Below, piece by piece: positions 1-64,000 of a DNA stretch of 64,000 nucleotides. The stretch's first letter is position 1; each line of letters begins with the position of its first letter. The position numbers were made by a program, and so were the translations under genes. The stretch lies in the NCBI GenBank assembly GCA_964252035.1, contig OZ176200.1; one strand, written 5' to 3'. This DNA comes from Podarcis erhardii (taxonomy: Eukaryota). The notes beneath the pieces were generated by a model. That model was not told where the DNA came from. It saw only the letters and a program-made list of their open reading frames with translations, and did no database searches.

Positions 1-611
1 ATACTAGCAGAGGGACTCGGGAGCGATGGTAGTTACACCAGTGATATACCGCTGAGTGAAGCCTGTGTGGTCTGCTCCTCATACTGGCCCTGGGCGATAT
101 ATTGATATGTCGCTCAGGCCTAGCTGACTGGGGCTGATGGGTGTGGGAGTCCAACAGCATCTGGAGGTTAATCACCCTTTTCTTATGATAAGGACTATGT
201 TTGATATAGTAGAATATGCTAAAGAACTTACTAGCAAAGTGTTCCTATGATGTAAGCATATTTAAGCTTGGTCATCAATCGGCGTTTGATACGCCTTGGA
301 TGGTTTTGCAGCCTTCACTGTCTCCAAAACGTCTCTCAAATCAGATGACAATTCTGCTTTACTTCCGGTAGCCCGTTGTTTTGACAAGTGTGCCACAAGT
401 CAAGTCCAAAATTTGCCACTTGAACTATTCCTCCCTTTCTCTCCACACCACTTCTATCACTAACATGGGTTAATGTTTATGATAGTTATTTGGGATATCT
501 TGCCTTGTCTGTGATCTCTTGGTCTGTTGTTGGGTGTAGAGATCTTTTTGCTTTGCTAACTGAGAGGAGTTACAGAGCTTCACTTTAGGGCTGTAACCCT
601 TTGTGTTGTAG

Positions 612-3600
612 AGCTGCAGTCAACCTCCCCCTGCTGGACCAAGCGGAGGTGGAAGATGTAGAGGAAGAGCTCCCGGACGGCTTGGAAGATGCCTGCAGTC
701 AGGATGAGGAGGGCGAAGAGGAGGATGGGGAAGGTCAGCAGTCACATTTATTTCCTCTCTTCAAAGTACAAACAAGCCTATTCACCACACATAAAACAGA
801 GAAGGGTTTTCATACACTGATTATTCTGTTAATACAAATATACTAATTACTGTCATTACAAAACATCTTGAATCTAGTAGAAAGCTAAAACGATTCCTAC
901 TACAGTTGTCCATGCTTACTATTAGGGCATGGATATATTGCAAATCACTCTATAATATCAAGAGAGAAAGAACTGTATTGCAACAAATAAAATTGCTAGC
1001 TTGAATACTATAATTTGCCTTGTGGGCACCTTCAGCCTATGCACTTTCTACACTTGTAAAACTTGTTTTGAGTGATATTTAGTGAACTGCTATTGTAGGC
1101 AAAGCAACAGTCTGATATCCATTTACATTTTACTGGTGCATTTTATCACGGACACGGAGCAATGGTTCCAAACTACAAGAAAGAAGATTCCACCTAAACA
1201 TTAGGAAGAACTTCCTGACAGTAAGAGCTGTTCGACAGTGGAATTTGCTGGCAAGGAGTGTGGTGGAGTCTCCTTCTTTGGAGGTCTTTAAGCAGAGGCT
1301 TGACAACCATATGTCAGGAGTGCTCTGATGGTGTTTCCTGCTTGGCAGGGGGTTGGACTTGATGGCCCTTGTGGTCTCTTCCAACTCTATGATTCTATGA
1401 TCAAGCATTCAGTTAATTGTTTTCTGGTTACCCAGAGACAAACTTTTTAAATCTACTGTCTTGAAACAGTTCAGAGTGAGATAATTTTACCATTGAATGT
1501 ACAAGGCCTGACAATATTTCTAGATCATAAACAGCAGTAATAGCATTCAGTGCTGAGGCAGAGCAATACTAATTCACTGCTGCTGGAAGGGCTTCTGTAT
1601 CCTATGCAACCCAGCCAGAAGGGTGGAGTATAAATAAAATAATTTGTTGTTACTACTACTACTACTACTACTACTACTCAGTCTAAGAAGGGAGAGCCCA
1701 ACCTACAAATATGTGTGATGCTTACAGCTGTGCCCCAGTTTAGCTGTTCCACCAACAAATCTGTCATGGTGGTGGCATATCTTGAATTCTGCAGGCATGA
1801 TACAGCTTTTGTCAAATCCCATTGCCCCTCAGCTAGCAGATCTTAACTACAGAACTTCATCTTCATATTCCTGCTAGGAATGTTCTGATCAAACCCAGTA
1901 AATACTTGTGTGTGGATTTATTATAATTGTTGCTGTCTTGCTACGGTTTGGGACAATGCTACTCACCCTGAGTATTGACCCATTCTGTCCCCCACACATA
2001 ATCTTCTTGCATGAGAGTTTGGAAGAAAGCTGCACTTAGGGTGATTACTGTAGTTCTTGCTAACATTGTGATGTAGCAGCCTGACATTTTCAGCTGTGTT
2101 TTAGTTCAACCATTTTATTGCTTTAGTATATTGCACTGTGGTTCAACACTCTTATGATATCCTTTTGTAAATAGAAGGCAAACTTTAACTTACGGGGAGT
2201 GACATAGGGAATGATATTCTATCCTCTTCTAACCTTGGCATGGAGTCCTTTATTACAGTGTACAAATAAGGAAATTGATGGCTGTGTGGAAGAGCAGGCA
2301 AATAATGGATATCCTCATTGTCAAGATCCAGGATCTGATTTGAGGTCATTGTGCAGAAACTATGGTGCCCTTTAAATGTAGCTGCACGGGGGCACTTATC
2401 AGTAAGCGGCTCCTTTGCTGCTGGGAAAACTCTGAAATTACGTAAACACTTCTCATGAGTAGGGGCAAGAGAGGTGGTTTGTTATTTAAACATTCTTCCA
2501 GTCACGTAACAGTTGCTTGTGGATTAAGTTCAGCTATCTGAGAGAATGTCTAAAAGAGGTTGAATTTCTTCAGGATGCTCATGGAGTGTAGCCAAGATTT
2601 TTCAGTCATTAAACTATTTTTGCCTTTTTTTCTTTAGGTGAATCAGATGGCTCCTCTTCATCCGGATTATCCCCCAATGGTTCTGTAGCTATTATATCCA
2701 GGTTTGTTTTAGGAATGTTCTGTCTGTAATGCACTGGATCCTTTTGTTCTTGGATAATCCCATGGGATGGCCACCTGGAGACCCTGATCTGTTTGCCTTG
2801 GTGAAATCACTTGGCTTGCACTTGCTGGCTGTGCCCATTTGCAAAGAGAAACAGAGATGCTAAGCAGTCAGGCTGAAAGGCAGCTTAGTTTTCATTCTGG
2901 GTTGGTGTTTCTCAGCCAAAGCAAACCTCACTTTCTCAGTCAATGTGTCTCACTTTCTCACTTTCTCACTTTCTCAGTCAATGTGTTGGTCAAGAGCCTC
3001 AGGAATTAAACTGAATGGCATATGGTGGAAACGGATGTCCCAGAGAAAGTGTTGTGCCGCTCACTTCTCCAACTGTGCCTGGTATTCTTTTCCTAGGAAT
3101 TGCGTTGAGGGATTGGTGCCTACACTAGAGGGCCAAGAACGAATTCTCAAGCCAGCTCTTACATGCAGCCTGTTCCCCAATGTGCCTCCTACCATATATT
3201 TTGGTACCCGGGATGAGAGAGGTAAGGTGGATCTGAATTCATTGTATGAAACAGGCAATGCCAGAAAACCCTAGTGTACTATAGTGGTGGAGTGGAGTCG
3301 GAGCTTAAAATGAGAGATTCTAGGGTGGGGAGGTGATGGTGGGATGCATGTGGTCATGTCATTTAAGTATGTGGTGTAATGATGCCTTTCCAATGGATTT
3401 ACTAAGGTCTCCAGGTGATGTGAAGAGAAAACCTTAAATCTAGATTTATATCTGTGGAGCTGTAGGATTTTGACATCACCAGCAAAGAGGTTCAGAACTG
3501 AAATGGCTGAAACAGCAGTTGAGATGCTGGAAGGTACAGCATAATATTTGATGGGCATTCACTTTGACCCTCAATCTTAATCCCACCATAGGTGGAGCGT

Positions 3601-6600
3601 GTATCTTTCCTGCCCTGCCCTATGATGGGGTTAGTGGACATCCAGATTCCCTTGTAGCAGAGATGGTCCCATATGTCGTATTTTGCTCTGGCCTGGGTGC
3701 TTTCATAGTGGAGAGCAGGCATTATCACAGCACCACAACAACCTTTGGTCTTTGAAGAATTAAAGCTGGTCTTAACCTGTTGGGATGTGCACATAGACCG
3801 ACTCAGCATGCTTCTTGCTATATATAGCATAATTCCTCAAACTTCTTGACCTTAGTTTCGCTATCTTCCTTTTAAACTATTGCCTTCCCCCTCCCCCAAT
3901 TCAGGACTAGCCACCTGTCCCATTGCATAGCATGGAGACCAAGGCAGCAGCTCTTCCCAGATCAGACTGGCATGATTCGGCAAGTAGGGGAACAGCTGCA
4001 CCCCTGTCCCCAAAATAAATTAGGATCCTCTGTTAGAGGGCATTCAACCTATCCATTTATTCACTGATGAGAGGAGGGAAGTCCCACTTGCCTCAAAATC
4101 CTGTTCCTCCCAGAAACTTTGCACATTCCTTCAGGTGTGTTGTGCTTCTCAGATTGAGAACCACTGTTCTATGGACAAGTGACAGAGCTTTTGCCAACGG
4201 TTTTCTTTCACTTGGTGATCTGATTCTGTTGAAATTCATTGAATAAAAATCTTACCCTTCTAGCACTTCATGACAAATTGATGTCCTCAGCCAAAGGAGA
4301 TACTCCCATGGTTGGGTTTCCCTTCTAACCTTAGGATTTCTTTCCTAGTGGAGAAGCTCCCTTGGGAACAGAGGAAGCTGCTACGATGGAAGATGAGCAC
4401 AGTGACTCCCAACATTGTAAAGGCAACAATCTCCAGGTCCCACTTCAAAATCAGCAAGAGTGAGTTGTATTGTGGGAATGGTCTGTGGGTGCATGTTGCC
4501 TCCTGCCTTAAATACACCCAGACTCACAGCTTTATCTTGGAATAGTGCTAATGTTTGGAAATGAACTGTCCCACTTTCAGACGCAGATCTTCAGTAGCAG
4601 AGCAAAGAAAGCTCCCATAGAGTTGATTACTCTAATGCACCTCCCTTGCATGGAGGACTCTGAAAGATGCTGCAAATCATGAAGCTGCAGATCTAATTGT
4701 GGCTCTTCTGCTGCTTCCCTCTTAAGTCTTGGGCAAGCCTCATGGCACTTCTGCCTATGTGTATGCCCTTGGGCAGCTCTTGTCCAGATGGATACTGACC
4801 ACAAAGTGCTAATGTTTACTGCAGAACTGCAAGAGCTGCAGCATGGTCTGTACTTACAAACTGGGGAAGAATGTTCAAGACATGGAATAAAACTCGCATG
4901 TCCTAGCAATTCTCGTAGAGTTTGCTTATACATCTGATGATCTGTGTCTTGTAATGCAGAGCTGTAGCTGCTCTTTCCAGTAGGCTGTTTGATAAATGCA
5001 GCAATCCTTCACCCCCTACTCTTCCAATAAGAGGAGACTTAGATAGATAGGGATAGTGGGGGCTTTAATTTGACATCTCCTGCCTGCTCACCTGTAATTG
5101 AATAGGCTTTGATGTCGCAGTATACCCTGTGATGCTGATGCTACAATCTTTTTAGAGTTGTGTACAGTTCTCAATAGGGTTTATTGTGGCTGCTCGTATG
5201 AGGCCACTCTTGGTTCATTTGGAAGGGGAAACATGGATAAGGCAGGAAAATTATTTCCAATTCATATTTTCCAAACTGAAATTCTTATATGCCTGAGACT
5301 GTTGCAGTTCTTGAGCATAAACATAATATATATATATCAATGTGATGTTCAGAGAATAGTCTGTGAACTGCCCTATTGCCCACAGGAAACAATGACTGGC
5401 TGGGCTGCTGGGGCCATCACATGAAATCTCCGGGGTTCAGAGTTATCAGAGAACATCAGAAGGTATGAGATATGGTCATGACTACAAAAGGACATATTAA
5501 AGAATATAATACAGTGTGGGGAAAGGGCATGAGATGCATTTCACTCTGGCCTTTTCTGCCTTTTTCTCCATCTGAGCGCTGCATGTAGCTGATACTTTCC
5601 TGTTTTCTGCTGCAATGTTCTCTTTCCCTTAGTCCCTTAATGTTCTCTTGGTGGCTGTGCCTCTGAAGGAGGCAGCCTAGGTTTGCAAGACACTATATGG
5701 TAGAAACTTCAATGCTGGCATGCTTCCTTCATGGGAACTACCTGTTGGGAGTACCAGCCCAGGGGCTTTGGGGGTGGGGGGTTGTATGGACAATCTAGGT
5801 TCTTGCAGCTATCCCTGAATTTGGAGGAGAAGGTACCCCCCTGTTGAACCTTTATCTTGCCTTTTTACCAGCTAGGATACAGCAGGAAACCTCATTACTC
5901 CTTTCTTGTCTCTTCCTTTCCCTCCTGCAGTTGAATCATTTTCCTGGCTCATTCCAAATTGGTCGGAAGGACCGTCTGTGGAGAAATGTGTCCAAAATGC
6001 AGTTGCGCCATGGGAAGAAGGAGTTCAACTTTCTGCCCCAGTCCTTCATCCTTCCTCAGGATATCAAGCTGCTCAGAAAGGCTTGGGAAGATTGTGGGAG
6101 CCGACAGAAATGGATTGTGAAGCCGGTGAGGGAGGGCACAGATAGGGTTCGACCTGTATAGAGATAGGGGTGTGTCCTTTGTGTGTCTTCTGCCATGGTA
6201 TAGCCATTCTTTCCCTTGCCTTGCCAGTTTCAGGTTTTCTTGGATGAATCTGATTTTTTTTTTATGCATTTCATCAGGCTTTAGGACTTGTGTTGGGACA
6301 GACTGCCTTTGGCATGAGCTCTGTTCTGTTTTTGTATTGTGTGGTTTTTGTTCTGCTTTAGATTTTAGGTATTTCGTTTCATGGTTTTAATCTCTGTAAA
6401 CCACTCAGAGAACTTAAGTAATTAGATGGTACTGAAGTGCAGTTAACAATAATTAATGGTAATGTAAACTACACCCCCCACCTTCCTCTAAAGCAACAAT
6501 GCATATCTCTTCTCATAGATGGACAGTTTCTACTTGTTTATTCTGGTTCCCTCTTGACTATATCATAGCTTTAGCCCAATAGTCCCTTTGGCTGTCAGTC

Positions 6601-9600
6601 TCCCTCTTACTGCAAGTAGGACCTGCACCAGTCTGAAAACCCACCTGTCATCTTCTTCATTCGTTTCCTTGATATTGGGAAGGACAGGTGTAATCCTCCC
6701 TGGTGTATTGTTTTAAAATCTTCTGGGTTTTTATTCTTTGCAACCTCGTAAAGGTGAATAAAAGTGCATCACATTTGCATTTCCCCATGTCATTGAATCT
6801 GAGGTCTTTGTGCATTGAATGTTTTAGGTGAAAAGAGGCACCCTTAAACATGTAAACGAGGAGAGAATACTGGAATACATGCGGGGGGGGTGCCTCCTTC
6901 TGTTCCTAGGTGCCTCAAACATTTCCTAAAGAGAGAGAAATGTCCCCCCCCCTTTTCATGAGGACTAAAGTATTTTCAAAACGCTAGATATTCTCAGACT
7001 CGACAGGTGCCACAGTCTGTACTTTACTGCATGACTACAGCCAGGCGTGTTTTTGAAACTTCTAGGGAATTAGCTTATCAGTCAGTGACAGCAAGAAACT
7101 CAAAGCTGCTATACACCAACTTATGAATATACAAAGCTTTTATTGACTTAAAAAGCCTTTGCTGACATGCTCAGTCTTTGAAAAAGCTGCCACAGTAATT
7201 GATTTTAACATACTGCTGAACTTAAAATTACATTGAGATTTTTGTGAGGCTGCTTCTTTGGAGGCTTGTCTTAAGACTGATAGTATTAAAACAAATTCCT
7301 TTCACGTACCCCACCTTCCCAGACTATAATCGGATGTTCCAGGTTTGAATTGTAGGATAGCAGCAAATGGATGCAATGTGAACATCGCTCTCTGTCTTTC
7401 ACTCACTTTAGCCAGCATCAGCTAGAGGCATCGGCATTCAGGTCATCCATAAGTGGAGCCAGCTGCCCAAGCGCAGGCCACTGCTGGTGCAAAGGTAAGC
7501 AAGTCCCCCTGCCCTGCTAACAAAAGATTGGCTTTAATATCTTAAGGTATCAAAGAACCAACTTGTTTCTGATTATGCTTTCTGCTGTTGTAAAACTTTA
7601 CATTGTTCTGTGGGGTTTGTTTGTTTTGCTTCTGCTTCCAGCTAAAGAGTAGAGCAATTGTGGAATTGTTACGATATTGACATGGGTTCAGAAATATGGC
7701 TAAAGGAGACCTTTTGCTGTGGCAAGGAGTATCATTTGTTGAGAAAGCTGGCATTTCATCAGCAGTCTCCCAAACCTCTTAGAAACCATCTCCATCAAGC
7801 CTCTCTACTGGTGACAATGTCCTGAACTTCTTGAGACTAAATCTCAGGGCTACTCTATGATGTGGTTCCTGTATGCTCACCTGTCTTTCTGTTGCAGGTA
7901 CTTACATAAACCCTACCTCATTGGTGGAAGCAAGTTCGACTTGAGGATTTATGTTTACGTCACATGCTATGATCCACTTCGGGTTTACTTGTTCAAAGAT
8001 GGACTTGTTCGTTTTGCCAGCTGCAAGTAGGTTTCCTATGAATTGGTAACCTCAGAAAGAGGGTTGGGTTGACTGCTTGTCAGAAGACCAGCTGAGATTC
8101 ATGAATAGCAGATTAAATATGTTTTCTGGAAACAGTAGACTAACTATTGGTTTCAGGTGTCATTTGTATTACAGCCTGTGCACATCCTTTTGGTTTAAGC
8201 AGTGACTATTGAGAACCAATTATTTGCTTTCACTGTGTAGCTGAGTCTGTGTGCTTTTAAAATAGCCAATTATTAAATGATTTATTTTATTTTATTTTAT
8301 TCATAAAACTTATACACTGCTTGATTGTTAAAAAAAACCTCAAAGAGGTTTACAAAAAGATAAAACAAGAAAATCAAGAAAAAAATTACAGCTGTACTTT
8401 AAAACATACAAAAGTTAAAATAATAAGACAGATTATAATTACTTCAAATTCCTAAGCATCTGGATGTTTAGTTAACTGACAAAGTTGGTGAATAACTCAA
8501 GTCAGAGCAACTCTTGATGATTAACAATTTGAATTGTTAAACCAGTCATATCTCTGTGGAGCACACACATTCATTTTCATTCTCTCTCACACACACTAGG
8601 CTGGAGCTTAGAGGAGATACTTAAAGATTGGTGTGTGTGCCTCTGTCTTTTATCTCCCACCCTGCTAGCATTCCTCCCTCTTCTTGCCATTTCATTTTGA
8701 TGAGTGATGTCTCCTTACTTAATGTAAACTTTTGTTCTTCCTTCACCTCAGATATTCCCCCTCTGTGAAGAGCCTCAACAACAAGTACATGCACTTGACT
8801 AATTACAGTATCAACAAGAAGAATATTGAATACAAGGCTAATACAGATGAAACTGCATGTCAGGGTCACAAGTGGTGAGTATTGATGAGCAGGAACGAGA
8901 ATCCTTTTGTATGTGTTATGTTCTTTACTGGCTTATTTTGTCTTACCTCTCTAGTCCTGAGTATCCCAGATGTGGCCCTACTGTTTCCATAGGAAAGAGA
9001 CTTTATTTTCATTTCTTAAACAAAATATATAGACCACTTAATCAAAAAAGAAAGGTCTCATAAGTGGTTTATATAAAAATTACATTAAAAACATGGTTGG
9101 TTCTGGGTTCATGTTGCTTTTTTCCTTCAGAGATGAGGGGAGAGGAGTTAATAACACTATCTGGGGCAACCCTAATGCACTTGTATGCTCTGTTCTGTCT
9201 CCACAGGGCACTGAAGGCACTTTGGAGTTATTTGGCCCAGAAAGGAGTTGACAGTGAAGCCATCTGGGAGAAGATAAAAGACATTGTTGTCAAAACCATC
9301 ATTGCGTAAGTCTCAGGATCTAGTTGTGTTCCCCCCAGCCCTTTGCTTTCAGGAGGACCTCTTTTTGACGGGTCATCTTATCCATTAGCTAGAGATGTGT
9401 ACCGATGTTTGCAGATGTTTTGAGCAAGTGTGCATCTTTGCTTCTTTCTTGCTGATTTGTGCTTCTGGAATCAGAGTCTCCTACTGTATTGTTTCTCGAA
9501 GGTTGTTGATTGTTCCTTGGCCCCAAAAGTATCTTGTTTGGATCTTAATAATCTGAAGCAAGGAAGGGTCATGTGCTGTCTTCATCAGGCTCTCATCTGA

Positions 9601-12600
9601 GCCATGTGGGGAAGCTATTGCTGAAGCCCTGTTTTTGTGGCATGCTTGTACCATATACCTGGCTAGAGTGATGCATAAGAGGCTGGGAAGTCCTGCTGCT
9701 AGTTTTGCTGCTCAGGAACAACCCAGCACCTGTTTCATTTTCTAGATCAGAGCCCTACATAATCAATCTCGTGAAGATGTATGTAAGACGCCCTTACTGC
9801 TGCCATGAGTTGTTTGGGTTTGATATCATGCTGGATGAGAACCTTAAGCCATGGATTCTGGAAGTCAATATTTCCCCCAGGTAAGTTGTGCATGGTGTAC
9901 CCTTCAGCTTGAGCTCTGACTTGGTGCATTTCACTACAATTTCATGAATACCCTTTACCTCCAGTTTGTCCCACAGATGCATGCTAGGCCTATATGCACA
10001 GATGCATGCAGTCTGTTTTGCCAGTGCCTTACTTCATGTGCTGATGGCTTCCATCTCTTAATGTGAGGGAGGCAACACTTACATTGAACTGTATCACACA
10101 GTGTGTCTCTGATTGGTAGGTATTGTGTATGCATGTGGGTGTGGTGGGGGAGGGGATACTAAAAGAGAGAGAGATTGTCTTGCCTTGGAGATTGAGTTCC
10201 TCCTTTCTCTCTTTTGGAAATCAAACTTAACAGCTATCTAAAATGCCAAAAGCTAGGGCCAAAGACATGAAGATGGCCTTGTCCAATCAAGGTTTTGTTC
10301 TCTCTGCAGCCTTCATTCAAACTCTCCTCTGGATGTGAGCATCAAGGGTCAAATGGTCAGAGATGCCCTTAATTTGGCTGGTTTTCTGTTGCCAAGCACA
10401 GATGATGTGGCTTCACCCTCTGGAAGTGCCAGCAGCTCCACAACTAGGTTAGAGATCAAACTCAGTTTTACTGGGCATCTCATCTTTTGCATTGTTCTTG
10501 TTCAGTTGGGGAGTGAGGAGGCCTGAGTTGGAAAGACTGAGATGAAAAGTTGTTGTGGCAATAGTATGTGTGGCTGTAGCACAGAAGCATAGCTGTAGCC
10601 TGTATATAAGACTATGCATTTTATTCAGTCACGCTATTGGTACAGAAACTGAATTAAGCATCCAAAGAATCTCTGCTTTTGTTATTTTTAAAGCAAGTTT
10701 CTGGTCCATGTAATTGCAAGATGGGCTTGAAAATACCTGGGCAATACCTTGTGCAACTTTGGAAGCTGAGCAGTGGTGGTGATTGATCTCAGAAATATTG
10801 CCAGGAATACTAGGCTTCAGTAGCTGGAATTGTGTATTGCTCCTCAACTCAGTTCAGCCACAATAGCTGTCAGGGATAGCAGCAAACACCTGGAGGACAC
10901 CAGGTTGAGGAAAGCATGAAGCAGGCTGGTGAGGGATGGGGCCTGGGGGAGGGAGCATGGCCTGGGAAGAGTCCTGGGGCCCAGATGGAGGGGCTGGAGG
11001 GTTGCACGCTGCCCCCATGCCTAAGGCTCCCCATCCTTGATCTATGACTCCATGGATCGTTTGAGGCTTTTTTCGTTTCTTTTGGCTTAACGGAGTATTG
11101 GTTATGGTTCTGGCTATAGGTGGCTGAATTGAGGGCACTGACTAACTCTCTGTGTACTAACTTTAATTATTGCTGTGCCCAGCTTGAATAGTGTCGCAAA
11201 GGAGAAGAGTAAGTCATCTCTGGAGCTGTTCACTTCTGAGAAAACGAAAAGAGCTTTTTATCTGACCTCAAAAGTGCCTGATCAGGTAGGCGAGAACATG
11301 CCTTCCCCAAATACTCTGCCCTCATTCTGAGATTTCATGCATGTTTGGGCTGGAGTTCTCCACTCTTCTTTGTATCATTTCATTAACTGTTTAATTAAAT
11401 GAAACCATAAATAGTGTGCATAAAGCAATATAATTTCATCAAACAAGTATACATAACTAAATTATGTTTCTCGCTAGGCTTGCTAAAATAAAAAAAAAAA
11501 TTAGCAGGGGTGTAAGGGTGCCTGCCTAATATTACTAGACAAGGAGTTGTAAAGCATAGAGGTAGCTACACTGAAATATTGACTCGTACTAGCAGGTGAT
11601 CATTACAGTTTCTTGGCTTGGGGAGTGCTTAAGAGTTCAACCAAGCACTTTTTCTGACAGTAAATGTGTCAGATGCAGGTAAGATGCATCCACACACAAG
11701 GAGGAGGTGCTTGTTTATTCACAGAAGGACTGGTATTTGAAGGAGGTTGTATTTGACATATAGGATAGGATTTGGCTAAGTGTGGAAGTTGTAAAGAGCT
11801 GTATTTCAACTGTATTCAGAGCAAGGCTAGTGTCAAACCTTAAGCCCATCAAACACACAGCATAGCTTAAGAAAATGTTACAAACTACAGTGGTACCTGG
11901 GGTTACATACGCTTCAGGTTACACACTCCACTAACCCAGAAATAATGCTTCAGGTTAAGAACTTTGCTTCAGAATAAGAACAGAAATTGTGCTCCGGCGG
12001 CAGCAGGAGGCAGTGGTGCTTCAGGTTATGAACAGTTTCAGGTTAAGAACGGACCTCCGGAACGAATTAAGTACTTAACCCGAGGTACCACTGTATAGTT
12101 AAGACCCAATAGGCCATAGCCACTGGTTGCCATTGTTATATTGGGTGTGCCTTGAAGCAGTAAGATTTCCCATTTCTTACTTACGCACATGCTTTTTAGT
12201 TTAGTTTGTTCAAGGGCTACAAGAAGCATTTGGGAACCATAACCAAGAACCCTGCCTTTTCTTCTACCCTCCCCCCCCCCCCCCCCGCACAACAAATTCC
12301 TATTTGAATATCTCTCTTCTGTCTTTCCACTGTTGTCACAGTGGGAGGGGAATATGTGTTGCGAGGCCACCATCCTAGAGTGGCAGTCATAGTGGTTTTA
12401 GAGAACTGAAAGTGGCATGCATGTAGACTTGTGCAGTTACCTCCTGGAAAACCAAGGTGTTTCCCTGTCCCTCTTGGCTGCAGGAGTTCTATTCCACCAT
12501 CCTAGATGTTCTAACACCAGATGATGTACGTGTCCTAGTAGAGACAGAGGATGAATTCGCTCGACGTGGACAGTTTGAGCGAGTTTTCCCCTCGCGCTTC

Positions 12601-13148
12601 TCCATGCACTACCTACGTTTCTTTGAGCAACCGCGATACTACAACATCCTTACTTCCCAGTGGGAGCTGAAATATTTCGTGAATAAGGTCAAAGGTAAAA
12701 AAGTTCCCATCACCTCCTTCTTGCAAGATCCCTTCCAGGATAAGCAGTTAGTTGTTTGATCCAGCCCTTTATAAGTAGACTGCATACCTTGCTTTCTAAC
12801 CCAGAGCTGTCTGTGCTCTTTCACATAGCATTATTATCTGTCATCCTTACAGGTTGCTAGTGTGGTTTGAGTTTTGCTTCTTGCTGGGTCATTTCTGTCA
12901 TCTTCCCCACTCCTCACACCTTGCAGCCACATCTTTGGCATTAGGGGAGAAGTCTTTCTTTATTCTTGCCCACCCCTTTGTCCTTTCATTGGTTTCTATT
13001 GGCTATCTTTAAGCCCACACCCTCACCCAGAGCCTTCCTGTTCATCAGTGTTACCTGCTTCTCTTGAGTGTATCCAGATAATTCCATAGAATAGACCAGG
13101 AAGTTCAACATCTTCAAATGAGCATCATACCATTGCAGCTTGATTTTT

Positions 13149-13193
<45 letters not shown>

Positions 13194-15850
13194 GGTTGCT
13201 CAGTATCTAGGCCCTGCATTACTTGTACCCACTGCCTTCTTACATCCAGGGCAGTTGCTTAGTAATAGCCCTCAAAATTTCACATGTGAACTAGCATTCG
13301 TTCTGTGGTGTTCCTTTCTGCAGGGGTGGATCTGCTCAGAAACTGGTGTCACAAAGGCTTTCATAATGGAGTGGTGACAGAATCCACAGTGATGGTAAGG
13401 GTGGGCCCTCTTTGCCTTTCCTCATACTTTAGATATGTTCTGCTTTTTCATGAGGGTGCCCATCAGAACTACTTGTTACTAATCAAGTGGCTCTATATTC
13501 GTGGTTGTCTTACTGCCTGAAGCACCTTCTCTTTGCTTCACTAAGTTTGAGGTATGCTGGGAGCTAAGAAAGGAACATTCACTAGCTGTCTAACTCTGCA
13601 CTCTCTCAACTTCAGTGGTCAATTCCAAGATCCCACCTCTATATGAAGAATGAACTCCCTGTGAATGGCTTGAGCAAGATGGAATTAGGCAGAACCAGGT
13701 GAGTTTGCGAGAACCAGCCACTGTTATATCTCAATAAATTTCCAGTTGGGGTTTGTCCATGATTTTTCATCCGTTCCCTTATAGTACAATTCTTTGCAAG
13801 TCTTCTCTGAAGTAATCCCCACTGCATTCAGTGGGATTTATTCCCAGGTGGTTGTGTGTAGGATTGTAGCCATGGTTAATATATTTTAATGCATGTTAAC
13901 CTTCTCATGAATACATGGAGAAAAAGGAAACTCTTCTTTGTTACTTATATGCCACCTTTACATTCCTTACTTCCCTCCCCTGATATATTACCCTTTTGAC
14001 AAGCGTGATCTTGACTGTTTATGTGCTACTTTCTGCCCCTGTTAGGATGTGCCAGATGATTAAATTAGAAGCATCTGCTTCTGGGTTTAAACTAACTGTG
14101 GTTAATCATTATATCCAGTAAGGGCAAACTATAGTTAGTTTCAACTTGGATTTTTCAGTGTGGTGCCCACTGAGGCACTCTGCAGTGGCTGTGAGACTTT
14201 TCTGCCATTCTGACTGCAACTCCTTCTTTTAAAAAAATCATGGAGGCTGGATACAGTGCCAATCTTAATTTTCCCTGAGTAGCCCTGAGCCCATGTATGG
14301 TCAGGCAGCTTCGATCATGTAGCTACAAGCTAGGATTTCGTGTTAAGTTCAAACCAGGCCGTTGTCTTAGCCTTTCTTATTTTTACTTCAGTATATATCT
14401 GACATAAATAATTATTTGTAGCATTTTTATACTAACCTATACTATTCTATACTAACCTAAGTATTCTGGGCAGTGTACTTTAAAAAAACATGTAAAATGT
14501 AAAAACAACATGAACACAAAATCACAAACAAAGCTAAATAAAATAAAATAAAACCAGCAACAGAGGAACCAGTAGTACCAAATGTCTAAAAAAAGTTTGA
14601 CCATGTTTTTAAGTAGGAGAGCCTAGGTGAATAAAAGGCCTTGACCTATGGCTACTGAAAAGTTGGCACCTGCCTCACCTCACCTCACTTGGCAGGGGTG
14701 GACTTTTAAAGATGATTTTCAGGTTGGGCTGTATATATGGGAGGAGATAGTCCTCCAGATAACCTAAAGGTAAAGGTAAAGGGACCCCTGACCATTGGGT
14801 CCAGTCGTGACAGACTCTGGGGTTGCGGTGCTCATCTCGCTTTATTGGCCCAGGGAGCCACCATTTGTCCGCAGACAGCTTCTGGGGCATGTGGCCAGCA
14901 TGACTAAGCCACTTCTGGTGAACCAGAGCAGTGCACGGAAATGCCGTTTACCTTCCCACCGGAGCGGTACCTATTTATCTACTTGCACTTTGACGTGCTT
15001 TCGAACTGCTAGGTTGGCAGGAGCAGGAGCCGAGCAACGGGAGCTCACCCCGTCGCAGGGATTCGAACCGCCGACCTTCTGATCGGCAAGTCCTAGGCTC
15101 TGTGGTTTAACCCACAGCGCCACCCGTGTCCTTCAGATAACCTAGCCCCAGGTTATTTAGGGCAGGAATGGAGAACCTGCAGCCTTCCAGAAGTTGTTGG
15201 CCTTCGTCTCATTCTAGCCAGCATGGCCCATGGTCAGGGATGATTGGTGTTCTAGTCCCAGAACATCTGGAGGGTCACAGATTCTCCATCTCTGTTTTAG
15301 GGCTTGAAAAGTTAATACTTACACTTTGAATTGTCCCCTGGAATAGATTAGAAGCCAGTGTAGATAACAAAGCACAGGCATGATTTAATTTTTCAGCCAC
15401 TTCCTGTTAACAATCTCGCTGCCCTGTTTTGGAGCAGCTGAAGTTTCTAGACTGTTTTCAAGGCAGCCCGAGGTACAGCACATTGTGGTAATCAGGCCTA
15501 GGCAGTGGTGAGCCATAAGCCCTAAATCCTTCTTTCTCATCAAATACAGGGATGACACAGTGGTAATAGAAAGACTGCCATTTCCTTCAGATGGGTGAAA
15601 ATGATATGCTATGGAAGTGGTTCTCTCTGTGTGTGCTCTATTCTGTGCTGCAAGACAGATCTGCCTCTCTCTCAGGTTCTGTCTTTTTCCCAACAGCAAA
15701 ATCCTTGTCCAGCGAGATGGGGAGGAGCCAGTCCGAAGCTCTGAGCCAAACCCCTGCACTCAAAGCTTACCTCAGATTAAATACACAGCTGGAAGTCTCA
15801 AGAAACCCACAATCCCTCGGACCCTCAGCAACTCAAGCCTAGTGAAGTGA
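612..15850 (+). CDS. TTLL4: Tubulin monoglutamylase/polyglutamylase TTLL4, 5'-partial (N-terminal exons lie upstream of the window)
   Basis: GT-AG, phase-compatible exons: 612-733, 2638-2701, 3097-3221, 4349-4459, 5386-5462, 5931-6125, 7412-7494, 7898-8026, 8752-8874, 9207-9305, 9746-9880, 10310-10447, 11183-11285, 12484-12694, 13324-13394, 13616-13698, 15697-15850 (TGA). Translation has TTLL4 signatures [75 protein letters not shown] and [25 protein letters not shown]. The last exon is less certain (TQSLPQIKY resembles human TQTLPVIKC). Confidence 0.96.
1145..1401 (+). mobile_element. CR1 LINE 3' end fragment
   Basis: Encodes a CR1 ORF2-like tail (approximately [29 protein letters not shown]) followed by the CR1 3' UTR and a ttctatgattctatgat microsatellite tail. 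Confidence 0.85.
11888..12093 (+). mobile_element. Tc1/pogo (Tigger-like) MITE, copy 1
   Basis: Terminal inverted repeat CAGTGGTACC..GGTTA / TAACCCGAGGTACCACTG, flanked by TA on both sides. Confidence 0.88.
13153..13189. repeat. (GT)n microsatellite
   Basis: Directly visible pure GT run in a TTLL4 intron. Confidence 0.95.
14767..15133 (-). mobile_element. Sauria SINE, full length
   Basis: The reverse strand shows a tRNA-like head (GGTGGCGCTGTGG...GGTTCGAATCC), the Sauria body and an (ACCTTT)n tail. Target-site duplication cagataaccta at 14756-14766 and 15134-15144. Confidence 0.92.
15157..15295. mobile_element. Older palindromic hAT-type MITE, representative of degenerate copies near 23640, 30470, 31610, 32000, 36400, 42230 and 58480
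   Basis: Shared hairpin layout: ccttccagatgt..actacaa.tcccatca..ccagcatggccaatggtcagggatgatggg..acatctggaggg..cagg. Confidence 0.6.
15390..15560 (-). mobile_element. Old L2-type LINE reverse transcriptase fragment
   Basis: The reverse strand reads, with frameshift, [26 protein letters not shown], the typical C-terminal motif of L2-clade RT. Confidence 0.65.
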
Positions 15851-18800
15851 CGGGGGACTGAGTGAGTGGCCAACTTCCCCTTCCTTATGGTCTCAGGAGG
15901 GGGCGTACGTGACCTACCTCAACGGAAGCTAGGAGAGCCAGCATGGAAGGATGGGAGGACCTTTCGTCCGGCACACCCACGTAGAACTATTTTTTTGGAA
16001 AGGGAATTGGGTCGAAGAGGAGATGTTTAACTTGGTTAAAAGGGACAAATGCTCTGTTTATAGTTTTTTTTTTATGACAAAGGAAGTTGCTAAACACAGA
16101 AGCTTGGAAAACCTATTTAACTTTTAGTGTGAGTTCCTTATAGTTTATTGACCTTGCCATGATCGTCACCACTTGAGCCATAAGTGCCTCTCGCTGTTAA
16201 GTGCCGACATACTAGGTTTCGCCAGACACTGACAACCTCAATGACCATTTGTGAAATGAGCTGCTACCATGAGGCAATTGCATGTTTGCAATTGACATAA
16301 TAACCCATGTATTCACAACATGACACAAATTCCTTATTAGCTGAACAGATGGGAAAACAAACTTAAGAATGGCTTAACACCAGTAAATCAGGCAGATTTT
16401 TTCATAAACTCTCTGGTGCATGGCCATAAGAGAAATAGGCTTAAACAGTGAGGGAGGTGGTGGGGAGTCCAAGAATATTCTTATTCTCTAGGTACACACC
16501 CATGTTTACTTAGTTCCTGGGTACAGATTTCCTGATGGACTTTAGTTATGGAAGGTATTTTCTACTTACTTTTTACTCGGGAGAAGCAGATTTTGCAGTG
16601 TGCTGGTCCAAAGCACAAATGTGTAGCTTAAGCACTGGTGGTGGTTTCTTAAGACAGGAGGAGCATCTCCTTTCGGTTTTAGCTTTGTGCTGGGACTCAG
16701 AAAAAGGTGTGCTAAGGTGGCTGCTTCTTGTTCCTCTCTGGTTTAGGGTCAGGTGGTTATCTGTGCTAATCCTCCTAGCATTCATATACACCCTAGAACA
16801 CTCTCCAGTTCTTTACCCCTAAAGAAGACTATAATTTAGCCCAAGTGGTGCTTGGCTGTATAATTCTTGCTTTAAGTACTGCAGCCTCAGTCAGTGTTAT
16901 TTCTGATCAGTCAGTGCCTTCTCCCTGCTGCTGGAGAATTCTGCCTTTTCTCCACTTGTTATACTTTACTCCTAATCTGAATCTGGTACTGGATCCCAGC
17001 TTTGGGTACACTTTTCAGTTGTGTGCGTATGTCCGGAATGTGTTGGTAAACTTGCACTTACAGCCAGCAAGGGCCATTTGCTGTCCTGATCCCTGGGCAC
17101 TGATAGATGCATCTGTTGCTCTACTTGACTCCTGATACCTTGACACTTAGGAGCATTTCCTGCCTGTACTCAGACACCACGTGCAGGAAGCTGCAAAATT
17201 CTGAGCCTTGAGGGTGAACTCAACAACTTTGGCTGCAAGAAATATTTCTGCTTAATGAAGGATAGGAGTCCTTTTGTCTCATTTTACACACACACAATCA
17301 GATGCTATGGACAGCATGAGGCATGCAGGTCCCCTGATGCATCACTGTGCAGTCTTCTATTTTTTCCATGTAGCAGTAATGATATTCCAAATGCCTGTAT
17401 TTCTCACTATGGTGGTGAGATGTGCTTAGGTGGCTACTTGTGATATAAATGGCCAGTGCATCTCTCCAAATAGATTGCTTCTCCATTGGTCAGGGCAGTA
17501 TTTATGAATCACACAGTCCTGGAAATCTCCTGGATACAACTGGATACAGCAGCTGTAATCTAGAATATAGATGCAGTGTGCATTTATTGTTAAAGTGGTT
17601 CAAGTCATTGCAGAGGGATGTGAGATTCCCCAGAGCACACAACACCAAAGCAGCAGGGCACCTCTTTCTTACTACATCTATCATTTGCTTATCCTAAGTA
17701 ACCTCAGTGACTAAGCTCTTAAGAGCAGAAAAGCTGGGAAACATAGAGTTGGAAGCCAAGCCAGCCACACTGGATGTAGTTGTGCTTTCTCCTGGGGCCT
17801 TAGCAGTAGAAGCAGCAGCGCTCCTTGCATCATGCCAGGGAATGAGTTGCTAGAAATCATTTCAGAGTCTGCCTTGCAGACAGCGACTTACCTTGCATTT
17901 CTGTCTTACTTCACTGGCTGTATTAACACAGGTATCTATCTTGGCGAGACCTTTATTTCCATCCCCTTCAGATTCATCATAACTTCTCTCCAGCTTGGCT
18001 CTTCTCTTAGCCAGCTTGGATGTCGCTGAGGTTGGGGAGATAGAAGTGGAGACGGCTTGCTTCTTCCAGGTTCATACTCTATATGTTCCTTGCTACTAGC
18101 TTCATCAGTTGACAGTTATCAACCTTCCCTGCAAAACTTTGTAAACAGAGGGGAAGGGTGTGTTGCACTAATCTCTATTGCAAAACAGCTTTTTCTCCAA
18201 AAAGCCAACAGAAGACAGTCCAATCCTTTAGGAGACTTGAGTGTTGAATTTTTGTTTTAATTTCTTATGCCCTTTTTGCAAGCCAAGCCGGGCAGGTGCT
18301 GAGATCTTGGTGAGGTAGTGCATTAGCAAAAGGAGGGCAAGCCAATTTCTAGTAAGGTAATAAAACAAGGGTAGAGGGAGAGTTGGCTTCCTACTGCTAA
18401 CATCCTCAATATATGTTCAATTTTAACTTGGTTAAAACCTCTGTCCCTGTTTGCCTGGTATACAAAAATGAAGGCTTGCATTTTGAATCCTCTTTTAGGA
18501 ACCAGCCTATGTGTCCTAGCCCTGCAGTAGGTTTTATTTCACTGTCCCCTACTGAAAACTGAGTGTCATGTCCCTTCTTTGGGCTCTGTAGGAGGTTGGT
18601 GCCTAATGTGTCCCTCTCAAATCTCATAGCGACAATCTTCTGTGAACTAGCCTGACTCCTAGGATTGTATTGAATGACCTAAAAGAGCTAGCTGTGTAGA
18701 AGTGTGAAAGTGGAGAGGCCTCTTCGAGTGTCCTAAAGAATTCTCCCAGCTGGCCGTCTCCCTGAGCCGCCTTATACTCTTGCCGCCACCACCACCCACC

Positions 18801-19046
18801 CTTCCTGACTTGAGTAATTACGAGCAAACAGGTGTTCAGCACTCCTCCAATGTGGTCTACACAGCTATCTCTGTTTCCTGGTATTAACAGGCATTGCTGG
18901 TTCTCTCCTTCCCCCATGCCCCATCAGTATTTGAACCTTAGGTGGGTACTACTCTGCACAAAATGTCATGGATCGCTCAATGTAAATTGGTGGAACTCAA
19001 GAGATCTAAGGAAAAGGCATTGCATTTCTGGCCAAATATCACCCTT

Positions 19047-19219
19047 CAGCTCAGTGGTAGAGCATATGCATATGCTTTGCATGCACAAAATCCCAGGTTC
19101 CCAAATAAGGTGGAAAAGACTCATGGCTGAAACCTTGGAGAACCTCTGCCAAGTCACCATAAACGGTGCTGAGGTAGATGGACCAATGGTCTGACTCAGT
19201 ATAAGGTAACTTCCTATGT
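19047..19219 (+). mobile_element. tRNA-derived squamate SINE (Squam2-like); related copies at about 22800-22890, 32185-32350 and 55927-56104
   Basis: A-box-like head agctcagtggtagagca, a B-box-like segment, and a shared tail agatggaccaatggtctgactcagtataagg..cttcctatg. The family name is from memory. Confidence 0.65.
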
Positions 19220-22200
19220 AGTGCTTTGTAATGAACTTATTTCCTTGTCCTGGTGGTTTTCTTTTCCCCTAAAGCAAACTATTGCAGTAAATAGCAGCCT
19301 CATTGGTTGGTTTTATCTTGCTAAGGTGGATCCTCCAAGCAGTGTGCTATAGAGCTTGATACTGAGAGGAACAAAAAGATGTGCTATGACTTGTGAGGAG
19401 CCACCCTATGCAGAAGGGCATAGAATTCTGCCCAAGTGTTTCAGGAATGGTAGAAGATTGCTCTGGGATAGAGGAGAAGCCATCCCAGCACCTTCCACAT
19501 TTCGGGATTTGAAGCTCGAGTAGCTGCTTTCTCAACTTGCTCAACACAACTATCTTCTTCAGATGGATTTATTCTGTTCAGAGTGAAATGTCAGTGGTCA
19601 ATTTATTGCTGCACAGAGGGCACTAGTGGTTGTTTGGGTCTTCTGAAGTGTGCATCGGAAAGATCCAGAGGAGGATATACATTTTCAAAAGGATGCCATG
19701 AGTCCAATTTAACTCACACTGCTAAATTAAAGATATTTTTTTAAAAAATAATAATAAAGGATTCAAGTGCAAGTATGTGGTCATGACTGTCGTGATATAA
19801 CTCGGGTGGCAGTAAAGGTAATGTTGGGTGCTTTAGGGATTTTTGAGTCTAGGTGAGCCCTGCTCCTCTAAGCTACCACTAAGCAGGTTTGCTTATCTAA
19901 GAAATACCGTACAAGCAAATTTTCTCCAGGTTGGTATTTAGACTCTGGAAAGCCATGTGAGTTTCTGCTGTCAATACCAAATTCTTGAGAGAGGAAGAGG
20001 AGAACAAATATCAACCTCTGTAGTGTGATTGCCTCACTTCACCTAAATTTCTTATACAAGGCCCAATTATAGTGAATCTAATAAACTGACTGAGGTTAAA
20101 AAAAAGTGGGAAGAAAGTGTGGAGCAAATACACTGCTAGATAAACTTCCTAGAATCTGGCCCATTTTGCTATGGCTTAACACAAATGAGCAAATGGGCAT
20201 GTTCCTGGAGAGAAGATTGTGGCCTTTTTCCTGCTCCTCGGGTCCTGGTGCCGCTGCACTGATTTGAGCTAACCTACAGTTTGGCTTAGTGATGCATCCA
20301 AACCACAGCTTGTGGTTTATATTGCTCCAAACAGACCATGAGCTCTTGGCAATGTTTGTGGCTTACCACTCATGGTTTGTCTGGAGTGAGAGGAACAATG
20401 AGCCCAGACACAGAAGTAATGCTAAGCCAAACTGTGGCTTAGCTCACAGCAGCTTGGCTGCAGTAGCAGCTATGGAGGAGTGCTACTCCATAGTTTGACT
20501 TAGCATGGCATGAAAACTGGGTCTGTCATAAATCATAGCTTTTCTGCTCTGCAAGCAAAGAAAACTGGTTTGATTTTTTTTGCTCAGCATGGGAGGTAGG
20601 AATAGCATATGTGTGCTATTCCAGGCAGATATGCAGTTGTAATATATCTGATTTGCTTAAGCTGCCATAATGTCATGTGGGCAAATCTAATTAATCTTTT
20701 ATTGCCTAGCAAAAAACAACCACCTTACAGTCTTTCAGAGATATCCAAACAGAATCTGTAATTCACATAAAACTATCCTGTCAATTAGATTCCTAATCTC
20801 TGGGATTTGTGGCCACACTTCCTTTAAAACAGCTACTTTAAAAGTTACAGACTCAGCAGTATTACTAAGCAAATACGTAGATAAGTTTAAACAAGCCAAC
20901 CAGCCACTTTAGCCAGGTATGTAGCCAGCAGTGCATCTCCTGGAAATATATACAAGGTGCAGTAGTTCATAAAACACAGTTACACTGATGGATGTGTCCA
21001 CTGGTTGAAGGCAGAGCTCCAAAAGCTGCTTTAGTGTTGAAGGTTTTTAAATCCAAGAGATAGTTTACTGGCATATCTGGATAAATACGTGAGATTTTAG
21101 AAGAAGAATGTGAGGTTTGAGAAATCTGACAGCTCTCCAGAGTTTCTTGCTGCTTAATATGTCCAGCTAAGTTTCAAAATTGCCCTGGCTTTCAATAAAC
21201 CTTGATTTCATATGAGCACTTTAGCAAAGCCACCATTATTCAGGATATTGTTGAAGTGCGGTAATCCATAACTATCTTCCTATGGTCACCATACCTCTTA
21301 TGCAGAGTTTGTGTAGAAGCAGCATATGCATTCCAGTCTTAAATATCATAGCTATACTCTTATGGTTTGCTTTCTGTTTTGCTGTCACCCTATAAAACAA
21401 GGAGAAATTGCTCTGGTTTCAAAGAGTAGAGCACCATTAATCAAGTCCTCCAGCTCCTTTATATCTTGAAATAGGAGTAATTGCTTTTGAGGTGGGCACC
21501 TTGAGGCAAGCAAGTTGGTTTAGAGGCCCAGAACATCTCTAGCAATACATGTCAACTCAAAATTGAGTATCTTCAAGACCGGCCACTCTCAGGTAAGAGT
21601 ATAAACTAAACAAAAGGTCTCTAAGTAATTTTTGCTGTTTGATGGCCACTAACCGATATACAAACTTTCCTAAGGACTACAGTGGATGTGCGCTTCAAGG
21701 GGGAACAGCCACAGTTTTCTTCAGTATCCAAAGGGTCCTTGGTGCAACATGAAATCTGTTTTGGCAGCCAACAAAGTCTTCTCCAACATGCACATCTCCT
21801 GCTGCCACCAAGCCTGTATTTTTGGTGTGTATGCTGATCTATGATCAGATCTCCCACAATGCTTTTTTTTTTTTAAGTTACATTTTATAATGAGGAAAAG
21901 GCTGCTCAACACACTGCCTGGTGTTATTTGTCCACAAAGGGCAAATTTTACCCCTTTTAAACTGGATATTGCATTTTGTTGCATCTTTTCTTGGTCACAA
22001 TAAAGGTATTACCCTCCTGTTTTAATTTTTTGCTAGAGCACACACAGCTGCTATTCGGCTGCAAAGGAAATGCAGGCACCTCCACACTATTTTGCTTGCT
22101 CTGCAAAGTGTAAGGTTTTTAACTTTTATGTTTATATATTCCCTTTTGGAGCAAACGTTCCCCCTGCTAGGTTGAGAAAATCATCTTGATAAGAACAGGT

Positions 22201-22904
22201 TATCTATCCCCTGAAGTGTTGGGAGTTTTGACCAACCAGAGACACTGCCACAGCTGGCTTTCTGCTGGCAGTGGGCACCTGTAACCCATTTCCTTTCTTG
22301 CCAAGAGCCAATAAGGCCTGTGTCGCTGCGTTCAGGCTACAAGTAGTGGAGATAAACTCAGAGAGGAGGGGACAGCAACCATTCTCTTTTTAGGAGCCTG
22401 ACTCATTCTCCAGGAATTCTCCACAGCGGGGAGGAGAGGCCAATCCTAACTAGGTTATGTTTAGTATGTGTAGATGGGGAGGTGAAGACAGCAAGCACTT
22501 GCATCAAGATCAAGGCTCTGAGGCAGGACCAGAACTGCATGTAAAGATAAAAGGGGTGCCTGGTCATAGCTAGCCATAAGCAACAGGGGGAAACAACCTG
22601 CTTCAGGTGTTGCCAGAAGGGGGAACTGGCACTGGCCAAGACCAAGTTCTCCTTAATTTACTGTTTGTTTTTAAAAATGTATATTATCCGGCTTTTATTC
22701 CATGAATCCAAAGGGGCAAACTGCAAACAAAAGTAGGCAAAATGATTGGGAGCAACAAGTACTGCCAAATTCAAAACAAAACACCAGTAGTTTTACAGAG
22801 GGCTGGGAAATCCTGGAGAGCCACTGTCAACTACTGAGCTAGATGAACCAATGGTCTGACTTTGTGTAAGGCAGGTTCCTATGTTCTTATCAGAGTGCAG
22901 GAGG

Positions 22905-23010
22905 GGAAACCTGGGCCGTGAGTTTGAGCCCCACGTTGGGCAAAAGATTCCTGCATTGCAGGGGGTTGGACTGGATGACCCTCGAGCGCCCTTCCAACTC
23001 TACAATTCAA
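22905..23010 (+). mobile_element. Short SINE fragment with a CR1-derived 3' tail (Squam3-like)
   Basis: gagtttgagccccacgttgggc head followed by gcagggggttggactggatgaccctcgag..cccttccaactctacaattc, a CR1-type tail. Confidence 0.55.
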
Positions 23011-24779
23011 GTCAGAAATTGTTCTCCCGCTTAAGTAAGTTTAAATTGTTTTAGAGGGGGACTAGATAAATTCATGGAGGATAGATATGTGTATTGTACT
23101 AATGCTTCTGAAAGCCAATTGCTAGGGGCCACACAGGAGGAAAGTGCTATTGCACTCCTCTCGTGCTTGTACCTTTCCTAGAGAGGCTTGAGGCTGGCTG
23201 CTGTAAACAACAACAACACAGATGGACTCTTGGCCTAATCCAGCCAGGCTCTAGTTATGTTACTATGAACATCTATCTTCATGCTGCTCTATAAACTAAT
23301 AAGCTGTTTCATGCTGCCTTTATTGGGCAACCAAGCTGTATGCTAGTCCACATATAAGTTGTAAGGACTTTTAATTGCGGAGATTGGGTATAGTCCATTT
23401 TAGTGCTTCCAATCCCTGCAGCTAATCCCAGGGAAGGTCAATTTGCAGCCCATGGGTCACATCTGGCTTCTATCCAAACAGTCTTATCTCTACTGGTCTT
23501 GCTAAATTTTAATCAAGGTATGATAAACATTGTGCGCAGAGAGAAAATGTGTTTTAAATGAATGTGATGATGTCACATTTCACTGTTCTCTCCCTTCCTT
23601 TCCCAGGCTTCCTATGTTATGTCTTGCTTTACGTGCTGTGGGGGTAGCCAATGTGGTGCCTTCCAGATGTTCTGGACTTACAACCCCCATCATTCCTGAC
23701 TACTGGCACTATTTACTGGTGGCTGTCCCTTGCAGCAGATAATGCTGACCTTATTATGGTAGAGCCTGACAGCTTGTGAAGTGGTAGGATGGTGCAGTCA
23801 AGATACACACACACATCCCAGACCTGCAGTATAGGAAACAGAGTTACTCCCAATAATTCAAAATGGACAATACTGATCAATGAAACTCAGCCTGTGCTGT
23901 TGCCAGTGTGCAGGTGTCGGATCTGTATATATATATTACATTATTGGCTTCCTGTGTTTATCTGAGGACAGCCCTGACCAAAAGAATATCCCATTTTATT
24001 TAGGATGCTTCCTCGCTCACTGACAATTACAGCATCTATCTAGTATTGGAGGAACTATAATCTGCAGTCCTGTGCTTTTAACAACTGAAAGGCAATAATG
24101 GAACAAGTCAACACATGGTCTAAAATTATCTTGTAATGCATTTTCTACGATTCCAACTGAAGTTGTAATTGTGTGCACACTTTTACATTTTCTCCTGCCA
24201 TTTCAGGTAAGATACCTATCAAGCACTACTGAATCACAAGCTGCTTTGCTCCACAGAGATTCATGAGGGCTGCAAAGCAACTACATTGCTTCAGATAAAT
24301 GAGTTGGCTAGGTGAACATCCAGGAACAAGTGGCCTATTTTAAAAGTGTTATCATGGCCCAAACCATTTTGGAAATATATGAGCTCCTTTTCTCCAGATG
24401 CTTTTGTAAAGACAAACTTTACTAGCATTTTTAAAAAGAAGATTGGGAATATTATGTTGCTGCTGGAACATAGAAAGGGGATGAGTTTGTGGGTAAAAGG
24501 ATATGAGGGACTGGTGGGGAAAAGGCTGGAGGATTCATCTATTAAAATTACAATTTTTAACTTATATCCTGGATACTACAATAGGTTTTTTTTTTGCTTT
24601 TTTAATGCAACAGATGGAAGTTGCATTGCTTTCCAATCAGTACTCCTTGCGGGTGGGAGTGACTTCGCCAACTCAATGTCTGCCTACCTCTCAACTTTTA
24701 AAGGCATAGGGGCCTTCTGAAAGAAAGAAGCCCTCTGCAAGCGGGAAAAGTCTCTGCCCTGGGGAGCCAGGTTATAATG

Positions 24780-25900
24780 TCCCCATTGCACCAGGGACTG
24801 TACCTCTGGAACAGCTCCTCTTGGCCTCGGCCGATCACTGGCGTTTCACCCCTTTGCTTCTTCCTCCCGGGAGGGGCTCCCCCCCCCCATAGCCTCCATC
24901 ATCTCCTCTCCTCGCCCCACCTCCCACCCCGCGAGACCGTGTCCCACCGCGCACAGGCTTCTGTGCCCCGACTTCCTCCCTTCGCACATTCCGTGATTTA
25001 TTTACAGCCGGAGCCGAGTCGCTCTCTCCCCCCCCCCCCGCCCTCCAGGGCAAACAGGAGGCTTCGCCCGAAGCTTCCCGAGCGAGAGGCCGCGGAGCCC
25101 GCTTTCCTCGCCGCATCCCTCGCCCCAGCACCCCTCGGCGCCTGGGAGAGCCCCGCTCTCGGCCTGCCCTGCTCCTCCTCCACCGTCTCGGGAGGCGGCC
25201 GCGCGCTGCCCCGAGTCCCCCGGGAGGCGGCGGGAAGGTCCTTCTTCGCACAGCGCGGCCGGCGGTGGCCCCTCCTGGCGCCGCGCGCACCCGGGTGTTG
25301 CTGCCAGGCCCGCCGCCGCCTTCCTGCACGGACTGGCTCGCCGGCCAGGTGCCCGAAAAGAGCAGCTGCCTCGGCATGGAGCGGGCGGCGGCGGCGGCGG
25401 CGGCACCGGCCTCGGAGCAGGTAAGCCCGGCGGAGAGAGCTCCCCGAGAAAGGGCTTCGCGGCGGGTGCCTTTCTGCCGGCCAGGCCGGGCCCGGCGAGC
25501 ACGGACGGAGGGCACTTCCTGGCGCAACAACGCCGCGACCACTTCCTGCTTTCGCTTGCCGGGGGCTTACCTGAGCCCCGGAACCTGCTCCCCAAGCTCA
25601 TAGGACACCTTTGAGCGTCAAGAACGGAGCTTTCGAGCACGTGCAGAGCGCTGCCTGCGCCTCTGCGTTTTCTCTCCCACACCTTCGGGTGCGATTCCTT
25701 GGCCCGTAACAGTTTCGCGTTTAGAAATTGAACTCGGTGCTCCGACTCGTCTCCTGCCCATTTAAATAAATCTTATGCATTAATGCGATCCGCGCAAGTG
25801 TTCGGGTGAACAAAAACAAAAGCTCCGAAGACAAAGAGAGAAACGCACGCGCGTTGTGTTTTTAGAGAATGCAAGCACGTGTCGTCATAACAGGCTCCCT
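24780..25900. promoter_or_regulatory. CpG island promoter around PRKAG3 exon 1, possibly bidirectional
   Basis: Very GC- and CpG-dense relative to the flanks. Contains the PRKAG3 ATG exon, ETS-like cores (ACTTCCTG near 25514 and 25541), an NRF1-like element (tgcgcctctgcg near 25656) and a minus-strand donor CAG|GTAAGC at 25571. Confidence 0.85.
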
Positions 25901-28900
25901 CTATGTCAGGAAAAATGCTTTTCGTGTGGCGTTGCTATTTGTTTAAAAATCTGCTGAACTGAGGACACCTTTTTAATCAACGTATTTAATTGATCAATCG
26001 ATCAAGCAAATAGTGCAGCCATAAACGAGGTGAGAGAAACTTGGCAGCTGTATCCCATTCCTATATGGCTCTCTTGCTGTCTTGCAAGTGCCTTTTTTAA
26101 TATTAAAATTTTCCTCCAAAACCAGGTCTTTGGTCCTTAACTTATCTGCGGCCTTTTAGAAGTGGATGGAATGTTCTTAATGTATTTCTCTTCCCTCTTG
26201 GTTTTAATGTATCTGTGTGGGGTTTATTGTCTAGTTTGTTTATTTAGCTGTAAGTTGCTTTGGGTTGCCCTGGGCAAGATAAAGCAACTGACACATTAAA
26301 TAAACAAATAAATAAATTAAATAAATTACTGGTTATATTTGTCAGCTGGCATGTTTCTGCTTTCTGTCAGTTGCGGTAGGAAAATTGTGGGCCACCAAAT
26401 CTCTGTCTGGGGTTTGTTCCATGTCTCAGCATGTGTCTGTGTCTGATTGCACCCTGCTCTTCCGCATGTTTCCTCCTGTGTCTGAGTATGCATGCATTGT
26501 GGTTGAGTATGTTGTCTGTCATTCACAGTCTCTGACTGGGTGCAGCCTGAATCAGCTTCCACATTAACAATAGACCCTTTACTGCAGTGTCCTTACAGAT
26601 GCTAGCTTTGGGTACTAACTGGAGAAGCCATAGGTATGATTGTTGGGGATTGTTAGAGCTAGAGGTCTCCTCTCCCACCATGTCACTGTTTCTTAATTCC
26701 CTTGTGGTATTAGCTGGTTAAGCCATCCTCTTTCCCATTATGTAAAAAGAAGGACATACGGTTATCCTACCCAAGATTTAAACATCTGCTTTCCCACAAC
26801 ATGCTTAACATTCCCTGCAAACAACTCTGCCTGCAACTTGAAAAGCTGTAACAATAGGAAGGAAATAAACAGCAGCCATGTGAGGATGAAGGAAATGGCC
26901 TCTGCCTGCAGAAAATATGTGAAGCACTAAGTTTTTTGATCCCTCCAGCATTCTGTTTGAACTAGATTTGTAGCACTTTGGGAATTGAGGGCCTAGGGTG
27001 GAGTCTGAGGTTCCCTGTCCACTGCAGAATTGTAGCTCTCACTCTTCAGATCCTAAAAGCTGAACTATTTTGCACATTGAATGTGGACCACAGGGGCCAC
27101 TTTTTAACTCTCTCCATTTTTCCTTAACTCCCAGGCAGCACCACTGAGCAATGGCCTCCAGCCTCAGGAAGCAGGTGGGTAGTGCACTGGTTTTGCCTGC
27201 CGGTGGTGGAGTGACCGCTTTCAAGTACAGACTTCACTGTCTGCCAGAAAGACTGACTCATGACATGTGTTGCAGGGAACAGTTTGGGGTGTTAATTGCC
27301 TGCTTTGAGTGTCTTCTAAACTTGCTAATCCATAACAGCATGATTGTGTGTACTAACTTTGGGACATTATACATCACTTTTTGAGCCATGCTGCGAGCCA
27401 TCCGAACCACTGCCTCCCCTATCATTCTAGTCTTGGAAAATCTCAGTTGTACCCAGATTTCACTTTTTGCTTTCCTGTTTGAGAATGGCTCCAGTTCTGC
27501 TATTACCTGTGAAACCCATCCTAATGTCATCTTACAAAAAACTTACCGTATGTGAGGCCTGAGTTCAAAATCTGGGCTCATACTTAGATTCCTTGGATAA
27601 GCCCAGTATTGTCCATCCTCCATTTTCTATCTGTCGGATGGGAATATTGGTGACCTACCTCACAGGGTTGTTGTGAGGGCACTCAATAAAGATAATGAAG
27701 CTATTCAACTGCCACAGAAATGTGTGAATAAATACAGTGTACAGCCCCCTCCTGACCGGGTCTGCTTTTTCAGAGCAAGTAGTTAGCCCCTTTTACACTT
27801 TCCCCTCTACTGTAAAATTTGCAGAAGAGAGTTTGGGCTCTGTCTGAAATCAACGAATGCCTTCACCTTAGGCTGAAGTGTGTGGGTTGCTGCCTGTCAA
27901 GGGATGTAAACAATCAACTAACTGGATGTGCTCTGTGGGGCAGGGTGGGGTAGGGTTGGTCAGTGACTGCTGCAGCTTTTGGCTGGTTCTCTGTGCAAGT
28001 CACGGGTTGCTCAGCTCAGCATGCGTGTTCCTGCAGTTTATGTGAGAACATACCATTTCTTTAGGCTTAGTGAGAAGGAGGGAAGGTTGTGTCAGTCAAA
28101 AGGGCCAAGATTACTTAAATGTTTCACCTACCAAGAAGTTTTTGGTGTCTGGATTTGCAATGCCTCCCCTTACCCACTAGGCCCCAACCTGTCTCTGGAT
28201 GTTAAGGAATCAGCGTTGGAAGCCAAGGTTGTAGGGCAAGAGGCCAAGGACCTGGCTGCAGATGGCAAAGGTACAGAGTTGAGCATGATGAATGTGATGT
28301 CAGATGGCAGGACCATGGACGGGGATCCCAGAGCTGTTGGGCTGGATGCCAAGACTGCAAATCGGGATGGCAAAGTAACAGCTGGGGATGCCGTTGCTAC
28401 AGAATCGGATATTAAGGCTGCAGATTCAGAGGCCAGAGAACTGGATACAGCTGACAACTACGGTGGACCACAGGCCACAGTGACAGATAGGAGACAAACA
28501 GGTCCAGGGGGCAAGGAGGATGTGATGCCAAGAGGCAGGTGCAAGAGCTGGAACGCCAGTGCCCCCACCCTGAATGTTAAAGATGCCGGTCAGCAAAACA
28601 AAGGCACGGTTGTGGATGCCAAAGCAACACCAGAAGTCACCAAGCCAGATGAGAACAACAAAGATGACGACGGTGACATCATTTCTCTCGACTGTGAAAT
28701 TCTTGGGTTTGGTCCTGATACTGATTTGCTGGGACCAGATGCTGAGACTTACATGCATTTCATGCGGCGCCATCACTGTTATGATGCCATTCCCACCAGC
28801 TCCAAACTGGTAGTGTTTGACACAACCTTGCAGGTAAGGGGGGAAGTGGGAGCTGTTGTGGGTCAAGGAAGGGGATAGAAAACTGGTCATTTTAATAATG

Positions 28901-31900
28901 GGATAGTGGAAGCTCATTTCTTTATTAATCGGGGTGGGGAACCTGTGGCAATCCAGATACTGTTGGGACTGATATGAGTTGGAGTCCCGATCCCTGTTGC
29001 AAATCCTGAAACATCCAGCAAAGACAGGACAGTAGTCCAATAGGCTCAAGTCAACAGCTCTGCTCCCTCCCTCTCAATGTTCCTAGTAAAATTGTTATCA
29101 GCACTCAAGAAAAGCTAGTTCTCAAAATAGAATACAGGGTGGAATGATGCTGATGGGAGTTTGCAAAAGGCTTGAATGTGAGTAGCTCAGATAACTGAGT
29201 GTTGGGAATAATTGGAAGCAGCATAGTTCCAACCTGATGGTATCCCTTTTCTTTCCTTATGTAAGTGAATGCTTGCTTTTCACTTCTATGGGAAAAGTAA
29301 ACAATTATACTTGAGGAACGCTTCTGGTTTTTTAAAATTTACAATGTTTCTGAACTGTTCATTATACGATTCCAGATTGGTATACAGAAGGATGGATAAC
29401 GCTGTTCACACAAGAAAAAAAATAAAGGGGCAGAATTCATTTAACTAGTCCTGTTAGTGGAAGCCAACATGAGGACTTACACTAGTGCAACATGTCCTCC
29501 CACGTTATCTGAAATTGGCTCAGGGGAAGCTGAAAAGCTGATGGACCAGTTGCCATAGAGTCACATTGAATTCCTCCCAAGGAGTAGGGAAGGCAGAATA
29601 AAATATCTTGCATGTCAGCGCAGACAGGAGTAACTTCAGACAGCGCTTGCACCCCTGACATTGTGACCTCCCCTGACAGGGATTCTACACTGAAGTTTGT
29701 GGGGGTTTCCCTACCCTTTTAGTACATGTCTGCCCTCCTCCCATATAACTACACTACACTCAGCAGTTTTCAACTTCCTTCCTAATCTGTCAGGTTCTGG
29801 TACTTGACTTTCTGCTATGGCAGGCAGTGTGTGTGTTGTGGGGAGCTGTAGAAATTAATAGAGCACAAAGCTATCAATCGTTACTAGCTGCAATGACTGT
29901 GTTCTCCCTCCATTTTAGGAGGCAGTAGGCCTCTGAATACTAACTATTTTGGAATACAAGTGGAGAGAGTGCTGTTGGTCTTCAATATGCATCTGAATGG
30001 CTACTGTGAGAACAGGATTCTGGACTAGGTGGGCCTTTGGACTCTTCTTACGACACTGGCAGAGCTGGATATAGGAACTCAAATCCGTCTGCAAGGATTA
30101 AACAAATAGATGCTCACTTTCAAGATGAAGCAATTCTACCTGTTTCATCAAGTTATTCCTGCTGCTGCAAGTTTACCTTCCCTCATATTTGTTGTAGTTC
30201 ATCACATTCCTAGAGCTGTGATTTAGGAGGAGGTAGAATCGTGGGAAGAGAGCAAACTAGGAAGAAAGTCCAAGCCGCATAATTTGGTAAAAAATAGGCC
30301 TAAGGCCCTAAAATTGAACCACAATGTTTAATAATATCTAGTCTAGCAGAAGAATATAATTGGTACACAGAGTTGGAGTCCAAGGGGGTGCAGTGTGGGC
30401 GATTACTTCTGGATTTTCCCCTGCCCAGCCTTCTTAGCTGGATGCAGCTGTTTCCTCACCCTGTAGATCTGGCCTGACCAATGTGGTGCCTTCCAGATGT
30501 TGTACTACAATTCCCATCAGCCTCAGACCAATGGTAAGGATGACGGGGGCTGAAGCCCAACAAGACCTGAAGGGCACCACATTGACTACTCCTAACTGCA
30601 GATAGACAGGAATATTGAATAGCAACTGCCAGTCTGGCCCACCTATTCTTTTTTCCTCCTGTCCCCAGATAAAGAAGGCCTTCTTAGCCATGGTAGCCAA
30701 TGGGGTGCGAGCAGCCCCTCTCTGGGACAACAAGCAGCAGTGTTTTGTGGGTAAGTGATGCTGCGTTCAGGAGGGCAACACAGGACAGCAGATTTTGGGC
30801 AAAAGGAAGTGTGAACTGGGATTTCATAGGACTACTGCTGGCCATTCAAACTGTACTAGGGATGGTCAAGAAGGCAAGGTTGGGTGTGTGCAGGAATTCT
30901 GCAGGTGCCTTATTAAGGAAAGGCTCAACCATCTGCTGTCCTGAGAACTGGGGCTTGCACAAGGTAGCCCTTCATGCCTGTTGCTTCAGCTCCTCCAGAC
31001 CTACACCTGTGTGTATCCACCCTCTTCCTTTTCCTCTTTCCCCCACTCTCTCTTACTGCAGGTATGTTGACTATCACTGACTTCATTAACATCCTACATC
31101 GCTACTACCGATCACCTCTGGTGAGTTTTCCAGGATTACTCAATTGCCTTTGCAAGATCTGGAGCAAACCAGCTTCCAGCATCTCCCTCCCAATATGTAC
31201 AGGGATGGAGGGGGGCAGGGGCAGAGGGGTGACAGCAAAGCAAGAGGACCTGTGACTTCAAAGTACAAGTGTGGACTGCTTGGAACTCTCACTATCCTAT
31301 CCTTTTGTGGGTGACATCACCCTGCTCACGAGTATCATTTTGTGCTGTTTTTAGGTTCAGATATATGAGATCGAGGAACACAAAATTGAAACGTGGAGAG
31401 GTGAGGAGGGCACCACTAGGGGGAGTAGTGTATGCATGGATGCTATTGAATATCTTTAAAATTGATTGTCAGCAGTGGAAGGTGAATTGCACTCTGTGTG
31501 TGTGCACATGTTTACGTCTGTCTCCCTGCTTCTGGCCTTGATTTAAACAGTTCCTCTCTTAACTTGGTATCCCTTCCTACTTGATAGTCTTGCCTCTAGA
31601 CAAGGCGCGGCCAGCATTTAGTCCAACAACATCTAAAGGACAACAGCTCCCATAATTCCCTCCCATTGGCCATGCTGGCTAGGGCTGATGGGAGTTGGGG
31701 CCCACTGGCCACCCCAGCCCCTAGGCAAAGGGTTTAGGTTACAGTACTCTAGGGATTGGAAACCAGTGACTTCTGGTTTTGATGGGCTCCATCAGCCCTT
31801 GCCAGGATGACCAATAACAATCTGGAGGGTCACAGGTTCACCCTCCTTGCGCTACAGGCTCTTTTGTTGCATTCTGATGAAATTCCATGTGCTGTAGCCC

Positions 31901-34900
31901 ATTGCTGTGAGCTCATTGGATCCTGTCCCATTTCTGTCCCTGGTGTTTCTACTTACCCTCTCCCTTTGAGCTTGGTCCACACAACCACCCAGAAGAGGGG
32001 TAGCTAATGTGGTACCTTCCAGATGTTGATCCAACTCTTTTCATCCTTAGCCAGCATGGCCCAATGGTCAAGGATGATGGCAAGTGAAATCCAACATGTG
32101 GAGGGCACCATGTGGGCTGCCCCTGACTCACAGGGAAGGTGCAAGGCTCAGGGAGGATCCTCCTCCATCTACTCACTGCTTGCATGTTCAGTGGTAGAGC
32201 ACATGCTCTGCTTGCAAATGATCTGAGATTCAATCCCTGGCATCTCCTGTTTGGGTAGGGAAATGCCCCCTAGCTAAAACCCTGGAGGGTGGCTGCCAAT
32301 CAGGACGCAGCCTAAATGGATCATTGGTCTGATTCAGTACAACAGCTATAGTACCCTTTCTCTCTTCAAAGTGGGGAAACCCAGCCAGATGGGCAGGATA
32401 TAAATAATAAAATTATTTTTTAAAAAGTATTATACATTGAATCACTGTCCCAATTTCTGAAATGCTTTCAGTGCACATAACATGGGAAGAAAGTTGATGT
32501 TATAGTAAATCATCTTCAACTTGGCAGTGATTAACCATATGGTATAGTGACCTCAAGCTGTTGTATGCCAAAATCTCAGAAACTCAACATCCTTCTAAAT
32601 AGATTGGAAACCCGACTGACCTCTTTTGCCAGATTCCCCTCCCCCCACAGAAGTAGGTTCATCCTTAACCTGTAGTAGTTCTCCCATCTTACCTAGGGCA
32701 ACGGTTCTATATACTATTCAGACGCTTTCCTTTCTCCCCAGAGGTGTATTTGCAAGGTTTCTTCAAACCCTTGGTGTGCATCTCCCCAAATGATAGGTAA
32801 GTCATTCCTGATGCTTGCTTACTCCTCCCACAGATCCCTCCTCTTTGGCAGGAAAGGTGGGAAAGAATTTTAATGAGTACATAATAATAGTGTGGCTAGC
32901 TTTGATGGAAAGAGTCTTGTACTTTTAACAACTGCATGGCAGTTGGTCTAAAAGAGTGAAGTTTTACTCATCAGTTCCTTGCCAGAAAACACTTCACTTG
33001 TTGATTTCTGCCTGTCGAACAGCTGAATGCACAGAGCCTTTGTCCATAATAGGGGTGGGGGAACCCTCACTGTCTCACAACGCCTACTCCATTTAGAGCA
33101 GCTGTGCTGCCTGATGCCCAAAGTGGAAGCAGTAAATGGGTACAGTCCCTGGGTACAGGGAGCCAATCTCCAGGCATGTCATATTGCCCTTTTGTTTCTC
33201 CCTTTCCTAGCCTATTTGATGCTGTTTATTCCTTGATTAAGCACAAGATCCATCGGCTGCCTGTTATCGAGCCCATCTCAGGGAACGTCCTACACATTCT
33301 GACCCACAAACGTATCCTCAAGTTCCTGCATATCTTCGTGAGTGTCTGGTGATCCCAAATTCCTCTTGGCATAGATGATGGCAAGGCAGATTATTTTTGG
33401 TCTCAGTGGGTCCTATGTTGGCCCAGAGCCCGATGCTCTCTTTTATCATTTATTTATTGGTATAGAGCCAACAGGGTATGTGGTGCCTTGCAGAGCTGCA
33501 TAGGGAAAAATGGACTGGCCACTTCCCTCAAGATGCTCACGATCTAAAATAGACAATTGGGAAAACAGTAGAAGTTGGGAGAGTAAGAGGTTAGGCTCCA
33601 CTAGGGATGTAAAAAGGTATCATTTTATTTTTTGTCCCATATTCATTGTCTGCAGTGGTACCTTGGGTTACATACGCTTCAGGTTACAGACTCTGCTAAC
33701 CCAGAAATAGTGCTTCAGGTTAAGAACTTTGCTTCAGGATGAGAACAGAAATCGTGCTCTGGTGGCACGGCGGCAGCAGGAGGCCCCATTAGCTAAAATG
33801 GTGCTTCAGGTTAAGAACAGTTTCAGGTTAAGTACGGACCTCCAGAATGAATTAAGTACTTAACCCGAGGTACCACTGTATTTCTATTCTGCTGCAGTTC
33901 AGCTTCTGCAAAAAATGTTATCTAGCTCACTGTTCACTGTGGCCAAATTTAATAATGCATTATTGTGTGAATGCACATCATTCATTTCCATTGTGGGGCA
34001 GGGGGAGCATCACCAATAATGCACTGAAAAAAATAACCTCCTCTTCTCTCACTACAGGGAGCCATGCTTCCAAAGCCACGATTCCTGCAGAAAACCATCC
34101 TGGAACTGGGCATTGGCACCTTCCGTGACGTTGCCATGGTCCTGGAGTCAGCCCCTGTCTACACAGCCTTGGAGATTTTTGTAGACCGCAGGGTCTCAGC
34201 ATTGCCTGTTGTTAATGAAAAAGGTACTTGCTGCGGGGAGCTCCTCTGCTCTGCTCACCGCTATGTTTGCCGTTTCAGCTGAGCCTTACCTCTTTCTTAT
34301 ATGTTATCAGCTTTCTAATTCATCCTCTACTTTTTTCTTGGGCCCTGAAATTCCACAAACCCTATGTGACATTTATCAAACAATCTGAGCCATTGCGTGA
34401 TGTAGCTTTTGCCAAGCTGCACCGTTTTGGGGTTCCATATTTGAATCCCACCCACCCTGCTTGAGCCAATGAACCATAGTGCTATATGCAACATTTCAGA
34501 GATAGTGTTAAATCACTATCACCCAGATTTTGTCACTTTTGTAAATTCCACCCACTGTCATAAAATCAGAAACCCTCTTTTTATGTATTAACTCATAAAC
34601 TTCAAGATGTGATAAAAGCCTGGAAAAGTGCTGTTCACATATATGATAATATGAATGAATAATGCTCTGTGTCTAGCTCTATTCAAGACTTTATTGTGAG
34701 TGGATTTTTTCTTTTATCGGGTATTTCTTAATTATTTTTCTGATTAATACATATGGAATACTTGCTTAGTTGGAACGTATTAAATATATCAATACTTTTT
34801 AAAAATTGATGATAGCTACTTTATGAGGTGGGTGAATGGGAGGGTTTTCTCTACTGAGTCCCTTATAATGCTTCCCTCACTTTCTCTTTACAGGGAGGGT

Positions 34901-35091
34901 AGTTGGCCTCTACTCTCGCTTTGATGTGATTGTAAGTATAGCACAATCATATTTTTGCAGGTGTGAAGTTGGTTGGCGGGAGAATGGATTTTTTTAATAG
35001 CCCACGCTAAGAAAATGGAATGTTTCCCTGTCTTGCCTCTAGGGGATGCAGTACCTGTTTAAAATTTTAAGATGGGAAGATCACTTGGTAG

Positions 35092-35139
<48 letters not shown>

Positions 35140-36744
35140 TTTGGTATCCCTCGCAAATGTTTCCTGAACTCCATCTATCTAAAGGGATTGAGGTGGTGAT
35201 ACAAATTTTCACTACTATTTATCAGCTCTAGACAGAGAAGTCAGCAGCAGTTTCCCTCTTAAACATAGGGTGAAAAGCAAAGGAGAACATTGTCTCCAAT
35301 GCTGTGATTCTAAATTGATGGGTCCATTTATCAAAGTGGCTGTCACAAGGTGCATTAAACCAGTGTGTAGCAACTGAGCCTTGTTTCAGCAAGAGTTACC
35401 TGGATATTAAAGCCAGAGTTCTCCCACCTTTGCAAAGTGGGATTGGGGTAGCTTTATTCTCTGCTAATGCCAAGCCCCTGCCTGGATGATCTGTCATGGT
35501 GGCTTCAAACCATTTCCTTGTCTCTGCTTAGCACTTGGCTGCCCAGAAGTCCTACAACAACCTGGACATTACTGTGGGGGAAGCACTGAAGCAGCGCTCA
35601 GTCTGCCTGGAAGGGGTGCTCACCTGCCATCCTTACGAAACGATGGAAGACATTATTGACCGCATCGCCAAGGAGCAGGTATGCCAGCGTGGAGCAGGAA
35701 GAATGTGCGCTTTAGGTAACAGTTACTCTGTGGCAAGACCTTGACCTCTCCAGGTCCATAAAATCTGACTTCAGGAGTTAAATGTTCAGCCTAAACCTCT
35801 TCTGTCACTACTTTCTGCTTACTCAAGTCATGCCCAGTGACACTTTCTAATCCAGTCAGCCTCTAATCCTGTCACCTGATTGACTTTGCTCTATTGGCAT
35901 AGGTGTTCCAGCAGTAACCATCTCTGGCTTGTTCTTCCCCATGACACTCATGGAAGAGACAAGTCCACACTAGTGGCTTACAGGCCCTAGGAAAAGGATG
36001 GGAAATATTGTGGAATACTGTATTCCAACCATTTAAGCAAAAAAACAAAAACTCCCAAAATAATTCTCATGAGACTTCTCCAGGGTAGAAGCTATTCCCA
36101 ATGAATCACTTAAAAAGGGGGTCCACGGGGAAAGCCAAGAGCCCGCACAGAAGAGGTAGATTGCTCAGGTGGGTGGTCCCCAAGGTAAGTGAAACCATCT
36201 TCAGATGCTGATGAGAACTGGACACCTAAAGGCTGCTTCACATGTTATATGAGAGAAAACAGCTGTTTGCTGCCATACAGCAGGAAGCCATGGCAAGTCC
36301 CAGCTCCCTGCTGCACATACAGGTCTCATGCATATGGTGGGAAATATCTATCTGTTGCGTGTAATGATTTACTGAACCAATGGGGAACCTGTGGTCCTTC
36401 ACAAAGCGTTGGGACCCCAATTCCCATCAGCCCCAGCCAGCATGGTCAATGGTCAGGGATGAAGGGTAATGTAGTTCAGCAAAAACACCTAGAGGGTCAC
36501 AGATTCCTCATTCTAGAGGCAAACAGGTGTTTCCATATGCAAACACACATACCTTAAAAAATTATAATGTGGGAAGCAGCCCCAGACTTATTTTCTGTAC
36601 AGCACAGTTGCTCCTCTGCAACTAAAGGCTAATAGGCAGCACAACAGCACCCAGCTTTAACTTTCCTGCCTGCCACTCTTAATTGTAACTTTTCCCAGAA
36701 TGCCCTGTTCCTTGGCTATCTTGCTGTACTAGGATGGTGATAAT

Positions 36745-36781
<37 letters not shown>

Positions 36782-37046
36782 GCATTATGCCACCAAAGGG
36801 AAACGTTTCTGAGGTTTGCCTCAGGAGGGAGGGGTAACTCTAGCCCTGTGGATGTCAAGCACTCATCTCAGCTCATCCTGTTACCATACTCTTCTCTCCG
36901 TGATGGTGTGTGGCTCACTCATCTGGCAGGTCCATCGTCTGGTTCTGGTGGATGAGAAGAAAACCCCGCGGGGGATCGTGTCCCTCTCTGACATTCTCCA
37001 AGCCCTGGTTCTCACGCCTGCAGGTATCGATGCCCTAAACTCTTAA
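25376..37046 (+). CDS. PRKAG3: AMP-activated protein kinase gamma-3 regulatory subunit (four CBS domains), about 524 aa
   Basis: Exons 25376-25420 ([15 protein letters not shown], Kozak ggcATGG), 27135-27174, 28181-28833, 30669-30750, 31062-31120, 31355-31400, 32742-32796, 33211-33337, 34058-34223, 34894-34931, 35532-35678, 36930-37046 (TAA). All GT-AG and phase-compatible, 1575 nt in total. Motifs: [63 protein letters not shown], and the gamma-3-type end [11 protein letters not shown]. Exons 1-2 rest on splice signals and phase rather than strong homology. Confidence 0.96.
28198..28449 (+). repeat. Degenerate coding 21-bp (7-aa) tandem repeat x12 in PRKAG3 exon 3
   Basis: [84 protein letters not shown]. 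Confidence 0.8.
33653..33878 (+). mobile_element. Tc1/pogo (Tigger-like) MITE, copy 2
   Basis: Same TIRs and internal sequence as copy 1; 3' TA flank intact. Confidence 0.88.
35094..35138. repeat. (GT)n microsatellite
   Basis: Directly visible GT run in a PRKAG3 intron. Confidence 0.95.
36746..36781. repeat. (AAT)n microsatellite
   Basis: taataataa run about 150 nt upstream of the last PRKAG3 exon. Confidence 0.95.
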
Positions 37047-37582
37047 GCCGCCTGACGCTCCATCCTTCCTCCATTTGTACCCTCCATTTCCTCCGCTTCT
37101 CTCCAGCTCAGGTAGGCCCCATGCCTTGGCCTCTCTAGCCTCTGCCCTGCTGCTCGTTTTTGCCTTGCTGCTGGGTCTCTCTTGTCCGTCCGGCCAAGCC
37201 AGGTCTGTATTTCTGTCTGTCTAGAACCAAACACCCAGCCTGGAAGGGAGGCCAATGCTATGGATCGTAAACACAGCATAGCCTTGTAGGAGGAACCTCT
37301 TCATGAGAGGGCCACAGGGTGGCAATACAAGAATGGGCCTTTTCTGCAGTGGCTCCCCGGGTAGGCTCACCTGGCACCTTCATTACATATATGCAGGCAG
37401 CAGGTGAAAACGTTTCTCTTTAACCAGGCCTTTGGCTGATTAACATTCTATGTCTTTTTTAATGTGTTTGTGGGAGGGGGGCTTATGGTTTTGTTTTTAT
37501 TATGTATTTTGCATTTATTTTTATGTTGTGAACTGCCCTGTGATCTTCAGATGAAGGGTGGTATACAAATTTAATACATTAT

Positions 37583-37617
37583 TTATGATTATGATTATGA
37601 TTATGATTATGATTATT
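37583..37617. repeat. (ATTATG)n microsatellite
   Basis: atgattatgattatg run downstream of the PRKAG3 stop. Confidence 0.9.
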
Positions 37618-40600
37618 AGGGGGCTGCTCAGACACACACAGGCAGGGTTCCAGCTTCTGGCAAGAGAGAGGCCTCCTGATACATCAAAGCTGTGCTTAAA
37701 CCTTTAAAATCAGCAGCTCCTCATTCCACCTCTAATCCATTCGGATTTTCTCCTTACTCTTTTTCACATTCCTTGGTGCTAGCACGGCACACCAATTGTT
37801 GGAAGTGTTTTGTTGCATGGGAAGAGCTGGTTATAGAACTGGACGGCATCAGAGGAACCCTCTGCATTCAGAAAACTAAGCAGCTGTGTAGTGGGAAAGC
37901 TGGTGTATGTCTCACATATATGTAAATTTCTTTTGGCAGAGTGTTAGTAGATGTGCTGCATGTTAGATTCATTTCCAACTGAAATGATAAAACCCTGCTT
38001 TTCCACTGCATTTCCCTAGCACAGATCTTATCACAGGGAAATGGTGGTTTTTCAGTAACAACCAGTTCACTGGGTAACATGAGCTGGGGGTTATGTTACT
38101 TCCCATGCCCTGTAGTCACCCCAGCTGATTTATTTACCTGTTGTGGTTGCTAAAGGCACAGAGGCAGTTACAGCTTGGGGGCAGGTAGAGTGTCAGGTCA
38201 GCTGTTAAGCCTAGCCTTTAAAGGTTGCAAAGGTTGCAATAGAAAAATATGATATTCAGTGGATAAAGCACACACAGCCACAGTTCCCCACCCCCAAATT
38301 CCCCCCTTTATCTGAAAGCTCTCCTGTGACTTCAAATCTGCCCATCAGAAATTCAGCCACTGTGTATCTCAGAAGAGTTCCCCCTGCCCCCTTCCATGTC
38401 TTGTAAACTATTTTTACTCATCTGCTGTGATTTCTTCTCTGACTTCTAACTCAGGAGTTCTCATGCTTTCTACCCCCCAGCAACCACCTGAGAGGCCTAC
38501 CAAACACAAAATGGCAGAGCCAGTAATAGAATGGTGGTGAATGGAGGCAGAGTTTATTCTAATCATCTGGCATAATTGTTCACTGGTATCTAATCCATTT
38601 CTGGAACCTGCTAAATTCTCTGCCAAAGTGGTTTCCTTGTGACAAGGAGTTCCATAGTTCAGCTTTCCTCAAGCTAAGTATAAATATTGGAGTTACCATG
38701 ACTCAGCCTCTCCTTTATGGGCAGAATTTGCTGAGCTAGAGGCTAAAAGGGGAGAAGGCATTTTATCTGCACATACCTCTTTCCCCCCAAAAACACACAC
38801 ACACACACACACATGCCATTCAAAAAAGTATTTTTCATAATCTCTCATTTCTTCTCCCCATCTCCTTTCACACTTAACTTGTATCCTACTTTCCCCTGCC
38901 AGAAACAGCCTGCTTCTTTAATCCCTTCTCTTTGTTCCCTTTACGTTCGCTTCTTCTCTTACTTCCATTCTTTTTATTCCCAGTTAATTTTACGTAAATT
39001 AATATTTAATCTCTCTAATTTAAAGGGCTCATCAATCTCCCTTGCAACAAGGCTTCCCTTACCATTGTGGGAAGCGGGGACAGTATAGTAGTTTACTATT
39101 GCAGGATCCAGCTTCTGCTACTTTTATTACATTATCTACAAGTTTTGGGGGGCATCGTCAGCTTTCTCTCACTCTTCCACCTGCATAGGAGCATCTCAGT
39201 GATGGATGAGCACAGCAGCTAGAAAAAAGAGTTAAGGAACTTTCTCCTCCCATCTTGACATAAGCTATAAAGGGTGGGGAGGGGGGTAGATCAGTCTCAT
39301 GCCTTGCGTGGCTGGTGCACAACCTAGACTATCCATTAGTTGTTATAGCAACCACATTATTATTTCCTCTTGCGTTTACCACTCAATTCCCCCCAAAAGC
39401 ACACAATTCTGGCTGATGTGGCTTCCAGGAGAGGCTCTGGCCACAGGTACACAGGCTGCCACCACCTACGGCTTCTTGTTGCCTTGTTCCACTGGGCTTG
39501 AGTCTGAATGATCTCCCTTGTTCTTGCCTGATGCCATGGGCTCTCTGGTTCACTGTGTTGCCACCTTCCCGCAACTAGCTGTGTGTACGGCTGCATCTGT
39601 GCTCCTACATGTTTGTACGCAAGCTGGGGTGGATCTGTCCGTGGTCTGTGTAGGGTAGCATCTCTTTGGTCAGCGCCTGTAGCCACCATGCCATAGAGGG
39701 GGTGGCTTACCCGTGCAGTCCTCATGATGTTGTTGGACTTTCCAAGTCAGATCAGCCCTCAGCCAGCATGGGGAACAGTATGGGATGATGGGAGGTGGTG
39801 TAGGACATCTAGGAGGGCCACACATTTCCTAGGCCTGATATAAGGAAATGCAAGTTGCCTCAAGTATAATTCACTGCAGAATAAATCAGTGGGATAGAGC
39901 TGCTTAGCCAAAATCCTAAGCCATTTTTTTGCTGCAGAACCCCCCACTCCCAGTACAATGCTTGAAAGGCAGCTAAGAAACTGCAAGTAAGTTCGATCTG
40001 CACCTAACTTCTGGCTGAGTTACTTTTAGGATTGCCACTCAACCGACTGGTTTTGGCTCCCGATTATCTAGTTTATGATGGAGCACAAGAAATTTAATAA
40101 GCTTGGGCATGTAACACCAGAGGCTAAAACACTAAAGCTCAGAGCAGCTTCCCAAGGATTCTCAGGCAGTCTCCCCCTGTATATGGCTTTCAGGGCCAAA
40201 CTTGCTCAGCTTGAGCAATGCAACTGCTTTTAAGCAGAACACCCCTCTCTGGTAATTGCAACCACGGGACTACCCAAGAACCATAAGGGCTGGGCTGGAG
40301 AAGAGAGACCACCAGCTAACATGATAAAAAGCAGCATGAAAAGAGGAGGTGCATTTCAGGCACCAGCTAGCCTCTGATCATCAAAAGCCTCTTAACTGTA
40401 AGCAAGAGGTTTGGAACTTTTAGAAACTTTACTGATCACCCCATTTGGGAATATTTATTTTTAGTGAGGAGGCCACTGCATCCAGTGAGGCTTCTGCATG
40501 TTCTCTAGGCCAGGAGTTTGTTATAGGAGGCACAGCCTGGCTTGTGTCTATGACTGCAGCGATTCTTCCCAGCAGGCCAGCTTGGGGAACAGGACTTATC

Positions 40601-40735
40601 CTCTGGGATATGTAGTTCATGGAAGGAAACAGCTGCTTCCCAACCGAATCACACCCATCAGACAACAAAGAGGGAGAAGCATAGGCAGGATCCTTCTCCC
40701 ACTGTGGTATTAACTTTTTTCATTCCCTTCTACAG

Positions 40736-40758
40736 GCATCGACCGGTATTCAATCTGA
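40736..40758 (+). CDS. PRKAG3: Candidate alternative terminal coding exon of PRKAG3 (GIDRYSI*)
   Basis: Strong acceptor ttttttcattcccttctacag at 40735. It is phase-compatible with an internal donor CAG|GTATCG at 37023 in the last exon, and repeats the G-I-D tripeptide of the unspliced end. Confidence 0.6.
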
Positions 40759-41640
40759 TGCCATTAAAGGCCACACTTGCTACCCAGCACTTTGGGTTAC
40801 CTCCAGGGCATCTATGACACATGAGGGTAAGGTGGGGCTTTCCAGCCCATGAAAGAGAGAGAGAGATTTCTTCCTAACAGGCAACATTGGTGCTTTGGCT
40901 GCGTGTTCCTCCTATGATGCAGAAAGAGGTGAGAGAAGCAATAAGAAAGGAGGATCTGAACTGCAGAACTGTAAATAGATTTTTCAACCGCTGAAATCTG
41001 CTAGAGTGTTATAGAAGCAGCCATGCTACAGATGGAGAGAAAGCTGGCCCTGGTTGAACATTTGCACCTGTTGCTTGTCTCCTTTTTCTATCCCCTGCTG
41101 ACTGTAGGACATGTTATCATGCACAAAAATCCATCCTGCTTCAAGGCCTCTAGCAGATGCTTTTGACTGAACTGAGGTGACTGCTACTGCTCCAGACATA
41201 TGGACACTCAAGAAGGCCCATGTCACTCACAAGAGGAAGGTAGACTACAATCGCAGTGGTTTGGATCCATGACTTCAACAGAGAAAGGATTTCCGCATTA
41301 GACCCTGCTGCTTTGGAGAAAAGGCAGGTTGCTTCCAACACAGGTCTAAACACTTAGCAGGCTATTGCATTATTTTTATTGTTGTGATTTTTCATTGTAC
41401 CTGAACCAGCAACAAGGTGTGAAGCTGACGTGACCTAAGCTGAAGAAAAATAATTTAAGAGGAAACGGGGAGTTCTGAAATTCATGGAAATGCTTTCAAA
41501 TGTATTTTATACTATTACAGAACACTATGGGGTCACTTTCTGTCAACTTTAGAAAAAACCTAGCTCAGTCCACCATTTTCCTATAGCTGACAACAAGCAA
41601 CTTGCCATCTTTCCTCAGTAAAAACCAAGGCTTTTGACTA

Positions 41641-41865
41641 CAGTGGTACCTCTGGTTACATACTTAATTTGTTCCAAAGGTCCATTCTTAACCTGAAGCA
41701 CCACTTTAGCTAATGGGGCCTCCTGCTGCTGCTGCGCAGCGGTGGCACAATTTCTGTTCTCATCCTGAAGCAAAGTTCTTAACCCGAGGTACTATTTCTG
41801 GGTTAGTGGAGTCTGTAACCTGAAGCATCTGTAACCTGAAGCGTATGTAACTCGAGGTACCACTG
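41641..41865 (-). mobile_element. Tc1/pogo (Tigger-like) MITE, copy 3 (inverted)
   Basis: Same family in reverse orientation, with TA flanks at 41639-41640 and 41866-41867. Confidence 0.88.
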
Positions 41866-42000
41866 TATTGAGTTCCCCTAGCAGCAACAGAAGGATTTGC
41901 TAGGAGGTAGGTAGCATTTTCCCAGCAGACTTAGTGGGGAGGGTCTCACTACAGGAAAGCATGCAGTTTCTCTTCTTGTTGTTGTGTTCATGTTCTTTGA

Positions 42001-42512
42001 AATAAACTTTCATATTAAGACACAGACTATATGCAAACAAGCATGATTACGTTTGTTTGTATGCATAAGGTACTTGGATATTACAGGGAAGTAGAAAGTT
42101 CCTGGGGATAGTTACACCTTTTCTTTCAACACCCATCTTGTATCCCACCCATCTTGTATCCACTGGAGGCCACATGTTCAGGGGCCAGTTGGTGATGCTA
42201 TTACGTTTCACAGGAGGAGCAATGCATCTCCAGGATAGGGGGCAGCCAATAGGGGGCTCTGCAGATGTTTTGGATTAAAGCTGTCATCAGCTCCACCCAG
42301 CATGGCCGGTGGTTGTAACTGTGGTCCAAAACATCTGAAGGGCACCAGATTTGCTGCTCGCTGCTCCAGGAAGAAAAAAAGAAACTAGCAAGGGCACATT
42401 TAAAGGTAGGAGAAAGGAAGAGGGTGGACTTCTTTGAATGATAAATAGCAAGACTGTCACATGCTGATATTATAGTTTTATTATGATAGATTGATAACAG
42501 AGTGTCTTTATT
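42001..42512. terminator. Candidate tail-to-tail poly(A) signals: AATAAA(+) 42001-42006 for PRKAG3, and AATAAA(-) 42477-42482 and 42507-42512 for the RACGAP1-like gene
   Basis: Hexamers are seen in the interval between the convergent genes. Actual use cannot be shown from sequence alone. Confidence 0.35.
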
Positions 42513-43957
42513 ATTAGGCTATTAGGATCTTCTTGTTCAAGTCTTTTCAAATATATTTATGAAAGAAAAATCCACAATGGAATTTTAATGGGGACCCGAA
42601 AATTCAAAGCACCCTTTGAGAGCATCCTCATCCACACCCAATTCCCTGCTGTTGACCATGCCTTTAAGGCACTCAGCACCCATTAGAGGGACCTCACTGA
42701 GCATTTAGAACCACAGTTCCCAGCCATTGGAGTAAGGTTGACTCACACATTGGAAAAGAAGTTCATGCTACAGCTCCTTCCACTCAAAGGGGAAATAATT
42801 TGTTAAGAGCCATAGAATCTTTCAGGTGGCAAGAACCCAAAATTCCCTCAGCAAAATACATAAGTTTAGAGCACTGCTGAAACGAGCAGAGAAAGTGAAG
42901 GGATTGGGCAGGAGTAACTGAAACAAAACCAAGGCATTGCTCTGGACAGTCTTTCATCTCCCATCCTTCTTTGATACTATTCACTCCAGAAGGATATGTG
43001 GACATTTTAGCCTCAGGAGACTCTTACGACATTTTCATAACTGATTGATACAGGGTAATGCAAAAGTACAGAGCTAAGAAGTCTTGCTTCCTTAAGTTCA
43101 GCATCAATTAAGTTCCATTGGTGATTAAGGCACACCCGTTAACAGTAAATGGCCTCACTCAGGGCTGACATGTGGCCAAGCTGGGTCAGAGGTACTACTT
43201 CTAGGATGATTCTGGGCAGAAGGGATTGATTGGGTGGTGCGCCAGCACAGCTGACACCCCCACAAACCCCAAATCAAGTAGGCACAGGAGTTACAGAAAC
43301 TGTGAAGGGGGGGGGATAGTAAAACCAACCTCATGTGCTAGTAAATACCACCACTTCGTGTTTAGCCACTCCAGTTTTTGAGGAAGCTGCCCTCTGTAAA
43401 CATGTAAGTGCTCTAACGAGGACCAGGGACAGCATCAAGAGCAGAAATCGGTGATTGAGGTGATGAGGATTCTATTGCTAGAAAAACCTCCCAATGTGCC
43501 ATGTTTGGTTTTTTATCAGAATGATACCACTAATGAACTGCTCCAGGAAATGACTTTCCCCATCCACCACATGACAGCAACTCTGCCATTCAAGTATAAC
43601 TGGTAATGGACATGGGGGGAAAGGCACAAAAGGTATGCACACAAGGTAAGCTGAACCCAGTTTTCACTGCCCCAGAGTCCATCATAACAGAGGAAACAGA
43701 TGGCTCAAGAACATGCCTGGAGTTTTCAGCAAACTCAGAAGTCCACAAAGCAAGACCCAACAGTATGAAAGGGGAGGGGTAAGATCTCCTCTGTTCCTGA
43801 TCATGTAGGTTGGAGAAACGATTGTCAGCCACCGTTAAGAGATAAGGCACATAGCATCTCCCTTTGAAATGTGAGGACACAGTCCTGGAATCTGGAGGTG
43901 GCAAGGAAGAGGGTTGCTGGGAGGAAGCCAAGGCAACGCTGGTGCATCAGAGTTGCT

Positions 43958-46900
43958 TCATGATACTGGAAGTGGGAAGAATTTGCCCGTCTTCTTGGTG
44001 CGGGAGGCATTCCTGGCAGAAGACAAAACAGGAGAGGGAGACCCCAGAGTGGACATCTATGGCAGCCCCCTTGGCAGCAGCCCCTCTGGGCAGGTGAAAG
44101 GAAGGTCAGAGAACCCCCACAACATGTAGGAGCCTCCACACCTCAGGGGCATGGGCACATGGACAGCTGTGGCAACAAGAGTTTGATAACCCTTCCCAAA
44201 CCAACCCAGTCCTTATCCAAGGATGGTAGCAGCACTCAGTAGCAGCAGGGTTGGGGAATCTTTTTCAGCCAGAAGAAAGCCTTCCCTCACAGGCAACCTT
44301 CCTGGTGTGGCAAACTAGTGGTGAGCAGGGCCGGAAGCAAAAGTGGTCAGAGCAGCCGGTGTGACTTATCATTGACTATCTTTGGACTATGTTCCAGCCA
44401 TACGAAAACCAGAAGTTCTCTCACACACACCCAAACAGACACTTGCTACTTCTCCATCCAGACAAGCAGAGCACCATCATAGTTTAACAGCACATTCCAG
44501 CTAGGCAAAAGCAGGGAGTGGAGCAGTATCTGTGAGGGGAAAGTCCAGGGAGACCCGACAAGGAAGCCTTGATGGCTGCATTCAGCTCACAGGTCCCCCT
44601 CCCCTGCAACCCCACAAAATGCACCCCAGGCAGCTGTGCCAGCTCACTTACGAGGGTGGGAAGGTGGTCCCAATGCAGTCCCATAGCTTATTAGGGAGAC
44701 AGCCACCTCCTGGGCTCATCTGGATGGCGCTGACTTCAGGGGGAGTCAGAGGAAAGAAGATCTGGTCTGTGGGTGGAAGGTTGGAGGGAAGTATTAGGTC
44801 CAGCTCCCGCCCCCCCCCCCGTCCTTCGGAGGATCACCAAAACTGAGTAAGGATGGGGCTCCTATATTTCTTCCTCCCCAAGCCACCCACACTTCAATTC
44901 ACCTTGCTCATTCACGACGCTGGGCTTTTGCACCGAAGGCACCAGGTTTTCCTGCTCTTCTCCCACAAAATGTCTCCAGAACGAAAGAGGCAGTGCTAAG
45001 AGATTGGCAACCACCTGCAGGGGAATGGAATCATGTTAGCTTTTGTCTGCCGCCTAATCGTGAAAATTCTTCCCTATCTGCCCCACCCGGCCTTCATTAG
45101 CTGGTTCTTGCTTATGTTCCACAGAGGTGTTTATCTGCCCATTGTTTTCACATGGATTCAGTTCTCATCATAAATTTATTGACAATGTGGTAGAGATGAG
45201 AGCTTGCAAAAACACTCTCACAAGCCAATATTTGGAACAAAGCATTCAGAATAATTCTCTGAACTCTGCTACTTGAGATGCAAGAGCTTTAATTAAGCAG
45301 CAGTCAGTTACGCCCCATTTGTTACCTTGACTTTTGACTTTCTCACTGCAGCTTTCATGCTCTTATGAAATTTTATGGAATAAGGAAGCCATGGCACATA
45401 GCAAGGGCTCACTTGCTGAATTTTGCACTGGACTAAAATTAGCGTTTCTGGGAATCTCAGCTCCCCCCCCACCTTTTAATATAAAAAAGCAAGTTTCTAG
45501 CCCGTAAGACAAAAATAAAATATTAAAAATCTGTTTAAAATGCTTGGCAAAGTCTCAGAAGTAAGCAGGATTTCCCACAGTCAGGACTTTGTTCCTGCCT
45601 TTGTCACAATTAGCAGAAGCATTTCTCCAAGCTCAGCGTACCTCCCCACATTCCACTGAGTTCACAAGAGCTACCCTGGTGCAACAAAAATAATCAATCC
45701 TCAGTTCCAAACTACATCAGGATTTTGCTTGATGTACAGTCTGAGCATTGTGCAGTCTTTCCTGCAGGCCCACAGAGGGTCAGAAAAAAATTAAATACTG
45801 CACACAAGTAACAAATACAGGTTGCGTCTGTTACCAGGCATTGACGTGGTGTGTCTTCCAAGATGATGCGTGGGGAAGGGCTAGGATTACTGTGCCCAAC
45901 TAGAGTCGGTCCAAAGATACGTGCTAGGTTGTGCCGGTCCATTCGACACTCAGGGCTCTGCATGACCCTAAGGATAGAGAGATGGATCCATGGAGTCAAA
46001 GGCCAAAGGCTAAAGCAGAATCCTTCTAACCCAAAGGTACAAAGCCCAGCTATATCCATAACATTCAGGGTGTCCATAACATGGATGGTGGGCATCACAG
46101 CAGGGTCAGAAACCACGGTTCATGCAGGCCACACAATGGGTGAAGCAACCAAGCCCACAAGACAAGACAAATTGCAGGGGACAGGATTAGACAAAACCCA
46201 TCATTAGCAGAAAATGTATTCCTGACGCCCCTTGATGCAACAGATATCCATTATGTTTGTTGCTTTAAAGTGAGAAGTGCATTATCTGATGTAGCAAATA
46301 AGTGTCCCAAAACAGGTTTCTGAACAGTTACTGTGGATCCAATCAATGAACAGAAAAGAGTGGTGTTCAAACCTATTGTGCAAGACAGGAAAATACCCAC
46401 AGTAGCAAGTGGTGCAGCCAGCACTTTCAACAAGGATTGATGATGGAACAATTGCCAGATACTTATCTGCTTGCCCTTGTACAGAGTAAGAAAATTAAGA
46501 AAAGGAAGACCTTTATGGAATGAAATGTAAAGGCCTCTGCCTTTACAAATGGGGGAGCAAATTCACAACACTCCTAACATGCAGAAACAGTATTATGTTG
46601 TTTCAAAGGAAAATACATGGCTTGAACATGCAGTGTCACCTTTTGCCAAGGCAGAAATCTCCACCAAGTTGAGGGAAAGTTTTGCACATTTTAGAGTCCC
46701 AGGTATCCCCCTTCAAGCCCTCACCAGCTTACCTATGGAGATGCAGCACCAGAAAAGCCAGTGTGTCCCTATTGGCCAGAGGCAACTTCATCACAACATG
46801 GCAGAGTGCAGTCTGGCGAGCAGCTTCATCTGGAATTTCTGGGTGGGAAGAAAATAGTGCTATGAGGTTGGGGGCGGGGGCGTTTCATTACTACCACTCC

Positions 46901-49900
46901 AGAAAAGGCACTTTCCACCTACTGGCTTGTCCAAACTCACCTGAAGCACGCAGGAAGGCAGGGTGCAGGGCAAAGGTCACTAGAGGTTCCTTCAGGCTCC
47001 TCAGAAAGTCCTTGAGAACTCCACAGATCACATTGACATCAGCCACCTGGTCCAGTGAGGGAAGCGCTCCTCGGGCACAAAGCAGCTTGCGCTTCCATTC
47101 TCGAATGAGGTGCTCTGAACCTGGCACTCTGTATAGCCCAGCCTGCAGATCACGAGGAGCAAAAGACAAGAGAAACAGATGCACACACAAAAGCTTGTAA
47201 CGGCCACTAAGGTACAGTCCCAGCTGGCACCTCAGGCCTGAAATCATTACCACTAGTCAGAAGCATCTGCCGGCACCATTTTGTGGCCTTGCCTCTTTCT
47301 GCTTTTTAAAGATGTCACGGCCATTTTGTGTAATGTCGCACCCTCATGGATACTTTAGGACTTGAAATGTGAAAGACAGGGCCTTGGATTGGGCCTGGAA
47401 TTATATAATTAACTCCTGTGGCTGGATAAAAACAGGCACTGGGTATGCAAACCCATCTCCCACCACCAGTAAGGAGGGTAGCAGAGGCAGAGAGTTCCAG
47501 GCCTAGGGAGAAGGTCAGAGCAGGCAACACCAACACAGGATGTCCAATGAGAAAGCTCAGAGCATGCAGAATGCAAAGAACGAGGGGACAGATAAGGAGA
47601 ACAGCAGCAGCAGCAGAGATCAGAAGTAAGATTATGAAGAGCCTAAAGAGGCTGAGAGGAATTTGGGGAAGAAAAAGTAGCCAGTGAACAGAAATATACA
47701 AATATTAAAAATGCATTAGAAAACCAAACAACCAGCCAAGATGAAAAAGGAAAAGAAGATCAGAAGTCAGGAGAAGCAAGGGAACTAAATGCAACACCTC
47801 TATCCCAACAGCTAGCATAGGGGAAGTAGGGCAAAAAGAAAAATATCACAGAAGTTGTGCAGTGACAGAATTAGATGTGGAAATCCAGGTTGATGACAGT
47901 TAAGAGTAAACTATCAGCAGCTCAACCAGCCTTTCAGAGCCCCACAGCTGCCCCCCCCCACAAACGCACTTACCTCCTTCAGGCCACGCCTTTCCACTTG
48001 ATTCACACACTGGATGACTAGTGGGGGCACCAGAGGTGGGGTGGAGGGTGCAAAATCTGCCAGAATGCCCTGAGAAGACACGGGGAAGCTTAGAAGAGGC
48101 AGCTGGTAGTCGGGGGTATACTGCCTGACAGTGGAGGAAGAACACAGGCATTGTGGCTAGTAGCCATTGATCATGGCTAGTAGCCATCAATGTGGATTGG
48201 GGGGGGGGGGAAACAGCTCAGCCATACCTGCCACACACAAGTCACCCCAGCCTCCCGAATTGCTCTTGCCCCCGGCAAAGCCGGCAGCACTGCAATAAAA
48301 GCCCCATGAGCTCCCATCCCAGGGAAGCGTCCTCACCTCTCTCGCTCTGGGGGAGGCAGTCGGCCTGCACATGGACGGGCTGCGTTCTTTGCACTCAGGA
48401 TGCACTACAAGTTGGCAGGGCCGACATTTCAGGGCCATCTTCCCAAAGCGCAGGCGGGATTTGCAAACCGCACACGACTCCAGGCTGATCATCTTGTAGC
48501 CAGGGAAGAGGGAAGAGCATTAGATGAGCACAGCAGAGATCAAGAGGAAAAAGACCACAGGCTTCCCATAGCTTGCCCCTTTGTACAATATCCCTCTAGC
48601 TTGAATTTGTCCAATGGAGCTCTTGGATTTATTTATTGCATTTATACACTGCCTTTCTGCCAAAGCGGTTGGCAGTTTTAAAACATCAAATAAATGATAC
48701 AAAAAGCATAGTTGGCCCAGGGGTAGGTGGGGAGGGGAGAGTCCAAGTGGCACAGGCTCTGGTGCTGCCCCTGCCTGCCCCCTACCCCAATCTCTTCTTC
48801 ATGGAGCTTTTTTTGGAGGTATATTCCACACCATGTTACTGGCATGATCCTTAGTTCCTTAGTGGTGGATTTGTACTGGAGCACCCACACATTGTTCCAC
48901 TTTATCAGCTATCCTGAGATGCTTTCAAAATGTTACTCCATGATTGCCACCAGGGCGAGCACTCTTGGGCAAGACAGAAGCAGAACTTTTGTGGTATGCA
49001 GTGTTACAAGATTTTAACAGGAAGTTATGAGACTTGCACAAAATTGGAAACAAATGCAGACGGTTGGCTTAGGAGAACCCAGTCAACCTATCATTAAGAG
49101 CAGTGTTTCCCAACCTTGGGCCTCCAGCTGTTTTTGAACTACAACTCCCATCATCCCTAACTAGCAAGACCAGTGGCCAGGGATGATGGGAATTGTAGTC
49201 CAAAAACAGCTGGAGGCCCAAGGTTGGGAAACACTGATTAAGAGCACTTGAAAGCATCCCAGCAGATAAGCACTCCAGCTGAGGTCGTTGCTGAGAGGCA
49301 GCCCTGTTCTTCTTTTCTCACCGTCTTGGAAGTAAAGTGGTGCTCTTGGAGGGGTGGTGTTCCCTGTGTGGGAGAAGGAGAAAAGGGGTCCTGAACACCC
49401 ATCAACTCAGTCCTAATCTTTGTGCCAATGGTGTCACTCTCAGCCTGGCTATTACCGGTACTTCTGCCTGACCCTTCACTGCTGCCCCAGAAGGAAGTGA
49501 CGTCTGTGGAGAGAAGACCACACATCAGAGACACATTTAAAGGCATGGAAACTTTCGTCCAGCATTCAAGCTGGCACCTCCCAGAAGGCACTGTTGGATC
49601 TTAGCACTGGTCTACCTACTTCCATCTGCAGGCTCCCATTTGGAGTATGACACCCTGGAGGTGCAGAAGCACACAATCAGGAGCTAGTGTGACTGCTCTG
49701 TGTGGACAGAGTTGGCCAGGAACCTGGGCTAAGGTGGGGCAGACAACTTGCTCAATGCCCTCCAGTAGTCCTGGGCTTGGGAGCATGGTGGCGGTCAACT
49801 GTCCAGAGGACAGACAGGTGGGAGAATGGACTCAAAAGTTTGCAAACCAGACCCCATCTTTAAAGGAGGGGGAGACAAGCCAAATAATCTCCCTGCTCCT

Positions 49901-51452
49901 CATAAAGCCATTCTTGCTATTCTAGCTCCTATGAATACATACCTCCACATCTGAGATCACTATTAAACCATTTGGACACACTCAGGGTCTGCCTGCCAGT
50001 CTCTTGCACATAACATGGCTCGTGGTTTTGTGGTTCCACCACTACTCCTCCTCTAAACCAGCACTGCCTCCTAACATGTTTGGACTGGACACCCTTTCTT
50101 CAAAGGAAAGGCATAGGTACCCTGAGCATGTACTGAGTGGATTCCCCATCCCCACTTACAACTAAGGAAAACGGGATGGCGATGAGGAGCCCAGGCAGAA
50201 CAGGATTTTTCGTCCCTTCACTGTCCCCAACTCCCTTTACAGCATTCTGGAATTTTGGAAACTGAAAAGCTTATTGCAGCATATTCTCTAGTTCTACTGC
50301 TAAACCTTCTGTCAACACTCATTACCTAACCATGTCTGCCTTCAGAACAGGCCAGGCCACACCCAAAAAAGGAGGAGGGAAGAGGCACCTGAGCGTGTGG
50401 ACAGGCAACGTCTCTGCTGGGATCGGCGACGGGGCACCACAGCAATCGGGGGCAAAACGTGGGCAGTGGCTCCGGATCTCAGAGTCGCCACAGACATCTT
50501 ATTGGCCTGGCAAGATTGGAGGGGAGGGGCAGAGAATGATGAATGGCAGTCTGGATCAAACCCCTTTAAATGAAGGATGCAGGATTATTCTCTCTCACAC
50601 ACACATACACACGTTCAAAGGAATTTTAACCCTAAGAGCTTGCAGAACATAAGGGAAACCCCGTTTTACTTGAAGCTTCATTGCCCTGTTTGATCACGCC
50701 ATGTATAACACATACCCTGCTGTGCAATCTACCACATTGCAGTATCTTTTTATCAGAGACATTTATTATCAGAGCTGATTTTGCAGTGGTGTCAAAGGTT
50801 GCAGGCTGGGTCTTCCCTTGTACAGAGATACGCACAAGGGCATCGCCAGGTACTTACACTTGGAGGCGGAGGTGCCACAGATGTTTGTGCAGATTTGGTT
50901 GTTGCCACTGGCTGAATCAGGGGCACGAGGGAGGAGCACTGGAGGAGAGAAACAGGTGTGAGAGCAACAGGAAGACAGATCCACGTAATTCCGGGTGAGG
51001 GAAGCTCAGCACAAATTGCTTGCCATTTTTCAGACTATCAACAAGACAGAGCAAAGTAAATGGTGGGATACAGACGAAGACGTTTTCAAATAATTGAATG
51101 TGTAATTAGAATTGCATATGGGTGAGGAAGATTTATCTCCTCCTGTCCAGTTGTGGTCTCTGATGAAACAGATGTTTGAGGCATGCACACAGAAATAATA
51201 TAGGACGGGTGCTTCAGTTCTGGAATATGTGACAGGATGCTTCCCAGCCCCACCTTCACTTACCCCTTTGTCTCTGCCTTTGAGGGATTTTATCACTTCC
51301 AAATCCTGGAAGAAAACAGAAAAGGAAAGCTTGAGAAAGGATGTAGACACATTTGTAGCTCATGGGCTACTTAAAATGAAGGCCCACCCTGAGCTTGAGC
51401 ACATCTTACCACTTCTTCCAATCTCAAGTTTTGAACTATGTGTATACATACA

Positions 51453-51486
<34 letters not shown>

Positions 51487-54345
51487 CATACATATGCATC
51501 ATTTTAAAAGCTTCTGCAGATAGCCACCTGTACCAGATTGTATCTACATCCCAGAAGCCTCTTCAGCATTCACAGTAAGCCCACATGTTTCAATGGCTAT
51601 AAGAATCTGTCTGCTTGCTTTCATCAACAACACACGTGTCTTACTAAGGTTCCATATTCTTGTTTTCTGCAAGAAGCTACCCTAAACCCTGGCATTCTGG
51701 CTACAGTCAAATAGAATGCTAGTGTGCTTTTAGTTTGTTGCTGGTTTAATTTTATTTTTTAAAAAAGTTGTAATTGTTTTTACTTTATTATTTATGTAAG
51801 GTATTTTGAGCGTTGTTGTTTTTTTACCATCAAGTAGTATACAAATTTTATTAAATAAATAAAATAAGTACAGAGTTGCCTGCAATCTGCATTAGGAGGT
51901 GTGCCTGCCTCCATCATAATTAACTTTCCAGAGGAATTTGTAAACATCCCTGTTTATCCAGGCATTTGGGGGATGAGGAATAGTTCCTGGCAACCCCATG
52001 ACCATTGGATGGAAGAATGTTTTGAACTGTAATTGCTTTTAGAACGTTTTGAACTGAAGCTGTGTTCATATGTTTTTAACCGTTTTAGAATGTTTTTGCT
52101 TAATTTTAAAGTTGTGTATCTGTTTGTTGACCTGGGGAGGAAGAGCGAGATATTAATGCAATAAGAAATACGCAAATAAACAATGCAACTAAATTACATC
52201 TGTCACTGTATCTGGTCTCCAAACAATCTGTGCTCTCATTAGAACAAGGTGCCCATTTCTCACCCCAAAACAGCAAATAAATGTTTGAACCTATGAAGGG
52301 TGTTGACAACTTGCTTTACACAAATACGCACCAGTTAGGTCAAAGGCTGGTTTAGTCCTGCTCCTCCTCACATAGTTTAGTCTTTTTAAAAACGGCAAAG
52401 CTATTTTTGCTTTCCCTTGTTGTTGCTAGAATAGTTGCAAGACTACTCTGGAAATCTGGGGAGAAGGGGGAAGGTATGATGGTGCTGCAATACATGCACT
52501 TTGCAATAGGTGCTCCCCACAGCTAGCTTTCCCTAGTTCAAACCAAATTCTATTAAAATGTTGCATAACTGGTTCTCTCCCCGTAGAATAGAAATTTTTA
52601 CTGTTTTGGGCATACAAGTGCCACAAGGGTGCTTTCAAACTGTTGCTCTTAATATGTCACATGCGTCTTCTCCCTTCGGTGACCAAGCATAATTCCCCCT
52701 GAAAGAGTATCATATTTTTTCGTGTATAACATGCTCCAGTGTATAAGACGCCCCCTATTTTGGGGGACTCAAAATTAAGAAAATTGGGGGGAGATTGCCA
52801 AGGGTTGTTAAGCTCTTTTTTGGGGGGAACTGCCCAGAATTGCACATACACTGACAATCTACCCAATTGCCACTGTGGCAGCCAATCACCAAAAAAACTC
52901 GCCACAACCACCAATCAGCCGCCCTATCGTCACTGAGAAACTGCAACTCGTGGCAGCAGCCAATCGCACGTCCCCCCCTCGGCACTACTCATGTATAAGA
53001 CGAGCCAAGATTTTTAATATAATTTTTAAAGTAAAAAAAACCCTCGTCTAACACACGGGAAAATATGATACTTTGTTTCAAACCAACTCCCTTCCACATA
53101 TATTGCCTCTGTTCATATTGGTGTGTATCTCTGAAAACATACGCCAACATGTAGGGCCTGTTGCAGTAGTATGTGTGGCACCATCAATTTCAAGTGTGAA
53201 GTCTTGGTTTCTGCTCCTGTAGAGCGCAGAGATCTCAGTCCACAGTAACCACAAGAGTCTGACTGTGCCCTGGAGCTTTCAGTTCTGACCTGGCAAGCCT
53301 GGGAGGAAGGGATGCTTACTTACCACTTCGTCATCTGAGTGATCAAAGCTGATGTCAGATATGATTGAGGCCCCAAGTCCTTCCACTGTAGACGGCCTAC
53401 AGAGAAGAGTAACACAGGGGCTGTATCACAAATAACAGCCTCATATCACGCCTGTCTCTCCCACTCTTGCTATATAGCTCAGTTCTTCTAATCCAGTATC
53501 TTCTCCAAACACCCATCATTAAAAAAAAATAAAAATTAAAAAATTTAAATGTGGGGATACCATTGTGGGAAAGCTACATTTTCTTTTCATTCAGTCCCTT
53601 TCTTTGCAAGGACCCCATGATGAAAGTGAGACAGTGGTGGTGAAAGAAACATTACTGCTATTTAATCAAGTTTATTGTTCATTGCTATTTAATCAAGTTT
53701 ATTGTAAGTTTATCATTGTAGCCCAAAGCCATGACAAGTTGTAATTACACTTGCTGTGTTGTTCTGGCATTGTGGGTTTGCATATAAACTAGTCGCCTAT
53801 CATGATTGTTATTTTCGGTATGCATGTCAAGGGGCCCCTTCAAACCTGTAGAATTGGCACTTGTTTTTTTATATACTACAGTGGTACCTCGGTTACATAT
53901 GCTTCAGGTTACATACGCTTCAGGTTACACACTCCGCTAACCCAGAAATAGTACCTCAGGTTAATAACTTTGCTTCAGGATGAGGACAGAAATCGTGCTC
54001 CGGCGGTGCAGCGGCAGGAGGCCCCATTAGCTAAAGTGGTGCTTCAGGTTAAGAATAGTTTCAGGTTAAGTACGGACCTCCAGAACGAAGTAAGTACTTA
54101 ACCCGAGGTACCACAGTACTTCTCAATCATAGGAGCCAACTCCTAGGGGCCAAAGGGTCTTTGCACTCCCAATAAAATAGCTCATGGGCATTGCCAGTGT
54201 GTATGCACTGTGTCATGTGATGAACCATGCAGGGTAGGGCCTACTTGGGCCCCCCAATATTTTATTCAAGTTGGCACCCCTGTTCTCAATGTGGATATTC
54301 ACACCAGTACATCGGTATTTAATTTGAAAGCCTTTTGCCCCCAAA

Positions 54346-54421
<76 letters not shown>

Positions 54422-57400
54422 GGAATGATTTTGCTTATGGTAACAACTACCTGCACATCTGAATCACCAGAAACTTTCTGCAAATAGTAATAATTTGACT
54501 CTACCGATTATTGGAACCAGTAAAGCTAAACAGCAGGAATTAGGCAACTAAGCTGAGAGATAAAACTGATCTGCTGTGTATTTGGGCTGTAGGATGTATA
54601 TACAACTGTTTGATTGAATTTCATTTATTGTATGATTTGTGGCATGTGTGAAACCAGAGATTTACATATGTCCATTTTTAAAAACAAAAATATCCAGACA
54701 GGACTCAGGGATTGATTTGCTTGCCTGAGAGAAGCTGCAATATCAGCTGTCTTAAGTACTCCCTTGCCACTCACCACTTGCCAGGCAGCAGGGTGCTGTG
54801 GCTGAAACGTGGCCTTTCTAAAGCCGCCAGGGCTGATCGCTGGTCCTCATTGAAAGGACTGATTTGTGAATCAGCCATCAGGTAGTCATAGATAAGCTGC
54901 AGCTTGCGCTCCTGAGAGGGATGAAAAGGGGTGAGGGGTGAATAGAACAATGGAGACCCTGTTGGAATGAAGAATGTAGCAGTCTTCAAGTGCAGCCACT
55001 TTGCAGCTGTAACCATGTTCAGACTGGTACATCCCTCCTTAGGGTGGGGAGCACCTAGTTCTCCCAAGCCAACCTAATGCAAGTGAACTGTTTTTGCCTG
55101 GGATGCATGTCCAGGACTGCAACTGACTATGCACTAAATACATCCAAGTTCTGTGCTCCCAAAGTCCAAAATTCTGCAGTCTTAATTTCATGAGTAAATT
55201 TCCACCTGCTGCATAGCTCAGTGTCTAAGCTACTGAGTCACATCAGCTCCTGGCAGCTTTTATGAGACCTGAAACAGCACAGCTGTAGTTGTTATGGTGC
55301 AGCAGTCTCTTGTCCATCTATTGTGCCAAACACTAGCTTCTATTCGGGTTGTGCTTAAAACTTCCTTCTTGCTCCATCTCTTAAGTTCCTAAGTTCTGTG
55401 GCAGCACCTCCCCGCTCCAGGTTTAGATATTATTCTTCGCAGCATGCATCACTCTGACACAACACAAACCATTCACCTACTAGGCTTTATCGCCCTAAGA
55501 ACATAATATGACGGGCATCATTATTTGGTTGGAATCTTATTTGCTCTTGTTTTCTGCTGTTGCTTTTCTGCATATGAATTTTACTTTTCACTGTTACCCA
55601 CCCTGGAAGTGCTTTTTGGCAATGAAGAGTGGGATACAGGTGCTTAAAGTTAAATAGTCTTGTTGATCAGACCAAAGGTCCTGTATCCTGTTTCTCAGAG
55701 GGTGCCTCTGGAAAGCCTAGGCCTCTGGATGGGATAGCCCCCTCTTGCTATTGTTCTCCCACCAATTGGTTTTCAGAAGCTTGCTACCTCAGATCCTGGA
55801 AGCAGTACAGAGCAACCATGACAGACAGCAATTGATAGCCTTATACATAATGAATTTATCTTTAAAAGCCATATAAACTGGTGGCTGTCGCTAAACCTTA
55901 ATTAGGAGCTTGTGAAGAACTACGTAGGGAAGTGCTATAGCTCAGTGGTAAAGCATCTGCTTTGTATGCACAAATCCTTGGCATCTCCAGGTAGGGCTGT
56001 CATTGCCTCCTGGCCCCTGGAAAGAAGATGCTTCCAGTCAATGTAGACAAATACCAAGCTAGATGGACCAAAACCCTGAACTCAGTACAAGGCAGCTTCC
56101 TTATTGTCTGTCCTGAATCAGCTTCATTTAATGGCCTCAGATTCTAACATGAGAAGGGGAGAAAAACTCCCCCCATCTACTTTTCTCCACCATGCCCCTC
56201 CAAGAACCTGCTTTTCCAGCTCAGCTTCTGCCCGGTGCCTTTTCTTCATCTCCACCTCCACTTGGTTGCGGGCGTGTTTCAACTTCACTTCCAGGACTGA
56301 ACATTCGTACTCCGACTGGCGCAGCTTCTCCCTTGTTCCCTGCAAGTCGCAATCCAGGCAGCAGCATCGCTGGCGCATCCCCTCGAGACATTTGGCAATC
56401 TGGAGGCAGTCTAGAGAGGGCAGAAACAAGCATTGTGACATCCACAAAGGTTCTCCATGTGGCAACAGCAATGAAAAGAGAACTAACTGTGTGGAGTGGA
56501 CTCTTTCTAAGTCAATGAGTCATTCTATTTTTATTATTATTTTTATTACTTTTCCAAATTTATAAAAAGAAATAACGTTGCAAAACACAGAACAAAAGAA
56601 AGCACATTACAATACAAAATAAAAACATAAAAAACAATTATTTCTTCCAAGATCCAATTTACCTTACATTGTTAGCTGACTTCCTTGAATCCCCCCAACT
56701 GAATTTCATTGCATCACCTTGTAACAGTTCTCCAAAGTCATATTTCTATTAAAATTAACTTCTTTCATTTACTATCCTCTTCTCTTTTATTAGTATTCTA
56801 ATCCTTAATGTTTTACAACGCATTTTTATTCTAGTCCTAAGCCTATTTGTTACTTCCAAGTGACTTCTAATTATCTTATATTACAATATTTAGCTAGATA
56901 TTCTTTAAATTTCTTCCAATCTTCCTGGGTCTCCTCTTCTTTCTGGTCCCGGATTCTTCCAGTCAGGTTGGCCAGCTCCAAAAAGTCCAAAATCTTCATA
57001 TGCCATTCATCTATTGTTGGCATTTCTTGTGATTTCCAATTTTTGGCCAATAAAAGTCTTGCCGCTGTGGTGGCATACAAAAACAGCCTAACATCTTTTT
57101 GGGGCAGTTCCAATCCTATTATTCCAAGTAGAAAGGCTTCTGGTTTCTTAATAAATGTATTTTTCAACATTTTTTCCAATTCATTATATTTTCCCCCAGA
57201 AGTCTTTCGCCTCAGGACACGTCCACCACATATTGTAAAAAGTTCCTTCTTTTTCCTTGCATTTCCAACATTGGTTATCATTTGTATGATACATCTTTTC
57301 TAATTTCACTGTTTTAGAACAGTATATGCAGTAAACTTAACCCCTTTCTTCCAAAGCCTTTCCCAATCTTCCAACATTATATTGTGTCCAACATCTCTTG

Positions 57401-60400
57401 CCCAATCAATCATCACAGATTTAACTTGTTAATCCTTTGTATGCCATTCCAACAATAAATTATACATTTTAGAGACATTTTTAACATTGGTATCTAACAA
57501 CTCTGTTTCCAATTTGGATTTTTCTGTTGCAAAACCATTTTTCTTATCAAGCTTATACAGTTCATTAATCTGATAATATTGTAGCCAGTCATCCAATTTA
57601 TCCTTAATTTGGTCAAATGGACTTAATTTAAATCCTTCATTATCTTCCAACAATAAATCAGCATTTTTCAGCCATTTACTCTCCATATTTAACTTTTTCT
57701 GGGCCTTTGCTTTCATTGGTGAAAGCCACCTGGGTGTTTTCCTTTCTAAAAGATCTTTATATCTTATCCACACATTATAAAGAGATTTCCTGATTACATT
57801 ATTTTTAAAACCTTTGTGGGCCGTTATCTTGTCATACCATAAATATGCGTGCCAACCAAATACATTGTTGAATCCTTCCAAATCCAACACATCAGCGTTA
57901 TCTAGTTGAATCCATTCCTTGATCCAGCAGAAAGTCGCAGCTTCAAAATATATCTTCAAGTCTGGCAGGGAAAATCCCCCTCTTTCTTTTGTATCTGTTA
58001 ATATTTTATATTTAATTCTGGGTTTTTCCCCATGCCAGATAAATTTAGACAATGCTTTCTGCCATTCTTTAAAACATCTTACGCTGTCAATAATTGGAAT
58101 AGCTTGGAATAAAAACAACATCTTTGGCAATTCATTCATAGTAAATGAGTCATTCTAGAAGAGCTCAAGAACAGCTGAAGACAGTGGCTACAAATTACGG
58201 GGGTGTCATTTTATTTAACACACTTTATATGCTGCTTGATTGTGAAAATCTCTTAGTGGTTTACAAAACAACAACCACCATGTTGTCATCAAAGAAAAAC
58301 CCCTGCCAATGCTGATGCTTAGAGGTGATGCAGTTATATTCCTGAAATCTCAGCTCCTTCAGAACTGCCAACAATGGTTTTTCTCACGCGACCCACCATA
58401 GTACCTTTGACTTCCTGCTCCATTTTGTGGCATGTTACAATGACCACAAAAGGGCTATCTTAAGGCAGTGATTGTGAAACCATCGCCCTCCAGATGCTAT
58501 TGAACTACAACTCCCATCATTCCTGACCATTGACAATGCTAGCTGGAGCTAATGGGGAGTTTTTAAGAAAGCAGCGGAGCCATTTAAGCAAATGACACAA
58601 GCAAATACAAAAAAAGGGTTGAAATTAAACCCCCTCTTGGACTAGACAATGAATTGGATTGGAGAATCCCAGAGAACTCTTATGACCTGAGCCCAATTAT
58701 GTGATGACACTAACTGAGAAAACCCATATAGTCATCCAGAATCTTGCCACCCTGTTTTTGTCCTGCTCAGAATCAGCATCACCTTCAGATGTCTGGTGGT
58801 GGTAGTGCCTGGATAATATGTCCTCAATAGGTCCACCTCCTTTTTGCTGCTGCCACCTCTGCCCATTTACTTGCCCTTTAAGCCCAAACTAAAGAGCCAC
58901 CCAAAAGAAGTGGGCAGGGCAAGCCAAGCAGAAATATTGCTCCTCCTCCCTGTCATTGGTTGCTTCATTTGATGGGATCAGGGCCTGCATGTCCCATTTT
59001 GCCACTTGAGGCAAAACTGGAGGTGCCACCCAGCCCTGTTGCCACCACTGTGCCACCTACTTTCTACATGGACACTGGATAGCAAAGGACCCTAGTAGGG
59101 CAGCAGAGGGGAGAATTTTTCAGCAAAAGTGCCACATTCCCTCATAGGTACCCTTCTGAGGGCCGCATGTTAGTAATGGGCAAGGTCAGAGACATAAGAG
59201 GATGGAGGAACAGGTGTGGTCACCAGCCTTTGTACGGGAGAAAAGGTAAAGGGTAAAGGTACCCCTGCCCGTACGGGCCAGTCTTGACAGACTCTAGGGT
59301 TGTGCGCTCATCTCACTCTAGAGGCCGGGAGCCAGCGCTGTCCGCAGACACTTCCGGGTCACGTGGCCAGCGTGACGAAGCTGCTCCGGCGAACCGGCAC
59401 CAGAGCAGCACACGGAAACGCCGTTTACCTTCCCGCTACAAAGCGGTACCTATTTATCTACTTGCACTTAAGGGTTCTTTCGAACTGCTAGGTGGGCAGG
59501 AGCTGGGACCGAACGACGGGAGCTCACCCTGCCGCGGGGATTCGAACCGCCGACCATGCAAGTCCTAGGCGCTGAGGTTTTACCCACAGCGCCACCCGCG
59601 TCCCTTGTACGGGAGAAGTCAGAGGCAAATAAGGGACATGGTCAGAGTTCAAGGGTATATGCCAGGCAGGCAAAAGCACTTGAGTGTGGTGATAGTTAGT
59701 TCAGTCCAGGAATAGTCCTGAGGGCAAGACAGAGGGACCTGGAAGGCCGCATTTCGCCTCTGGGCCTGAGATTGCCCACCCCCTCTAGCAGGATATAAAC
59801 AAAGACAACCCTGGAACCTGTTTCCATGCACGGGTTAGTGCCAGGACGGACACACAAACTATTTTTGTAACACAAAACCAACAACACCGAGAAATGCTCA
59901 CAAACACAAAACAAAGCCAGGCCACAAATCAAAGGAAGTGGGAACTGTTGTCATGGCAATGTGAGCCCAAGAATGAGCAGCAGGGAGGTGCTTTTATTCA
60001 GTTCAGTAACAACATAATTACAAGCAATCTAAATATATCAGCTAGCTTAGTACTGTAATGCCATTAAAATCCAAATAATTAACAGCTACATACTTGTCAG
60101 CCAAGCCCAGTCTCTCTGCATTGACTGGGCAGAACAACAAAAGGTTGTTCTGTTAACACTTACGGTACTTCTTAACTGGGCAATGGGTGAGAATGCAGTT
60201 TGCAAGTTTTCTGCACTTCAAATAAAATTTGTATTTTACAATAGAACATCGTCTCAAAAATCACTGAAGATTCATGGAAGGGGTGTGTGTCAGGCTGCAG
60301 CCCCCAAGGCATTGTGTCCATTGCTTAATGCACGTCAAGCGCCATTAGCAATATGTTCAGATTTGTCAAAGACAAAGGATGGAGAACCTTGGCCAACCCA

Positions 60401-60483
60401 CCTAGTTCGATGCTGCTGTTGAACTCTATGAGGCTCAAGAGCTGGTCCATGTGGCGCATCAGCTGCGGGTACAGGCGATTCAT
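43958..60483 (-). CDS. Rac GTPase-activating protein 1-like (RACGAP1/MgcRacGAP/CYK-4 paralogue): coiled coil, C1 domain and RhoGAP domain, about 630 aa
   Basis: Minus-strand exons: 60483-60402 (MNRLYPQLMRHMDQLLSLIEF), 56410-56208 (VKLKHARNQVEVEMKKRHRAE), 54911-54775, 53396-53324 (SDISFD), 51305-51264, 50938-50858, 50506-50389, 49503-49322, 48492-48337 (C1: CAVC..CRPC..HPEC..C), 48069-47974, 47142-46941 (GLYRVPG, LKDFLRSLKEPLVTF), 46838-46733 (LPLANRDTLAFL), 45967-45835 (NLARIFGPTLVG), 45014-44903, 44766-44652, 44012-43958 (KTGKFFPLPVS*). All GT-AG and phase-compatible, 1893 nt with no internal stop. The sequence is too divergent from canonical RACGAP1 to assign that symbol. Confidence 0.93.
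49101..49236. mobile_element. Palindromic hAT (Charlie-like) MITE
   Basis: 136-bp near-perfect inverted repeat CAGTGTTTCCCAACCTTGGGCCTCCAGCTG...CAGCTGGAGGCCCAAGGTTGGGAAACACTG. 8-bp target-site duplication attaagag at 49093-49100 and 49237-49244. Confidence 0.92.
51445..51492. repeat. (CATA)n microsatellite
   Basis: catacataca run in an intron of the RACGAP1-like gene. Confidence 0.93.
52710..53068. mobile_element. Non-autonomous Tc1/mariner-superfamily (Tc2/pogo-like) element
   Basis: Imperfect TIRs tcatattttttcgtgtataa / aacacacgggaaaatatga, TA on both flanks, and internal GTATAAGACG repeats. Confidence 0.7.
53879..54116 (+). mobile_element. Tc1/pogo (Tigger-like) MITE, copy 4
   Basis: Same TIRs and body, with TA flanks. 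Confidence 0.88.
54349..54418. repeat. Compound (GT)n(GA)n microsatellite
   Basis: Directly visible. Confidence 0.95.
56528..58143 (-). mobile_element. 5'-truncated L1-clade LINE (ORF2 C-terminal region, frameshifted)
   Basis: ORFs 57429-58139 (LPKMLFLFQAIP..FIWHGEKPRI..GGFSLPDLKIYF) and 56871-57281, a CCHC knuckle (CWKC..HMWWTC) in another frame, and an A-rich tail. 14-bp target-site duplication aatgagtcattcta at 56514-56527 and 58144-58157. Confidence 0.92.
59243..59604 (-). mobile_element. Sauria SINE, full length, CpG-rich variant
   Basis: Same architecture as the copy at 14767-15133 but with diagnostic differences. 13-bp target-site duplication ttgtacgggagaa at 59230-59242 and 59605-59617. 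Confidence 0.92.
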
Positions 60484-60999
60484 CCTGCTAAAGATACAAG
60501 GGTCGAGAGGGAAGCAAAGGCACTCTGGGCTTCAAAAACCAGTTAAGGGAGTGAAGAACAGGCAACGCCCAAGTATGTGTAGGCCCTAGCCCCGTAGGGG
60601 CCCAACACCTTTAGTGTATGCAAAACACTAATAAAGAAAAAGCTTCTCCTGAGCATGTACAGAGAGAGTCTTTGCTATGTCACTTCCACCCAACCCCTGC
60701 ACTTCCAGAAATGAGGCCTGATATGCCTTGAAGAGGAGGCCTAGGAACCACTTTACATTTTCTTTTTCTAAGAAAACATCCTCAGCAAATCTATATATTA
60801 CAGAAAAGGCGCGGGGTGGGGTGTGTGCAGGAGAACGTCTTACTGTATATCCCACTTACATGTTACTAGGGCATAGAGACTCCAGTCAGGCGAATATGGA
60901 AACACACAGACTGCTCGCCGAACAAATTAAGAGCATCAGTGAATCAGCACCTGAGGTTACAAGCCATATTACTGCAGCCACCCACACAAAGCATCCTCC

Positions 61000-61760
61000 G
61001 CCATCGAAGAACCGCTGGGTGAGCCGCGGCGTGTTTTAAGCAACCCGCCTACTTAGAAAGCGCCACCCATCGCCGGGATTAAAGCCGGGAGCCAATTCGG
61101 CCTCTTTTTAAGGAGGGACAGGGATCTCGGCAACAAACCCCCCCTCCGCTCTCAGTCGAGGGAAAGCCTTTCTTTTCTGCTCAGCTACCAGCGGCCCCTC
61201 CAAAGTTGTTGCGCCTTCTCCGCCCCCTCTGGCTGCGGGTGGCTAGGCCTCGTCCTTAGCAAAGATGGGGGTACACTGGCTCTTTAACAGGGTGAGGGGG
61301 TTTCCCTCACCCGCCGCCCAGACCTGAGCGGCAACGCATCCCAAGCCCATCGCTCCAAAGGCAGTCGGGGCGTAGGAGAGTTTCTCTAGGTGGAGATTTC
61401 TGCGCCACTTTAAGAATAGCGAGCGCGTCTCCAGGGGGCTGAAAGAGCACGTGCGGGCCCCATCTCCTCCGCTACCTCCCCCGGCTTGGAACAGTTGCGC
61501 CACGAAGCTTCCGTGACCTTCATGAAGCCGGGGGAGGCTCCATTCCGGAGCAGGTGAGCGCCACCTTTTCGCCTATACCTTTAGGCCCAAGATGCTCGCA
61601 TTACCGAGGGCGTTCCTCCTCGCGAGGGGCCGCTGTCCATCCATCTGCACTTTCGGCATCTGCTCCCTGCAGGCAATACCCGTCCGCCCCCAACCACGTG
61701 CACATTCCCCGGCCACTCAAGAGATCGCGCCGTGCTTCTGAGGAAGGGGCCTGCAGCCCG
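61000..61760. promoter_or_regulatory. CpG island, probable promoter and non-coding exon 1 of the RACGAP1-like gene
   Basis: CpG-rich stretch 0.5-1.2 kb upstream of the ATG exon. Minus-strand donor CGG|GTGAGG at 61311. Confidence 0.8.
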
Positions 61761-63691
61761 TGAAACTTTGGCTTTACTTCTTTTAAGGTGGTGCTAGGCT
61801 CCTTGATTTCATTTTCCCATCTCCAGCGTACCTGGGCATTTTGTTCAGGGGTGTGATTGGGTCAGGGGTCCTGGAATCAGTACCCACAGCGATTCTGCAG
61901 GGGAGCTTGCCACTTCCTGGGATTTCTGGTTTGTTGGACTCGTGTGTCTTCCTTCGACGTTCAGAGGCACAGCACCTTCAGCACATCCTTCCCTGTCCTT
62001 CCTTTAGCATTCCTATCCAGCGATAACTGGGTCCCTCTGGTACTCTCTCCATTCCACTAGGTTTGGATCATGCCCACTATAGCTACGCTTGCCTTTAAAC
62101 CCCAGCACTCCAGTTTGCCCATCTTGGCTCTTGAGTATTCTAGCAAGGCAAGTCGCTGCCTCTTAACCTAACCTCACATGGTTGTGGGGATTAAATAAGG
62201 ATGGGAAGAAGTAGGTACATCATATATTGAGCTCCTTGGAGAAAGAGGTAGGAGATGATGGTGGTGGTGATGATGATGATGACGATATAAAAATGGTTTT
62301 TCTCTCCCAAAGGTCTCAGGCACCTGCACTTTCATTACCTAGTTCTATTCCACCCCTATTTGGGCAATATCAAACAGTTTCACTCCCATCTTTAAGGATG
62401 ATTTATTCTGGACCGGATGCCCCTCAGCGCCTGCCAGCTTTCCTCCAGCCATCTTTTCAGCTGCAGAGCTATCCTAATAAGGGTAGGCCAAGTCCAAAGG
62501 AGGAAAGTGCTGTGAGTGGCAAACACTGGGCTGGAGGAGCAGGGTGCTTCATCCAGACTAGCAGTGTTCAGCTAGCAATGCCACACTCTTGAAAGCAGAA
62601 AGTGAGAGGCCTGGCAGCCCTCTGGGTCTGAGAACATTGTCATGGGTGCAGCTGCCCGCCCCCCTAACATGAAGACAGCCCACCCCCAACATGAATCCTG
62701 GCTATGCCCACGAACATTGTGTACAGGGTTGAAAGCCAGATCCCACTTACAATAATAGGGGCCATTCCAGGATTATGGGAAATACTTAACTATTACATTT
62801 TGATATGGCTGGAATTCGTTTGAAAATTAAGTGGGATTAAGTTTAAAAAACAAATAAGAAATATATTGTGGCACATGGGTGGAAAAACCTTTTCAGACCA
62901 AAGACTGCTGAGTGCGTGCACAAACACACCAGGAACGATAGCTCCATCAAAAAAAGAAGATTGCATGTTGTAGGGTAGAAGCAAGGTTTTTAATAGCCAC
63001 CACCAAGCTGTGACAATTTCATTCTTAAACACCTGAGTATTGGGAACCCAGGGAAGAGAAAAGTCGATGCAATCAGTCAGCTAGTTCTGAGGGACACTGG
63101 CTAACAGTAACTACTCCTACCCTGCCCCCCACTCCTCAGATCCACCGAAAGAATCAATCAGGCACAGAATGTGGTGCAAAGCTTTGCAAGGATTCACAGG
63201 AGAAGATTGCAGAGCAATCTGATACCAGTAAATGGTATCAGAGGTGATTTGGGTACAGGGAGATCCACCAGATGATCAGCCAAGGCACAAACAAGGTTGA
63301 TGTTAAGTGCTTAGTCTTCACAGTCTATCCAGACGAGGTTCAGGAGTGGTGATCAAGGTTTGCTTAAAGCATGGGCAACCCAGTGTTTTGGTCTGAGGGC
63401 TACATTCAGAGTTGGCCAACCCTTTGTGGGCCACGTTCTAGCAGCCATGAGTGCCAAAATGGCCACCAAACACAGACTCACCCCACATGTATACAAACTC
63501 AGTACACAGCACACACTCTCACTCGCATACGCACAGAAGAGAAACGAGACATCCGGGGCTTGGTGGAGAGCTTTGAACCTCTCCTCTTCAGCCCAGCATT
63601 GCAGGGAGGAAGGTGGGGCAGATGGACCACTGCAAATAGTCTTGGAGGGCTTGATCCAGTCCATGGGCTTGTGACCCCCCCCCCCACTGCC

Positions 63692-63817
63692 TTAAAGCTT
63701 TGTCCGTCTGTCAAGAAGCTCCAGGTCAATGGGTCTGTCAGGAACAAGCACAATCCGAGAGAGGGGCTTCACCTCTGTACACCGTGGACCTGGTCTGATT
63801 AAGAATATCCGGATAAG
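63692..63817 (-). CDS. CYP27A1: Last coding exon of a mitochondrial cytochrome P450 family 27 gene, most likely sterol 27-hydroxylase CYP27A1
   Basis: Acceptor ttttctctttccag at 63818, then a phase-0 frame LIRIFLIRPGPRCTEVKPLSRIVLVPDRPIDLELLDRRTKL* (TAA 63694-63692). It resembles the CYP27 C-terminus (RIVLVP). The choice of A1 over B1/C1 rests on synteny with TTLL4 and PRKAG3. Confidence 0.8.
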   Translation of the reverse strand, partial: LIRIFLIRPGPRCTEVKPLSRIVLVPDRPIDLELLDRRTKL

Positions 63818-64000
63818 CTGGAAAGAGAAAAGCTTGACTTATTTTGGGGCAAAGCTTCATTCCCTCCCACCAAACACAAGTAATCAAATATGCCTACAGC
63901 TGTGATGACCTCTTGGGCCACAGCATTGCACTGTTTCTTGTTTGTTTATTATACTGTATTCATATTCTGCCCTTCTTCCCGAAGGACACCCCCTCTGCCC

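Follow-up and report, generated by a model that had tools for sequence, protein, structure and literature searches.

A RACGAP1-Like Gene of Podarcis erhardii as a Probable Pre-Gnathostome Ohnologue of RACGAP1

In a window of 64,000 nucleotides from Podarcis erhardii contig OZ176200.1, which is the whole stretch of DNA analyzed here, we identified a RACGAP1-like gene, designated RACGAP1L. It is very probably a functional gene that originated as an ohnologue before the gnathostomes and whose product would act as a GAP with an ECT2-docking site. Sequence comparisons support the view that RACGAP1L is an old ohnologue of RACGAP1 that is absent from mammals. The gene is already present in the databases; description and experiment are missing, and it appears to be unstudied.

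Results

Gene Structure and Annotation of RACGAP1L

RACGAP1L was reconstructed on the minus strand as 16 coding exons running from 60483 down to 43958, whereby all introns are of the GT-AG type and the coding sequence from the ATG to the stop comprises 1893 nt, encoding 630 aa without internal stops (Table 1). This agrees with the original prediction of a stop-free gene of 16 exons and about 630 aa at 43958-61500, whose start coordinate is identical to the stop coordinate of our model. A further in-frame ATG is located at 60994 on an upstream exon that ends at 60951 and encodes MLCVGGCSNMACNL, which leads to a 646-aa form equal to the isoform X3 modelled by NCBI, and the gene thus has at least 17 exons. 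Over their first 14 residues, P. raffonei isoform X3 and L. agilis X2 match the peptide of the upstream exon, and splicing to 60487 yields the sequence ...NLSRMNRL. The predicted CpG island of the gene was also seen: at 60.9-61.9 kb the GC content is 0.54-0.61 and the CpG o/e ratio 0.72-0.81, compared to 0.25 for the whole window. An Rfam scan of the region 42-64 kb gave a single weak tRNA-like match and nothing else.

Table 1. Position of the RACGAP1L promoter region and exons in the window
Feature	Coordinates	Strand	Remarks
CpG island, presumed promoter region	60900..61900	-	just upstream of and over the first exon
Upstream first exon, coding part	60951..60994	-	ATG at 60994, peptide MLCVGGCSNMACNL, donor GT after 60951
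Coding exon 1	60402..60487	-	acceptor at 60487, downstream ATG at 60483; N-terminal helix MNRLYPQLMRHMDQLL...; placed by tblastn with the python orthologue and a junction solver
Coding exon 2	56208..56410	-	203 nt; coiled coil with VKLKHARNQVEVEMKKRHRAEAELEKQ
Coding exon 3	54775..54911	-	137 nt; end of coiled coil
Coding exon 4	53324..53396	-	73 nt; acidic Ser patch SIISDISFDHSDDEV; equivalent of human S157
Coding exon 5	51264..51305	-	42 nt; conserved in Zootoca
Coding exon 6	50858..50938	-	81 nt; linker
Coding exon 7	50389..50506	-	118 nt; linker, basic cluster PRRRSQQRR
Coding exon 8	49322..49503	-	182 nt; linker and first C1 zinc ligand His300
Coding exon 9	48337..48492	-	156 nt; C1 domain, other seven zinc ligands
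Coding exon 10	47974..48069	-	96 nt; start of RhoGAP domain
Coding exon 11	46941..47142	-	202 nt; RhoGAP core, GLYRVPG, Arg395 codon at 47130-47128
Coding exon 12	46733..46838	-	106 nt; RhoGAP (LPLANRDTLAFL)
Coding exon 13	45835..45967	-	133 nt; RhoGAP (MDRHNLARIFGPTLVGH)
Coding exon 14	44903..45014	-	112 nt; end of RhoGAP
Coding exon 15	44652..44766	-	115 nt; C-terminal tail
Coding exon 16	43958..44012	-	tail ...KKTGKFFPLPVS, stop codon at 43960-43958

The spliced protein shows 97% identity over its full length to the P. raffonei protein annotated as "rac GTPase-activating protein 1-like", with essentially the same junctions, and differs from it at 19 residues and one junction codon; the junction of exon 15 agrees with the proteins of both P. 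raffonei and V. latastei. Since the P. raffonei protein was annotated independently, its match to the spliced product argues that chance is excluded as the source of the gene model. Identity to the orthologues of Lacerta and Zootoca amounts to 92%. In its exon lengths, the gene agrees with its orthologues in Zootoca, turtle, penguin, and anchovy as well as with canonical Anolis RACGAP1. As had been anticipated, the NCBI/Gnomon pipelines already use the RACGAP1-like name, and the records of P. raffonei (X3), Zootoca vivipara, and Anolis sagrei represent the same gene with the same junctions and neighbours. Such annotations occur in squamates, turtles, crocodilians, birds, amphibians, lungfish, coelacanth, rays, and a few teleosts, and no RACGAP1L of mammals was present among the matches. 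Thus, from the proposal that the gene was kept in reptiles and lost in human, the reptilian retention and the lack of mammalian matches hold, whereas retention is much wider than suggested and extends from rays to birds. The naming is uneven, whereby the L paralogue is listed as plain "RACGAP1" in chicken, Lonchura, Calypte, Columba, Pogona, and Anolis carolinensis. The literature search yielded no paper on a vertebrate RACGAP1 paralogue, and text matches to "RACGAP1-like" concerned invertebrates or were unrelated. Logan fragments of RACGAP1L orthologues were unspliced, ran on into introns, and gave no sign of transcription.

Conservation of Domains and Functional Residues

Three protein features had been expected from the sequence, namely a RACGAP1-type coiled coil with the motif VKLKHARNQV, a complete set of C1 zinc ligands, and a RhoGAP domain with the arginine finger GLYRVPG, and all of them were recovered in the spliced protein. 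Exon 2 (56410-56208) encodes the coiled coil motif. The end of exon 8 and exon 9 together supply the full C1 pattern H-x12-C-x2-C-x12-C-x2-C-x4-H-x2-C-x7-C, with all eight of its ligands present (H300, C313, C316, C329, C332, H337, C340, and C348), and this domain, which is located directly before the GAP domain, matches Pfam C1_1 with an E value of 2.3e-8. The RhoGAP domain, with its finger in exon 11, matches Pfam RhoGAP with an E value of 3.2e-13, and a comparison of the GAP exon to solved structures (PDB) identified human RACGAP1 as best match with 58 bits, followed by the RhoGAP Myo9b with 31 bits. The assigned fold can be regarded as secure. When the coiled-coil exon and the C-terminal GAP exon were searched singly against Pfam, no match was obtained, as these are too short or represent a non-domain region.

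Among 113 proteins of the L clade the arginine finger is conserved in 97% and the eight zinc ligands in 96-97%. The coiled-coil motif VKLKHARNQV/KLKHARNQV is conserved to about 90-99% in the L and canonical clades alike, the coiled-coil core KLKHARNQVEVEMKKRHRAEAELEKQERKLQL is at least 90% conserved within L and close to canonical RACGAP1, and 137 positions are near-invariant in both clades. The N-terminal region of CYK-4 binds the kinesin. The N-terminal 55 residues are poorly conserved in L, with 37% within tetrapod L proteins compared to 73% within the canonical clade, and a value of 24% when the two clades are set against each other. RACGAP1L retains the hydrophobic pattern E-x-x-F/Y-I-Q-I-A-R/K-x-F-E in its N-terminal helix. 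Most of the basic, NLS-like residues found in other L proteins have been lost in lacertids. In human RACGAP1, S157 constitutes the Plk1-dependent docking site for ECT2 (D/E-x-S-hydrophobic) (PMC2680336), and its equivalent is kept as S-D-I-S-F in the window protein and in the L consensus. The human S164, S170, and S387 sites are not conserved in RACGAP1L, whereby S387 is missing because RACGAP1L shares RVPG with lamprey and amphioxus, where the canonical protein has RISG.

Phylogenetic Relation to Canonical RACGAP1

In a maximum likelihood tree of 57 proteins, amphioxus and echinoderms included, RACGAP1L falls into a gnathostome-wide L clade (99/99) that is sister to canonical gnathostome RACGAP1 (100/100) and not nested within it. 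Both clades span Chondrichthyes to sauropsids, with amphioxus and echinoderms outside both. A tree constrained to unite all sauropsid copies is worse by 229 lnL units (AU p about 5e-109). The phylogeny check thus placed the protein outside the canonical clade, and together with the kept introns and the paralogous blocks the gnathostome-wide extent of both clades speaks for the proposed whole-genome-duplication ohnologue. A duplication of RACGAP1 confined to sauropsids was rejected by the tree, the AU test, and the exon structure. Due to the weak placement of lamprey and hagfish (86-89), 1R and 2R are indistinguishable as the source of the pair.

About 35 species, among them 12 squamates, carry one gene in each clade. 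Coelacanth, lungfish, caecilians, and salamander possess both. In Anolis sagrei, L and canonical RACGAP1 lie on different chromosomes, and in Liasis, Candoia, and Tiliqua they are found on contigs that differ in size. Canonical RACGAP1 is present in the teiid Salvator (Lacertoidea) and in tuatara. No lacertid canonical RACGAP1 was found among the 120 matches listed, which represent 90% clusters and may hide it. We considered that lacertids are without canonical RACGAP1 but dropped this idea, since the 90% clustering accounts more simply for its absence from the listed matches.

Compared with the canonical RACGAP1 of lizard, mammal, and coelacanth, RACGAP1L is identical at only 37-39% of the positions. 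Canonical lizard and mammalian proteins share 81-83% and those among squamates 89-93%. All 15 introns of RACGAP1L are found at canonical RACGAP1 positions, which means that it is not a retro-copy. Exons of 203, 96, 106, and 133 nt are identical in length between L and canonical Anolis RACGAP1, a further one is similar (202 versus 199 nt), and the 203-nt length of exon 2 is the same in all L orthologues compared.

Genomic Neighbourhood

The location between PRKAG3 and CYP27A1 that had been proposed for the gene is consistent with its flanks: a PRKAG-type CBS-domain gene on the plus strand ends at 37043, and at 63838-63695 the minus strand carries the terminal exon of a P450 gene, the latter being assigned to the P450 gene of the annotated Zootoca locus on the basis of collinearity. 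In Zootoca, Anolis, and gecko the order is P450 gene and L in the same direction, followed by the CBS gene in convergent orientation. In turtle, ray, and penguin, L converges on GMPPA. In the penguin, SPEG follows beyond GMPPA, and L is additionally head-to-head with the first exon of an ASIC-family gene, which is about 50% identical to chicken ASIC1 and is not ASIC1 itself. As the window contains no ASIC exon and none was found in the 10 kb upstream of the turtle gene, the ASIC adjacency is an observation from penguin alone. Judging from these gene orders, the location between CYP27A1 and PRKAG3 is specific to squamates.

We take human 12q13 to contain RACGAP1-ASIC1 and PRKAG1, and human 2q35 presumably harbors ASIC4-GMPPA-SPEG, PRKAG3, and CYP27A1. 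The GMPPA/ASIC arrangement is the better argument for paralogy because it mirrors RACGAP1-ASIC1. Canonical RACGAP1 (human 12q13) belongs to a different chromosomal block than RACGAP1L, and the 12q13-type block (AQP2/5/6-RACGAP1-ASIC1) is not the setting of the window, where the CBS and P450 genes flank instead. RACGAP1 of the king cobra is reported to adjoin AQP6 (PMC4245216).

Selection

The dN/dS ratio of RACGAP1L is 0.47 against Zootoca (bootstrap 0.30-0.75), 0.26 against Anolis (0.21-0.34), and 0.34 between turtle and penguin, and it never reached 1 in 300 resamples. The dN/dS check thus gave values significantly below 1 (0.26-0.47) and not near it. RACGAP1L is under purifying but relaxed selection. 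By region, the lacertid pair yields 0.95 in the C1 domain and more than 1 in the tail, which are values based on very few substitutions. A 111-codon stretch of the neighbouring PRKAG3 has a dN/dS of 0.08, so that RACGAP1L is about six times higher. Compared to the canonical copy, RACGAP1L evolves 2-3 times faster.

Discussion

The closest known system is RACGAP1/MgcRacGAP/CYK-4 itself, which has the same order of N-terminal helix, coiled coil, Ser/acidic patch, basic linker, atypical C1, RhoGAP, and tail, the same plan of 16 coding exons with several identical exon lengths, and a tail that likewise ends with FFxSP. The chimaerins CHN1/CHN2 also combine a C1 with a subsequent RhoGAP domain and are among the next-best solved structures after RACGAP1 (29 versus 58 bits for the GAP exon), but unlike RACGAP1L they possess no N-terminal coiled coil.

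We suggest that RACGAP1L arose from a duplication of RACGAP1/MgcRacGAP/CYK-4 before the radiation of jawed vertebrates; the gene is still present in cartilaginous fishes, some teleosts, coelacanth, lungfish, amphibians, turtles, crocodilians, birds, and squamates. Its older position would have been beside GMPPA and an ASIC gene, in the block corresponding to human 2q35, from which it would have moved between CYP27A1 and PRKAG3 in the squamate ancestor. The predicted protein would dimerise via its coiled coil, bind membrane with its C1 domain, dock ECT2 after phosphorylation of the S157 equivalent by Plk1, and use Arg395 to stimulate GTP hydrolysis on Rho-family GTPases.

Three other explanations for the identity of the gene have to be weighed. 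It might be an untranscribed or decaying unitary pseudogene that merely looks intact, for which the relaxed constraint of the lacertid pair could be taken (dN/dS 0.47 overall, 0.95 in C1, above 1 in the tail, from few substitutions). However, the 1893 nt contain neither stops nor frameshifts and have canonical splice sites, as do the Zootoca, Anolis, turtle, penguin, and anchovy orthologues, no bootstrap value of dN/dS reaches 1, 113 sequences preserve the catalytic and zinc residues, and a CpG island is maintained at the 5' end, which makes decay very unlikely. That the window gene represents a relocated, fast-evolving canonical orthologue and the sole RACGAP1 of the genome would fit the lack of a lacertid canonical protein in the 120 matches listed. 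Yet the tree and the AU test put RACGAP1L outside the canonical clade, 12 other squamates carry both genes, and Salvator and tuatara have the canonical one, which in lacertids has probably been folded into the 90% cluster of another species, given that canonical proteins are 89-93% alike among squamates. A dN/dS of 0.47 and the loss of phospho-sites would also be unexpected for a sole essential cytokinesis gene, and we consider this explanation highly improbable. The chance is negligible that the gene is a young segmental or retro-copy of squamates or sauropsids that is drawn to other fast copies by long-branch attraction. The long branches of L and the skewed composition in birds and turtles are what such an artefact would need, but the AU test speaks against a sauropsid-only clade (p about 5e-109), 15 introns sit at canonical positions, GMPPA is a neighbour common to ray, turtle, and penguin, and coelacanth, lungfish, caecilians, and salamander have both genes. 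Such a copy would require the tree to be an artefact that the gene order imitates by coincidence.

With regard to the function of this ohnologue, the protein sequence tentatively points to a GAP subunit of a centralspindlin-like complex, which would operate in restricted divisions or tissues beside the ubiquitous canonical RACGAP1, an assignment to which we give slightly less than an even chance. A kinesin-independent role would be nearly as likely. RACGAP1/CYK-4 proteins join the kinesin-6 KIF23/MKLP1 in a heterotetramer that is found at the midzone and midbody; in RACGAP1L, the bearing on such a complex is indirect, with a conserved coiled-coil core but weak conservation of the first 55 residues. 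It is quite possible, if short of probable, that RACGAP1L has the same origin but acts outside centralspindlin and without a kinesin-6 partner. Roles to be thought of are a membrane- or junction-associated Rac/Cdc42 GAP, a germline intercellular-bridge factor, or a heterodimer partner that modulates canonical RACGAP1. The weakly conserved N-terminal 55 aa, the absence of several canonical mitotic phospho-sites, and the 2-3 times faster overall rate are in favor of a kinesin-free protein, and a precedent exists in CYK-4 of C. elegans, which acts independently of ZEN-4 in germline syncytia (PMC6056237). Against it stand the coiled-coil core, at least 90% conserved within L and close to the canonical one, as well as the retained hydrophobic pattern of the N-terminal helix and the S157-type ECT2 docking site.

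A more far-reaching version of the centralspindlin-like assignment is that RACGAP1L might supply the GAP activity of a specialised second machine of the centralspindlin type, as its GAP subunit, and that non-mammalian jawed vertebrates would employ it for a class of divisions that mammals have lost or handle differently, which we regard as unlikely on the present sequences. In such a machine the partner could be KIF23, another kinesin-6, or canonical RACGAP1 in a heterodimer, and the candidate divisions would be those of germline cysts with intercellular bridges or the cleavage of very large yolky eggs. If true, this change in divisions would be linked to the disappearance of RACGAP1L on the stem lineage of mammals.

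Drosophila has RacGAP84C beside tumbleweed/RacGAP50C. Duplicated cell-division subunits that serve a subset of divisions are also described for Australin/Borealin-related in Drosophila (PMC2234246) and INCENPa/b in Oikopleura (PMC6681789). In all three cases a duplicated subunit of the core machinery was kept for a division subset, as is proposed for RACGAP1L. They differ from it in being lineage-specific with demonstrated functions, whereas RACGAP1L would be a vertebrate-wide ohnologue that is known from sequence data.

RACGAP1/CYK-4 is regarded as essential to the core machinery of animal cytokinesis and as present in a single copy, and functional work on it has been carried out almost entirely in mammals, flies, and worms. 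Our analysis shows that most jawed vertebrates outside mammals, including chicken, lizards, turtles, salamanders, coelacanth, and rays, hold a second full-length and catalytically equipped copy. As several bird, Pogona, and Anolis carolinensis records of the L paralogue are named plain RACGAP1, studies that knock down, knock out, or measure the expression of "RACGAP1" in birds and reptiles may hit the wrong gene, or they may be buffered by the other copy. The pair further represents a natural experiment on which features of CYK-4 are indispensable, whereby the Arg finger, the C1 domain, the coiled-coil core, and S157 are kept, in contrast to S164, S170, S387, and the N-terminal 55 residues. 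Finally, RACGAP1-ASIC1 versus RACGAP1L-ASIC4/GMPPA would provide a clean marker for the 12q13/2q35 paralogon, and the squamate position of the gene a dated rearrangement that is common to gecko, anole, and lacertids.

An Intact RACGAP1-Type Gene on the Minus Strand

Direct reading of region 43958-61500 revealed a multi-exon gene on the minus strand with RACGAP1-type peptides in stop-free stretches, two of which gave Pfam matches (RhoGAP, E 3.2e-13; C1_1, E 2.3e-8). Compared with solved structures, the GAP exon matched human RACGAP1 best (58 bits, ~52% identity), followed by Myo9b (31 bits). For the gene model, the GAP exon was searched against 1.84 billion representative proteins, the closest full-length match (P0003, a python orthologue) was placed on the window by tblastn, and every junction was chosen by reading frame, splice signals, and agreement with the reference. 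The resulting gene, hereafter RACGAP1L, consists of 16 coding exons with GT-AG junctions throughout and encodes a stop-free protein of 630 aa. The model thereby reproduced the exon count, protein length, and start coordinate (43958) of the original prediction, and the coiled-coil motif, the complete C1 zinc set, the arginine finger, and the gene's own CpG island claimed there were all found (see the table). An upstream exon adds 16 residues (MLCVGGCSNMACNLSR), which correspond to the N-terminal extension of NCBI's longer isoforms. The Podarcis raffonei and Lacerta agilis models keep this extension and the Zootoca model omits it, so the gene may have two start codons or isoforms.

Features of RACGAP1L and its surroundings in the window
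Feature	Position	Strand	Details
CpG island upstream of the CBS-domain (PRKAG3-type) gene	24800-25800		strongest of the window
Dispersed repeat, PRKAG3 intron	33605-33860	+	translated strings shared with the next entry include ...LQVT.SANPEIV.QV.NFASG
Dispersed repeat, RACGAP1L intron	53861-54101	+	same repeat
RACGAP1L, coding exons	43958-60483	-	ATG 60483, stop 43958
RACGAP1L with upstream exon	43958-60994	-	~17 kb
GAP exon	46942-47142	-	
GLYRVPG (arginine finger)	exon 11	-	
C1 zinc ligands	C1 domain	-	8/8 present
VKLKHARNQV motif	exon 2	-	
Upstream exon	60951-60994	-	second in-frame ATG at 60994; inside CpG island
CpG island of RACGAP1L	60.9-61.9 kb		GC ~0.6; o/e 0.72-0.81 vs 0.25 window-wide
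CpG-rich patch, intron 1	59100-59800		GC 0.56-0.60; o/e up to 0.86
Two stop-free stretches, intron 1	56874-58154	-	241 aa and 142 aa; GC falls to 0.37
tRNA-like match, intron 2	55931-55999	+	Rfam tRNA, 31.5 bits (gathering score 29)
(GT)17(GA)18 microsatellite, RACGAP1L intron	54348-54417		
(ATAC)13 microsatellite, RACGAP1L intron	51444-51494		

The introns carry several further elements. The CpG-rich patch in intron 1 may serve as an alternative promoter or may simply be repeat sequence rich in GC. The two stop-free stretches in the same intron were without Pfam match and resemble the tail end of ORF2 from a non-LTR retrotransposon that shares the orientation of the gene. The weak tRNA-like match is probably a tRNA-derived SINE and not a tRNA gene.

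RACGAP1L and Canonical RACGAP1 Form Two Ancient Clades

The window protein shares only 37-39% identity with the canonical (human-type) RACGAP1 of Anolis, wombat, beaver, and coelacanth, whereas canonical proteins of lizards and mammals are 81-83% identical to each other. In order to place the gene, canonical proteins were gathered with a lamprey and an Anolis query, and a maximum likelihood tree was calculated from 57 proteins and 646 columns (LG+C20+F+G4 PMSF). The window gene and its relatives form one clade (24 rows, support 99/99) and canonical gnathostome RACGAP1 the other (22 rows, support 100/100), both spanning cartilaginous fish to sauropsids and tracking the species tree, with amphioxus, echinoderms, a coral, and a nemertean outside of both. 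Constraining all sauropsid copies together, a grouping chosen post hoc with the tree already seen, lowered the lnL by 228.8 and was rejected (AU p 4.9e-109); the protein thus lies outside the canonical clade, as had been predicted. The cyclostome copies are weakly placed (support 86-89), so the tree cannot tell which duplication round gave rise to the pair.

Judged by the names in the protein listings, both clades are represented by one protein each in about 35 species, including 12 squamates (Anolis sagrei, A. carolinensis, Sceloporus, Pogona, Phrynocephalus, Liasis, Candoia, Notechis, Crotalus, Tiliqua, Varanus, and Sphaerodactylus), and in A. sagrei the two genes are on different chromosome records. 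Canonical RACGAP1 is also present in the teiid Salvator and in tuatara. None from Podarcis, Lacerta, or Zootoca was among the 120 best relatives of the Anolis canonical protein, which include at least 15 other squamates; this is probably due to 90% clustering.

The paralogue is listed in dozens of squamates, turtles, and birds, plus caecilians, and through cluster look-ups it was also found in coelacanth, lungfish, newt, axolotl, a frog, rays, two teleosts, gharial, and a side-necked turtle. Thus, the suggested retention in reptiles holds for squamates, turtles, and gharial, but the range is far wider than proposed. No mammal occurred among the listed relatives in the protein searches and cluster look-ups; a mammalian copy should outrank the caecilian rows of the same list. 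In an exhaustive search, all high-identity representatives with a source name were sauropsid, and unnamed Logan fragments best matched bird, turtle, or gharial copies.

The window protein is 92% identical to proteins of Lacerta agilis and Zootoca vivipara and 97% identical to the Podarcis raffonei "rac GTPase-activating protein 1-like isoform X3", which marks the window as DNA of a lacertid lizard and indicates that RACGAP1L is already present in public automated annotation, under the very type of label the original prediction had considered possible. Records of chicken (XP_015145596), Lonchura, Calypte, Columba, Cuculus, Pogona, and other species give the paralogue simply as "RACGAP1", and in Anolis carolinensis both genes, located on contigs that differ in size, carry this name as "isoform X2" and "isoform X3". 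Full-text literature searches turned up no account of a RACGAP1 paralogue in vertebrates, in line with the original prediction, which knew of no functional description. RACGAP1L is a so far undescribed addition to a known family and does not represent a new kind of system; annotation pipelines already list it, though not under one consistent name.

Genomic Neighborhood of RACGAP1L

The whole window aligns collinearly with the Zootoca locus, where a P450 gene and RACGAP1L point in one direction and the CBS-domain gene converges on them. The same order is present in Anolis sagrei and the gecko Heteronotia; thus, the CYP27A1-PRKAG3 slot is old within squamates. As a general position for the gene it did not hold, since GMPPA-type domains (NTP_transferase, GMPPB_C) characterize the convergent downstream neighbor in Malaclemys (turtle), Mobula (ray), and Spheniscus (penguin). 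In the penguin this gene is followed by a 3489-aa Ig-rich gene, in a position like that of SPEG next to GMPPA in human. Furthermore, ~8 kb upstream of the penguin RACGAP1L, on the other strand, an ASIC-family channel is represented by its first exon (Pfam ASC, E 1.9e-22), an adjacency observed in this one bird; as the exon shows only ~50% identity to chicken ASIC1, it belongs to an ASIC other than ASIC1. Human 2q35 presumably has the order SPEG-GMPPA-ASIC4, and human 12q13 presumably has RACGAP1 and ASIC1 head-to-head. If so, RACGAP1L/ASIC4 mirrors RACGAP1/ASIC1, and this pairing is a stronger argument for paralogy than the PRKAG3/PRKAG1 pairing of the original prediction. In anchovy, RACGAP1L is adjoined upstream by TMEM169, likewise a 2q35 gene in human. 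The convergent neighbor of canonical RACGAP1 in Anolis sagrei (L004:32982-39775) is a 260-aa DUF1295/ICMT-like gene, which is not known to belong to the human 12q13 block. Published neighbors of racgap1, the aquaporin cluster in coelacanth and AQP6 in king cobra (PMC4245216), fit the block of the canonical gene.

RACGAP1L Is Under Relaxed but Purifying Selection

Annotated proteins were projected onto their own loci, which yielded exact CDSs for Zootoca, Anolis, turtle, penguin, and anchovy as well as for canonical Anolis RACGAP1. Each has 16 coding exons, except for the Anolis RACGAP1L model with 15, and exons of 203, 96, 106, and 133 nt are identical in length between paralogue and canonical gene. 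With 16 exons throughout, gene size varies about eight-fold, from 4.7 kb in penguin (L005:10001-14655) over 10.6 kb in turtle and ~17 kb in the lizard to 37 kb in ray.

The dN/dS (NG86) was 0.47 for window versus Zootoca (bootstrap 0.30-0.75; dS 0.07, 46 nonsynonymous and 29 synonymous codon differences), 0.26 for window versus Anolis (0.21-0.34), and 0.34 for turtle versus penguin (0.26-0.41), and none of the bootstrap resamples reached 1. As a local control, 111 codons of PRKAG3 from the same lacertid pair gave 0.08. Measured from the duplication node, paths to the paralogue are 1.7-3.2 times those to the canonical protein of the same species. RACGAP1L is under purifying selection, which is clearly weaker than that on its canonical sister and its PRKAG3 neighbor.

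Conserved and Divergent Features and a Possible Role in Cytokinesis

Conservation was compared between 113 proteins of the paralogue clade and 114 of the canonical clade, with birds dominating both sets. The two clades share 137 near-invariant positions and are fixed for different residues at 40. In the paralogue, conservation reaches 96-97% for the arginine finger and for each of the eight zinc ligands, and it is concentrated in the coiled-coil core, the C1 domain, and the GAP domain (58-66% among paralogues of tetrapods, 54-58% between clades). At the site of RISG in canonical gnathostome RACGAP1 the paralogue reads RVPG and thus is without S387; since lamprey and amphioxus share RVPG, it retains the older state. 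The equivalents of S164 and S170 are missing, and the basic residues of an NLS-like stretch are mostly lost in lacertid paralogues but kept in birds, turtles, and canonical proteins. In contrast, the equivalent of human S157 (S-D-I-S-F), the primary Plk1-dependent ECT2 docking site (Burkard et al., PMC2680336), is kept.

The first 55 residues are conserved to 37% within tetrapod paralogues and to 24% between paralogue and canonical proteins, and the linker and tail are about as weak. This N-terminal part corresponds to the kinesin-binding region of CYK-4. As it is the least conserved part of RACGAP1L, a role independent of kinesin has to be weighed, which we regard as only somewhat less probable than the preferred reading. 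That the protein acts in a centralspindlin-like complex, in a restricted set of divisions, is this preferred but tentative proposal, with slightly less than even odds.

RACGAP1L is intact and maintained by selection, and it codes for a CYK-4-type protein that has a GAP site of competent appearance along with a C1 module, a dimerizing coiled coil, and an ECT2-docking motif. Such a gene would come as something of a surprise to cytokinesis specialists. Its product is predicted to work at membranes, both as a GAP for Rho-family GTPases and as a scaffold for ECT2, in some form of cytokinesis.
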